Shown here: positions 1-64,000 of the stretch, one piece after another
Position numbering within the stretch: position 1 is the first letter of the stretch
How the letters are laid out: every line of letters begins with the position of its first letter
Assembly (NCBI RefSeq): GCF_947568905.1
Contig: NC_079168.1
Coordinates: 80,414,001-80,478,000, forward strand
DNA length: 64,000 nucleotides
Direction: 5' to 3'
DNA from: Ostrea edulis
Lineage: Eukaryota
Notes under the pieces: model-generated
What the model was told of the DNA's origin: nothing
The model's database searches: none
The model's input: only the letters and a program-made list of their open reading frames with translations
Position numbers and translations under genes: made by a program

Positions 1-840
1 AAACTTGACATGGGAATATACTGTCTGCTCAGTATCTTGAGAACCCTTTTCTTGACAGACATCAAACTTGGTACACTGATACGACTTCAGGAGAAGACGA
101 CCACTATTTATTTTGAGGTCACATGTTTGAAGGTCAAGGGTCAAACTGGACATAGGAATATACTGTCCGTTCAATATCTTGAGAACCCTTTGCTTGACAG
201 ACATCAAACGTGGTACACTGGTACGTCTTCAGGAGAAGACGACCCCTATTGATTTTCAGATCACATGGTCAAAGGTCAAGGGTCAAACTGGACATTGGAA
301 TATACTGTCTGCTCCATATCTTGAGAACCCTTTGCTTGACAGACATGAAACTTGGTACACTGGTACATCTTCAAAAGAAGATGACACCTATTGATTTTGA
401 GGTCGCGTGGTCAAAGGTCAAGGGTTAAACTGTACATAGGAATATACTGTCCGCTCAATATCTTGAGAACCCTTTGCTTGACAGACATCAAACTTGGTAC
501 ACTGGTACATCTTCAGGAGAAGATGACTACTAATTATTTTAAGGTCACATGGTCAAAAGTCAAGGGTCAAATTGGACATAGGAATATACTGTCCGTTCAA
601 TATCTTGAGAACCCTTTGCTTGACAGACATCAAACTTGGTACACTGGTACATCTTCAGGAGTTGATGACCCCTATTGAGTTTAAGGTCACATGGTCAATC
701 CACTCTTGACATAGGAAGATATTGTCTGTTCAATATTTTGAATTGATGATACTACTCTCAATTAAATGATGTGTGTGTGTATAACCCTTTTCAATTTTGC
801 ACCATGGGGGGCATATGTGTTTTACAAACATCTCTTGTTT
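1..840 (+). mobile_element. 3' part of a non-autonomous Helitron/Helentron-like (HINE-type) element with a 142-bp internal tandem array
   Basis: The monomer motif aaact(g/t)gacat recurs at 1, 143, 285, 427 and 569 (period 142, about 5 copies). It is followed by the end motif GGGGGGCATATGTGTTTTACAAACATCTCTTGTTT, which resembles the ...CTCTTGTT ends of the other elements here. The family call rests on the known architecture of bivalve HINEs. Confidence 0.75.
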
Positions 841-1369
841 AAACATTTGTTTTACTGCACGGTTCCTGCAACTTTCTCATGCTTTCCATCTCAGCATGTT
901 TTTTCAAATCACATTTCTCCCCCATGGCCACACGAAAAGTTAGCACTGCAGATCATGCAGAATGCATGATGTGCACTTACTGCATTGCCTTTCACCCATA
1001 AGAAATCTCCAATCCGCATGCATGCATTTGGTTAAATTTTGTTTGCTGTTTATCATATTGTTAAAGGCTCTGAACTGTGCTGCTTTCACTTAGACATATT
1101 TCTTAACGGACGAAAATCAAACAGGTTATAAGCACAAAAAAACATCGGAAAAACAACTAGAGAAGTAAAAAAAAATTTTACAATATAATAATTATCGGAG
1201 AGAACAGTTCACACCTTGAGATGCAATATTTTGTTTACATTAACCACGTAGAATAATTTAAAAGACACATAAAACACAAAAATCCGGTCTTGCAAGAGCA
1301 AGAATTTAAAGTAATAGCAATTTATAGAAGCCATAAAAACACAGAGACCCAGGCATGGGGGCATCATTG

Positions 1370-2247
1370 GTTTGCGTTCTTTGTTGTGTGACGTCCGTCG
1401 TACGTTAACAATTGAACATTTTTAATTTCTTGATAACTAACCTTTCAATTTTTTTCAAATTTGGTAAAAAGCATCTTTCGGATTCGGGGGATATGAATTG
1501 TACCTTTCAGGACTCTTGCACCCCTGGGGCAGGGCAAAAACTGCCAAAAATTGACCAATTTTCAAAAATCTTCTCAGACTACATTATAACTGCACATGTG
1601 TAAGAAAAAATAATCACATAGTGATGTAGATCAGGAAAACCTCTACCAAAAGTGTAAATTTTATGATCCCCGGGGTAAAGGTTCTGACTCCAGGGTAGGG
1701 TCAAACTTGATATATATAGTGTATATGTGCGAAACATTTAAATGATATCTTTTTCAATGCTATTGATACTAAATTGAATCTAAATAGATATTTTGAAAAA
1801 GTAAGTATTCCTTTACCGAAATTGTAAATTTCATGATCCTAGGGGTTAAGGGTTAATTTCGTTCCAGGGTGGAGCCAAAATTATTATAGTGATTATTGTC
1901 TTTATATCATTTGAAAGACTTCTTTAATTTTGCTGATACAGTATAAAGAGCAAAATACTTGATTAGGAAAAGCAGAAAAGGATGTACTAAAATTGTGAAT
2001 TCGCAACCCCAGGGTTTTGACTCTAGGACAGGTCCAAATTAGTCATATTGTATTAATGTTACATATATTATATTATGTAAAGCTAAAGGCACTTTCAAGG
2101 GCATTGTTTTATACTTTAATTGCTGAATATTAAAATTTAGCTTAGATATTCAGAACAGGCCATTTCTTCTAGATTTTGTAGCCCTTGGGACTAGTGATAC
2201 TTTTAACTAATACTCAGGTGACCAAAAAGGCCTGTGAATCTCTTGTT
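1370..2247 (+). mobile_element. 5'-truncated HINE-type element
   Basis: Ends in CAGGTGACCAAAAAGGCCTGTGAATCTCTTGTT. The internal sequence at 1420-1560 is clearly homologous to the 5' fragment at 47094-47330 (gataacta..., aagcatcttt..., caggact...gcacccctg). Confidence 0.65.
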
Positions 2248-2408
2248 TTGATTTAGCTAGAATTTAGGTGTACAGGCATGAGTGTGTTAAGAAGGTTGAA
2301 AAAATGTGTAATTTTATGTACAATCTGTACATATGGAAATAAGAAACTTAAGGGGCCTTGCTAATTATAAGAATTCATTACATTGATCTATCACTCTGTT
2401 CTCTGTAG

Positions 2409-2545
2409 GTCGCAAGAAGGTAGAGGTTCTACTGCAACAGATGTTTGAGGGCGAGATCGATCCAGAAGATGAGGGACCAGAGAACGAGACAGAAATCTAC
2501 ACAGACCGAGGACCACGACGTGTCACCTTAGACACGGTCGCCTAG
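2409..2545 (+). CDS. Terminal coding exon of an unidentified upstream gene (xRKKVEVLLQQMFEGEIDPEDEGPENETEIYTDRGPRRVTLDTVA*)
   Basis: Acceptor ctctgttctctgtag|GT, a phase-1 open frame of 44 codons with coding-like GC content, TAG at 2543-2545, then an AT-rich 3'UTR-like stretch with AATAAA at 2999. I do not recognise the product. Confidence 0.75.
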
Positions 2546-2700
2546 ACAGTCTTGTCTATAGATGCACCTTAGACACGGTCGCCTAGACAGTCTTGTCTAT
2601 AGATGCACCTTAGACACAGTCGCCTAGACAGTCTTGTCTAGATGCACCTTAGACACAGTCAGCTACTCAATTTTGTCTATAGATGCACCTTAGACACCAC
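2525..2700 (+). repeat. 41-bp tandem repeat (about 4 copies) that includes the last codons and stop of the upstream gene
   Basis: CACCTTAGACACGGTCGCCTAGACAGTCTTGTCTATAGATG starts at 2525, 2566, 2607 and 2648, then decays. Confidence 0.9.
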
Positions 2701-3695
2701 AGCTGGCAATCTCAACTACAGACTACAACTGCACTTGATATATTATAACTGTCAATTTTGTCCCCACCAAATATTTCCAAGTCATAACGGTCAATCAAGA
2801 CACCACCAACAACTTCAACATCATGACCATCATCAGTCAAACACTTAAAAAACATTACAAATCTCCCCCTCATGAAGTTAACTACCTTTGATATTTATTT
2901 CAACTGTTTTACATATACCTCGTATTTGCATTTTTAGAAATTGCATTCTGACTATGAAAACCTGGACAATATCAAACTCGAGCCTGTTTTTTTCTTCAAA
3001 TAAATATATCTATATACATGATGCAATCATGATTCCTTTGGGTATTAAAAAAAAAACACAAATAATCCTCAAAGTACACAAATGTCTATTTAATATGCAT
3101 TCAAAAGCATTCCTATGCAAAAGTATTTCTTTTAACACAAATATAATTATTTTTTTTTTTTTGTGTATTATTTTGTTTTGCTGTTTATACAGAAATTTAA
3201 CCATTGAATAATAATCGATATTTTCACAGTTGTTATTTTCACAGTGTGAAAATAACAATGGGGACTATTTGCTGCAATATTAATCCGCAATACATAAGAT
3301 ATCTTTTTACGTTATATATGATTAATTTTTCATGTATTTTATTTAAATACACAAAATAGAATTGAAGTTTCTTTTTATTCAAATGTGTTGAATTTTACAT
3401 ATTTTGCATATTTCTTAAGGTACTATATTTTCTGTGCAATATTGTTTTGAATGTCAATATTACAGGGACCGTGAAAAGTGCTTTAAAAGAAAAAATAGAA
3501 GAAAACGTAATTGACAGAAAATTCAATATTTTGTTGTTGCATGGATATATAATTTATTTCACTTGCCTCGCACTCTTGAAAATATAAGAAAAATATTCTG
3601 TCTCATAAGATAAACTCTGTGCGGAGATGGATCAGATCAGACCTAAACACAGAGATTGTTTTCAATACTCAGTATTCTGTCACTTTGATTTACAG

Positions 3696-3748
3696 TGCAG
3701 TGTACAGCCGATGACTCGTGTGTAGATGAGCTAGTCAAGGACCAATGA
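3696..3748 (+). CDS. Candidate alternative terminal exon of the upstream gene (xQCTADDSCVDELVKDQ*)
   Basis: Acceptor cactttgatttacag|TG has the same phase (1) as the exon at 2409. The sequence is a GC-richer island with TGA at 3746-3748. It is short and could be chance. Confidence 0.3.
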
Positions 3749-4095
3749 GTAGAGCTCTCAATAAGGATAGGTGTTCGGATGAAGCTCAAGTTCTTAACGA
3801 TTTTTCCAAAACATTTGTTCTGCTCATGCAGCCTGGTATACTATGTCTGTAGAATGTCTTAAGATGCTGCATATTATTACGAAATGTTAATGGGACTCAC
3901 AGCCCTGACTCCTGAAAATAAGTAGATGTGCATTTTGATATAATATGTATTTTAGAACATTGGATTCACAACTCTGAAGAAGTTTGTTTCATGTATTTAT
4001 TTGTGAATAATTGTATTATGTCAGTGTCTGCCTAAATCTTTTGTGTGAATTTTGTTTCATTGTAGTCCAAATACCTGTGATATATTCCTTGTTAA

Positions 4096-4321
4096 GGTGG
4101 TAACAAACAGGTAACAAAAAATGTTCTTACAATTCAATTTTTTTTTTTAATTAGAGGACTTTTTTATTATCAGGAAACTGCATATGTATGCAAAATTTAA
4201 AAGAAATTTTACCTTTAGAATTTTTTTTTTATAAATTTCACAAATCCAGTATCACGTAAACGTTTGAATTACATGAAGTGCTTCCAAAATGATAGTTTTT
4301 TGGATACTGTTTGGGACTGCC
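4096..4321. mobile_element. Small degenerate Kolobok-like MITE (TTAA TSD, GG...CC ends)
   Basis: TTAA at 4092-4095 and 4322-4325. The ends GGTGGTAACAAACAG and the reverse complement GGCAGTCCCAAACAG match at 11 of 15 positions. Confidence 0.5.
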
Positions 4322-4465
4322 TTAAACACATTTTTAAGTCCATTGATTTTGATTGGCATATATTACCATGTTTGAGCATAATTCTCAGAAGTACAGTAAT
4401 AAGTGTTGAAAATGTAATAAACTTTTGAATCCTGTGAAGATGTAGTTTAAATCATTGTCAAACTC

Positions 4466-5306
4466 TTTTTAGCTCACCTGAGCTGAAGGCTGATCAAACT
4501 TTGTTCGTTGTCTGTCATCGGCATCAGTGTAAATTTTTCACATTTTCATCTTCTCCAGAACCACTGGGCTAATTTCAACCAAACTTGGCATAAAGGGAAT
4601 TGGGTGAAGGGTTTTTTAGTTTACTCAATTGAAGAGCCATGCCCCCTTCAAAGGGGAGATAATCACTAAAAATAAGATGGGGTTATTTAAAAATCTTCTC
4701 AAGAACCAGAGGGCCACAATAGGGGGTCAAAATTTTACTTACATGTATATAGGGAAAATCTTTAAACATCTTCTCAAGAAACACTGGGCCAGAAAAGCTA
4801 AGTTTACATGAAAGCTTCCTGACAATGCAGAATCAAGTTTGTTAAAATCATGGGCCCTGGGGGTAGGATGGGGCCACAATAGGGCAAAATTTTACATACT
4901 AAAACACAATGTATAGGAAAAAATCTTTTAAAATCTTCTCAAGAACCATTGGGCCAAAGAACTTAACATTTACATGAAATTTTCCTGACATAGTGCAGAT
5001 TCAAGTTTGTTCACATCATGGCCCCAGGGGTAGGGTGGGGCCACAGTAGGGGATCAAAGTTTTACATACTAATATGTAGAGAAAATCTTTTAAAAATCTT
5101 CTCAAGATTCATTGGGCCAAAGAAGTTAACATTTACATGAAAGCTTCCTGACATTGTGCAGATTTAAGTTTGTAAAATTCATGGCCTCTTGGGATACAAA
5201 TGTAGGTTGGGGCCACAATAGGCTTTACATGCGAATATATATGGAAAATCTTTAGATATGAGCCATGGTGACTTAGGTGAGCAATGTGGCCCATGGGCCT
5301 CTTGTT
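4466..5306 (+). mobile_element. Near full-length HINE-type element with ~165-bp internal repeats (Cg170/HindIII-satellite-like)
   Basis: 5' end TTTTTAGCTCACCTGAGCTGAAGGC, internal repeats containing AAGCTTCCTGACA, and 3' end GTGAGCAATGTGGCCCATGGGCCTCTTGTT. Confidence 0.85.
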
Positions 5307-5839
5307 AGTATATACCAATGTGACATTACATATTGTCATGCAGTACAATAACACACCACACAATACACACAATACGATGACATGCCACACAATACAATGA
5401 CATGTCAAACAATGCAATGACATGCCACACAATATATAATGACATGTCAAACAATGCAACACTAATATACACAAGGGCTAAGGAAGTTTTTTTTTTTTTC
5501 ATTACCTACCCTCTTAAATTCTTACCCCCATGAATCAAAACATTTTATCGCCAGCTGTTCTTGACCAGGCCTCAATGTGCCAATTCTCTACTGTACATCT
5601 CTAAGTAGCTGGAAGTCTTCCTCACTTTCCAACCAGTGTTTAAAAATGTTTAAGCTATCCTGAGGTTGTTTTACAGAGGAGGACATTAAAACTAACCTAA
5701 AGTTATTTTTCTGCATATAACATGGATGATTCAGGCTATCTCCAAATAACACCTAAGACAGTTTCAATTTATGAAATTTTTTACACAGGAAAAAAACACC
5801 AAAAGTTGCATATTCAATAGCTTATGTTTTCTTAAAAGT

Positions 5840-7576
5840 CCATGTAGGTCAAACTCCAAGTTCTAGCTCACAAGGTCAAAGACCATGATATAAAATTAAA
5901 AATGTCTTGCAATAAGAAATATATGCAAGATATGAAAGATTTGCATTAAATAGTTCAGGGCACATCATATAGGTCAGATTTTTTATTAAAAGTAGGTCAA
6001 ACTACCAGGTCAAGATCACACACCATTACATCATTCGAAAAGGTCTTATAAAAAATGTATGTACATGATATGAAAGCCCTAGTTTAAATAGTTCAGAGGA
6101 TATTTTCAAAGACATTTCCTATATATCAGCATATAACACTTTGATCCCCTATTGTAGCCCCAGCCTACCCCTGAGGATTATGAATTGCCCAAACTTGGAT
6201 CTACTCTATGCAAGGTGAAGATAACGAACCAATCTACGAGGGATAGTTCAGTGTCAGCATGGCGATCTTGTAAAGATACGGTGCATCAAACGATGGATGC
6301 AAGGTGAAAATAACGAACAGTGATCAATCTCATAACTCATATAAGCAATACAAAATAGATAGTTGGGCAAACACGGACCCCTGGACACACCAGAGGTGGG
6401 ATCATGTGCCTAGGAGGAGTAAGCATCCCCTGTTGACTGGTCACACCCGCCGTGAGCCCTATATCCTGATCAGGTAAACGGAGTTATCCGCAGTCAAAAT
6501 CAGTGTGCCAAGAACGGCTTAACAATCGGTATGAAACACGTCAGACAGCATTTCACCCAATGCAAGGTTGTATTGACGAACTAGATCGTTATAACGACCA
6601 TAGAATTTGCGAAATGCTGACTTCAATCGAGACTGTTGAAATCCCAGTACCATCAACTTGTTTGTCAGTAGCTTACCTCGATTTAAAAACTGACTATGTG
6701 CAGAACAAGCTCTTGCATATCGAATCAGTTGAGATATATAAACACCATATGCAGGTGATAATGTAATATTGCTACACAAATATGGGAAGTTGACGATGGA
6801 GAAGCTGAAATCATTCCGTTTGTCATATGTACAGTTGAGTTGTCAGTTTGCCGTTAATGTCTACTATGTCGGGAAGCTTTCATGTAAATTTGAACTTTTC
6901 TGACCCATTCAGTGGTTCTTGAGAAGATTTTTAGAGATTTTCCCTTTTTATTTTCTTATGTAAAACTTTTATCCCTTATTGTGGCCCCATCCTTTCCCCA
7001 GTGGGCATGATTTTAACAAACTTAAATTTGCACTATGTCAAAAAGCATTCATTTAAATTTGAACTTTTCTGGCCCAATGGTTCTTAAGAAGATTTTCCCT
7101 ATAAACTCTTATGTAAAGCTTTGATTTCCTATGGGGGGGCTATGATTTCCTATGGGGGGGGGGGGCTATGATTTCCTAGGGGGGGGGGGCTATGATTTCC
7201 TATGGGGGGGGGGGGCTATGATTTCCTAGGGGGGGCTATGATTTCCTAGGGGGGGGCTATGATTTAAACAAACTTGATCGAATCTGCGCTACTAGTATGT
7301 CGTGAATCTTTCATGTAATTTCAACTTTCCTGGCTAAAAATAGTGGTTCTTTAGATGATCCCACCCTATTTTTGTGATTATCTACCCTTGGATAAGGGCT
7401 TTGCCCTTCATTTGAACAATTCCCTTCACCCAAAGATGCCTTTTGCCAAGTTTGTTTAAAATTGACCCAGCGGTTCTGGAAAAGAAGTCGAAAATGTGAA
7501 AATTTTACAGACAGACGAGCGATGGACAACAGGTGATGAGAAGACTCGCTTGTGTTTTCAGCTCAGATGAAAACTA
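5840..7576 (-). mobile_element. Composite minus-strand HINE-type element(s) carrying a nested Penelope-like insertion
   Basis: The reverse complement of the 5' end motif lies at 7520-7576 (GATGGACAACAGGTGATGAGAAGACTCGCTTGTGTTTTCAGCTCAGATG). Monomers at 6110-6210 and 6861-7330 are the reverse of the 4466-5306 family. A poly-G/GCTATGATTTCCTA expansion lies at 7135-7264. The left boundary is uncertain. Confidence 0.65.
6211..6860 (-). mobile_element. 5'-truncated Penelope-like retroelement (RT C-terminal/thumb region plus 3' UTR; probably Naiad/Chlamys-type)
   Basis: The minus strand encodes NGKLTTQLY/DKRNDFSFSIVNFPYLCSNITLSPAYGVYISQLIRYARACS...LMVLGFQQSRLKSAFRKFYGRYNDLV...FHTDC* with a 4-nt frameshift near 6830. 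The ORF stops after the RT tail with no downstream endonuclease. It is flanked by ctact(ct)atg on both sides. Confidence 0.75.
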
Positions 7577-7791
7577 GGATCCCCTAGAATCTCCGAACAC
7601 GAGAGGGGGGGGGGGCTTTAAAAAACATATCACTGGCCTAATGCTCGTTTCGTAGAAAGTGTTTCACTTATATGTACTTTAATGTTACTAACCTTCATTA
7701 GTATGTGGCAAATGTGACCTTGAACCCAAGAAGAGTTGCTCTTTTCTGTCTCTTCAGCACATAACGAGCCTGGATTCAAAGTTGGGCTTTA

Positions 7792-8632
7792 TGGAGCACA
7801 AATAATTGAAGATATCTTCAAGTATTTGAAGATATCATCAATTCAATTATTGCCATCTTTAATTGAATTAATGCGCGCATTAAATCAATTATTGCTCTCA
7901 TCAATTGAATTAATGCGCGTATCAACTGAATTAAGGACAGCAATAATTGATTTAATGCGCGCATCAGTTGAATTAATGAAAGCAATAATAGTTTTGATGC
8001 GTGCATTAATTCAATTATTGCTCTCTTCAATTCAATTGATGAGAGCATCAATTTCGTAGAAATATTGCTCGCAGTAATTAATTTAGAGCTCGGTATAAAT
8101 AATTTGATGGTCTCTTTAATTCAATTGAAGATATCTTTATTTATTTACAATGCTTTTGTATAAAGAATTATTGCGTGCATCAATTCTTTTAAAGAGAGCA
8201 ACAATTCAATTAAAGAGATCATTAATTCAATTGTGGATATGTTGAATTGACGATATCTTTAATTATATAGTTGCTCTCTCTAAAAGAATTGTTGCTCTCT
8301 TCAAATGAATTAAAGATATCATTAATTCAATTAAAGAGAGCAATAATTGAATTAATGCACGCATTAAATAAATTATTGCTCTCATCAAATGAATTCATGC
8401 GCGCATCAATTCAATTATTGCTCTCATCAATTGATTTATGCGCGCATTATATCAATTATTGCCCTCTTCAATTGAATTGTAGCGCGCATCAATTCAATTC
8501 TTGATATCATTAATTCGTTTGAAGAAATTATTAATTCAATTAAAGCGCACATCAATTCAGCTGAAGAATTAATGTTATCATCAATTTAATTCATGCCGCG
8601 ATAATTCAGAACTGAAGATATCATTAATCATT
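7792..8632 (-). mobile_element. Truncated copy of the TA-TSD MITE family that is intact at 61121-61778 (opposite orientation)
   Basis: Starts TA|TGGAGCAC...AATAATTGAAGATATC. Positions 8000-8630 are the reverse complement of about 61190-61700. Confidence 0.8.
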
Positions 8633-8639
8633 TACTGTC

Positions 8640-8932
8640 ATGGACTTTGGTGTAAGACGCTTTTTTAAAGACTTCATGCATGCCTTGAGATTTTTTTCTT
8701 CTTTTGAACTTGGGTATAAAAAGCCTTGATATATTTTTAAACTTTGATGTAAGATGCCTTGAGATATTTTAAACTTTGGTGTAAGATTCCCTGAGCTTCT
8801 TTTAGAAATGGTCTAAGCTAGATGCCTTGCGAATTCGTTTTAGACTTTGGTGTAAGACGCCTTGAAAATTTCTTTGACTAATTTGATCTAAGATACCTTG
8901 TATTTTTTTTTTTAAAGACTTTGGTCTAAGAC
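8640..8932. repeat. Degenerate ~35-40-bp tandem repeat
   Basis: ACTTTG(G/A)T(G/C)TAAGA(C/T)(G/T)C recurs at about 8643, 8740, 8771, 8842 and 8918. Confidence 0.7.
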
Positions 8933-8939
8933 GCACTTA

Positions 8940-11900
8940 CAACTGTCACCCAAAGTCAATAAAAGTGTGCAATTGAGGGTTTCAAAATCATAGTTTATCG
9001 ACCATTCAAAATATATATGGTAACATGCGTTTATTAATGGTAAATATCTGTTGAACACTCACCTCAAATTGTTTCAAGTTAAGTATGACAGATTATTTTT
9101 TTTACAGTAGGTCAAAGTACGGTATATTTTTCGAGATTTTTCTCACATGTAACCTTCGTTACTGAGTCCTTGACATGATAATATGTAAGATAAACATTAA
9201 TTTTCCATGTATTATTCCATAACTTGTATTGGAATTGACTGAGCATATATTTTTCTAATTTGCGAAAGACAATAAATACAGGTTTTCAAAGAAAATATTT
9301 AATCAACACAACAAGAAATTATCTGCTGTAAACGTCAGCAATAAGATTTTAAGAGCGCAAAATTAACGACTAGATATCACTTTCAATATCTTTGAAATGG
9401 CAGAAAATAAAATTGATTAACAAATATTCTCGAACAGTTCAATATGTATGAAACATGAAAACAAAAGACTAGCAATATATATAGAACGATAGCTTTTTTG
9501 TATGTAAATGAAGTAGCGCTATAATTATGTAACGTATGTTTCAACATTTACACAACAGTACATCCATGAAAATATTATGCCAAAACGATGTCATCATCAG
9601 TTATTCTTTACGATTGATGTTGCAAAATCATAACGACATCACTTAATTCAATGGAAATACCAATTTTAATAGAAATATAACGTAGACAAGCAAAAAAATT
9701 TACCAAATGTGTCTTTTCTTCTGAACTTGTTAATTTGCAATAAATATGCGATTAAAACAAAAGTAAACGATTGATGTTTCGCTATATAAATTCTCATGAT
9801 TCTTATAGAAATAACAGACACATATTTTGAAACCTGGATTGCTCTTTGTTATAATAAACAATGAAAGTAACGTATGTTTCTTATTTTTCCTTTCATTACT
9901 ATAAACACATCATTTCGATTCAAAAAATGGAAAGAATCATATTTACCCATTTCTAACAATCTGTTTACAATAATAATATAAAGAAAATGTTTAATTTCCC
10001 AACATTTTGATTAAATGTATACCGAGTCTTATGTTTTTGTTGCTTATTTTGGAATACCTTTCCATAGAAACTGTCAGTATAATCCATCACGCGGTGTTAT
10101 GAATGAATATTTAACGTGAACCTTAAGACATAGATGTCCCCTATTAATTTTGAGGTCAAAAGGACAACGGTTAAACTACTCTGGACATACCCTATTGTCC
10201 GTTGAGAAATCTTTCCTTGATAGACATCAAACTTGAAACACTGGTGCCCCTCATAAATAGATGACCCCCATTGGATTCCAAGTCACAAGGTCAAAGGTCA
10301 TACAAAATTACTCAAATGACCAGTTGCTTATAAGTATTTTGAGAGACAAAACTTACATGTATCATTATGGTAGCCTTTGACCGGTAGTTAAACCTTTATT
10401 TTCACTGTCTATACAGACATTCTACCTTTTCAGTATTGCCACAAGGGGAGCATATAATATTATTTCTAAAACATTTTTTCATGGTTGTTCTTATGTTTTA
10501 ATACATTTTTTTTTCATGGTAGTTATTATGTACTTCTGCTCTCACAAGTGCCATTTCTGAAAAAATAAATAAAAAATTAAAAACAAGTAGAATAATATTA
10601 CGTAACGGAATTTCTGGTAACATACGTTACACTCAGATAAAATATTTTTGAATGATTTCTCTATAATTTAAGATTGCATAGAACAATCATCAGAGTTTAG
10701 TCCCTTCATTTCTAAGATATATTATGAAAAGATGCTGAATTCTAGCAAATTGATAAATGTAGAGTTGCATAGTTACATGTATCATAAATAGGACAGTAGC
10801 AGAGAAAAACATGGCCTGTACTTCTTGCAGAGGATATCTGTATATGCTAGTGAATACGGGAACAATAACACATTTGTTTCTTCATAACATAGTTGATATT
10901 CAACAAACATATCATTAAAGATGATATTTTGTCAATATGTAGTTCAATATTTGATGTCTAATCAAGCATTTCATTAAGTAGCATACGTTACTTTGAGTAA
11001 CGTATGTTACCAGCATTCTACTCAATGTAATTCTTACACCAGAGGAATTTCAAGATATTTGGAATACGATATACATTCTTTGATATCAGAAGAACAAATT
11101 CAGACCAAAACATTCCATCTGCTTAATCAATATTGTATATCAAACATTGCAGTTGTTGTAACAGTACTTACTTAACACGTATTGACTTTCAAACTCAAAT
11201 GTTCATAGTAGACGTTCATGTCGTATACCACATCATGCAGAGAGAGAGAGAGAGCAAAAATACGCCGGAAAGTGTTCTATCATTCCCTTTAATTAATTTC
11301 TCGGTAACGAATGTTACACCACGAATGTTACATCTTGACACGTTTGTCAAATTTCAGATCAACCAATGACTTCTGCAAAAGAAATGTTTATATTTTCATT
11401 CTCTGTACACTACGATATTTTCATAAAAGGGGTAACATTTGCTCTGCAAATACGTTTTCATAAAAAGTTCATTGTATCGTATGTTACATTTCTAAAATCA
11501 GAATGCAACATTTTGAGAATAATGATGACTTCTTCTCAATGCCACATCCAAATATCGCTTGATGAATATTTTCCCACAGTTTTTGAATATTTTAGCGCCA
11601 AAATAGATCAAAAACATAAAGATAATACGAAATCTTTGTCCATGCATTGGGTGTTTAATTGACCCTATGATCACATAATATAATCTGGCGACATAGAGTA
11701 ATATATACACCACTGCTTAAAATCATACGCAAAAGGTGTTAAACTTTTATTGAATGAAAATTTAGGAAATACAAATGATATTAACGCAAAGAAAATTAAA
11801 AAACACGCTCTCAGATTTTTATATTTGCTTGTTCAATTTTAAAAATTGAGTCGGCGACAGTCACGTATGTTACAAAATTAGGGTATCTATGCTTCCTACC

Positions 11901-12057
11901 AAGTTTATAAGTAAAGGGGAAATAAAAAGTATACCATGCCTAGGGAGGATATGGGTCCATGAATGTATAGCACACAAAATATATGATTTGATATAGCTTA
12001 TTTTCTAATAAAGTGCCGGCGACATCGATTGCACGCTTTTATTGACTTTGAGTGTTG
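8940..12057. mobile_element. 3.1-kb non-autonomous DNA transposon with ~33-bp TIRs and TA TSD (Tc1/mariner-like ends)
   Basis: Left end TA|CAAC(tgtc)ACCCAAAGTCAATAAAAGTGTGCAATTGA. The right end reverse complement is TA|CAACACTCAAAGTCAATAAAAGCGTGCAATCGA. No transposase ORF. It carries a nested fragment of the 142-bp family at about 10130-10480. Confidence 0.75.
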
Positions 12058-12128
12058 TATTTTTTTTAATTTTTTTTTTTTATAGCGGCTGCCACTTGTT
12101 TTATCTGATTTACCAGGTGGCCGGAACT

Positions 12129-12129
<1 letters not shown>

Positions 12130-12160
<31 letters not shown>
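12130..12160. repeat. (TC)n microsatellite
   Basis: Pure TC run. Confidence 0.95.
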
Positions 12161-12162
<2 letters not shown>

Positions 12163-12399
12163 CTTTCTTTTCCAAAATGAAAGGGGTGCAACTCCCGTAA
12201 CTGATTATGCGTATGTGTTTTACAATAAGGAGCATTATTGTTTGTCGAACTTGCTGTCAATTTACAAAGTTATATGAATGTTCACGATATCAATGTCGAC
12301 AGATAGATGTGCACACGAGAAGGTGTCGTTGTGTACTAAATATACCAGGCACGTTATAACTAGGGCGCCGCTCCATTCCACTTTTTGACAATGTTCATT

Positions 12400-13030
12400 T
12401 TCCGTTAATTTTACATACAGAGTAAGATATATTGGCGGATTGACTCCCATCCTACCTTTTTTGTGGTAGTATTTAATGGTAAGATGGTAAGCTTGAATGA
12501 TTTGACGAAGTGAAGATCGATCAGTGAATTTTTCTCCTCCTGTATGGGTTATCGGATAGACTTGAACTTTGTACAATGTGTCATTGCCATTTGTACAGGT
12601 GCATATTGTAGGGACAGGAGGATCCACCCCCACCCCCACCCCCTAAAAGTTATAGTGGATCTAAGAAGGATGGAGGATGTAAAATAGTTTGTGAACACTT
12701 CTCCTCCTATATATGGTTTATCTGATAGATTTGAAACTTTGTACAAAGCTTCATTGCCATTTGTACACTGTAGATACATGTATGCATATATTTGTGGGAC
12801 GAGAGGATCCAATTATTTTCGTGAAAGTTATAGTGGATCTAAGAGGGATGGATGATGTCAAAATAGCTTGTGAACGCTTCTCCTACTATATCGCTTATCT
12901 GATAGATTTGAAAGTTTGTACAGTACTTCAATGCCATTTGCAGATGTGCATATTGTAGGGACAGAAGGATCCAATTGTTTTCCTTAAAGTTATAGTAGAT
13001 CTGAGGGGTGGAGAGTATAAAATAGTTTGT
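12400..13030 (+). repeat. ~170-177-bp tandem units (about 3.5 copies), probably the internal array of another HINE family
   Basis: TTATC(G/T)GATAGA...TTTGTACA...TGCCATTTG...GCATATT recurs at about 12548, 12718 and 12895. A related sequence is at 63120-63400. Confidence 0.65.
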
Positions 13031-13639
13031 GAGCACTTCTCCTATGTGGCTTATGGGAGTTCATAAAGTCTATGTTCCTGTACATGCTTTTTTCTCCATA
13101 CCATGCAGTACATTAAGGGGGTGGGGAGGTTTCATTTGGAGTACTTCCAATTTGGGGAGCTGGGGAGACATTTGTTTTTGATAAAAACAATCTCTAGTTT
13201 TCTAAGTTTTCAAATTAAATGTTAAAGAATGGGAGGAAATACGAGAGATCGGGGGGTACACATATTCATCTTTCCGTTTTCCTTATTGGATTTAATCAAA
13301 GTCGTATATTACAGTTAAAGACCAAGGAAGAAAAAAAATCAATTTACAATGAACAATGTTTAAACAACACGGAAGATGCAGTTAACAAGGTCCCGTCCTC
13401 ATAGTTTGTTTACCTCAAGTCACGTTTAAATGCGCACTTGTTACGAACAACACGAGAATTTCAAATTAGTGTTCAAAAAGACTTGTGATATTTCACGAAA
13501 ACCAATAATTCAATCACAGAAATCATACTCATAGAATGACCAATTACATATTATCAATTATTCTCTTTCGATTTAATTTTGTGACAGATGAATTTTATAT
13601 ATTGGAACGTCCCACTCCCCCTTTTAATGAAATCTACCA

Positions 13640-14530
13640 TAAGTTTGGAGACTTATTGTTTTTGCTCGTTCCTTATTATTCTTCCGCTTCTTTTTCTTCT
13701 TTCTCGCGCCTGAGAATATCCACAGCCATTTTCCGTAACCTGTTGATGAAAGTATTAGATCCTCGAGAATATAGAAGCCCAATGTATCTACTTGTGCAGA
13801 AATATCTTTGTTTTCAGAAAGAAGGGGGTGGATACATTTTGGGGGACCAAAATGGAGCGGGGTCTAACATAGAACTCTATGGAAAAAAAGTAATTCCAAA
13901 ATTCAACAGATAAAACTTGTCAAATATGATAGATAGAGCCCTGGTGTCATTGGAAATGAGAAGAGAATGACAGAGTGACAGAGCCTACAAACTGTTATTA
14001 AGGTCAAGGGACTTCAGTGACTTAACCCCTGACCATGAACATAAAAACCGGTATAACTATAGAACTGGGACTGATAGCGATATGGGATCTTCAGAAATGA
14101 TAAGAGATTGACAAGACTTACATGAATTAACTAGTATCAAGGTCAAGTGACTCTAGTGACCTTGACCGCTGACCTTGAATATGAAAATTGACATAGCTTT
14201 AGAACTAGGATTGGTAGAGACATGGGATATTCAGAAATGATAAGAGGAATAACATTGCTTATTTTGAGACGTTAACAGAGGTGTAAGTGAAAGCAAGGAA
14301 CGACAACTCTGGGTAGAGATTGCGATGGGGACATGTAATCTTCAGTCTAAATGATAAAGGGATGTTGTAAAACTAGTATACCCAGTGACCTTGGCCTTTA
14401 ACCTTGATAATACAAAATCGTATTACTTTAGAACTAGGACCGATAGAGACATGGAATATTCTGATGTGTTAGGATGTTGTGACCTACAAACTAGTATCAA
14501 GGTGAAGTGACGCAAGTGACCTTCACCTCT
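13640..14530 (+). mobile_element. Decayed Helitron-like non-autonomous element with ~120-140-bp internal repeats
   Basis: Starts ...GGAGACTTATTGTTTTTGCTCGTTCCTTATTATTCTTC. AAGGTCAAG...AGTGAC...GACC...TAGAACT(G/A)GGA...AGA.ATGGGA repeats follow at about 14000, 14140, 14390 and 14500. Confidence 0.45.
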
Positions 14531-15540
14531 TACTCTTATAACGATAAACATGTAAATAAGCATACCATTCTTTAACAATGGACAGATATATTCTACACTC
14601 TATTTTAATGTCTCTGGCTGACATGGATTTTGTACAAGGGAATTATTAATGTGGTGTGTGTGTGGGGGGGGGGGGGGGGTACTCAGACCCCCCCCCCCCC
14701 CCCCCCCCCACTTTTATACAGCCATGTACTTCGTTTGGAAGATTTTATCCTATCTTGTTATACATGCATTATTCCGATAGGTGAATTTCATAGGGTCATG
14801 TAGCTAATAAAAAAATATACATATACATGTATAGACGTCGCGCACGCTGCTGGTGTCAAAAAGCATTACATATCACAACGGTAACATTTACACTGTTTTA
14901 TATGACTTTACGAAAGTTACACATCATTTTGGCGGTAATTTTACTTTCTATCCATTTCGATATCAATACTTCTTTAAAAATGCAAATTATTAAATGTATA
15001 AGGTTGAATATTCTTATATTTACGTAAATATTGCATGTAGACTGGTAACGAAAGTGTCACACATACATGATGTTTGTAACTTTCTTAAAACTATTTGCAT
15101 GATGATTAAGATTATAATATTAATAATTATGTACATGCATTCACCAATCAAGGGCCCTCAGGCGGCATACACCATTTCAACAATTAAACATTATAACTAC
15201 ATGATATATTACATACACTTGTATTCCACATACACACGATTTCTATATTGACATTGGTCTTAAATTGGCCCATAACAACACTGATTGAAAATGCACTGTA
15301 TAAAAAGGATGCTATATGGGTAGTAAAGTGAAACAAGATTATAAAATGTTGTTCTGAACACAAAGGGTACAAAGGGACGGTGCCACGGGCACTCCACGTT
15401 TTAAATATATACTATGTATAATAAAAAAAAATGTCTTCCTGTAAACATCATATTTACTGTTTTACAAGTAGACAATTTTTTATTATATAGGATATATTTA
15501 AAACGTCGAGTGTATGTGGACCGTGACTGTGCCAAGTCAA

Positions 15541-15760
15541 TTATAACGACCATAGAATTTGCGAAATGTTGTCTTTAAACGAGACTGTTGAAATCCTGCA
15601 ACATCAACTTGTTTGCCCGTAGCCTGCTTTGATTTGAAAATTTATCATACGCAAAACATGCTCTGGGAAATTGCTGCATAAATTTATATGAGGAGTTGAG
15701 GATGGAGAAGCTAAAGTAATCTCATTTGTCATAAAGTTGTGTTGTTAGTTTGTCGCCGAC
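15541..15760 (-). mobile_element. Second, more decayed Penelope-like RT-tail fragment (same family as 6211-6860)
   Basis: TTATAACGACCATAGAATTTGCGAAATG...GAGACTGTTGAAATCC...CATCAACTTGTTTG is shared with 6589-6664. The minus strand reads GDKLTTQLYDK*DYFSFSILN. Confidence 0.75.
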
Positions 15761-15806
15761 ATATCTGTTCATTAGTTGGATTAACTGGGTCAGTGCGCGT
15801 CTCGCC

Positions 15807-15925
15807 AGACATTGGTTAGTCTAGGCCACCTACACGTTTGTCAATGCAGTGTTCTACGAGACAAGTCAAACGGCTTGCGTGAGTGGGAAGTCAAACGGCT
15901 TGCGTGACCTAGGCTAGACATTGGT
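15807..15925 (+). promoter_or_regulatory. Candidate upstream regulatory module of HIF-alpha: two TTGCGTGA (XRE/HRE core) in a 20-bp direct repeat, one ACGTG core and two CCAAT boxes
   Basis: AAGTCAAACGGCTTGCGTGA at 15863-15882 and 15888-15907, CACGT at 15833-15837, and AGACATTGGT at 15807 and 15916. It is a CpG-rich island about 720 bp upstream of the ATG. Confidence 0.5.
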
Positions 15926-16531
15926 CAGCGCAGCAGATGTGACTTTAAAAAATAATTTCCACGAAAAAAGGCAGAACTGAATATTCCGGATAAATATATC
16001 TCTCTCTCTCCTTTTTTTTTTTTAAAAGACAAGCTTTATTTTAAGTAGGTGTGTCATAATCACAAAGTAACACAATCTCCAAATTGAGGAACTTTTAGAC
16101 CGACGAAAAATGGAACTTTTTAAAATGCTATAAATTGACAGTTTACAATGTTTTACTAAAATTATAGCGGGTATTATGTGAAGCAACAAATGAATTTAAT
16201 CAGGAAGATGGTATCAATCACAATATCTAGATATGTTGAAAAGTTTTATTTCTAAGCCTATATGATTGTAAAAAAAAATTATATGTCCTTTAAAAAGCTA
16301 GATTCTAGATGTCTCTAAAATAAATGTCTATATTTAAAAATATAAATCCGTTGAGCTCTCAGATTATTTTCTGCACCTTATGCATGAATGCATGAACTAA
16401 CATTATTTAATTTTTTATACTAGATGCATATTTTAGATGGTTTCATCTGTCCAAAATAAATACACAAGGTGAAGGTTACATCTCGAAGCGTTGAGAAAAC
16501 ACGAGTTAAGTCGCTTGAGCTATATCCGGTT

Positions 16532-16547
16532 TCATTCGCAGGAAGTG
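16532..16547 (+). promoter_or_regulatory. Candidate core promoter of exon 1a (Inr TCATTC plus ETS-type CAGGAAGTG)
   Basis: TCATTC at 16532-16537 and CAGGAAGTG at 16539-16547, about 95 nt before the ATG, in a locally CpG-rich stretch. No TATA box. Confidence 0.4.
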
Positions 16548-16630
16548 CACAAACAGAGACTCTATTGGTAAATATTTTTCAGACATTTTGTGAACTTTCA
16601 ACAGAAACAGAGAGTTTTAATTCTATCCTG

Positions 16631-16653
16631 ATGAGCTCGACTACAAAAAGAAG
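16631..16653 (+). CDS. HIF1A: HIF-alpha exon 1a coding part (MSSTTKR-R)
   Basis: ATG...AGAAG|GTAAGT is a consensus donor in phase 2. It joins exon 2 to give [17 protein letters not shown]. Confidence 0.85.
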
Positions 16654-19600
16654 GTAAGTGAACCTTTTACAGTTTCTTTCTGTAAATTTCGAGTTCGAAT
16701 TGAGAAAATGGCGAATGTAATTCACATCTGATCGACCATGTGTCAAATTTTTGTTGATAAGCTGTTGATGAGTGGGGGATATTTTGATGCAGAAAAAAGT
16801 AGTCATATTTGAGCTTTGTACGCTTTGCATGAAAGTAATTTCTCAGCAAGTAAACTTTTACAACTGGGTCGACCAATCCTACTCAGAAGCGATAATGAGG
16901 GTAGGAGGGAACCGATATGTCATCATTAATGAACATTATTAGATCTAGTTAACATTACCAACGCACAGATGAGAGTGTGGAAGTTTTATGTACAGAGAGA
17001 AATTAACATTTCTTTTCCCTCAGACTCTTTCCCAGATACCAATCATTTCTAAAATTAAGAAAAATATTATCAATTGTATACAAAGGAATACTTACCAAAA
17101 ATAATGCAGGGCCATCTGGTCAATTTGTTTATTATTATCAAAACTGGCTTATGGTTTGTGAAACCAGCGACAAAGGCATTCCTGATACATTGTCACACTC
17201 TCCGTATTGTTGTCACTTTCGTTAATTTTCATTACTTGTCTATAAAAGACTTTTTCATTATGAATAAATTAGCAACACTCCTTATTTGGTGTTGTCATTG
17301 CCATTGAATTTATATTATATTTTATTGTTGGTCATGTGTTTGAGCATTTCACAGATTTCAGAACTAAAATATTAACTCACATTTCTGGGAATATAACATT
17401 ATCGACTGAATTTTACTTTTGTAGGTGGGTTGGGGTGGTGATGGGATGAGAGTTAGTGTGAACGGTTTGTTGGGGGCCCTTTTGTGCCCCCATGATCAAT
17501 GATCCAATGGAGGGGAAGATGGTATGGGGATATTTTTGTGATCTGTGTGTTTCTCTGTCTCTCTGCATCTGAAAGACTCTAGGTTTTCATTTATGCTGAG
17601 CAGCTGGCAAATGAGTTGTCACTGTCACATGTGCTTGTGGATATGACTATATAATACCCCCCCCCAACACACACACACACCCTCTCTAAAATTTGTATTT
17701 AGTCTGAAGTTGATTTTTTGAGGTATATTAAAGCTGCAAAATGGCAATTTTTATACGTTTATTAGTGCAAATTTGTAGTAAACTGAGTAATTAAATGAAA
17801 ATGATTATGTTTATTCCATAACTTATTTGATTTGTAAAGAAATCGGGGGGGGGGGGGGGGGGGGGGGTACATGCAGGCACCATGATCTCGCAGTCGTGAA
17901 GCTTTTAACATGAGCCTTGTATTACTTGACATATACTACTATATGTGGAATGACTGTCATATTCCAAGGCACGATAATATATGACTGTGCAATTATGTAT
18001 ATGTTGGAAAATGTGTAGACATGTATAGTTTTGATTGAATAGGTACATTCATAGTCTTTGATATAGTAAAAACTGGCATGCTCAAAAATTTATAATTAAT
18101 TACTGGTGTGTAATATTACTTATAGGGTGGGGCAATAGATGACACATGTATACTTATAGGGTGGGGCAATAGATGACACATGTAATTATACTTACAGTTT
18201 GAGGCAATAGATGATGCATGTAATTACTTATAGGGTGGGGCAATAGAGGACACATGTAATTAATTATAGGGTGGGACAATAAATGACACATGTAATTATA
18301 CTTATAGTTTGAGGCAATAAATGACACATGTATACTTATAGGGTGGGGCAATAGATGATGCATGTAAATACTTATAGGGTGGGACAATACATGACACATG
18401 TAATTACTTATAGATTGAGGCAATAAATGACACCTGTATACTGATAGGGTGGGGCAATACATGACACATGTAATTATACTTATAGATTGAGGCAATAAAT
18501 GACACATGTATACTTATAGGGTGGGGCAATAAATGACACATGTAAATACTTATAGGGTGGGGCAATACATGACACATGTAATTACTTATAGGGTGGGGCA
18601 ATAAATGACACATGTAATTACTTATAGGGTGGGGCAATAAATGACACGTATACTTATAGGGTGGGGCAATAGATGATATATGTAATTACTTATAGGGTGG
18701 GGCAATAAATGACACATGTAATTACTTATAGGGTGGGGCAATAGATGACACATGTAATTACTTATAGGGTGGGGCAATAGATGACACATGTAATTACTTA
18801 TAGGGTGGGGCAATAGATGATATATGTAATTACTTATAGGGTGGGGCAATAGAGGACACATGTAATTACTTAGAGGGTGGGGCAATATATGATACCTGTA
18901 TACTTATAGGGTGGGGCAATAGATGACACATGTAATTACTTATAGGGTGGGGCAATAAATTATATATGTAATTACTTATAGGGTGGGGCAATAAATGACA
19001 CATGTATACTTATAGGGTGGGGCAATAGAGGACACATGTAATTACTTAGAGGGTGGGGCAATATATGATACCTGTATACTTATAGGGTGGGGCAATAGAT
19101 GACACATGTAATTACTTATAGGGTGGGGCAATAAATTATATATGTAATTACTTATAGGGTGGGGCAATAGATGATGCATGTAATTACTTATAGGGTGGGG
19201 CAATAGATGATGCATGTAAATACTTATAGGGTGGGGCAATAAATGACACATGTATATACTTATAGGGTGGGGCAATAGATGATGCATGTAATTAATACTT
19301 ATAGGGTGGGGCAATACATGACACATGTAATTATACTTATAGATTGAGGCAATAAATGACACATGTATACTTATAGGGTGGGGCAATAAATGACACATGT
19401 ATATACTTATAGGGTGGGGCAATAGATGACACATGTAATTAATACTTATAGGGTGGGGCAATACATGACACATGTAATTATACTTATAGATTGAGGCAAT
19501 AAATGACACATGTAATTACTTATAGGGTGGGGCAATAGATGACACATGTAATTACTTATAGGGTGGGGCAAAAGATGATATATGTAATTACTTATAGGGT

Positions 19601-22600
19601 GGGGCAATAGAGGACACATGTAATTACTTATAGGGTGGGGCAATAAATTATATATGTAATTACTTATAGGGTGGGGCAATAGATGACACATGTAATTACT
19701 TATAGGGTGGGGCAAAAGATGATATATGTAATTACTTATAGGGTGGGACAATAAATGACACATGTAATTATACTTATAGTTTGAGGCAATAAATGACACA
19801 TGTATACTTATAGGGTGGGGCAATAGATGATGCATGTAAATACTTATAGGGTGGGGCAATAAATGACACATGTAGTTATTTATAGGGTGGGGCAATAAAT
19901 GAAAATTACTAGTAGTGAGACAATGATACACAGACATATCTTTATACATTACATGTATCTCAATATTATAACAGATAATGGTAATGTAACAAATTGAACA
20001 ATAAATCAACAAAATGTAGTAAAAATTATTTTATCACATTTGCTGTGAAATTGATAATGTTGCCAAATTGCTGATTTATATGTACACGGTGCAATAAGAG
20101 GCATAACTACTGCACAACAAGAGATTAGATTATTTATGTGTGCAATGTGCAAAATGATGTAAATATCAGTGAATATGAAAAATAATATTAAGATTAAAAA
20201 CATTTTCCTTTAGGAGGACTATATTTTTAGTTACAAAAACAGATAGTTTTGTTATGTAGGTTAAGGTGACTGTTGACACGTATATTTAACATTACGTGAA
20301 TGAGGTCAGTCTTGTAGATCAGTGACCTAAATATTTATGTCAGTGAAAAATCATCAGATCGATGTGTAACTCAGTGGGATATTTACTGGCTGATTCAGGA
20401 AAGTCACTCTCTAAACAGATATATCTCTAGATTATTTAATGCATCAGTCTAGTTGCTGACATGATGGAAACTCCAGGGTAAAATGAGAGAGCCGGCCTTA
20501 TTTCTGAACCTTAAACCTCGAGGTATCTGATTTCCACTTAACCCTTCTTTATTCTATTTGCGCTCCGATTTGTTACACCCGAATTTGAGTGCCCTTGGAA
20601 AATTACGAGTTTTTTGGTGAGGTGAGACAGACGACAGACAGCAAATGACAGAAATTAGGCAAATTCTAATCTTGAGTGAGCTGTCCGTCAGAGTTGTTAT
20701 CACCAGGATAATTTGAGGTTGTTGTTTTTCAAAATCATTTGTTCTGTAGACTTGTATGGCTCATAAACACATGTACATGTATGTTGAACATTTAATGAAA
20801 TCTGATATTTGGAAAAATCCATACTCTGACACCGAAACACTTACTTATACTTATCCCTCCCACCCTACCTTTGTCATTTTTAAGTGCCAATAAAAAAGAC
20901 AGTTTATCTGTTTTTATAAGCTATAAAACAGATAAACTGTCTAAGCACATTGTTTTTCCAAAATATTTTGCTGTAAATTAAAGTTCTCAGAAGACTTGCA
21001 TTGCAGTCACCCTCCACAACCCCCGCCCCTCCTACCTTTCCAAGATAAACCTATTTACAATATATCTCCATAGGCATCTCCCGTCCCCCCCTTCTACCCA
21101 GTAAAGAAATTAATACAGAGCCAATAATTTCTCAAAAATATGTCACAACATTTATTAGTACATGTATCTCAAAAGTTGTTATCTCAAAAGCTTAATTGCA
21201 GAAAGAAGAAACTGACCATTCAGAATGTCTTATAAAGGTGATCGGTGGGGAGATCACATATTTTGAATATAAATTGTTGTTTCTTAGTAAATTTTATTTT
21301 TGCATTAGGTAGAGGGGGATGGTTATGTATGTAAGATCTATACATGCTATTGCTATCCACACTTTAGGTGCCTGTGTATACTTCATGAGAGCACCAGAGA
21401 TATATATATGACAGCTGTATTATATTAACAGTGAATCTTGGCTTGCCTGAATCACTGTCTCCGTTTGTTGAATTGATTACTGTGGATTCTAATTCTAACA
21501 GCCCATTTACTGCTGAAAAGTCTCGTAAATTGATTTTTCAGGTGAATGTTGTATTAAGATGGCAATTAATTACTTAAAAGCCTTTAATGATGGAAAGTTG
21601 CGCTGTTGGTTGCGGTTTTATCTATCCATGTCTGTCACTGATGCGTCATTCCCTAACTAAGGACTGGGACTCGGTAGTCTTTACAAGTCAGTTAACATGG
21701 CAGCACATTCTTAATTGCCTCCAAACACGAAGGGAGTCAATATATTTATTAATGGACATCTCACCTCATCTATCAGCAAAAGCAGTTGTTCTTACACCTT
21801 AATACATATGTTACTGCACTATTTGGTTAATTTTTTGTTTTTGGTACAACACCCCCCCCCCCCCTCTTTCCGATACACACAAACACCCCAAAAATAGCTC
21901 ATCTTTGAGATAGTTTTGGTGGTTACAATGTGTATGATAATTGATTTGATTTTAGCATAAATTAATGGTAACTATGGTAACTAGAATCATTTCCAGTCAT
22001 GGTTCCTGTTTGCTAAGAGGACATCAAATAAATTCAAAACATTTCCATCCATCCCCATTATTTAATGATTAAAATGTATAAAAAGACAGAAGTACCTCGG
22101 ACTTTTGCATTGAGATACGAAGAAAGTTTATGTTCTATTTGTTGATGTGTAATGATATTGTGCCCTATTATTTGCCAAATATGAATTTTTGAAATGCAAA
22201 GGAAAAATATTAAATGTATTGTGATCATTGAATTTGTGTGTTTGGCAATATTCAGTGGGTATCATCTGTGTTTAGTACATGGTTCCCATCAAATGCTTTG
22301 TTGTCCGTATTTTAATGTTTGAGCTAGGTTTCAAAGGTTTTATGATAATGGACAAGGAAGGTGTCCATGGATCAAATTAGTTTTGGAGATGTTATCAATT
22401 ATTGCTACAGAGAATGAATTCTGTTGTTTTAACCCTAAAGATGTTTAAACATCACATCACCGAGAGTGGAATCATTACAAACAGGAAGTGATCAGGTACC
22501 AAACAAAATGTTAACCCTTCCTGTTACACACCTCATAGAATAACTCACCAGGTACCAAGGAATGCTGGCTTCCTGGTACGCATCGAGAGTGTCATGTGAA

Positions 22601-25600
22601 TTTCATGGAGGTGGATGTGTTTTTCCAATTAGTATATACGCACTTCACAAAATTAACTCACCAGGTACAGAAGAATGTGTACATTTCCAGTTACACACCT
22701 CACAAAATACCTCTGTCACCAAGTACCAAAAAATTCTAACTTCCTGTTACAGACCTCACAAAATGACCCACCAGGTACTAAAATATTCTGACTGCCTGTT
22801 ACAGACCTCACAAAATACCTCACCAAGTACCAAAAAATTCTAACTTCCTGTTACAGACCTCACAAAATAACTCACCAAGTACCTAAAAATTGTGACACTT
22901 TATGTCATTACACACCTTGGTGATTTTTGCATCAGCTGTTGCATTTGGTGATCAAGCAAGCACTTTCGTAAGAATTGTAAACTTTAAAAAAAACACCAAT
23001 CATCTCTCATAATTATGCACTTTGGCTTTAAAGAATATTTATTAAACTTTCTTAAGACTCTAGCCCACAAATTGAACACATTAATTAAAGCTGGTCTCAT
23101 TTTAGTCAGCTTAACTGAATAGCAGGTTTTGCTTGAAATAATAACTGCAGGACTGAACACAGTATGTGGGATAAATCCATAGCTCTCTGGAAAAAAAATG
23201 AAACAGACCGCTATACAGATCCAGTACCCCTTATAAAAACCTTCTATTGAAGACACAAACCTTCTATTTATGACATAAACCTATTTACGACAGTTTTACA
23301 GATCCACCCCTTATAAAAAAGTTAACCTTTGATTTACGGTGCAGTTTTACAGATCCACCCCTTATAAAAACCTAGTTATGGTGCTGTTTTACAGATCCAC
23401 CCCATATAAAAACCTTCCATTTACAGCACAGTTTTTTAGAGTTGAGGTTTTAATTATTGGTGTAATCTTGCACTGACATCTTAAAATTTTGATATGAAAG
23501 AATTCCCGATGTATTTTCCCACTACACTTGACACTTTTGTTCCATTCATATCTTCAAGCATTCACTACAGCCCCACGTGAACCAAAAACTAACAGCTTCA
23601 AATAATTTTGTTTGCATGTTGACATAACCATATTAGGTTACCAGTGGATTAAAATCCATTACATTATTGTGTATTTTTTCATAATTCCAATGCTAGGTTA
23701 AATTCCGTCTTCATTTAAATGTGAAGTAAGCTATCTAATTTGTTAGAAGACATTTTAATATAATGCTGTGTTTGATTTGTGTTGTGGTGACACCAATAGT
23801 TTCTGCAAATAAATGAAAAGTATATTTTGAGTGCATAAAGGTCAAGTTTAACACAGTCATTATGACATATGCTTTTCTTTCCAAAGGAATTGACTATACC
23901 ACAAAACTCAGGGTTTTAAGTCAAGTTTCTTGTGCATCAGTTTCAGTAATGTTAAACATGTATGAGAAAATTAGGCTTGTGAGCTCTGTAGTCTAGTCTC
24001 TGTAAGACTCAGCACACCTTCATGATGACATGGTACAAGTTAATCAGCCAATCAAAATCTGCCTGGTATCGGTCTGGTGAGTCTTCTACCAGAAGCTGAA
24101 TGTGGTTTATTTGTGAATACAATGTGTTGTTAAACGGGACAAGAGCATTAAAGTACACTGCCCTGTTGATTTGTAGATGGTGAAGGAAAAATCCACTTCC
24201 CTTTGCAAGAAGAGGCACAAAATATATTTGTTAATATACAGAGTTTTAAACAGGGCTTACTGGTTATTTACTATAACGAGAAACTTAATAGATGTCATTT
24301 CCATATTTAACACTGAAATAGATATTGTGATAGGTTTCTTATTAGCATTTTTAATGGCAGTTCTGCATGACTGAATTTCGGTCAAGAATGTTGTTTATTG
24401 CACAAATAAGTGCATCTGTCGTGTTTGTTTGATCCGGTACGCGACCTTCATTGCGACATAGCAGACTTGTTTTGCCATCTGCGTGGGGACTGGCCTTGAA
24501 TTGGGGGTAGTAATGATCTCTTGGTCTGATACATCGGCATACAGCTACAATATAGCTGAATGAATGAAATCAGTCCATGATCAGTGATCAGGAACTGCAA
24601 AAACACAATCAGTGCCTGTCTCGGGGAGGACTTGAAATGGATCAGTATCCCCAAAACACTGCCAAAAAAATCTCCCAGACCAGACGAGACCATTGTAATG
24701 CTGGTTTCGGAAGGTACAAAAAAATATCCCGGGGTCGAGGCCAAAATAGGCATTGATTTACAGCGCTGGGTTTTTTTGGTGATAAATAGAAATAATTAAC
24801 CCCCTCAAAGTTTGATATCATGCACTGATAAAAATGTTTTATTGTACAGTTCTTTTGCAAAGATAGTGAGCAAGAAGGATAACAGAAGGTTCAAACAATG
24901 TTGTGGGAAAAGATTTTTTGTTGGGGGGGGGGGGGGGGGGTCATGAACCTTTTAGAGCAGTAAAGACTTAAAATTTTGAAATATATACATAGTTATACTA
25001 CATTGTAAGTCATGATGCTTTAGTCTGCCCTGTTTCAAAGAACACATTCAACAGTTAAAAGAGAGCATATAATGGCTATTTCAAAAAATTACATTACTAT
25101 AACTGTCATTACCATGGTAACATGTACAGCCCGGGACTGTCATGACGAGGGTAATTGTTAAGCTGGCATATCATGCAGCCTCATGCAATGACCAGTCAGG
25201 TAACAAAATCAGGTGATTTTAACTTAAATCTAAGGTGTTTTGGTGACCATGGTTACAAGGATTCAACCATGTCATTAGGTAGTATAAATCATAGATCTGT
25301 TGCTCTGATCATTTAGAAATTACAAAAAAAATGTCAGATTTTTTTTGTAGATGCTGTACATGTATGTACAGTGAGTGCATGATCTGATATATAAAACATT
25401 TATTTCAAATGTCATGCTAGTTACTGTTTTATATATATACATAATAATGTATATTATATATTCAGAGAGAAAGAAACATATGCTTGATTTCTAATCAAAA
25501 TTGTCCCACATTTAACTTATTGGTTGAAAAAAAAGCACAATCTTATTCTTTTTTTCATGACTTATCATAAGGAGTAACAAAATACCAATTGCATTTTTTT

Positions 25601-28600
25601 TTTGTATACTGCGGTATATAGAATTTTAAAACAAAGGGGGAAATTCTTTAGTGAGCTCACAGAAAGAATTGGACTTGGAGTACAAATAGGAGAATTGATG
25701 TTATCTGACTTAGCCCCTGTGTGTGGTCAATCAAATCTCTCCAGGTCTCAATTTCATGAATATTAGAAGGAAAGAAATAGGAAAAAATGAAGGGGATGTA
25801 CATGTTTATTCACAAAGATAATATTTTGCTGTGTCATTGGTAACACCTACCACTGGGCTAGAATCCCTTCCAGAACAATGGGGAGCACGTAGGTCAAATT
25901 ACTGAAACTGAGAAGAGTGACCACTGGTCTGGACACTCTGAGTATGAATCCCTCCCAGAACAACAGGGACTAAGTCAGTTACTGAAACTGAGAAGAGTGA
26001 CGCAGCCTGCAGTAGGTGTAGATTGTGTTAGCACCATTAATTAGTGTGTATTGGAGATCAAACTTCAGATAACCAATACTGGCTAAGACAGGGAGTCAGC
26101 TGATCTCCTCGTGCCGCGGGTGTAAATTATTTCATAAGTATAAAGTCAGTCTAACATCAGGCTCGGAATAAAATTTTCTCTCTGTGTGGAACTGATATCC
26201 CATATGCCATACAAGTAAGTTATACAGAGACAAAACTTCACAGAAAAAGTGAATTTCGGCTGATTCCTATTTGGAATTACTTAATTTAAGTTGTTTTGTT
26301 TTTTCTTTTCTGAAGAAATGATTTGACATTATTCATCCTGGTTAACTTGGTTTTATCTTTTGAAAGCTAATTTCCCTTTCAAAAATAAATTACCTGAATT
26401 GATGAAAAATGATAATTTAAAGATGGATGAAAAAGGATAAATTAATTTCTGATAAAATGAATTTATTGTAACTTGATTAAGGAGACTGGATTTGGTTTGT
26501 ACTGATGCAGTTTTGATGTCAATTTTACAATTCTATAATGAGTACAATTTTCAGCGCACATTTGAAGATGTTATAGTTCAGTAACTGTTATAAAATCTGC
26601 TGTGATTATTTACTCTTTGTTTTACTGTTACACAACAGAACATTGATGAAGTACCTGATTTTATGTTGTGTGGTTGTTATACATCTGAAGGTTTGGTATA
26701 CATCTGTTGTGCAGTTTTCCCACGGTGGGGACCTAAGATTTAGCTTGAGGTACCTTATTAGGAACACATACTTAACGTGAAGGTTTAACCAATAACGTTA
26801 TACCCACACAAATGCAGTTAGGAAAAGTCTGTCAGAATAAGAACAATTCATGCAGTATATTGATGAAAAACATTTTTTAGCATTGGTCATGAATGTGTAT
26901 TAGATTTACAGACCCAAATCAAACACAAAGTATCACACTCTTGTGTTCAATTTAAAAACAATGTTGAAGAGAGGGTGCAAGATGAAATGAAACCACTTAA
27001 AGGGTTTTATACAAATTCCTTTAATATGTATGAAACAATTAAGTTCTAGCTTTATTATTCACTCGAATTTCAAACATCATCTCAATTTAGTTGTAGGATA
27101 ATATTAACTGCAAATCAATTGTTTCTGAGAAGCACAGGCCCAATGTACGGTACTTGTGAGTGTAATATTTTACAAAACAAAACTAAGTTTTACTGGCCAT
27201 GATCTTGGAGCCATTGTGTAATTTCAAAGACATAATTTTCATTTAATTTCTATATCAGACATGTCATAAACTTGGACCAATTTGTTTGGTTCTCTCTTCT
27301 CAAAGGTTTTGGACAGATCGAGTGTTTGGTTGTGTATAGTATACACATGTACATGGAAGTCTGTGTTGTGCATGATAAAGTTTTTAACAAATATACTGTG
27401 CATTTGCAGTAGATATATTCTAGCTGTAAAAGTTTTAAGGGTTATAAATCCATCAATTTGACACTTATGCAGTAAAAATAACTATATGCATAGATTTTTC
27501 ATGATATGGAAATTTAATTTAAAAAGGGATAAAAATAAATTTAATATTGCTTGAAAATTTTAAACTATATATAAAATGAAATATATCACATTTTTGAATG
27601 ATACTTATTGGGAGAATGTCCATAATAGAATATGCTTCAGATATAACATAATTATCAAAAATTTACTGCAATATATCTTTAACTGGGAATATAAGTATCA
27701 TTGAATGACTTTAAAATACTTTTGATATTCCTGTAATGAAGATATTTTTAAAAAGTAATATTTAATTTACTGGGTTTATTAACAGTGTGATAAATATTAA
27801 TGCAGGTGTGTAAATAACAAAATTCTCTGAAGATTCTAAAAATTTGACAAACACATTAATTAATGCTAATTTATAGGTAAGGATTCTGACAGATAAATTA
27901 ATGCCTCAGATAAAATTTTCTTCCTTATTACAATGTAGAAATTTAAACAATTGCAATACTGAAAGAACCTTTCACAAAGATGATTGCTATTGTAAGTTAT
28001 ATTGGACCCTGGAAGGAAGGGGGGGGGGGGGGGTGTTTCCCTCAGAATTACTATGTACTCCCCAATAGATGAGGGGAATTTGTAGTGAATGAGGCATGAG
28101 TAGGGGAACCAAATATTTACTGGTTCTCAGGACAGGAAATTTGCGAATTTGACCCCATTAATTAAGGACCCAACCTGTAACTAATAATTAGTCCTGAGGC
28201 TGTTTATAACATTTACTTATAAGGTTTGTTTCAATTACCTTTTGCTTTTTATATGTTGTTTTGTGTTTGGATCATTATGATGATGTGTAAATTTCAGGAA
28301 GTATCTTTGCCTCTTTTGTATTTTCGTATGGATAATTGCTCTTCATGTCTGAGCACAACTAATTCCGACTTCATATTAACACTAGTCAACATTTTCCAGT
28401 GCAGAAATGATTTAATATAGGAAATGAAGCATTGAAACAAGTTTTCATAATTGATAAGTTTCATTGATTCTGTATGCTGCACTTCTTAGGTTGAGGCGGA
28501 AGAAATGACAAACAGTTCATGAAAGATGATGCTGAAGTTCAATAAAATATGATTTAGAGAATTTGTAATCTTTCCCTGTGCACTGGTGGCTGAGATTTGA

Positions 28601-31600
28601 ATAACTCTATTATAAATGAATTTATATAACAATTGCTAGCCCATTCTTACGTAAGGCGGAATAACACACCAGAGAAAGCTGTTATGAATGGAAAGTGGAG
28701 GATATGTACAATAGATGAATTTACCTTATTTGGTTCTAAAAATGCAGTTTTAGCAGAATGTATTAATCTGGGGAAAAAAAATTTAAACCCCTGCTAGACT
28801 CGAACGGATGAACTACAGATCAGCAGCCGACACATTAACTTCTAGGCGATTAGATTTAAAAGCAATATAAATTTGTATTGCTGGTATTTATTTTTCTCAA
28901 AGGGCAGTCGATCAGCCATTATGACAAATTGAATGTATTATTCCTCCATAAATGGCTTCCTGACATTTTTTTTAATCACTTAGACACATTGTGAGTTTGA
29001 TTGTGCTCTTAATATATGAACTCTCTTTTGTTGCCCACCATTCTTAGTATGGATCGCTCATAATATAAAAATCTAGTTCAAAGTGATGGATTTTTCCACT
29101 CATAAGAGTTTTTATAACCTATTTAAGTTCTAAATTCTTCTACTTAATGTTTCTGTAAAGCATGAAATAAATTCACAGGATAGAGTTGATAAAATTGTTG
29201 TTTTATTTTTGTAATTGGTAATATACATGTATGTTAACAAAATTTCAAATCTTAGTGGAATTAATTCAAAGATTTTAATAAAGATTTTAATAATTGTATA
29301 TAAAATTTTACCCCAAAAAACCAACAAAATAAACCTAGACAATTTAACCTGCATATCAATTTAATCTACTCTGTCACAGTGAGATTATTATTCATAATGG
29401 TTGCTCTCTGTTTCATTTGTGAGTTCTAATACTCTGTAACTTTGAATTAAGACACTTGATTTTCTTTGGTTCTAAATTAATCTTTTTGCATGTTGTAGGG
29501 GGCTTCAATTCCGGCATTTGAGTCGATAATAAGAGACCTAGAGTGCAGTCAGATTATATTTCAGCCATATCCTCCTGTACTTCAACACCAGAATTAACTT
29601 TCACACCCCTTTCACATGTGGTGCAATTAAAAACTCTTTTTTACTGTTAAGAAATATTTCAATGTTTAATACTTTTTGTTTTTTTTAAAAGGCAAATCAT
29701 TCCTTGTTGGGTGGCTCCTGTGTTGCCATGGCAATGGATAAAGCAGGGTTAAAAGCATGACTGCCCCCTGATTTTGACAAGTCTGTCGGAATCAGAAAGA
29801 TAATGATGTAACTCATAAAGTGTAACTTGCGTTATTGCATACTAAGTAAACAATCTTTTTTTTGTTCATCCATTTTGTTTGTAACTTTTTCTTAATTTTT
29901 CACACTCCTGCCCATGTTTGTTTGAAAACCTTAAAACCCTTATGATTTTCAGTATTGTAGAGTCAAATACCCTTGTCTCTTTTAAAATGATTGTTATCGT
30001 TTTTAACATTAATGTCCTAATTTACTGTGTCCTTCACTTGTTTCTTTTGAAAAATATTCTTTTCAATCAGACAGATCTAAATAAAATAAAAAGGGTACAG
30101 AAATAGCAGGAGAAATCTATATTTATTGGAGGACAGACGCAGGAAACTTTTATAAGCGTAGTTGCGGTTAGAGTCCGGAACTCGATACTTGACCTGTGGT
30201 GTATATAACGAATGACCTCGCTGAGAGATACAGGGACTGCGGACACGGTATACTAATGAGGAGCTTTGCTACTGTGTGTAGAGTATTAGTATTCAATGTA
30301 TAGTCACTGAGTGTGGTCTATGTCTAATGGGCCAGCATCAGGTTTAACTGCGTATAAATCTCTCAGCGAATGTTGAATGGCAAGCTTGCAGTCTCATGCA
30401 GTTCTTTGTATTGCCATTTTTTGATATGTACCCTTTAAACTTGCACAAAAGAGCAAATCAATTTCTCTTATACAATGTAAGATTGAAATTTACTGTGGAT
30501 TATATGTATGTATTCATCTTTTAAAAAATTCGAAATGTAACAAGAATTACATGTATTTGGATATCCACATAATATACCAGATTCGGTTTGTTCTGAACTA
30601 AACTGGTTCATGTTTTCTCAAACATTATTTATCATTTTTTATGTAAATCATTCAATATGATGTAACTCATTTAAAGTTGGACATTCTTAATGCAAGAATA
30701 AGAGCATATTTTAGCCTTGTGTTTATGTTTACAAACAAACTAATGAAATGTTAATTATCCTAATTTTGCACGGACACAAAATTAATTTAACTTGATTTTA
30801 AATGGCACATTTTAATTAAGAATACTTGAGATGTGATATATATCATAAACTGCAATCGATAACCGTGCATTTTCAAAATTTTGTGAACAATAATATACCT
30901 CAATCTTTGTTTACACAACAAATAATAAACTCTAATGAGCTTCAATCATAATGTATAATAATAATTTTTTTTATGAAACCTTTAAAACAAAGTAGACAGT
31001 ATAAGATTTCGTTCATTTAAAAAGTAAAAAACAAAATTTGGGGGAAAATCGTGAATCGGTCCCTTGAACAGTTATAGTACGATTATGGTGTTTATATTGT
31101 GTTTGTTGAATTTTTGCTATTTGAAAACTTGCAATAATATCAGGGTTTGTAAATGTTATGGAACTTTAATAAATATTTTTATATTATGGTACTAGGTATT
31201 TATGTTTGAATTTGAAGTTAATGAGAGATCTGTGTATTGAGGTCTTGCCTGTTATTTTTACGGTACGAAATTCTATATTTATAGGAATTCGGAGAAGAGG
31301 AAGGAGAAGTCTCGAGATGCAGCTCGATGTCGACGCGGCAGGGAGACGGAGATTTTCTCTGAACTGGCTGATCAGATCCCACAATACATTGGCAGTCACG
31401 GTCAGTTGGACAAGGCGTCCATAATGAGGCTGGCCATCAGCTATCTAAAGATCAGCAAAATCATGGAAACGCAACGGAACAATAGTAAGTTTCCTCAGAG
31501 TCAGTCTGCTATCTACAGATTAGTAAAATCATGGAACAGTAAGTTTTCTCAGAGTCAGTTTGCTATCTACAGATTAGTAAAATCATGGAACAGTAAGTTT

Positions 31601-34600
31601 TCTCAGAGTACCAACAAGCATCAGTACAGCCTGATTGTTGCAGACATTTATCGTCCTGAACGATGTAATATAATAAAGACGGAACATGTGCATGTGAAAC
31701 TATGGCTTTTTGCGTTTGTATGTCTGTGATTGGGGTTCTAAGTGATTAACGATGAATTATTGAGTTAGTAATTAAAAATGTGTATTACAGTGTTTTATTA
31801 GCCATTGTTGTACTTGCAGGACATGCTCCATGTGAGGAATTCGATACGCTGTACAGCAAGGCCCTGGATGGATTTATCGCCATTCTGTCTAATGAAGGGG
31901 ATCTCGTCTACATCTCGGAGAGCGTTTCCAAGTACCTGGGTATTCAACAGGTGAGAACTTATACCCTGCAGGTCAAAGGTCAAGGTTATGCCATTGTTAA
32001 TCCTTATAAGAAAATTGCTTGCTTGAAATGATCAAATAGTCTCTCACCTTTCTCTCTTTCTCCTTCTGCAAATTTGCAATAGTATCATTGGTGTACATTG
32101 ATTTTGTGATGACCACTTATTTCCCATACACTGTCATTTGTCTTTTAAATAAATGGTTTGTAGGTGAGTTATTTCCCTAGTCCTACAAATGGCAGACAGC
32201 TCAGTTAATAGCTAATACTCGGGTGGAAAAATAACTTTCAAATGGTAAAAACTTCTTTCAGACAGTGCACTAAGCGACATCTTTTTCACATCATTTGCAT
32301 TTGATGTCATATTTGTTTCAGGTCACACTTTATCCTCACATGATTGAATTCAATTTCATGCTGTGGACATAAAAAATATTCCTGAAAATGATTACAGCTT
32401 TCACATGAAAAACATTTGCTCTTCTTATCTTATCTTAAACTACAATACTTTAAGAACCTCCAGAATTAGATGCTATTTGTTTTCATTTAGTTTTACAAAT
32501 TATTGGGTAGTGCCTTACAAATGTAAAGTTTTTCGATTTGTCATTACTTTCCGAGTTAGTGAGTTGTATTGGTGATTAAAACAGAACCTAAAATAGATTT
32601 CATGCTGTAATTTTGTGTAATGGGATATTCAAAAAATCTGCAAGTCATTATGAATGGATAAAGTTAAACCAAATCAATCCAAATCACAAGGTCATTGGCT
32701 GATTGGGTGAACTGGTCGTCTTCAAGAGAACCAGTTTATTTCAGTTGACATGACTTCTGTGTGTCCTATATGTTTAAAATGGACAAATAAGTATTTGTTT
32801 AAAATGAACCAGCAGTTCTAAGTTTTATTATCTTTAGGTCAAAAGCCTGATCATTTGTAATCAAACACGGATATATGTTCAAAGGGTGTGAACTATAAAT
32901 CTTCTCTTAATTGTCTTGCAGCACCCCAAAGTGTTTATAATTACTCCCTTATCATACGGTTTACATTCGTGTGGGTCCAGTTGTTTATTTCTTGACTTGA
33001 TTTTTTTTTTATTATTAGGAAAGTACATTTTAATGAACATTTTAAAAACAGCAATACAATTTATAGAGTTAGTTCCCTTGTGTGAATTTTGTTCTTTGGA
33101 TTGGATCTCTGAAATTCCTTTTTAAATAAGTATATCCAAAAAAATCATTTATTGTGGTTTAAAGATAGGAAGATTACACATGTGCATTGGATATCTGAGT
33201 ATGAGTCAATGGATTGGTATCAGGACAACTCGCCCCCAAGACAACTCGCCCTCAAGACAACTCGCCCCCTCCTTGGGACAACTCACCCTCTCTCAGGACA
33301 ACTCTCACTCTCTCTTTGCAATTATTATTTTTGGTCTAAATCCAAGAGTTTTATTAGCGAAAATAGATAAAATTGTAGATGAAATATACATCACAGACAA
33401 AAAGACATGTATAAACACCGAACTTTGTGTCTTTTTATGCAAGACGAAAGATCTAATTTTCACAAGGCGTGAAAATCCAGTGTTTGGGTCCAGTAAATTC
33501 ATTATCAATTTTATGTAAAATATATACTTATACATGTAACAGGAAGAAGCTAGGTTTTGGTAGGGAGTGAATAAGCTTGATGCTTCAGCTGGCGTGTAGA
33601 ATTAATTATCAGTAATCTACTTCTGTTGTTCTTAAAAATTTAATTGCTTGATTTCCCCAAAGCTGATATATATTTTAAGGTAAAAATAATCAATAAAACA
33701 AATCCATTATGATAAAAATTCTTGAATGGAAATTTTATGATTTTTCAACAAGAATTAGTTGAGAAACGTATTTAAAGATAATTACATGTATCAGAATATT
33801 CACACTTCACTTCACAATTATTCTTATGTAGTATACATATCGTATTGATCAATACAACCACCACCCCTAAAAATAAAAGATTCAAACTTTTCTTAATATT
33901 ACACACACATACACACACTAATCTACACACACACAAAATAGGATTATAGTGTGATGATATATTTATATATAATATTGGGGGCGAGTTGTCTCAAGAGAGG
34001 GGGCGAGTTGTCCTGATAGAGGGCAAGTTGTCCAGCATTCGATGGATTCTGTCAAGATTGGGGAGGGGGGGTCTCTTTAATGTAAATTGCTTGAGATCTA
34101 AGTTGAAAGCTGATGAAGTCTTTGTTGTTCGTAGGTGAGAAATGAGCTACTAGGTCCTGCCATGTTTTTGTCATGCAAGCATGGTATTAACTTCCGACTT
34201 TCTAAGGGTTTTCCAATTTATTTGTAGGATTAATCAATAAATTGCATGGACTCCCGACCTTGTAAATTTGCAACACTCTCTTTATCATTATGAATACATC
34301 AAGAAACTTTCCTTGGTATACTACTGATATTGATTAATTTCATTGTGGTTTTCAAGTTTCCTGGAAAATTTTCCTAAAGTTCAACTCTACTGGTAGTTAT
34401 TTTCGGACATGGGCCTCATGCACCGACTATAACTTATATTTTCAAATTATACTCAGGAATCATTAAACTGTAAATTGCTTTTTTATTTTTAAGAACATTA
34501 TTTGCATGTTATTTCACAAGAATAACCATTTACAAAAATTTAGTTCTCAATAATAAACTCTTACATGTAGCCATGGATATAGATGTTTTATGCAATAAAC

Positions 34601-37600
34601 AGTGATTTAATTTCATGGTAGTTATGTCTCATGAATAATACATCATTGTATCCAGGTGAAAATATGGTCTCGCGAAATCAGACAAGTCACGAAACTACAT
34701 CTAACAACACATGCATGTTAAGTTAATATTTATTAGATCATTGATTTGATAAAAATCGTACTTCCATAACAGGTGGACCTAGTGGGGCAGTCAATATACG
34801 AATTTGTCCATCCTTGTGACCACGAGGACATCACAGATATTTTTCACAACACTGGACGCGACAAGAAAAAATCGGATGACCGTCATCACACTTTCTTCGT
34901 CAGAATGAAATGCACGCTGACCAACAAGGGCAAGAATGTCAATCTGAAGTCAGCAACTTATAAGGTAAGAGTCACGGTGTTCTGCAGACATTCAAAAGAC
35001 ATATATCCGGAATCAAAATAATGATAAATGTTATTTACCGCGCTCAGAAACTCTGTAGAGGAAACAGACATTTTCAATATGATTTGATTACACAATTCAC
35101 ATCAGTAGCATTTGATTACACAATTCACATCACACAATTCACATCAGTAGCATTTGATTACACAATTCACATCAGTAACATTTGATTACACAATTCACAT
35201 CAGTAACATTTGATTACACAATTCACATCACACAATTCACATCAGTAACATTTGATTACACAATTCACATCACACAATTCACATCAGTAACATTTGATTA
35301 CACAAATCACATCAGTAGCATTTGATTACACAAATCACATCAGTAGCATTTGATTACACAATTCACATCACACAATTCACATCAGTAACATTTGATTACA
35401 CAATTCACATCACACAATTCACATCAGTAGCATTTGATTACACAATTCACATCAGTAACATTTGATTACACAATTCACATCAGTAACATTTGATTACACA
35501 TCAGTAACATTTGATTACACAATTCACATCAGTAACATTTGATTACACAATTCACATCAGTAGCATTTGATTACACAATTCACATCACACAATTCACATC
35601 AGTAACATTTGATTACACATCAGTAACATTTGATCACACAATTCACATCAGTAACATTTGATTACACAATTCACATCACACTATTCACATCAGTAGCATT
35701 TGATTACACAATTCACATCAGTAACATTTGATTACACTTCAGTAACATTTGATCACACAATTCACATCAGTAACATTTGATTACACAATTCACATCACAC
35801 AATTCACATCAGTAGCATTTGATTACACAATTCACATCAGTAACATTTGATTACACATCAGTTACATTTGATTACACAATTCACATCAGTAGCATTTGAT
35901 TACACAATTCACATCAGTAACATTTGATTACACAATTCACATCACACAATTCACATCAGTAGCATTTGATTACACAATTCACATCAGTAACATTTGATTA
36001 CACATCAGTAACATTTGATTACACAATTCACATCAGTAACATTTGATTACACAATTCACATCATACAATTCACATCAGTAACATTTGATTACACAATTCA
36101 CATCAGTAACATTTGATTACACAATTCACATCAGTAACATTTGATTACACAATTCACATCACACAATTCACATCAGTAGCATTTGATTACACAATTCACA
36201 TCAGTAGCATTTGATTACACAATTCACATCACACAATTCACATCAGTAACATTTGATTACACAATTCACATCAGTAACATTTGATTACACAATTCACATC
36301 AGTAACATTTGATTACACAATTCACATCAGTAACATTTGAGCATAATGTTTTCATAATCCGTTGTCTATAGCTTCGTTAAATTTTTTATTACCAGGCTTA
36401 AGCAAGTATAAAATGATATACTGACAGCGTTTGTTTTTAATTGGTGTATCTTGCATTATGCAGTCGTTAGTGTATTTGTATTACATAGATGTTAATAAGC
36501 ATGTTAATGTTTAGTGCTGAAAATTTGCAATTTAAAAAGCACAAATTGGATGAGGCTCATTACTCAGTATAGCTCACAGTCAACAATTTGCTCAATCTTG
36601 AAATTGATGAACTGAAAACACGCAGGTCAGGATATTGTCTGAAGGAAAGCATCCCTCATAGGTCAGATCTTCCAATGACGTTTTATCATTGTCTTCTCTT
36701 GTGTCCAGGTGATCAAATTTTCGGGGAAGCTGATCAAGGACAATATCAAAAAGGAATCGGGAGGGGAGGGGACTGCCCCATATCTGTTGGTCATTGGGGA
36801 GCCCATCCCCCACCCGTCAAACATTGAGATCCCCCTCGACAGAATGACTTTCCTCAGCAGACACAACATGGACATGAGATTCACCTACTGCGATGACAGG
36901 TACGTGGATCCGCAGTTGCAAACAGAATTTCAAAGAATTTTACATGTAATGGAAGATTGATAATATCTTACAGAGTGAAACAGGGTCTTGTTTTAAAACT
37001 TGAAATCCATTCAGATTTCTCAACTATTCATTTTTCTTGTCTTTGGATTTCAAGGAAGACACAATTGTTTGAAAAAACAAGACAACTTTATAGTGTATTT
37101 TCATTTGTTCAAATGACCAAATAAATGCCAATGGTCAGTATAAACTAGTAAATGCCAATGGTCAGTATAAACTAGTAAATGCCAATGGTCAGTATAAATA
37201 TTGCACTCATTGTCCATCTGATCGCATCGCCATCTGTAAACAATTATAGTTTAATCTTCCTTACCGGAAGAGATGGGCACCCAGTTAACCACTTTTGTTA
37301 CAATTAAACCGTACCCGTTCTTACCTGCTTTTCAAGATCCAATGGGCTAATTTGGATTATCTTATATTCAAAAACAACTGAAAACTCTGTTGAAGAATCT
37401 GTGAAACTTCCTGCTTGGACATTTATTGCTACATTTGTTCGTAAATTGAAACCAATTTTTTTCAACTTTGACACACTTCAGAAGTCTGTCGTAGAGAGGA
37501 GAGAAAATGATTCTATAAAAAGTATTTCATGTGGGAAAATAAGAAAACATTTGTCTGATGAAGTAATGATGTGTTAAAACTTTTTTTTTTCTTTCAATGA

Positions 37601-40600
37601 ATTCACTAAAGGGTTTCCATTTCATAGGGTTTCCATTTGATGTAATGTTTTAAATTTGCTTTTCAGGGTGAAGGATTTGCTGGGCTATAATTGTTCTGAC
37701 CTGGTCAATAAATCTTTGTTCGACTACCATCATGCTCAGGACAGTGAGGTCATTGACCATGCCTACAAAAACTGTAAGTCCACAGGTCCTTAACTTAAGT
37801 ATATTAAAGTAATTGATTTTAAATCCACAAGTCCTTTATTTAAGTCTATAGAAGTAATTGATTGTAAATCTGTATGTCTATAACTTAAAGGGACGTGGAC
37901 ACGATTTGAGCTGAAAATTTTCAAATTTTATCTTTTGATTTTTTAATGTTTAGATTGCTTAACTAAGGTATTACTAATGATCAGCAAAAATTTGAATAAC
38001 AGTAGTCAAGGTACATGGAAGATATAGAAGTCACAAGTTCTTGTTATGTAAACTAGGCTCGTGCCATGTTTTTGTTTACATAGGTTAAATAACCTAGTAA
38101 AAGTTTCGTTTAAAGCAGATTTTTTCAATTTATAAGTGAATTCTTAACACAATTAAATATTTTCTAGTGTTTGGCACATCTCATTTTGTTTTAAACACGC
38201 TATTTTCTATTAAACAGTCTAATGTAAACAGAAACATGGCACAAGCCTTGTTTACATAACAAAGAATTCCAAGTGCTGTATCTCACAACTCAAAAACTGA
38301 TATCCAAATTTTGGTTGACCATTAGAAATACTTTAGTTAAGCATTGTAAACAATAAAAATGGAAAAATTAAATTTGAAAATTTTCAGCTCAAATCGTGTC
38401 CATGCCCCTTTAAGTCTACAGCAGTAATTGATTGTAAGTCCTCAAGTCATTGGCAGTAAGTTCAGAGGTCCTTAACTTAAGTCTATAGAAATAATTGATT
38501 TTAAGTAACTTAAAGGACACAATGCATGTTTCTAAACTTTTTCATTTTTCCAGAAAAATTAACTTTCTTTATGCCTTAAACTACTTTAAATGTGTTGTAA
38601 ATGAAATATTTTGCGTAGTTTTCGAGTTTGAAAGCGATGAAATTCAAATCTTGCGATATGCATATTATCATATGCGCCCTTGGGTTTGAAAACATCTATT
38701 AGCCATTTCATAAACAGATTAGATTTAATCGACAAAAAAACAAAACAATTATCACATTAACTGCTTGTAAATAATAATGCATTAAGATGTTTTATGCCAT
38801 GCTCGGGTGTACTAGTTGTCAGTAGAAAGGATTTAGATTGAGTATTTTTCAATTTTTCGAAGGAAGGTACGAGAAAAAAGACGTAGATAATTTTTTTGTT
38901 GGAGCAAGAACTTTACCTTAAAAAACACACCCAGTCACCTTTTCAAAAACCGCTTGGACAGAGACCCTGATAAACTGCGAGAAAATGGATATATCGAAGC
39001 TATAAGCACTGGTAGGCCTATAGCATACATTCTGTTTTGCTCTTCACATTTAATACACACTCGGATCAACTGACCTTCAGCTTGTAACAACATATATCGA
39101 CAATACAATGTAACTTCTACCAACTGGTAGATTTACAAAATAAAATTAAAGATACAAAATAATTAAACTTTTAATTATACAAATAATAAAATATTGTATT
39201 TCCTAACTTTGAATTATAAAATTATTTCCTTATTGAACTCGTAGCATCTTGAGTGCGTCAGTAGGCTATAACGCCGTGCTCCCACTTCGTACTTCCTAAA
39301 GACGTGCATATCACAATTCAAAAATAGTAATAAGATTGCTTTATCAAAATAAAATAATGTGATTAACACTTTAAATTTGAATATTTTTATTGATTTGTGT
39401 GTGTGTTGTCTTTTTCTTTCTTTCCGAAATGCACTCGTGACAATAGCTTGGCATAGGGCCTAGTTGTCAACAATTTAATGTATCATAATTTGTCTAATCC
39501 AAAAATAAATAATGATTGCACAGTTTATTTTAGAAACACAGCGCCAATTACAGATGTATATAGGAATAACATCACCAAACAGTTTGTAGACAGCGACCCA
39601 TATACACATTATTTGCTCACAATATTTCCGATTTCATACACGCTTTACTCGCTATATTTGGGTATTTACATTGTTATATGTGTGTACTGGTGGCGAACAT
39701 ATATAAAACTCAGGACAATTTGTCAACATCGATTTAAATGTTGCCCATGGTCAATAAATTAGGCCCCTAAAAGTTGAGTTTTTAATAATATCTCGCAGTA
39801 CTTTCATAATCCGAAGGGCGCATGTGACGTCACTGTACCACGTGACTACCTACCTAATTAACTAGACTTTTTGAAATCGAAGCTTAGATTTAAGTCTGTA
39901 TTGTGGTTAATTATCGCAAAATTTCGGCGAACGAACTATTAGAAATAATTACTATAAGCATAAAGAAGATGAAATGCATGTAATGTTGTATAATTTGAAA
40001 ACATTAAATGTGTCCTTTAAGTCACATTGACCATGCCAACAAAAACTGTAAGTCTACAAGTCATTGACAGTAAGTCCACAGGTCCATGACTTCAGTCTAT
40101 TGTAGTAATTGATTATGGTAAATTACTGAAATCAGAGTATTCAAAAAGTTAAGTAGTCGTAAACTAAAGATCCAGATTAACCACACACTGTTGTCAAGAC
40201 TACAAATAAATTGAAACGTTAAGGCCAAGGTAGATCTTGAAGATTCACCTTAAAAATTCAGGTAAAGCTCATGCGATGGGCCAGACTACTTGGTCAAGTT
40301 GTCTTAGGTAAAAAAAAAAAATGGAGTTAGGTGTATTCCCTAGGTTTATAAATTGTTTATAATGTGATTATACTCCGATATTTACATTTTCAATTGTTTT
40401 CTGTTGGACTGTTAATAACCTTTTGAAGTTCCAATGTGTTCATTTTCTCATACTCAAGAAACTAGAGTGATTCCTTAAATTGATATGCTTCAGATACTGC
40501 ATATGATTTTAAATTTTCTCCAAAGTGATTAGTGATATGCCCTTGAGATCAAATATTGAAGGCGAGTTTTTATTTTTCTGCCTGTCTGTCTTTAAAACTT

Positions 40601-40787
40601 TTGAACTATACAACATAAAGACTTCATACCTGATGAATTGAAAGGTGAAGGCCAATATTATATGAGAAGTTTAGGTCAAGTTTATTCCTCAAGGCCAAGG
40701 TCAAATTGGCTACAACTAAATACTTGGACTTCTCTATGGTTTGTTGCTTGTGACCTTTATTTCTGAATGATAAGATCTTTTATGTTT

Positions 40788-40820
<33 letters not shown>

Positions 40821-42008
40821 GGGGGGGGGGGTATTGTTAATTCACATTGATAAAATTTACACAGGTGGTGCATACAAGGTTCTCCTATTTTATTGATCAA
40901 ATTAATTTGTGCAATTTTCAGACATTGGTTACCACATCATGATGTGATATCTTAAAACATGTCTAGAAAAACCATAAATAGTATGAAGGGAATCATATGT
41001 ATGTGTTCACATTGGAGAAAACTGTACTCATGAATATATTAAAGAGAAAATAGTCAAGTGTGTTTATTGAAAAAAAATTGTATATTTTTTGGAAAATGGT
41101 AAAAAGTACTTAATGAAGTGTTTTAAGACCAAATCTTAGCGATCTACATAGTAGATGTGTGAATCTGAAAATAAAAGGAACCCTAGTGGTGAACAAAATT
41201 TTAACCCTTACAGATAATGATAGTTTGTTTTGATTGAGTAATTCACTTACATGATATTCAGATTATTTGTTAATTATGCAATCATACATAGGAATTTTAC
41301 GAAGTCACACTTTCTGACTCGGGGGAAATTTCTTGAGATCTTATCCGCTGATAATGAAACATGTAATATGGTTGTAAAGATTTGCTGCACTTATGCAAAG
41401 TAGTTTGATATTTTAAAGATTTGCTTCACTTATACAAAGTAGTTTAATATGCACATAGTATGTTGTGGTTATAAGTAGTTTGCACTCAGGAGACTATATA
41501 TTTCAGAGGAATAAAAAAACACAAGAATAAGTCAATCAGTACAGGGTACAATTTGTACGCCTACTAGCAATGTACAAATAATTTAAGAATAAGTCAATCA
41601 GTACAGGGTACAATTTGTACACCGACTAGCAATGTACAAATAAGTCAAGAATAAGTCAATCAGTACAGGGTACAATTTGTACGCCGACTAGCAATGTACA
41701 AATAATTCAAGTAAAGGGAGTCCAGTAATACCACTTTTTTTGGTTTCTTTTTCTCATTTCCTTTTTTTTCCCTTGAATTTATTCTAAATTTTCAAGATAA
41801 TTTGAACTGTGTACTTCTCTGGCTTATCAGTGATGTGAGGAATTTGGAAGTTTTTGAAGAGATGAGATTTTTTTTAAAATGTACTTTCGACATGAAGGCT
41901 AAGAGATAGCACGCACAGGATGTGAACAAGTGCAGGATGGAAACTCCTGTCTCAAAACGAAGCATGCTGTCACTTCATGATGCAACAAAGGAAATCTCAG
42001 ATTTCCCT

Positions 42009-42050
<42 letters not shown>

Positions 42051-45000
42051 GAGAGATTTTTTCCTGAATACATGTTTTCCAACTATGTAAATTTAATCTC
42101 CACTTCTCCTGAAGTGTAAAAGATTGTTACATGATTCATGAAGTCCAGACTCTTCCCAGATAAAACAGGCATGATTACTCCCAAATCTGTCTGCTCCAGA
42201 GCCTGATTAGAATAATACAAGCAGAATGTTTTTCATATCTTTAATACTGATAAAAAAGGAAATAAATAAAAAGTGGGGGGAATAGTGATAGAAACTTCTG
42301 GAGTTTCCATTGATGTGTTATGGGTTTTTGATGTATTTATAAATGGTTTCACTGATGAAGAAAAAATAAAATTTCATGTTTCACTGATGAAGAAAAAATT
42401 GAATTTCATTGTTTGAAATTCTGTGTACTTTAGAAGTGATAACTTTTTAAATTACCAAATCTGTAGACAAACATGAGTTCTTTAATCACACTTTGTTAAT
42501 TTTATGTCTGTTCATTTGTTTGCTTCTTTAGAAATTTGAAACAGATTTCAACTAAAGCTGTTATGAAGCATTCTCAAGAGAAGGGGAATCATAATATAGA
42601 TGAAGGGCCAAGTGCCTTTTCAAAGTGGAGATGATTAAGAAATTTTTTGGCGACAGGAGAACATAAAGGAAATTATTAAACAGGATCATAATTAATTTTA
42701 CAAGGAAAGATCCTTGTAAATGTTTCTCTGAAGGAAAACTAGCTTCTATATGTAAAACAGAAACACGTCTTGTGGTCTGGATTCAATTCTGTCCAGTAAT
42801 GGCCTTTTTTTATCCCCTTGCAATTGTTGTGAGAGGGGATGTAGTAACGGAACCATTCGAGTGTGAGTATGTGTGTGTAACACTGAGCCGGTAGACACTC
42901 TACAGGCCACATTCTTTTTGTTTGATTGATTTGATACTTCACATTTAGCTTGGTTATCAAGGGAGAAAGAATCATATTGATTTTGGGGTCAAAGATCGAG
43001 GTCACTACAGGACTTTGTAGAAAAAACTTGTAGTCACTCATTGCAAGGGAATATGCCCCGCCTTACTGAGTTTTTGATTTTCATTTTTTAGATCCAGATT
43101 ACTCAGATGATACTCAGAGTATTGTGGTGTGTGGACATTTTGTCAGATTATACTCAAACTGTTGTGGTTTGTGGATATTTTGTCAGATTATACTCAAACT
43201 GTTGTGGTTTGTGGATATTTTGTCAGATGATACTCAAGAGTGTTGTGACCTGTGGACACTTTGTCAGACTCCTAATATTATTTGTTTCCAATTTTACAGT
43301 AATTGCCAAGGGTCAAGTGATGACCAGTCAGTATCGATTCCTGGCCAAAACTGGTGGCCATGTATGGGTCATCACTCAAGGAACAGTCATCTACAACAGC
43401 CGCACCCAGAAGCCCCAGTGCATTGTGTGTGTCCATTACGTGCTTAGGTAAACAGTTGTTGTTAAAACTGTCAAATTTGGCATGTATACTGGTAGTGGTA
43501 ATATTTGTGGAAATATAACTTAGTTGTGCATTTAGGGGGAAAATACTCTTATTTTGTTTTATATGAAAGTATTTTGATGTTGATATATTTATTTTTTTTT
43601 AGTGGAATTGAAAACCCGAGCACGATCCTGTCTTTGGCCCAGCAGACGTACCAGCAACAGATTGCCATGATTCCCTTGGAGGTGAAACTCAGCACTGAGG
43701 ACGTCTTCAGACCACGACCAGAGAATGTCAAAGTGGACGAGTTTTACTTCCCGCCTGGCAGTAAGATGTGTAAGTCACATGATGTGCAAGTCACATGATG
43801 TGTATACATCACATGATGTGCAAGTCGCATGATATATATGTCAAATGATGTATATATCACTTGATGTGTATGTCACATGATTTATCAAGCCTCAGACAAA
43901 ATTGTTGAAATCTGATTGGTCAGATCTTGGTCACATGACTCCGTGAAAAAACAACGTATCATGCGAGAAAAATCCTTATTGAGCGAGTAATTTATTGTCA
44001 GGTTCGACTTGCAGCCGTGACAAAATTGGTGAAGCGATAAGTTGTATGATATAGACCCCCACATATACAGTTAGAGATCTTCGACGTGATAAATTTGTTA
44101 CACAGTTAGTTAGTGACCTGATACGGAAAAATACATGTGAAAAGAAAACTCATATTGGACTCCGCGAAAGGGTTTTCTTTTCACACCATGTATTTTTCCG
44201 TATCAGGTCACTAACTAACTAACTGTGTAACTAATAGTGCAAGTCACACAACCTTGGCATGTTGTATATATACCAATCAATACAGCTTTCATGTGATGGG
44301 ATGTTAAAACTCACTGTGAAAAATATATGAAGGCTTTGAAATATTTTTCAAAATTTTGGACCAAATCATACACAGTTTGAAAATAAGATTTTTTGATTTC
44401 GAAAATGTGTTAAAAAGAATGATATATACACATTCTAGATTATATGTAATGTTGAAGAGTAGTCTAGGATATGTTTTTCAAAGAATTTTTAACTTTTAAA
44501 CTGTAGTTCCTTTGAAGCAATTATCTGAGGTCTCCCTCCCAATGAAGAGGTTTATCAGAATTAAGAAACCCTGACAGAACCTAAAGCCCATATTACCAAC
44601 TAGATCGTGATAAATATCTAATTTTGTTTCTCTCCTAATACGTCACGGTTATTGTAAAATGTGACTACGCTGACTGGAATTTTACTACTGAGATAAAGAA
44701 GATGTTAAGTTATTCTGAATCTTATGGTAATTGTGACATTCCATTGGAGAAAGGTTTGCAGAAGAAATGAAGACTTCAGTTGTAAACTGTTAAATGACTG
44801 TTAGGCAGGACATTAACTCACATAATTATAAAGGTGAATTCTTGTGCATCTTTACATTGTTTCTATGTTTTTGCCATTGCCCACTGTTAAAATGAGGACT
44901 TAAATTTCAAAATGCAATTTGAAATAATTGTTGAATTTATCATATTATGACAATTTTTAATAGTTCGTTACGCTGTTCTAAATTTTTTCAAAGTATGTGT

Positions 45001-48000
45001 ATATTATATTTTCGCAGTGGGTTGTTACATGGAGTTAAAGATATTCATATATGACAGTTCTGTACAGTAATATTTAAGAAATAAATTTCATTTCCGAAAT
45101 TACACGATGGGTATGAACTGCAACACTTTACATCACCATACTTCATAAAGGGCGTTAAATGTTTATTTTTTATACATTTCAACTTCGTTATCTTGAAGAT
45201 CGACATCTCAAATTCCAGGAATATGTTGAAGTTGTAAGTTTAAAAACTACATTTTCTTCATGTATTCTAACCTCAATGTCTCAAAGCCTTGGATATATCT
45301 TGAAGTTTTGTCTTGGTCCCATCAAGTTTGAGATAACAACATTTGACTGTATTTACATTCTACCTTCATTTGTGTCAGAATTCCCAGCCATTAAGATAGA
45401 CGGACTATATTTAGCAAGATTCATACACACACTGTTCACAACTACATCACATTCATGAGGAAATGGCTATCATTGCAAATGGTAAAGATATCAAAGGATA
45501 AAACAAATGTAAATATACAATATTATAGATACCAATGTTATCTTTATATGGTTATGAAAACTCTTTATGTCGGTGATGTTAGCACTTGTGGATATCGCAT
45601 TCTGTTGACATGGTAACGCATCAATATTGCGTCAGTCACACAAATTTATTTAAATCTTATACTTGTTTTACAGCATCCATGAAAATTGATGAAACGGTAG
45701 ACCTGACCCACCTAGCGCCAACATCAGGCGATACCTGCGTGCCGTTAATGGAAGGTAAATATGAAATAGTTAACTAATTAGAACATCAGACGATACCTAT
45801 GTGCTGCTGATGGAAATTAAATGTCAACAGACAAATATTGAGTAATTAGGTCACTAACTAATTCCTATGCAGTACTTGTGGAAGGTAATTGTCATTTATT
45901 GGTCGGACGATGAGTAACTGCGAATTAAATTAGCAACTAATGTGAAAGGTGTTTTGAATATAAAATTTGTATAAATTGGGTCATTTGGCTATGCTTGTAT
46001 AATGTTGGAAAACAATTTTTATGCAGTGATTTTTTTTGTTTTTCAAACTACCACTCCTCCTTTTGAATTGGGAAAAATTAGCGACATTTTCCTCAAATTG
46101 GGAAAAATCATTCATAGTAAATTAAAATGGTAAAGATGCATAAAATAATCAAATAACAATTTTTTTGTTTGAGGTTTATTTCAGATCTGATTTAAAATCA
46201 TAGAATAAATCATTATTTAACATTAAATATGTATTGAAAGTCACACCTTGTATAGATATTATTTACTTTTTCTAAGAAATACTTATTGTCTAATTTCATA
46301 AAGAAAATAATAAAGTATCAATTCACCAGCATTTGTACCCATAATCTTGTAAATATTATATTAATAATCAATTAAGTTTCCAGAATGTCTCTCCTGTTTG
46401 TATTTTTTGGATTTTAGTAAAACCCTATACTGTTGGCCACTTCCTGTTATTAGCCTGACCCTACATATAATGGCGGTCAAACTAAATTGTCAACAATATC
46501 ATGGCTTAATGTGTATCTGGAAACTATATACTTTGCTGCATATCTGCTTATATGGATGCCTCTATTATTTTACATATTCTTTACAAAACCTTTTGCGTGT
46601 GCAGTGGTTTGGAGAATAAAACTGAAGAAAAAACCGTATTTACTCTTTTAAAATCAGCAATATATGGTAACCTTTTTTTAAATGGCCAAATTTCCCTAGA
46701 TTTGAAATTGGGAAAAACATCTATATATAATTGGGGAAAAAATAGCTAATTTTAGTGAGGGGAAACAGTCAAATATCGGTGGCATTTTGGCCCCCCCAAA
46801 AAAATCACTGTTATGTAATCTGTATCGATTAAGACAACAATCATATCTTCAGTATGGCAACCATTAAAACAACATGGACATATTCTATTTCACAAAGACA
46901 GTAACTGTTGTATTTCAAATAGGAAGTAGATTTTTTGAAATTCTGTGAACATTATAAGAAATTTACAGCTGGAATCTTGACAGAGTACCAAATGACAGTT
47001 TCAGTCAGTCACATCTATTATAATCAGGGCCATGCATTGAAAATGTGGAATCCCTACAGGAATCGTATTGTCTGTCCGTCCGTCTGTCTCTAATTTTTAG
47101 GTCACCTGAGTCAACTCAGGTGACTTATTGCAAGTGGTCACTGTCCAGCTTCATCTGTCATGTATAGAAATTTAATATTTTATTTTCTTCTAGATAACTA
47201 CCATTCCAATTCTTTTTAGATATGGTATAAAGCATCTTTGGGACAAGGGGGACATAAATTGTAAATTTCAGGACTTCTGCACCCCTGAAGCCTTAGGCGC
47301 CGGGCAAAAATTGACCTAAATCAAAAATCTAAATGTCAATGACACAAGTACAATGACCTTTTCTTATGGATGACTTCTCTCCCCCCCCCCCCCCCCCCCC
47401 CAATCACTCAGAGACACTCACAATATATACCATTTTGTGGGATTAACCCCACAACGACAGAACAACCCCATAAATGGTACATGTACTCAACAGTAACCTC
47501 AAAAGGTTTGCTGCCTGAAAACCGTTGCTATTCTTTTGAAGGGAATATAGGAGGTTATTTAAATAGGTTGACAGAAGGTGATACATATATTCCATCATGT
47601 CAGTGTTACCAAATTAGCTGCCACCTCCATATGTCTGACACAAATTATCTAAAAAAAAAAAATCTTTCTTACAAGGTCAATTAGGTATTCATTAGAAAAG
47701 TGGGCCTCTTGAAAAGGGACATAACTCATTTGGAGTTGTTAATTTTCAGTAAACAGGCTATTTTCTGCACAGGAGTTTCACTGTAGTGAGATCTTGAAAA
47801 ATATTAGGTGAAACATAAATCACATGTGACTGGTGGGCAATTATAACAGATGAAAACTTAATCCGAGATTCCTCTGACTCTTACCCCCGCTTTTATATTG
47901 TGACATGTGCGGGGGAGAGTCAGAGCGGACTCCATATTGCGTCTTGGAAGATAGATCCGCGAAATAAAGTTGTAAGAGGTAGGTAAAGCAGCGACACCAG

Positions 48001-51000
48001 CTGGTGTCACAGAATTTCCACTTTTCAATATGGAGTCAGAGGAATCTCGGATTAATGAAAACTAAGATTATACATCTAGTAAAAACATTTTGACCTTGCA
48101 TTTTCCATTTCCCTTTTCAGAAGATTGTGTGCGTTACTCAGGCAACATACCAATGCCTGTCCTGAAAGAAGAGCCGGATATTTTCAGCAAGAGAGTATGC
48201 TCTCAGCCGACTTATTCACCGTTGTCCAGTCCTCACGTAAGTGACATTGCCATCCCTCACTGTACATGGTGTGTGTCTTGAAACAATTAAGTGTTTTTGT
48301 TCTTGACAAGAGTGTCAAGCCCACCCCACTCCCAAATCAATGGAGTTTCTCTTTAGAATGATGAGTAATTAGTTATTACCTATTGTTAGGGACCTGTGTT
48401 GAAAATAAGGGAGCTGTATAGCAAGCACATTATCCATCCGTCCTTATGTCGGTCTGTTCATCAGTACATTTGTTGTGATGCAATAATTCAAACCATTTCC
48501 ACTGTAACGTTTTCAAATTTTGTACAGAAACACTGAAAGACTCAAATTGTCCATCAGTCAATTTTGCCTTGTGACACATTATCTTGAGCATTTTTCAACC
48601 AAAAGTTTTCACACATAAGTACCGTATAGCGTGTTTTTTCTGTGGGGGTATGATTCTAGCTTCTTTTTTTTTTAGCGGTTTGGTATCATACTGCCAAATT
48701 TTTTTAACTGCTAAATTTGCACCCAAAGATGCATGCAATCATAATATGTATCTTACATGAAAGATAACTCTGTATAGCAGTTGTTTTTATGTCATAGGTA
48801 CATGTAACACTCTTCAGCTTGGAAGGTAAATAAACTACTAGGTTTATTTTATGTTATTTGTTTCCTACGACAGTAAAACATTTTTACAGATAAGTAATTA
48901 CCCCTACATTGCCTATCTATTCTTATGGTTTGGAACTCCATGTTTGCCAACAAAATATTTTCTACTAAAATTATTTCTATACTTATTAGCTAGAAAATTG
49001 TCTTTTACACCCACAGGAAAACCCGTTATACGGTAGGTCATTAAAGAAGAAAAAACGTCCTATAGATTTTTTGGTTATGAGGTCATAAGACAGGGTTACA
49101 ACAGACCTTTTTACTTAGTTATCTTCTCTTGGATGTTTTATATTTCATATAAATGTGGTTGCCTGCAGTTGAACATGGAAATGTAGATCTGGGAAAAGAA
49201 CATATTGACTCCTTTATGTCATTCCAATCATTAATATTTACATTTCCAATGTTTTTGTTTTTGATATTATTCCCTAGAATTATAGTATGTAAACACCCCA
49301 TGATGTAGATCGTTTTCTCCAGATTTACATTGTGCTATGATATAGATTGTTTTCCCCAGGTTATTGGCAATGCCACTGACCTCAATTCAAACACAGAATC
49401 GAGTCCCTACATACATCCCATGAAAACTTGTCCCTACAAAAATGTCCAACTTGACGAGAAAAGAAGGAAAATATTAGTTTAGCAGTATACTAAAGGAGTT
49501 ATTGAACTTTTAAATGAATTTTGGCCCCCGGCCTATATCATTAGTCTGTCCAACAGATTTTAGAAAAATGTACTGAAAGAAATATTGTTACAAAAACACA
49601 AGTCCACTTTCAAAGCTTGTTCAGTTGTCTGAAAATGTCACTGTCTCATGTAATACATGTATATGATAAATATCGATTTACGTATATTATTTGTTCCACA
49701 TCTTGAAGTGCGTCATATATTTATGTAAGTCAGTCACTGTACGAGATATATGGTTCTCGGTGATAAACAGTGCAATTAATTGATTAATAGAAGATGAACA
49801 ACAGCATCCCTAGAACAATACTTTCTGATGAACCGTAGTATTTTTTTGTAATACCTTTTGTGTAATTCTCAGCTGGTATCTTTGTGTACTTATAATTAGT
49901 ATAATGGCTAAAAAATGTTGCACCGATGTACTATAAAAATCACCAAAAACTCTGTTACTAGTGAATTAGCATTTTATTTGGGTGCGGACTACAAGCACAT
50001 CTTTTATCAGTTTCAATAAAAGTTAATTTTTAACCTGATTTTTAATTAGAAATAGACTTGTGCTATTAACTAATTTCTTTACCACAAAGAAATTATGATC
50101 CCACCTTTTTTCAAAATTCTGATTAATTAAAAGTAATAAACACAAATCTTTGACTTTAGTTCATATTGTAATATTGATATGTAAAATTTCTGTTATCCAA
50201 GCTAATTAGAGAGTAACCATTGCATGAAGGCAGTCAAGATAGATAGCCCTAAATTTCTTAAAAGGGTTTGATTTGTTTAGCTATTTCCCAAAAATTGCTA
50301 ATATAGCCAAAAATTGGATCCTCTCTAAACTTCCTGTGGTATTTTGCAGTCGGTGAGCCCGGCCCCCATCAGCCCCATGGATTACACTACACCTCTAACG
50401 CCTAGTGTAGTGGATGCCATGGACAAATTTTTCTCAGCTGTGGAGACCTACCCCAGGAATGATCAGGCTGCTGCGGTATGTATTACCATGGCAACTGACA
50501 AGTGTTAATTGGTGTTTTTAATTTAGTTGATAGATAGGATTGGTGAACGGGAAATTCCAATAATTTTCCTGCCAATTGGTCTTCTAAATGTCAACTGATG
50601 AAAACACTTAATAATTAGTTGAGGTCATGTTTTGTAAGTCTGGAGTCCTTTTGGATTTTAAAGTTTGAAATGAGAAAATTTTGGCCCACAATTAATTTTA
50701 GTTCTTGAAATTTGGTTTGTTAATTGTAAAAAATGTCATTATATTGCAATATGTATGGCTTGTAAGGCCAGGGTACGTGTATATATTTTTAGACTGCAAT
50801 GTTTCTCATTCTTTCAGAAATGACAGTAAATCAGATTTTCTAGTTTTCTTGTTTTAACTTGAATACTTTTTCTAAACATGGCAGCTGTTTCACTAACCAT
50901 TGTAGATTGTAAACACATAATTAGGTGTACAAGCACTTTGACGTGCATGTATCCAAGTGTTTCATGAAACTTGTCGTAGTTGTAGCACATTTTACATTTT

Positions 51001-54000
51001 ATATCTGACCGCTTGAAACTGTTGCAGAGAATTTAGAATTGATTCTACTGTAGAAAGAAATTCTATCATTATTCTACCGCGTACAGTAATGTGTATATAC
51101 ATATGTTTTTGTTTAAATATTGTTGACAGTGTAAAATTTCACGTGTAAATTACATACTATTCACAGACTCGAAACTCAAATCAATATCTTTCAACGACTT
51201 CAAATTCATTTCTTCCCATGCATTTTTGTTTTTTGATTATTATAAATTTTTTGTTTAGGTATGTAATGTAAATATACCTCTGGCTTACTTCATACATGAT
51301 AATTATAAAGAAGATGATTTCTTATTTCAAATCACTTTTGATATTGCACCTGATGACTAGACGTCAGAGTCTTGGTTCGACAACTACCCCTCCCCCCTTC
51401 TGGACTAAATAGTTTGCCTATTCAATTTCTAACAACCCTCATATAGATAAAAATCAAACTCTAAACAAATGCCCATGTCTAAAATTAGTACTCCAAAATT
51501 CATGCTCATTTTTTTCCTAATTTTTATAAATTTTAAAGTATTTTTATTCTAATTAATGAGTTATTAGAATATCTGCTGCTTTATTTAGATTATGATTGGT
51601 TAGAGATATAATATATTTTGATTGGTCAGTTTATCTTACACTCATTTGATTTTTTCTCAATTTGTCATTGTACACATTGATATTCTGATTGGTCATTGTA
51701 TATTATATATAAGATGAGATAAGTTTTAATATTCCAATTTTGGGCCCAGAGGGCATAACAGCAAGACAGCTTATAAAGAAGGAAATTTCAAAAAAAAAAG
51801 TTCACAACATTAACTACAGATTACATGAACTACAAACTACATGTGGATGTAACATGTGGGGAAACGAGTACATACATATACATACATATATATTCATATT
51901 CTGATTGGTGATGTTCACATTGATATTCTGATTGGTGAGTGTGTGTATATTGATATATTCTGATTGGTGAGTGTGTGTATATTGATATTCTGATTGGTGA
52001 GTGTGTATATATTGATATATTCTGATTGGTGAGTGTGTGTATATTGATATTCTGATTGGTGAGTGTGTGTATATTGATATTCTGATTGGTGAGTGTGTGT
52101 ATATTGATATTCTGATTGGTCTATTGGATAGGATCTGGATATGGATATGAGGGCCCCATATATACCTATGAACAAAAAGGAGGATTTCAGTTTACTGCCA
52201 CCCACAAGCGATGCATTGTTTACCATCAACAATGACTTCAACCCTGGGTAAGGCTCTACTCGCACATGTTTACATGTTGTGATATAAAACCAGTATATGT
52301 AAACAAACATTCCCCAAACAGTAAACCAATTTTTTCATGTATCACTTCAACCCTCCTTCCCTTAAATATGAAATTTGATATAGTTTTGTCAACTGAACAG
52401 CATTTATAACAAGCTACGTGTAAGTTGTGATAAACCATTTGTTTTTCAGTCTGTTTGGAAGAACAGAGTCTGTGTTTGTACCCAAGGACAAGCTTTACCA
52501 GGACCCACCCAAGGAGGCACGAACGAGCATACGCGACATGTTAGTTGGAAGTACTGCTGTCGCTGGCATTGAACAGCCGCCTGACACATTTAACTTACAG
52601 CTCAAGCGCCCCCTGGACATGAACAGTCTGGAAAAAGGTCCGCCACCTAAGAAACATTGCACCCAGGAGTATCAGGGTATGGGAACCAGATTATTAGACA
52701 GGGAAACCTGAAATATAAAACAAAATATTGTCATAATTTTGTTGTTCAGTAAAATGTTGTTTGAAAAAGATATGATATCAAAAGTAACAGAGAGAAAGAG
52801 AGGGAGATAAAGAGCAGGACAACATTTTCAGTTTTTGATAATTGATTTAAAGATTCATGATCTTGTGTAAAAACACACATTTAGTTTGTATTTTAAAATG
52901 AATTTAATATGTTGTGAAAATATCCATGTAACCTATCTCCCATATGTATGTGTGAAGTGAAAATTTTGTATATAAAAAAATTATTTAAAAAACTCGAAAA
53001 AAAACCTACATTTATTAGATAGTGCTGATCAATAGGTAATTTCAGCTTTTCTATAACTATTGACTTGGGGTTAGACTGAGTACCTCAACCAGGCTTGGAT
53101 TTCTTGAAAAACTCTCAAACTTAAATCCAAGGTTCAACTTATTTTAAAATATGTGTGACTAGGGGGGATAACACATCATATTCTGCAGAATCCTTCCATC
53201 ACTGCTTGTGAACTATATGTCTGTGAAATTGTTGTGTTTGTATGTATGTTGTGTGTTCTTTAGAACCGCCTCAAAAACACAGCGTCCTGATGAGTCTCCT
53301 GGTCAATGGTGAGGACCTGCCCACTGGGTATTCGGTCAAGAAGCAACAAAAACATCAGGTAAATAATGAAATCATCAACAGGTAAATAATGAAATCATCT
53401 CCGGGTAAATAATGAAATCATCAACAGGTAAATAATGAAATCATCAACAGGTAAATGATAAAATCATCAACGGGTAAATAATGAAATCATCAACAGGTAA
53501 ATAATGAAATCATCAACGGGTAAATAATGAAATCATCAACGGGTAAATAATGAAATCAACACCAGGTAGATAATGAAATCAACACCAGGTAAATAATGAA
53601 ATCATCACCAGGTAAATAATGAAATCATCAATGGGTAAATAATGAAATCATCACCAGGTAAATAATGAATCATCAACAGGTGAATAATGAAATGATCTCC
53701 AGGTAAATAATGAAAGCAATCCATCAACATAAGGTACATGAATAACTCCAATTAGCAATAACAGGTACAGAAATATATCCATCTAGCAACAGTAGGTATT
53801 TAATCCAAGCTAGCAACCCCTGATAAAGAGATGAAATAGATAAGCCACCCTTCTAGCAACAATTAAACATGATCCATCCAGCAACCCCAGTTAAACAAAT
53901 GATCCATCTTCTCTAAATTTCACTTGAAGCGTGTGCACAACCGTGACAAAAGTATAAAAAATAAAGACTTTAAAGTTGGCTAGCAAAAGACAGTCATGGA

Positions 54001-55209
54001 TGAATCAGTGAAGAAATGTAGAAAAGGCTTATCTAATACGCTCAAAGACTTGCACACTACTAATACCAAGGAATATTGGAACACTAGTGTTGACTAACTA
54101 GTGTTGTTGCAACACTAGTTAAACAAATGATCCATTTAGCAACCCCAGTTAAACATGATCCATCCAGCAACACCAGGTAAATTAAATTGATTGGCAACGT
54201 AGCAGGGCTTTGTAAGCAGTCAAACTTTATTGAAACTGTGAGTTTTCAGTTGGGGGGGGGGGGGGCTACATGTTGCTTCATGAACATTTCAGGAGATCAA
54301 TGCATAAATTCGATTATGTATATCATTTCATAGTGGTCAGTCGTTTTAATGATTCGAGAAAATCTCATTAGGTAAATATCCACATATGTGCATACGGTGA
54401 GGAAATAGACTTTTTATTTTATTTTATCTCCGCTACCAAACATCAGAAATTTAATCCAGTAACTTGATGTTTTGGTACTAGGGCATTCACTTGCAACATA
54501 CTGAAAAATGATCTTCAAACCAGGCAGATATTTTTGTATCAGAAAGGAGTCGTCTTTAGCCATCACTAATTTGTATACAAGAGTTGCCCAAGTGACACAT
54601 AATTTTCGTAAGTTGTTTTTCTGAAGAGTTCCAAAATTTTCTAGTTCCGATATCTCGTATTGCACATTATTTATTATGGATGGATTTGTAGCTCTCTGGA
54701 ATTTGAATTGTTTAGTCAAACTGGCTTAAACTAATGTAAACATTAAATTTTTTGATTGGTGTTGTTTTGTCATTGTGAGGCCATATTGTCAAACCTATTC
54801 TTACACATTGATATGGTTGAGATAAATTTTTGAGCTTTTTGTGTATTCATTAAATTTGTTGTTAAGTTATTGTACAGATTACATAATGTTGTGAATTTTC
54901 TGTCATTATATCTTAACATAATTATATACCCTGAAGTTTATAATCCACTTATAATGCTTTCTGAGCCCCCAGTTTTCCAATATCTTGCAGATTTTGTGTT
55001 ACAGCTCATTCTACAGTTAACCCTTTATTCATCTTTTACAGCCCAAAGCATATTTATCAGAACTGAAGGGGAACAGTGGTGGTGGTAAAAGGCTACCACA
55101 GAATCCAGTCCTAGAAGAGGAGGAGATCCAGACTCCGGACTTGTTGCTCCAGAATCCAGATTTGTTGGCTGCTCTGGAGCTGTTTTTGCCAAATTCGGAG
55201 CTTATGTGA
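16631..55209 (+). CDS. HIF1A: Hypoxia-inducible factor alpha, 15 coding exons, 692 aa (isoform using exon 1a)
   Basis: join(16631-16653, 31285-31484, 31820-31950, 34773-34964, 36709-36899, 37667-37773, 43300-43447, 43603-43760, 45674-45754, 48121-48236, 50350-50475, 52132-52247, 52450-52676, 53264-53358, 55042-55209) = 2079 nt. All introns are GT-AG and all phases match. bHLH-PAS-PAS/PAC, LTHLAP, RAPYIP and a C-TAD-like tail are present. Confidence 0.95.
18116..19910. repeat. ~36-bp G-rich minisatellite (about 49 units) in HIF-alpha intron 1
   Basis: Unit TACTTATAGGGTGGGGCAATAGATGACACATGTAAT, with length variants and interspersed ...TAG(A/T)TTGAGGC variant units. Confidence 0.95.
20461..20477 (+). 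CDS. HIF1A: Candidate alternative first exon 1b (MMETP-G)
   Basis: Inr-like TCAGTC at 20444-20449, ATG at 20461, and a phase-2 donor GG|GTAAAA compatible with exon 2. The donor is only moderate. Confidence 0.35.
22515..22910. repeat. ~52-bp tandem repeat
   Basis: CCTGTTACAGACCTCACAAAAT at 22743, 22795 and 22847, with more decayed copies upstream. Confidence 0.85.
23210..23440. repeat. Degenerate ~42-bp tandem repeat
   Basis: ACAGATCCA...CCCTTATAAAAA recurs at 23215, 23298, 23349 and 23391. Confidence 0.8.
24577..24713 (+). CDS. HIF1A: Candidate alternative first exon 1c ([46 protein letters not shown])
   Basis: An open frame of 45 codons in a GC-richer island, with a second Met in good context (GAAATGG, 24637) and a phase-2 donor GGAAG|GTACAA compatible with exon 2. 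Confidence 0.5.
26204..26214 (+). CDS. HIF1A: Candidate alternative first exon 1d (MPY-K)
   Basis: ATGCCATACAA|GTAAGT is a consensus phase-2 donor. Inr-like TCAGTC lies at 26146-26151 and CCAAT at 26073-26077. Confidence 0.55.
28776..28856 (-). mobile_element. tRNA-derived SINE-like head fragment
   Basis: The minus strand reads ...GTTAATGTGTCGGCTGCTGATCTGTAGTTCATCCGTTCGAGTCTAGCAGGGGTTT, with a B-box GTTCGAGTC. A related copy is on + at about 56215-56265. It does not form a complete cloverleaf. Confidence 0.45.
31285..31484 (+). CDS. HIF1A: HIF-alpha exon 2 (bHLH)
   Basis: [66 protein letters not shown], bounded by atag| and |gtaagt. Confidence 0.97.
31508..31609 (+). repeat. Two extra 54-bp copies of the exon 2 3' end plus donor
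   Basis: GCTATCTACAGATTAGTAAAATCATGGAACAGTAAGTTTTCTCAGAGT at 31508 and 31562 mirrors GCTATCTAAAGATCAGCAAAATCATGGAA...A|GTAAGTTTCCTCAGAGT. Confidence 0.9.
31820..31950 (+). CDS. HIF1A: HIF-alpha exon 3 (start of PAS-A)
   Basis: [43 protein letters not shown], bounded by gcag| and |gtgaga. Confidence 0.96.
33216..34041. mobile_element. MITE-like element with multiple subterminal GACAACTCGCCC inverted repeats
   Basis: About five GACAACTC-type motifs at 33224-33308 and three inverted GGG(C/A)GAGTTGTC-type motifs at 33979-34033. It is flanked by ATGGATT on both sides (33209-33215 and 34042-34048). Confidence 0.7.
34773..34964 (+). CDS. HIF1A: HIF-alpha exon 4 (PAS-A)
   Basis: [24 protein letters not shown]...[24 protein letters not shown], bounded by acag| and |gtaaga. 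Confidence 0.97.
35082..36340. repeat. 28-bp minisatellite (about 1.26 kb) in intron 4
   Basis: Unit (A/G)CATTTGATTACACAATTCACATCAGTA, with 42-bp and 21-bp variants. Confidence 0.95.
36709..36899 (+). CDS. HIF1A: HIF-alpha exon 5 (end of PAS-A, start of PAS-B)
   Basis: VIKFSGKL...[39 protein letters not shown], bounded by ccag| and |gtacgt. Confidence 0.97.
37131..37200. repeat. Short tandem repeat, about 3 copies of TAAATGCCAATGGTCAGTATAAACTAG
   Basis: Directly visible in intron 5. Confidence 0.8.
37667..37773 (+). CDS. HIF1A: HIF-alpha exon 6 (PAS-B)
   Basis: [35 protein letters not shown], bounded by tcag| and |gtaagt. Confidence 0.96.
37889..38409. mobile_element. Kolobok-like MITE (521 bp, ~40-bp TIR, TTAA TSD)
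   Basis: TTAA|AGGGACGTGGACACGATTTGAGCTGAAAATTTTCAAATTT ... AAATTTGAAAATTTTCAGCTCAAATCGTGTCCATGCCCCT|TTAA, with 2 mismatches. Confidence 0.9.
38514..40016. mobile_element. Kolobok-like non-autonomous element (1.5 kb, imperfect ~18-bp TIR, TTAA TSD)
   Basis: TTAA|AGGACACAATGCATGTTT ... AAACATTAAATGTGTCCT|TTAA. Removing it restores the flanking intronic repeat. Confidence 0.75.
41523..41710. repeat. 62-bp tandem repeat, 3 copies
   Basis: AAGAATAAGTCAATCAGTACAGGGTACAATTTGTAC...ACTAGCAATGTACAAATAA at 41523, 41585 and 41647. Confidence 0.95.
42012..42046. repeat. (GA)n microsatellite
   Basis: Pure AG run. Confidence 0.95.
43100..43270. repeat. 40-bp tandem repeat (about 4 copies) abutting the exon 7 acceptor
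   Basis: TGTCAGA at 43141, 43181, 43221 and 43262. Confidence 0.9.
43300..43447 (+). CDS. HIF1A: HIF-alpha exon 7 (PAS-B/PAC)
   Basis: [48 protein letters not shown], bounded by acag| and |gtaaac. Confidence 0.97.
43603..43760 (+). CDS. HIF1A: HIF-alpha exon 8
   Basis: [52 protein letters not shown], bounded by ttag| and |gtaaga. Confidence 0.93.
44097..44231. other. Long inverted repeat / hairpin (~53-bp arms, 22-nt loop) in intron 8
   Basis: GTTACACAGTTAGTTAGTGACCTGATACGGAAAAATACATGTGAAAAGAAAAC pairs with 44172-44231 apart from 4-nt and 3-nt bulges. Confidence 0.9.
45674..45754 (+). CDS. HIF1A: HIF-alpha exon 9 (N-ODD, LTHLAP at 45703-45720, P399)
   Basis: [26 protein letters not shown] matches the LxxLAP prolyl-hydroxylation motif. 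Bounded by acag| and |gtaaat. Confidence 0.95.
46024..46810. mobile_element. Non-autonomous DNA transposon, 13-bp TIR, 5-bp TSD TTATG (hAT5/Transib-like geometry)
   Basis: TTATG|CAGTGATTTTTTT ... AAAAAAATCACTG|TTATG, with subterminal AATTGGGAAAAA repeats near both ends. Confidence 0.7.
47094..47330 (+). mobile_element. 5' fragment of a HINE-type element
   Basis: Starts TTTTTAGGTCACCTGAGTCAACTCAGGTGAC and is homologous to 1420-1560. Confidence 0.7.
47859..48054. mobile_element. 196-bp MITE with perfect 22-bp TIR and perfect 9-bp TSD (Mutator-like geometry)
   Basis: ATGAAAACT|TAATCCGAGATTCCTCTGACTC ... GAGTCAGAGGAATCTCGGATTA|ATGAAAACT. Confidence 0.9.
48121..48236 (+). CDS. HIF1A: HIF-alpha exon 10
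   Basis: [38 protein letters not shown]. Strong polypyrimidine acceptor and |gtaagt donor. LKEE resembles the LKxE SUMO-type motif of HIF-alpha ODDs. Confidence 0.92.
49360..49482 (+). CDS. HIF1A: Candidate alternative terminal exon ([40 protein letters not shown])
   Basis: Acceptor ttgttttccccag|G, phase 0 matching the exon 10 donor, 40 open codons to TAG, and no good donor inside. Confidence 0.4.
   Translation, partial: VIGNATDLNSNTESSPYIHPMKTCPYKNVQLDEKRRKILV
50350..50475 (+). CDS. HIF1A: HIF-alpha exon 11
   Basis: [42 protein letters not shown], phase 0-0, bounded by gcag| and |gtatgt. Confidence 0.9.
51901..52120. repeat. 30-bp tandem repeat (8 copies of CTGATTGGT) abutting the exon 12 acceptor
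   Basis: Unit GAGTGTGTGTATATTGATATTCTGATTGGT. The core occurs at 51901, 51928, 51960, 51990, 52022, 52052, 52082 and 52112. Confidence 0.95.
52132..52247 (+). CDS. HIF1A: HIF-alpha exon 12 ([15 protein letters not shown]500 at 52156-52158)
   Basis: [38 protein letters not shown] is equivalent to the human LEMLAPYIPM (P564) motif. Bounded by atag| and |gtaagg. Confidence 0.96.
52450..52676 (+). CDS. HIF1A: HIF-alpha exon 13
   Basis: [22 protein letters not shown]...[25 protein letters not shown], containing a bipartite-NLS-like KRP...PPKK. Bounded by tcag| and |gtatgg. Confidence 0.92.
53264..53358 (+). CDS. HIF1A: HIF-alpha exon 14
   Basis: [31 protein letters not shown]. The phases (1 in, 0 out) fit both neighbours. 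Bounded by ttag| and |gtaaat. Confidence 0.9.
53352..53715 (+). repeat. 23-bp tandem repeat built from the exon 14 donor (about 16 donor-like sites)
   Basis: Unit GTAAATAATGAAATCATCAACAG. GT positions run 53359, 53382, 53405 ... 53702. Confidence 0.95.
53925..54085 (+). mobile_element. Possible small LINE ORF2 linker fragment
   Basis: Translates as [29 protein letters not shown], similar to the L..L...NPK.YW segment between APE and RT in CR1/L2/RTE-type LINEs. It is short. Confidence 0.35.
55042..55209 (+). CDS. HIF1A: HIF-alpha exon 15 (C-TAD-like tail and stop)
   Basis: [58 protein letters not shown]...LLQ..DLL.ALE aligns with the HIF C-TAD. TGA at 55207-55209. Confidence 0.9.
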   Translation, partial: PKAYLSELKGNSGGGKRLPQNPVLEEEEIQTPDLLLQNPDLLAALELFLPNSELM

Positions 55210-56130
55210 CATAGATATTGTAACCATGGTAACTGGTGTTGTGGAACTTGCACAAGATAATAAAATTAAGAAACTAGTGGTTGCTATGTGACCTGCGTTA
55301 CTCTGTGAATTGTAACTAGTTGTGTCTCTTACCGCTTTTAAAAAAGTGCTATCATTTCATCTTATGACATGTAGGATCCAGAATTCTCAGGCGGGGATCC
55401 GGTGATTTTTCATATGTTATTGTTTTCATTATGTTTTTGAATATCATGTAAATGACAGATGTTTTTGAGCACAGAGGTTTATTACAGAGGAAGGAACTAG
55501 TTTGTAATATATATAAACAATAATCAATTTTTTGCGCATTTTGATACAGGGCTTGGATCCATGATAGATTATGGCGTGTGTTTGACCGTTGATAAATCAT
55601 GTTTTAAAACTGCTTGTAGATGTTGAGCTTTACAAATGGTAGATATATTTTTAAGAATGCCATTGTTTTTTCAGAAGCTGACTGCTGTCATCTTCATGGT
55701 TTTTATCTTGCTCTGACACATTCTCTGTGACAGTTAACGCACTACTAAATAAATCAAAAGCTCATATATCTATTTTATAATATATATATATATATATATA
55801 TCTTGTCGAAAGGAAAAAGATTTAAAAAAAAAAAAAAAAAACTTGTAAAAAGAATAAAAAAAATAGTTTAAAAAGTCAACCAAAAAAAAAAAAAAAAATA
55901 AAAAAAAAAAAATAAAAAAAATAGGATAGGGTATATTTTAACTGTGTAATCTTATAATGTGTCAGCATGGGTGTGTTTGTTTATGTTGTAGTGCTTAACT
56001 GTTATATGCAAATGCTGCCATCGTATGTTACTTATCATGTTTTATGGTTGAAATTTTGTCAGATGAAATCCTGATTTGTTTTGCCCTATGCAGGTACTTG
56101 TAATGAGCAAATAAACAAATTCATTGTAAT
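55210..56130 (+). other. Probable HIF-alpha 3' UTR with candidate polyadenylation signals
   Basis: An AU-rich stretch after the stop, with AATAAA at 55853 (inside an A-tract) and 56110. The true end cannot be fixed from sequence. Confidence 0.4.
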
Positions 56131-58309
56131 TAATGAGGAATAACATGTTTTCATAATGGCTAATTTCCCTTAAAAAATATCAGCAATATAATATTCCTTC
56201 AGTGGTTGATTGGTGAGATTGTTGATCTGTCTAGATTTTGAGTTCGAGTCTTGCAGGGGTTTGTTTCACTTTCCCCCAGTTGTTTTCTTTTTAAAAAGGC
56301 ATTGTTATATTATTTTACATTTCCTCTACTTTCTATTTACGCAGTTTTTTCTGTTGTGTTATACCTCCTTAAAGTTTGTTATCAATTAGTAAATTTACTA
56401 CCCTGACAAAAAAGGTTCAGCATGGGCCGACTCTGAGAAACAGTAGTATATTTATAAGAACGTGCCAAGGATCTTCTTTTAAGCAGCATGTTCTCTCTGT
56501 TAATGTGGGAGATTGACCTAGGATGTTACAGATATATTTTTATTTGAAATATACATGTTTCCAATAGAGATTATTATTTTTAACTTGTTTAACAATGAAA
56601 GTGTTCAGTACATTATCCACTGTTAATTTTCGAGAGACTTCAACTTGTCAGAGTGTTTACTAAAATTGACTAGTTGTTATGGGTTATTTTTTTTTCGTTT
56701 GGCCTGGTTGTCCAGGTTATGGTGGATTATGTGGAGCAGCACTATGTGATATCTAGGGCAAGCTGCTGTTTGGGGTTAAAGGTCAAAGCCAATATGCCAG
56801 TTTCGAGATACGAACTCTTCTGTATAAGAAGACTAAGGCGGTGCATTTAGTGGAACTTTGAATGCCTAAGTGGGGCAGAGTGGATATACAGCCAACGAGG
56901 AAGACGATGAAATGTATTAAAAGCGGCTTCTCTTTAAATGTGTAAATGTGGGAAATACTAAATGCTATCGAAAGAAATGTTTTACCGAAGTGGAAACGTA
57001 CAATGTCATATTTGCAAGAAATATCTTGGATATGGTACTTATGACCAGCAAAATCATGTGATAGGATAATTCTATGTATTTAATTACTTCCTAAATACTT
57101 ATCACTTACTTACAAATGTAGTTTGTGTATCAGTCGAATTCGGGTTATTAAACAGCGTATGAGAAACTTACTGAGTACATTCACTTACACTGTGATGAAT
57201 ATCTGTCCCACTCCCGCGTGTAAACAAATTTTTTCACGCCTTACTATGTACAAGAGTTCTACAAAGGGAAATAACTTGGACGTATCTCGAAACCGGCGTA
57301 ATCTTGGACTCTTACCAAGAAATTTTACAGGACAATGCTGCAAACTACTGAATAGACAATTGCTTAAATTTATCAGATAGTGAAAGTATCGTCGACGATG
57401 ACTAGTGATGGTACCACCTTTTGATGGCTAGTGATGACGACACACACCTCTGTTGACTCATGATGGTACTATCTCTGACAGTTCGTGTAATTTTCCAGTT
57501 TTTCATGCCATAGTTTTATCCAAGATCCCCAGGTTTATGATGTAATGTCCTATTAGCAATTGAAGACTCTCTGCTATTTATTTAAGTATGAGATGAATAG
57601 ATACAGAAAAGTTACAAAGTATTGATATTGGATAGCTGTAGTGAATATTTACGGTGAGGGATGAAATTAATTTGCGGAAATGCCACCCTCCCCTCTCCAC
57701 TCCCAGGAATTGCTTCAGTGTTTGTACAGCTTGTGTATGTTAAGCATATATTTAAAGAGATTCTTCATCATATATATATTTCATTAAAAATATCATACAT
57801 TAATCTTTGAACGTTATGTCTGTAAGATTTCTATAAAGAGACTGGAAGGGTATGGTTAATAATGCCTAAATTTCTAATCATTCTGAGGTGGTTTTTTCTC
57901 CCTGCTGGGTATTTCCTTTTAACTTTTGTCTTTTTTGTTTTTGTATTTTGTTCCTTTCTCCTTTTTTGGTTGTTTTGTATTGTAGTTTTTGTTGTTTTTT
58001 TTCTCATTGAAAACTACTTCAGAACACACAATATCTGAACAGGACTTGATCGAGGTGGGCCTATTTTTGAAAATGATTGTCCTCAGATTTATATTAATAC
58101 AAATGAATCTATATTATCTGGATTGTGAAATCTCCAGTATCATGAATACAGACACTTGCCTTCAACTCTTTGTTGTGCTGCCATACTTGATCATCCCCCA
58201 TTCAGGGGAAACACTGTTAATGTGTTGTTTTAATGTGTGTATAACTACACAATTCATTGTAAATCAAACTCATTGTAGTACAATAAAGATATAAAACTAC
58301 AAAATGTCC

Positions 58310-58530
58310 TGTGCTGCTTTCATTTTGGTGTGTTTACTGAATTCCTGCACGACGGAGGCGAAAATGATTATATCTCAACTTGAACATTGAATTTTAAACG
58401 TGCTGTTGTGCTTTCATTTCAATGTTTTTGCTGAACTCCTGCATGATGTAGGCAAAATTCAACTTGAACATTGATCTCTAAATGTGCTACGGTGCTTTCA
58501 ACTGAACTCCCCGCATGGTAGAGGCGAAAT
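58310..58530. repeat. Degenerate ~80-95-bp repeat, about 3 copies
   Basis: TGCTTTCA...CTGAA(C/T)TCC..GCA.G...GGC.AAA...CAACTTGAACATTGA recurs. Confidence 0.7.
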
Positions 58531-59059
58531 TTATTATTTCGGCTTGATCTTTGTCTTGTCACCTGTAAACTAAGGATGAAATGTGGCACATGTCACAACA
58601 TTTTCCCCAATGAACTACATATAGTGAGAGAATGGAGCACCTTGAAGAAAGATGATCCAGTCAATGTACATTATAACCTCCAAGTACATGTATATGATTA
58701 CAACAGAATATAATTTGTTATTATACGGTAAAAATCCTAGTATCTAACAGAAGGAGAGAGGTGTCACTATACTGTTGACAAGGGGCATAACTCCTGCTTG
58801 TCATGCTGATAGGAACGCTGTTGAAATGACTTCTTTCACCTTCACTGTTGTATTATATATATATACAAGTATATGTGTGTGTGAGTGTGTAAGAATTTTC
58901 TTCGAAAGGAGATCTTGACTACTTGTATGGGGTTTTCTATCGTTTCTGATTCAAAATGACCCATGCTAATTTCTGTCTAAAACAAAACTGAACTCCGTAT
59001 TTTTCCACAGTATTTTCACATAGATCTAGGATATAAAAGCAAGTTTAAGACATATGTTC

Positions 59060-59177
59060 ATATTGATATATCCTACAGAATTCAATCACTGGCTAGTTTA
59101 TTGATATATCCTACAGAATTCAATCACTGGCTAGTTTATTGATATATCCTACAGAATTCAATCACTGGCTAGTTTAT
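59060..59177. repeat. 38-bp tandem repeat, 3 copies
   Basis: TATTGATATATCCTACAGAATTCAATCACTGGCTAGTT three times. Confidence 0.95.
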
Positions 59178-60109
59178 GCATGGGGCCTATATCCTCTCTG
59201 ATGTTAAGACCTATCTCGTTACTGGTCTATTCAATAATCTTACGAGATTTTGACAATTTATGAAATTGCTTTGTTGCAATTGAGAATTGCATTATAAGTA
59301 TATATTACAGATACTTTGTTTATTCAGACACATTAAAAATACATAAAAAATTTACCAGTGAAATGATCATGTATTTTAAAGGTATAGGATTAAGCCGATA
59401 CATTTAAGAAATAATTTTCGATTCTGAAATGCTCTTCATACCCTCGTGTATTTTCAACAAGCGCTCCATGGGCCACATCGCTCACATGAATCATCTTGGC
59501 CCTGTTGTTCAGTTACTGAGATTTTTTGCAATCTTTATTCCCATGGAAAAAATTTGATCCTATATTGTGGTTCCAACAAAGTCCCATAGGGTCATCACAT
59601 AACCATGATACAAGGCCACAAGGTAAAACAAAATATGGTATGAAATGAAATGAAAGGTCTTTCCATAAGGAATCAATATACAACTCATAAAATCCCTATC
59701 TTAAACAGATCAGAAGAAATTGCCCAAGTTATCTATTTTTAAAAGTCAGTCAAAATCCAAGGTCATCAAAGGTCAAGGTCAAAATCGTTGATACCAAATG
59801 AAAGGTCTTGTCACAAGGAATATACATATACGAAACATGAGAGCTCTATCACAACTCGCCATTCAAAAGTTATGAGCAAGTTTCAGACAGACAGGACAAA
59901 AACAATACCCCCCAGTCTTTAGTCACGGGGGCATACTCAAAACTTGAATCCACAGAGCTTAGGAACATTTGAATTTTGATATGGTATAGTGTGATCCTGC
60001 TAATCTTGAAAAGAATTGTTTTTTAAAATATATATTCCCTATAGATTTTCATATAAACTTTGATCTCCTTTTATGACTCCACCTTACATTGTACCTCTGG
60101 GGCCCCTGA

Positions 60110-60629
60110 ATACGCAAGTTCCGAGTTACCCAAAAGTTATTTCCCTTTGTCGAACTCTTTCACATTTTATGACGTATGGTGGGTACACAATGTATACATT
60201 ATATCGTAGACTGGCATTGTACATAACGATTACGTACGATTAATGTAATAAAAGCGTAACTTTTGTTTATATCAATCACTGGTATGCATATTCTGGCCAT
60301 ATCAAGCATAATCTGTTTGAATAAGATCATCAAATTGGCTATTGAATCATTATTCGTTTCCTCTTCTACATGAGTGACGTTTTTATCAAAGAAAGATGGC
60401 AATTAACAATATTTGTTTGAGCCATTTTGTTATCCAATACTCATAAACTCACTAAAGTTGCCTTTTCCCTGAGATAGGATGGTCTCAGAAACTCTGGATA
60501 TCATCTTTTAAGAAATAATACAACGATAGTAATTAGCAACTGTACCCACTGTCATCATATATTACGTCATAATTTACGGAAGAGTTCGACAAAGGGAAAT
60601 AACTCTTGGGGAACTCGGAACTTACGTAT
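60110..60629. mobile_element. 520-bp MITE with ~50-bp TIRs nested in the HINE
   Basis: AATACGCAAGTTCCGAGTTACCCAAAAGTTATTTCCCTTTGTCGAACTCTT versus the reverse complement of 60580-60630 shows 3 mismatches. The TSD is ambiguous (TGA possible). Confidence 0.85.
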
Positions 60630-61120
60630 TGAACAAAACCCCTTGAATTTGCACTACCGGAAGATCCTTACATATAAATATGACTAAATCATATCCCTGC
60701 TATTCTTGAGAAAAATATTTCCGAAGATGCTTCCCTATATATTCCCATGTAAAACTTTGGTTCCCTATTGTGGCCCCATCCTACCCTCTGATGGTCGTGA
60801 TTTGAACAAACTTCAATGTACACTACCTGGGGATGTTTGCATACTAATACGAGTATTCATGGCTCTGTTATTACTGAGAATATGTTTCCCTATATATTCC
60901 CAAGTAAAACGTTGATCCCCTAATGTGGCCTCATCCTATCCACAGGGACCACAATTTGAACAAATTTGAATCTGGACCTGGGTATGGTTATTATTTGAAC
61001 AAACTTCAATCTGCACTACCTGGGCATGTTTGCTTATTAATATGAGTATTCATGGTCCTGTTGTTCTTGAGAAGATTTTTCTCATGTATTCCCATGTACA
61101 ACTTTGATGCCCCACCCTTA

Positions 61121-61778
61121 TGGAGCGCCAAATCAACAAAAACTCAAATAATTGAAGATATCATCAATTCATTTGATGTGCGCAACAATTTAATTAGAGA
61201 TCTCTTCAAATGATTAATGATATCTTCAATTCTGAATTATTGCGCGCATTAATTGAGTTGATGATATCATTAATTCTTCAGCTGAATTGATGCGCGCTTT
61301 AATTGAATTAATGATCTCTTCAAATGAATTAATGATAATTATCTCTAATTCATTTGAAGAGAGCAGTAATTCTTTTAGAGAGAGCAACTATATAATTAAA
61401 GATATCTTCGATTCAACATATCCACAATTGAATTAATGATCTCTTTAATTGAATTGTTGCTCTCTTTAAAAGAATTGATGCACGCATTAATTCCTTATAC
61501 AAAAGCATTGTAAATAATTAAAGATATTTTCAATTGAATTAAAGAGATCATCAAATTATTTATACCAAGCTCTAAATTAATTATTGCGAGCAATATTTCT
61601 ACGAAAATGATGCTCTCATCAATTGAATTGAAGAGAGCAATAATTGAATTAATGCGCGCATCAAATCTATTATTACTCTCATTTATTCAATTGATGCTCT
61701 CATTAATTGAATTGAAGAGAGCAATAATTGAATTGATGATATCTTCAATTATTGAGTTTATGTTAATTTGGCGCTCCA
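61121..61778 (+). mobile_element. 658-bp TA-TSD MITE with ~50-bp TIRs and low-complexity AATTGAATT interior
   Basis: TA|TGGAGCGCCAAATCAACAAAAACTCAAATAATTGAAGATATCATCAATTC ... GAATTGATGATATCTTCAATTATTGAGTTTATGTTAATTTGGCGCTCCA|TA. Confidence 0.9.
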
Positions 61779-61974
61779 TACACCCTACCGCCGGGAAACA
61801 TGATTTGTATCTGTGTTATTTGGGAATGCTTGCATATTAATATGAGTAATCATGGACCTGCTGTTCTTGAGAAGATTTTTAAAGATTTATCCATAATAAT
61901 CCCCTTCAAAATTTTGATCCCATTTTGTGGCCCCTGGGTGCCATGATTTGAACAAACTTCCTGGTGATGATTGC

Positions 61975-62316
61975 ATATCAATATGAGTATTCATAGCCCT
62001 GCTACATATCAATATGAGTATTCATAGCCCTGCTACATATCAATATGAGTATTCATAGTCCTGCTACATATCAATATGAGTATTCATAGCCCTGCTACTA
62101 CATTTCAATATGAGTATTCATAGCCCTGCTACATATCAATGTGAGTATTCATAGCCCTGCTACATTTCAATATGAGTATTCATAGCCCTGCTACATATCA
62201 ATATGAGTATTCATAGCCCTGCTACATATCAATATGAGTATTCATAGCCCTGCTACATATCAATATGAGTATTCATAGCCCTGCTACATATCAATATGAG
62301 TATTCATAGCCCTGTT
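61975..62316. repeat. 31-bp minisatellite (about 11 copies) expanded from a HINE monomer segment
   Basis: Unit CATATCAATATGAGTATTCATAGCCCTGCTA. The parent motif ATATTAATATGAGTA(T/A)TCATGG occurs in the neighbouring monomers (61036, 61835). Confidence 0.95.
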
Positions 62317-63589
62317 ACAAGAAAAAAACCCTGTATATTCCAATAGATGTAAAATATTGATCCCCTATGTTGGTCTAGCCCTACCCCCAGGGACCACATT
62401 TTGAACAAAGTCAGTTGAATTTGCATTATAATGGGAATGTTTGCATATTTATATCATTAACAATGGTCTTGTTCTTGAGAAGATGTCTAAAGATTTATCC
62501 TATATATCACCATGGGAACCCATGGTTCATCTATTGTTGCCCCACACTACCCCCGGGGACCATGATTTGAAGAAATTTGAATCTGCGCCATGTCAGGATG
62601 CATTCATTGATATTTCAAATTTTCTGGCCTAGTGGTTTTTTAAATGCCCCCCCCCCCCCCGTATTTTTGCCTTTTCTTGATTATTTTGGAGGGAGCATGG
62701 TCCTTCATGTGAATAAACTTGAATCCCTTCACCCAAGGATGATTTGTCATTTGTGCCAAGTTTGATTGAAATTGCTCTAGTGGTTCTTGAGAAGGTTTTT
62801 ATGACATGCCACAAATTTTTATTAATTCTTAATTATCTCCACTTCAAAAAGGGCATGGTACTGCATTTGAACAACTTGAATTTCTTTCGCCTTCACCCAA
62901 GCATGCTTTGTGACAAGTTTAGCTGAATTTGCTCTGCGGTTTTGGAGAAGTCGAAAATGTCGAATGTTTACGGACAGACGGACGCCAGACAAAAAGTGAT
63001 CAGAATACCTCACTTGAGTTTTCAGCTCATGTGAACTAAAAATAAAATTTGATATACTAATTTTATTCTAAAGAAACTTTGGATATATTGATGTTACCCT
63101 GATCCGTCCGTCTGTCACACTTTCTTCTTCCTTTCGTTTTTTTTTTTTCAAGCAGTAACCGACTAATCTTTTGGAACATGATAAATGGTATCCTGTAGAT
63201 GTGCAATAAGGTTTTGGAATTTTTAATTTTACCCTGAGGGCCAAAATAAATGGGGGTTAAAATGATGTTTGATTCCCAGAATCCTCCCTTACATTTTACG
63301 AGGTAATCAAATCATCTTTTGTAAGATGATTGGTGGTGTCCTTTAAATGTGCAATAAGTTTTCAGAATTTTTCTTTTTCACTTTGAGGGGCAAATGGGGT
63401 GGGAAAATGACGAACAAAAACTTAGTGCTCAATGCATTGTGCAACAAGAATATATTTGTGGTGGTAGTAGGGACTTTTTTAAAAACAAAAATTTCCCCTC
63501 CACAACTCCTTTTAAAACATCAGTTATTATCTATAAGTTACGAATTTATTCTTTATGAAATACTAACACAGGAGGCTAGGTTGCATTAA

Positions 63590-64000
63590 GGTAGCTCACT
63601 ACACTAAAATTTTAATTAATGGGTCGTTAAAACACCTCTTGTGAAGTATGATTTCACCATCGAAAGAGTGACACAAGCTCTCAATTATTTATATGAATTT
63701 TTTTTGGTGATTTATCCCGGAATGATAAACAAGTTGAATTGTTTGCAAATAAGATACCTCAGAATTTCGCTGCGATTTGATGTATAATATGAATATCTAA
63801 GAAAACATGCATGAACAACTCAGATAAACGTTTTAATTTTTTAGATAAATTTTTTTATAAAAATTGAAAACGTTATTTGTTAATATTTTTTTTTTTAAAT
63901 CTACAGATAAAATCTTCAAAAACATGTCCATTAGATATAGGATATATCAGAGAAATACAAAATGTATATTTCAAACAGAAATTGAAATGATATGGTCAAA
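63590..64000. mobile_element. Probable left end of a Kolobok-like element running off the window
   Basis: TTAA|GGTAGCTCACTACAC start, of the same TTAA|RG type as the other elements. The partner end is not in the window. Confidence 0.35.

Follow-up and report, generated by a model that had tools for sequence, protein, structure and literature searches.

Flat oyster HIF-alpha very likely carries two or more alternative first exons fixed in evolution

The HIF-alpha gene of the flat oyster, Ostrea edulis, very likely possesses two or more alternative first exons that evolution has fixed; two of them, here called 1a and 1d, would each join one shared exon 2 acceptor, at position 31285, through a phase-2 splice. 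Exon 1a, behind an apparently CpG-rich, housekeeping-type promoter, would provide the canonical start, MSSTTKRR, with a KRR patch that extends the basic region. Exon 1d lies 9.6 kb downstream of 1a, behind a putative CpG-poor promoter with conserved CCAAT, E-box, and TATA-like motifs, and would give a protein that is four residues shorter and lacks the KRR patch. Promoter choice would therefore set both the timing of transcription and which N terminus precedes the DNA-binding region. The KRR and MPYK proteins may also differ in function.

The window is a stretch of 64,000 nucleotides of O. edulis contig NC_079168.1 and encodes, exon by exon, a HIF-1alpha-like gene (RefSeq XP_048735208.2, positions 16631-55206 on the + strand). 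Its product carries the Pfam families bHLH_HIF1A, PAS, and HIF-1. PF23171 (bHLH_HIF1A) matches residues 3 to 69 with an E value of 4e-21, so the basic region of a HIF-type bHLH is present; two PAS domains and an oxygen-dependent degradation motif were also found, with PAS, PAS_3, and PAS_11 scoring above their cut-offs and PF11413 (HIF-1) borderline at 26.4 bits versus a cut-off of 27. The best PDB matches are HIF-2alpha and HIF-1alpha. The O. edulis product falls into a 90%-identity cluster with Saccostrea HIF-1alpha-like proteins, the representative of which is 85% identical to that of Magallana gigas. The M. gigas representative clusters with NP_001292266/BAG85183 and is 94% identical to the window across exon 2. 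An arginase gene lies downstream of HIF-alpha in both Crassostrea angulata and Saccostrea cucullata, a synteny common to the loci. The O. edulis protein has about 695 residues with a bHLH from residue 9, unlike the paralogue CgHIFalpha-like, a different gene encoding 888 residues with the bHLH at residues 38 to 91 (PMC5096685). The gene in the window is orthologous to canonical oyster HIF-alpha and not to HIFalpha-like. Its exon 2 acceptor reads tatag/G at 31285, and RefSeq gives a single O. edulis isoform, the 1a (KRR) form, with MPYK not among the listed products.

The initial annotation had proposed four ATG-initiated frames ending in phase-2 GT donors, and the letters are exactly as it claimed: 1a (ATG at 16631, donor AG/GTAAGT at 16654), 1b (ATG at 20461, GG/GTAAAA at 20478), 1c (ATG at 24577, 45 codons, AG/GTACAA at 24714), and 1d (ATG at 26204, AA/GTAAGT at 26215) all join exon 2 in frame. 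The pattern of an ATG followed by a phase-2 GT is not by itself above chance, with 210 such open frames between 16000 and 31284, the ~15 kb upstream of exon 2. When these 210 frames were ranked by a simple donor score, 1a came 1st and 1d came 4th, while 1b, 1c, and a further candidate, 1e, came 18th, 26th, and 60th. Judged by comparison among species, 1a and 1d alone rise above chance; what distinguishes them is their conservation, not the frame pattern. The proposal had also pointed to an Inr-like motif upstream of three of the first exons. This motif, TCAKTC, is indeed found 7 to 99 nt upstream of each of the four frames, but its eight occurrences in the region (about one per 2.1 kb) match background density. 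Because nearly any occurrence has such a frame downstream, it lends no independent support to 1b or 1c. The coordinates of all features are collected in Table 1.

Table 1. Features of the first-exon region of O. edulis HIF-alpha, in window coordinates.
Feature	Position	Strand	Basis or remark
Exon 1a promoter and 5'UTR region	15500..16630	+	CpG o/e ~1; overlaps block 16481-16761
Exon 1a, coding part: MSSTTKR plus AG of split Arg codon, donor GTAAGT	16631..16653	+	Start of XP_048735208.2
Conserved block shortly after 1a donor, contains AAAATGGCG	16706..16790	+	Alignment
Candidate exon 1b (MMETP-G)	20461..20477	+	Frame and donor present; no homologue in three oyster loci
Conserved non-coding block in intron 1	24349..24500	.	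Weaker out to 24685; C. angulata, C. virginica, S. cucullata
Candidate exon 1c (45 codons)	24577..24713	+	Inside conserved non-coding block
Putative 5'UTR of 1d, perhaps core promoter elements	26012..26203	+	Conserved CCAAT, CAGCTG, TATAAAG motifs
Exon 1d, coding part: MPY plus AA of split Lys codon, donor GTAAGT	26204..26214	+	Conservation, RefSeq isoforms, spliced RNA contigs in relatives
Candidate exon 1e: MAMDKA plus GG of split Gly codon, weak donor GTTAAA	29728..29747	+	Within conserved block 29441-29772
Exon 2, common acceptor exon	31285..31484	+	Encodes basic region and helix-loop-helix; PF23171 bHLH_HIF1A

Exon 1a sits where the CpG observed/expected ratio rises to ~1, versus 0.47 for the whole window. 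The sequence from 16481 to 16761 is conserved in three other oysters and includes an invariant stretch that ends in CAGGAAGTG. Crassostrea, Saccostrea, Pecten, and gastropods share the 1a-type start, and its ...KRR/NSEKRK form recurs in annelids, hemichordates, and arthropods; as judged by this spread, 1a is the canonical, pan-bilaterian first exon. The KRR patch aligns to the KKR of HIF-2alpha, and the solved HIF-1alpha chain 4zpr_B begins after the patch. By this alignment we take the KRR patch to be homologous to the KKR/KKK patch of vertebrate HIF-alpha. In C. gigas/angulata, the place matching the block shortly after the 1a donor is the start of one RNA contig, representing a further alternative first exon; this contig is colinear with the C. 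angulata locus over 10104-10333 and is then spliced to exon 2.

Exon 1d is conserved as ATG CCN TAY AA/GTRAGT in C. angulata, Crassostrea virginica, S. cucullata, and Pecten maximus. Every change among its 11 coding bases is synonymous, and the exon order 1a, 1d, exon 2 is the same in Pecten. The CpG observed/expected ratio around it is ~0.3 to 0.46. RefSeq holds both the MSS..KRR and the MPYK forms in C. angulata, M. gigas, C. virginica, S. cucullata, and Saccostrea echinata, and in eight further mollusc species it holds X1/X2 pairs whose sole difference is ...K(R/K)(R/K) against MPY(K/R). An MPYK start is also found in a chiton, an aplacophoran, and Phoronis. Of the N termini that the initial annotation proposed, those of 1a and 1d are present among annotated isoforms and in related species, together with spliced Crassostrea RNA. 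The proposal of a multi-promoter HIF-alpha whose first exons vary the sequence ahead of the basic region, and so include or omit the KRR patch, holds for these two exons and does not extend to 1b and 1c.

The RNA contigs place 1d at the 5' end of transcripts in relatives. In eight Logan contigs, each from a different run, 1d follows the C. angulata genome without a break for up to 212 nt and leads into exon 2 and exon 3, and Crassostrea contigs are colinear with positions 14705-14916 of the C. angulata locus, the counterpart of the 1d leader. Because these contigs match the genome without interruption and there is no AG acceptor ahead of the point where they begin, 1d is a true first exon in Crassostrea, and we rejected an internal cassette exon fed from 1a on the same grounds. 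Colinearity of the first exon up to the 5' end was seen for both 1d and 1a in Crassostrea contigs, which join 1a, 1d, or an MTTQV exon to the same position of exon 2; in O. edulis, the donors of 1a, 1d, and 1e are all in phase 2. A start site near 26147, as first suggested for 1d, does not agree with the Crassostrea contigs, the longest of which reach 200 nt beyond the ATG in the upstream direction. The TCAGTC at 26146 is likewise not supported as the start site since the motif is not conserved and the contigs begin upstream of the matching position. They also begin upstream of the TATA-like motif, and the promoter types proposed here are read from composition and motifs only. From these comparisons, 1d is very probably a real alternative first exon, and we infer its use in O. 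edulis.

A third first exon that joins 1a and 1d and starts ~1.5 kb upstream of exon 2 is an extension to which we give somewhat less than an even chance. This candidate, 1e, was missed in the first reading. All four oysters retain its ATG, 20-nt length, and GT, and its orthologue in C. virginica serves as first exon of XP_022331131.1 (MAMDKTR; position 16885 of the C. virginica locus). A TCATTC motif lies 31 nt upstream, and the CpG observed/expected ratio reaches 0.66 to 0.8 at 1e. However, the donor (GTTAAA) is weak, as its rank of 60 among 210 indicates, every substitution inside the mini-frame changes an amino acid, and conservation continues ~17 nt beyond the donor; the nonsynonymous changes and the conservation past the donor are more in keeping with a DNA element than with a coding exon. 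In addition, the 1e ATG lies within a 14-nt palindrome, GTTGCCATGGCAAT (29722-29735), which resembles an RFX X-box. The C. virginica MAMDKTR isoform is absent from the products listed for the newer assembly and is not on record as a called gene, and we saw no RNA contig carrying 1e. Separately, an M. gigas partial protein starting with SG has a single candidate donor ~130 nt after the 1e block in C. angulata, which we rejected as too weak.

We consider it very improbable that O. edulis uses 1a only and that 1d has been kept as a regulatory element or is a recently silenced exon. RefSeq does give one O. edulis isoform, but the 1d ATG, three codons, phase, and consensus donor are all intact in the window and differ from those of other oysters only synonymously, the 192-nt leader contains no upstream ATG, and 1d is used in every other examined mollusc with isoform annotation. 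A run search with a 10-kb, mostly intronic O. edulis query returned four DNA-like matches and no RNA run, and word searches with exon 2 and with residues 1 to 200 of the O. edulis protein returned no oyster transcript fragments. The C. virginica MPYK and MAMDKTR proteins and the X2 proteins of Pecten and Biomphalaria are not on record as called genes.

The two remaining frames are most likely due to chance. Exon 1b has no counterpart in the C. angulata, C. virginica, or S. cucullata loci and lies in sequence that cannot be aligned between species, ~560 nt downstream of a 1.8-kb satellite. Candidate 1c falls inside a conserved non-coding block in intron 1, the core of which (24349-24500) is probably regulatory; an Rfam scan of 16000-25400 and 25500-32000 found no noncoding RNA match in intron 1. 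Neither Crassostrea species has the 1c ATG, the Saccostrea sequence carries an insertion of 14 nt, no compared species aligns at the donor GT, and the indels, which are not multiples of 3, break the frame. No annotated oyster protein begins with MMETPG or MISDQ. That all four mini-exons serve as alternative first exons in O. edulis is therefore highly improbable, even though all four frames, donors, and upstream motifs exist, the CpG ratio is slightly raised near 20250 and near 24000-24500, 1c adjoins the conserved block, and Crassostrea does have lineage-specific extra first exons (MTTQV...RNG, MSTLW, and MAMDKTR).

The arrangement proposed for O. edulis, with 1a and 1d feeding one exon 2, is matched most closely by mollusc RefSeq pairs from C. 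angulata (XP_052698050/XP_052698051), C. virginica (XP_022331130/XP_022331132), and Pecten maximus (XP_033733953/XP_033733955). These pairs have the same N termini (...KRR/NSEKRK and MPYK/NSEKRK), the remainder of the protein is identical, and exon order and phase-2 junction are as in O. edulis, which differs in that only the KRR form is annotated although its DNA does contain the MPYK exon. HIF-alpha genes with several promoters have been described before, for mouse and human HIF-1alpha (PMC13760070) and for the oyster HIFalpha-like paralogue (PMC5096685). In mouse HIF-1alpha, as would be the case in the oyster, two differently regulated promoters feed a common exon 2, and in the I.1 protein 12 N-terminal residues ahead of the basic region are missing, a loss similar to that in the 1d form (PMC13760070). 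Exon I.1 is noncoding, with translation starting from a Met in exon 2, whereas oyster 1d has its own ATG and a conserved four-residue peptide; the two arrangements are alike without homology being implied. Human HIF3A is also a multi-promoter gene with several alternative first exons and N-terminal protein variants, but this vertebrate paralogue has N-terminal variants that differ far more from one another, and it is also alternatively spliced at the 3' end (PMC13760070). The initial annotation mentioned reports of 5' isoforms of oyster HIF-alpha, and the report in question concerns CgHIFalpha-like of Crassostrea gigas, for which RACE identified four 5' isoforms (Wang et al. 2016, PMC5096685). 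That gene likewise encodes a bHLH-PAS hypoxia factor of an oyster; its transcripts vary in 5'UTR and start codon, with tissue-specific, hypoxia-responsive isoform use, and canonical CgHIFalpha served in that paper as a control only (PMC5096685). Our literature searches found no report of first-exon isoforms of canonical oyster HIF-alpha.

That a four-residue N terminus is so strictly conserved across molluscs and in a phoronid suggests a role for the residues preceding the basic region, an importance stated in no paper in the literature searched. A bolder and still doubtful reading is that the MPY(K/R) exon is part of a second HIF-alpha promoter module that arose more than 500 million years ago and is shared across lophotrochozoans (bivalves, gastropods, a chiton, an aplacophoran, and Phoronis), with a four-residue peptide under selection and a functionally distinct proteoform. 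This MPYK proteoform would lack the KRR patch, and once the initiator Met is cleaved off, it would probably begin with an unblocked proline. According to general rules of N-terminal processing, a free N-terminal Pro would escape N-terminal acetylation, and the Pro/N-degron machinery could read such an end. If this reading is true, the MPYK form would differ in DNA affinity, nuclear import, or oxygen-independent turnover.

HIF-alpha is the master regulator of the hypoxia response, and oysters are models of hypoxia tolerance. To our knowledge, most measurements of oyster HIF-alpha have used primers or antibodies unable to tell one form from the other. If a promoter with its own regulation does produce the MPYK form, gene expression in O. 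edulis and other bivalves should be studied isoform by isoform, and if 1d is used as we propose, the O. edulis annotation should gain a second isoform. A four-residue alternative start in a tick, MTVR, hints that such a second promoter module could be older still.

A search of cluster representatives returned Magallana gigas HIF-1alpha (P0121, 697 aa) as the match for exon 2, the common bHLH exon. The relatives of P0121 fall into three oyster clusters, one of which holds Ostrea edulis XP_048735208.2 (P0387, 695 aa). P0387 was placed exon by exon on the window from 16631 to 55206 and contains bHLH_HIF1A, PAS, and HIF-1 domains. Cluster membership, exon placement, and domains together identify the window as the canonical HIF-alpha locus of the flat oyster. 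Since the O. edulis entry has no isoform label, only the form that starts with exon 1a is annotated in this species. Around exon 2 (30750-31500), the CpG o/e is 0.8 to 1.1, equal to the level at the 1a promoter and unlike the rest of intron 1, which is strongly CpG depleted; this rise may point to an island free of methylation or to one more internal start region. Two isoforms of other oysters, C. angulata X3 (626 aa) and C. virginica X4 (624 aa), listed as proteins P0362 and P0378, keep the 1a start but lack ~70 residues relative to the main forms; they are presumably products of internal exon skipping.

Candidate first exons and the common exon 2 (window positions)
Feature	Position	Strand	Sequence features
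1a	ATG 16631	+	MSSTTKR plus AG; donor GTAAGT at 16654
1b	ATG 20461	+	MMETP plus GG; donor GTAAAA
1c	ATG 24577	+	45 codons plus AG; donor GTACAA
1d	ATG 26204	+	MPY plus AA; donor GTAAGT
1e	29728-29749	+	ATG GCA ATG GAT AAA GCA GG, then GTTAAA; inside block 29441-29772
Exon 2	31285-31484	+	preceded by tatag acceptor

The initial annotation proposed 1a to 1d as four first exons joining exon 2 in frame. The window sequence contains all four frames and donors exactly as described, and each joins exon 2 without a shift in frame. The 16000-31284 region holds 210 ATG-initiated open frames ending in a phase-2 GT, ~1 per 73 nt, and this pattern by itself is not above chance. When the 210 frames are ordered by a simple donor score, 1a comes 1st, 1d 4th, 1b 18th, and 1c 26th. 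The Inr-like motif TCAKTC, which had been offered as support, occurs 30 times in 64 kb and 8 times in the 16000-31284 region, a background density; frames are so common that nearly every occurrence precedes one, and the motif therefore adds nothing for 1b or 1c. A satellite in intron 1 (18115-19902; a 36-bp unit repeated ~50 times with 86% matches, CpG o/e near 0) is the source of several chance ATG-to-GT frames.

Annotated proteins carry two of the proposed starts. The 1a-type start, MSS(N/T/S)(T/S)KRR followed by NSEKRK, is found in M. gigas (NP_001292266/BAG85183), C. angulata X1, C. virginica, two Saccostrea species, and O. edulis. A KRR-ending start before NSEKRK is pan-bilaterian (e.g., hemichordate MSSTTKEKRR), and its KRR patch aligns to the KKR patch of vertebrate HIF-2alpha. 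MPYK followed by NSEKRK, the 1d start, begins C. angulata X2 (XP_052698051), M. gigas A0A8W8IE78, C. virginica X3 (XP_022331132), S. cucullata X2, and S. echinata X2. In eight further molluscs (Pecten, Mizuhopecten, Ylistrum, Mya, Biomphalaria, Physella, Gigantopelta, and Babylonia), the members of a RefSeq X1/X2 pair differ solely in a start ending K(R/K)(R/K) versus MPY(K/R). MPY(K/R) HIF starts also occur in Sinanodonta, Mactra, Elysia, the chiton Leptochiton, the aplacophoran Spathoderma, and Phoronis psammophila. The comparison with annotated oyster isoforms thus bore out the 1a-type and MPYK starts and not MMETPG (1b) or MISDQ (1c), with which no annotated protein among the oyster cluster members starts.

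Eight Logan contigs from different runs, all Crassostrea RNA, encode the MPYK protein. Their first stretch, up to 212 nt long, is colinear with the C. angulata genome (14705-14916 of the C. angulata locus, L001); all eight then go to exon 2 (L001 18298) and onward to exon 3; one 1a contig and one MTTQV contig from Crassostrea join the same exon 2 position. The colinearity rules out 1d as a cassette exon fed from 1a, as do the bases 5' of L001 14705, which are gtgtgtg and not an AG acceptor. These Crassostrea contigs thus establish 1d as a true first exon whose leader is ~200 nt long.

The window was set against the orthologous C. angulata, C. virginica, and S. cucullata loci. Of the proposed mini-exons, 1a and 1d are kept in the related oysters and 1b and 1c are not. 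Three intron 1 blocks are kept in all three loci (24349-24500, 26012-26220, and 29441-29772), and 26012-26220 corresponds to 1d and its leader. The 1d coding sequence reads ATG CCR TAY AA, then GTRAGT, with synonymous changes only, and CCAAT, CAGCTG, and TATAAAG upstream are invariant among the oysters compared. No ATG occurs in the inferred O. edulis leader (26012-26203), where we estimate that about three or four are expected by chance. Pecten maximus has the same order and phase (1a at 3001, the MPYK exon at 15906, and exon 2 at 18138), and its 1d leader is no longer alignable to those of oysters. Across phyla, MPY(K/R) stays invariant while synonymous sites vary, which argues for selection on the peptide itself.

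A conserved block at 16481-16790 spans the start of intron 1, taking in the 1a exon and leader plus an element downstream of them. CpG o/e is ~1 at 15500-16750 versus 0.3 to 0.46 around 1d, a contrast that would suit promoters of housekeeping type at 1a and of a more restricted type at 1d. Just 3' of the 1a donor, the conserved element at 16706-16790 contains AAAATGGCG, which we take to be YY1-like. Crassostrea has lineage-specific extra first exons 280 to 420 nt downstream of the 1a ATG (L001 10104-10333; 10420 in L003, the C. virginica locus), encoding MTTQV...RNG in C. gigas/angulata and MSTLW in C. virginica. The lineage-specific starts also include MAMDKTR, again from C. virginica, and a single M. 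gigas-type RNA contig starts with MTTQVIVKSDSDDPRNG.

The two first exons are interchangeable before one acceptor, and the proteins differ only in MSSTTKRR versus MPYK. Separate promoters would give separate regulation of the two forms. The MPYK form would lack the basic KRR patch, an extension of both the basic region and the N-terminal nuclear-localization cluster. The solved HIF-1alpha chain 4zpr_B starts after the patch position; if this structure is, as we assume, the HIF-1alpha:ARNT:HRE DNA complex, core DNA binding does not require the patch, and a modulatory role for the difference is likely. Speculatively, under the general rules of N-terminal processing, the MPYK proteoform would carry a free proline at its N terminus.

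Candidate 1e (MAMDKA), absent from the initial annotation, may be a third first exon, at somewhat less than even odds. Its ATG, 20-nt length, and GT are kept in all four oysters, and in C. virginica its counterpart is annotated as the exon with which XP_022331131.1 (MAMDKTR) starts. Weighing against a coding role are the weak donor (rank 60 of 210), a frame in which every substitution changes the amino acid, and conservation that runs on past the donor. A near-perfect 14-nt palindrome at 29722-29735, GTTGCCATGGCAAT (Saccostrea GTTACCATGGTAAC), holds the 1e ATG, is kept in all four oysters, and presumably resembles an RFX X-box.

Exons 1b and 1c had been graded as the weaker predictions, and it is very unlikely that either is used in O. 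edulis. No counterpart of 1b was detectable in the C. angulata, C. virginica, or S. cucullata loci, even with 7-base words; it lies ~560 nt downstream of the satellite in sequence not alignable between species. Exon 1c is at the edge of a conserved block (24349-24685). The position of its ATG is CACAGTC in both Crassostrea species and has a 14-nt insertion in Saccostrea; none of the three species has a GT aligned to its donor, and the indel lengths are not divisible by three. The block behaves as conserved noncoding DNA. Its stronger part, 24349-24500 (weaker to 24685), is an intronic block common to all four oysters, with an invariant core of approximately GGTCAAGAATGTTGTTTAT ... GCACA ... 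AAGTGCAT and no annotated exon in its counterpart in any species compared. We take motifs in this core to be forkhead- and C/EBP-like, which makes it a probable enhancer.

Alternative first exons are established for several HIF-alpha genes, among them mouse and human HIF-1alpha and HIF3A (PMC13760070). The C. gigas paralogue CgHIFalpha-like, a separate gene, has four tissue- and hypoxia-dependent 5' isoforms identified by RACE (PMC5096685). The oyster 5' isoforms mentioned in the initial annotation are probably those of this paralogue. Our literature search found no paper discussing the pair of canonical mollusc HIF-alpha forms, which is known from RefSeq annotations and in O. edulis represents an annotation gap; the moderately new point is only the breadth of MPYK exon conservation. 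HIF-alpha of the tick Ornithodoros turicata (P0162/P0443) also has a RefSeq X1/X2 pair, differing only in a long start ending KERR versus the 4-residue MTVR; this short alternative first exon could be homologous or could have arisen independently.

Follow-up and report, generated by a model that had tools for sequence, protein, structure and literature searches.

Loss of the FIH-target asparagine from the C-terminal tail of Ostrea edulis HIF-alpha, a trait common to oysters

The C-TAD of human HIF-1alpha (residues 786-826) is an FIH substrate at Asn803. Hampton-Smith et al. (2019; PMC6488082) described FIH-positive bivalves, C. gigas among them, with a CAD-like tail lacking the FIH motif, a class in which helix alphaC is conserved, alphaB is divergent and the target Asn is absent. 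The C. gigas FIH homologue (GECI01020989.1) matches human FIH with 91% coverage and 58% identity (PMC6488082), and full-length CgHIFalpha activates an HRE reporter in HEK293T cells (PMC5096685). FIH accepts Asp and His besides Asn (PMC3045019, PMC3569879), and neither of these two papers mentions Gln or Glu as an acceptor. Independent losses of the FIH site or of the C-TAD are known from the CAD-like tails of Hymenoptera (Apocrita) and Lepidoptera and from the C-TAD-less HIF-alpha of Drosophila and C. elegans; those insects have also lost FIH, whereas oysters are reported to keep it (PMC6488082). Oyster FIH is presumably retained for ankyrin-repeat substrates.

The window analysed here, a 64 kb stretch of O. 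edulis DNA, contains the orthologue of C. gigas HIF-alpha (NP_001292266.1, ‘green class’ CAD-like in PMC6488082), with 86% identity overall and the same exon structure. All exons align within the window when oyster HIF-1alpha proteins are used as tblastn queries (table 1). The spliced product is 100% identical to O. edulis XP_048735208.2, annotated “HIF-1-alpha-like”, and 86-88% identical to the HIF-1alpha proteins of Magallana, Crassostrea, and Saccostrea. It has the bHLH and PAS-A/PAS-B/PAC architecture of HIF-alpha (class I bHLH-PAS), and the protein cluster of the gene carries Pfam PF00010, PF00989, PF08447, PF14598, and PF11413. RNA contigs show GT..AG joints that lead into the last four exons and connect them. 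A pseudogene or assembly artefact is ruled out, the gene being intact, RNA-supported and identical to the RefSeq model.

Table 1. Coding features of the O. edulis HIF-alpha gene; positions are those of the window.
Feature	Position	Strand	Evidence
Exon 2 (bHLH), phase-2 acceptor; first coding exon upstream	31285..31484	+	tblastn with oyster HIF-alpha proteins, splice model
Exon 3 (PAS-A start)	31820..31950	+	tblastn, splice model
Exon 4 (PAS-A)	34773..34964	+	tblastn, splice model
Exon 5 (PAS-A/PAS-B junction)	36709..36899	+	splice model
Exon 6 (PAS-B)	37667..37773	+	tblastn, splice model
Exon 7 (PAS-B/PAC)	43300..43447	+	tblastn, splice model
Exon 8	43603..43769	+	tblastn, splice model
Exon 9, N-terminal ODD site LTHLAP, Pro codon 45718-45720	45674..45754	+	tblastn
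Exon 10	48121..48236	+	tblastn, splice model
Exon 11	50350..50475	+	tblastn; RNA joint 50475/52132
Exon 12, C-terminal ODD site, Pro codon 52156-52158	52132..52247	+	RNA joints; Pfam PF11413
Exon 13	52450..52676	+	RNA joints 52247/52450, 52676/53264
Exon 14 (95 nt), alphaA-like motif	53264..53358	+	RNA joints; 95% invariant among five oysters
Last exon: linker, degenerate stretch with alphaB and the FIH site, conserved alphaC-like tail, stop	55042..55209	+	RNA joint 53358/55042, translation
CAG = Gln, alignment column of human Asn803 (Q670 of XP_048735208.2)	55129..55131	+	MAFFT alignment
Last 25 residues: bridge + alphaC equivalent + Ostreida-type C-terminal extension	55132..55206	+	92% invariant among five oysters; hhalign

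The residue numbers of the initial annotation (Q667, P399, P500, N658, and N675) agree with a gene model built here whose first exon codes for four residues; in XP_048735208.2 these are Q670, P402, P503, N661, and N678, the numbering used below. Its reading that both PHD prolines are intact agrees with the sequence, in which a putative NODD (LTHLAP, with P402) and a putative CODD (MRAPYIPM, with P503) are both present. The CODD exon matches Pfam PF11413 at 30 bits (cut-off 27). An unusual CODD is ruled out, RAPYIPM being the mollusc norm, common to all sampled molluscs and to the brachiopod Lingula.

The last exon begins directly after an AG at 55040-41, and translation of 55090-55209 on the forward strand gives a 39-residue C-terminal tail closed by a TGA stop at 55207-55209. 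An unsupervised MAFFT alignment of 22 tails places E-I-Q-T-P on E-V-N-A-P, with Gln in the Asn803 column and Glu in place of the FIH-adjacent Cys of the human tail. The initial annotation had claimed the Gln and the loss of the Cys. Its register, with Gln on Asn803, therefore appears to be no product of chance anchoring, and it holds in this wider comparison of C-TADs across bivalves and other molluscs. The oyster tail departs from the target-Asn motif [D/E]-V-N-(A/V)-P and also from L-x5-[D/E]-V-N, which has Leu at -8: the residues upstream of Q670 are I, E, E, E, E, L, V, and P, so that Pro stands at -8 and Leu at -6. The other two Asn codons of the tail lie at 55102-55104 (N661) and 55153-55155 (N678).

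Like the human C-TAD, the tail lies at the extreme C-terminus and has the same order of elements: an alphaA-like motif, an LP motif, an acidic stretch, hydrophobic-X-T/A-P, an LLQ bridge and an LLxALD/E helix. Relative to human, Asn803 is replaced by Gln, Cys800 by Glu, Leu795 by Asn and the -8 residue by Pro; the alphaB-alphaC bridge has a deletion of 4-6 residues, the C-terminus is extended by seven residues and the linker from alphaA to the LP motif is longer. The C. gigas orthologue shares the near-identical last 25 residues, the missing Asn in the N803 column, the missing -8 Leu and a fast-evolving alphaB, and differs in a one-residue length change in the alphaB-like stretch and in carrying Glu, as do Magallana, Crassostrea, and Saccostrea, where O. 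edulis has Gln (CAG).

Homology of the tail to HIF C-TADs, as proposed in the initial annotation, is borne out by the MAFFT alignment, in which the alphaC/bridge columns are invariant or nearly so. The Pfam model PF08778 HIF-1a_CTAD (gathering threshold 25 bits) gave no match at E up to 10 for the O. edulis last exon or for the Saccostrea, Magallana, and Mytilus tails, whereas scallops pass (Pecten, 48 bits) and Pinctada scores below threshold (13 bits). A profile built from 116 canonical tails reached only 6.8 bits on the O. edulis tail, which it did not detect, and phmmer found no match to the last exon among all PDB chains because the tail is too divergent from the HIF C-TAD chains. As both the Pfam model and the 116-tail profile miss the tail, homology was shown through a Pinctada intermediate and a profile-profile comparison. 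With hhalign, the oyster-tail profile aligned to a profile of 19 canonical tails with an E-value of 0.0014 over 16 columns, confined to the alphaC/bridge and including the C-terminal motif LLQGxxLLxALD (aligned as LLQGxDLLxALD). The tail of Pinctada imbricata, a pearl oyster of the same order, reads EIEANTS...LLLQGADL...LIPRSSLM and is intermediate between oyster and canonical tails; it shares the ending LLLQ..DL...LE..IP.S.LM with oysters, and scallops have the alphaA motif and the general order of elements in common with them. Both keep the Asn that O. edulis lacks (EIEAN in Pinctada, DCEVNAP in scallops). The placing of Q on N803 lies outside the significant hhalign block, and is based on the global alignment, the spacing, the nearly invariant Pro at +2 from the target column and the Pinctada intermediate.

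Taken as a whole, the O. edulis tail has the features of the CAD-like class of PMC6488082, and we consider it very probable that the HIF-alpha gene of O. edulis normally ends in this exon, whose alphaC-like part has been kept and whose FIH-site part has drifted. Among five oysters the invariant fraction is 0.14 in the alphaB-like region and 0.19 in the linker, against 0.92 in the last 25 residues and 0.77 in the whole protein. The equivalent of helix alphaC and the bridge would thus be under strong constraint, and the equivalents of helix alphaB, the LPQL motif, and the FIH motif L-x5-[D/E]-V-N would have drifted. FIH would be unable to switch such a tail off, oxygen control of the protein would act via PHD/VHL-dependent stability only, and any binding of the tail to CBP/p300 TAZ1 would be constitutive, with the alphaC-like helix contributing most of it.

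It is possible, though doubtful, that the tail no longer binds CBP/p300 at all, its 25 C-terminal residues, including the Ostreida-specific LFLPNSELM, being kept for another partner or function while transactivation proceeds via the N-TAD/ODD. Of the four N-terminal positions that contact TAZ1, three are changed (the equivalents of L795, C800, and N803), but those of L812/L813, L818/L819, and L822 are all present. Failure of the Pfam CTAD model to recognise the oyster tail points the same way, against which stands the significant hhalign similarity of the alphaC block to canonical C-TADs. Oysters conserve the C-terminal extension past ALE, Pinctada and mussels do so loosely, and for two other oysters RefSeq predicts isoforms that lack the tail; the CBP-binding capacity predicted for CAD-like tails of this kind was, however, rated moderate by Hampton-Smith et al. 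(2019; PMC6488082). A bolder proposal, and an improbable one, is that the tail is a re-engineered module in which the invariant Asn-Pro of LLLQNPDLL and the LFLPNSELM end make up a novel interface under regulation, such as a hydroxylation site of oyster FIH that has moved or a docking surface for some other partner. In that case the tail would still be gated by oxygen or some other signal, though in a way not observed in vertebrates.

We regard as highly improbable a regulation of the tail by an oyster FIH of altered specificity acting at N678 (LLLQNPDLL), N661 (LPQN), or the Gln itself. Oysters do keep FIH, on the evidence of the C. gigas homologue (PMC6488082), the enzyme is promiscuous towards Asn, Asp, and His (PMC3045019, PMC3569879) and beetle and human FIH differ in substrate preference (PMC6488082). 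N678 is moreover invariant in the five oysters at a position where canonical tails have Gly. Both Asn residues nevertheless lie outside an L-x5-[D/E]-V-N context, N678 having Gln at -1, Leu at -2, Gln/Glu at -8, and Pro at +1, and N661 is not conserved (M in Magallana, L or a gap in Crassostrea). The Gln itself is replaced by Glu in other oyster genera.

That an alternative last exon or a second HIF-alpha gene supplies an FIH-sensitive C-TAD, so that the pathway is not really uncoupled, is scarcely credible: some gastropods (Babylonia, Nucella) have two HIF-alpha genes and oysters have a HIFalpha-like paralogue, but this CgHIFalpha-like protein reportedly lacks the conserved Asn (PMC5096685), every named oyster isoform has either the same tail or a frameshifted tail-less end, RNA joints run into the last exon at 55042-55209, and the 116-tail profile and a motif scan found no canonical C-TAD, and hence none of the CEVNAP exons that the initial annotation had named as grounds for refutation, in any of the six frames of the window, including 8.8 kb downstream of the stop.

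With the FIH-target Asn absent, no alternative CEVNAP exon in the window and transcripts that use the last exon, lost FIH control is the natural reading of the O. edulis tail, and the same conclusion was reached for C. gigas by Hampton-Smith et al. (2019; PMC6488082). To this extent the suggestion of the initial annotation that transactivation may be uncoupled from FIH stands, as judged from the altered site, although the adaptive gloss attached to it does not. Absence of the FIH Asn characterises the oyster family as a whole and was already on record for the Pacific oyster; it is real but ordinary. O. edulis adds one more oyster genus to the published pattern of FIH-positive bivalves with a tail apparently unfit as an FIH substrate, a pattern that supports HIF-independent roles of FIH and an oxygen control of HIF in such animals resting on PHD/VHL alone.

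Among the molluscs compared, Asn is kept in the pearl oyster, scallops, Solemya, venerid and myid clams, gastropods, and chitons, and lost in all sampled true oysters, mussels, freshwater unionids, and a razor clam. The database model of Tegillarca has a junk sequence at its C-terminus. Bivalves have lost the residue independently at least four times, and the oyster loss postdates the split from pearl oysters. Ostrea edulis is mainly sublittoral. This, together with the loss being common to all sampled oysters, speaks against the initial annotation's view of an adaptation to intertidal hypoxia, as does the distribution of Asn: it is retained in intertidal limpets (Patella), periwinkles (Littorina), and chitons and in the hypoxia-tolerant Mya and Mercenaria, and freshwater unionids have lost it. 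Loss of Asn thus does not track intertidal life. The comparison gives a finer map than the “some mussels and oysters” of PMC6488082, with separate losses in oysters, mussels, unionids, and a razor clam. Within oysters, Magallana, Crassostrea, and Saccostrea read VIETP or VMETP with Glu in the Asn803 column, and Gln accordingly appears to be no special amide-preserving replacement; its presence in Ostrea, as against Glu in the other oysters, is the sole new detail.

The HIF-α gene of Ostrea edulis encodes an FIH site lacking the target Asn, the neighboring Cys, and the −8 Leu, while its PHD sites are intact, its αC-like helix is conserved, and the exon concerned is transcribed. This bHLH-PAS gene occupies ~31.3 to 55.2 kb of the window in at least 15 coding exons, of which 14 were placed by tblastn searches with oyster proteins, their edges set at GT/AG sites. 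The best match to exon 5 in the library search was a 697-aa Magallana gigas HIF-1α, and the same cluster includes O. edulis XP_048735208.2 (695 aa), the existing RefSeq annotation of this gene. From exon 2 onward the splice model yields 688 aa, matching this entry at 100% identity and the orthologues of Magallana, Crassostrea, and Saccostrea at 86–88%. Immediately after the exon 2 donor (31485–31609), the frame remains open across about three copies of a tandem ~54-nt unit (16 residues), each of which could hold a copy of the donor; the donor backed by orthologues is the first, 31484.

The initial annotation placed Gln in the FIH-target Asn column, with the adjacent Cys replaced and both PHD prolines kept, and all three points hold, as does the position it gave for the CAG codon. 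By the residue count of the RefSeq protein, this Gln becomes Q670, with P402 in LTHLAP and P503 in MRAPYIPM as the two PHD prolines. Arg at CODD position −2 was considered as an oddity and rejected, the motif being RAPYIPM or RAPFIPM in every sampled mollusc and Lingula.

Contigs from two RNA-like runs, apparently of the same or a closely related oyster, were mapped to 50200–55700; they contain GT..AG joints at 50475/52132, 52247/52450, 52676/53264, and 53358/55042, and also span the terminal exon with the 3′ UTR. The joined exons form a single open frame through the CODD (13 residues), the αA-like motif (18 residues), and the tail, with 55090–55209 (+) translating to 39 residues followed by TGA. 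Isoform X3 of Magallana angulata (626 aa) and isoform X4 of Crassostrea virginica (624 aa), both RefSeq predictions without the tail, skip the equivalent of exon 14 (95 nt, 53264–53358), shifting the last-exon frame to a product ending in WW*. An equivalent skip in the window (into 55042–55089) would give an 18-residue end, and the conserved stop in this frame is accounted for by GGK codons that the main frame conserves. The corresponding joint (52676/55042) is absent among the RNA joints listed.

Features of the last exon and tail, with the fraction of invariant alignment columns among five oysters
Feature	Position	Strand	Evidence	Invariant fraction
Last coding exon	start 55042, AG acceptor 55040-41	+	translation, RNA joints	
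Gln codon CAG	55129-55131	+	translation	
αA-like motif				0.95
Linker				0.19
αB-like stretch ending at Gln/Glu				0.14
Last 25 residues				0.92

MAFFT alignment of 22 C-terminal pieces (four oysters, Pinctada, two scallops, Solemya, five heterodont clams, three gastropods, two chitons, an aplacophoran, an annelid, and two vertebrates) set E-E-E-I-Q-T-P on D-C-E-V-N-A-P, with the LP motif, Pro at +2, LLQ bridge, and LLxAL helix as common columns. In Magallana and Saccostrea the corresponding segment is V-I-E-T-P and in Crassostrea V-M-E-T-P; Glu occupies the Asn803 column in these three genera and Gln in Ostrea, and the most parsimonious history is a GAG codon turning into CAG along the Ostrea lineage. 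Pinctada, of the same order, differs in retaining E-I-E-A-N together with an oyster-type end (LLLQGADL...LIPRSSLM), and so links the tail of oysters with the canonical form. Profile–profile comparison of oyster tails with 19 canonical tails was significant only over 15 residues against LLQGxDLLxALD (E 0.0014); the Pfam HIF-1a_CTAD model scored 13 bits on Pinctada and 48 bits on Pecten and had no match on oyster tails. The register placing Gln on Asn803, supported by the global alignment, by spacing, and by Pinctada as an intermediate and carrying no significance score of its own, was judged sound.

Over the whole protein, 77% of columns are invariant in the five-oyster comparison (O. edulis, two Saccostrea species, M. 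gigas, and C. virginica); the former FIH-recognition region is the protein's least constrained part and the αC-like end among the most constrained. This pattern fits a tail that lost FIH recognition and kept its binding helix. Pteriomorph tails (P0153, P0172, P0024, P0174, and P0177, compared with 55183–55206) share a loose extension after the αC helix, reading LFLPNSELM in oysters, LIPRSSLM in Pinctada, and M(M/L)TPDVS(M/L) in mussels, whereas vertebrates have no such extension.

The motif L-x5-[D/E]-V-N-A-P is retained in chitons, the aplacophoran, all sampled gastropods, the protobranch Solemya, and four scallops. Mercenaria, Mya, and Dreissena have the [D/E]-V-N-A-P core with the −8 Leu missing, and Mactra and Pinctada have the Asn with the −1 residue altered. 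The Asn is missing in true oysters, Mytilus and related unnamed sequences, two unionids, and Sinonovacula (Ser there), which on the accepted bivalve tree implies at least four independent losses. The molecular core of the initial interpretation stands; its proposal of adaptation to intertidal, hypoxia-tolerant life does not, as the losses do not track such habits and intertidal Patella and Littorina keep the Asn. A Tegillarca granosa HIF-1α model (P0187, 641 aa) ends in low-complexity Y/I/F-rich junk with no HIF tail, probably a gene-model error, and Arcida were therefore left out of the scoring.

From established FIH, HIF-1α, and CBP structures and Hampton-Smith et al. (2019; PMC6488082), we infer that FIH would be unable to hydroxylate the tail, leaving PHD/VHL-dependent turnover as the only route of oxygen control over the protein. 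The tail probably still contacts CBP/p300 TAZ1 through equivalents of L812/L813, L818/L819, and L822; this binding is predicted to be constitutive, and weaker or different at the LPQL/αB face. There is perhaps one chance in four that the tail instead serves another partner, and hydroxylation of another tail residue seems very improbable. Least credible of all is a canonical C-TAD supplied from elsewhere, such as a different last exon with CEVNAP, as the RNA joints lead into the 55042 exon and a profile built on 116 canonical C-TADs, with a motif scan, recovered no other candidate in all six frames of the window.

The missing Asn in Ostrea correctly repeats, for a further oyster genus, what was already described for C. 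gigas (PMC6488082). Hampton-Smith et al. reported CAD-like tails with no FIH motif in FIH-positive bivalves such as C. gigas and read them as a hint of other FIH roles; the S1 Table of that paper includes HIF NP_001292266.1 of C. gigas, also a member of the cluster retrieved here, a C. gigas FIH homologue (GECI01020989.1, 91% coverage, 58% identity), and further FIH homologues from Mytilus and Elliptio, a unionid. In C. gigas the conserved Asn is reported to be missing from a HIFα-like paralogue as well, and CgHIFα activates an HRE reporter (PMC5096685).

Intronic segments 51672–51855 and 54432–54799 reach summed contig depths of ~10,000 and 1,700–2,900 in DNA run X4 (background ~6), with many partial joints and loose ends, and are therefore high-copy repeats or transposon fragments; the former adjoins a tandem array at ~51.8–52.3 kb. 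Long open frames at 18157–20030 (− frames) and 34964–35462 (+ frames, intron 4), built of short tandem units (a 12-letter unit and ITQFTSV.FDYTIH), were rejected as HIF exons and are minisatellite-like arrays.
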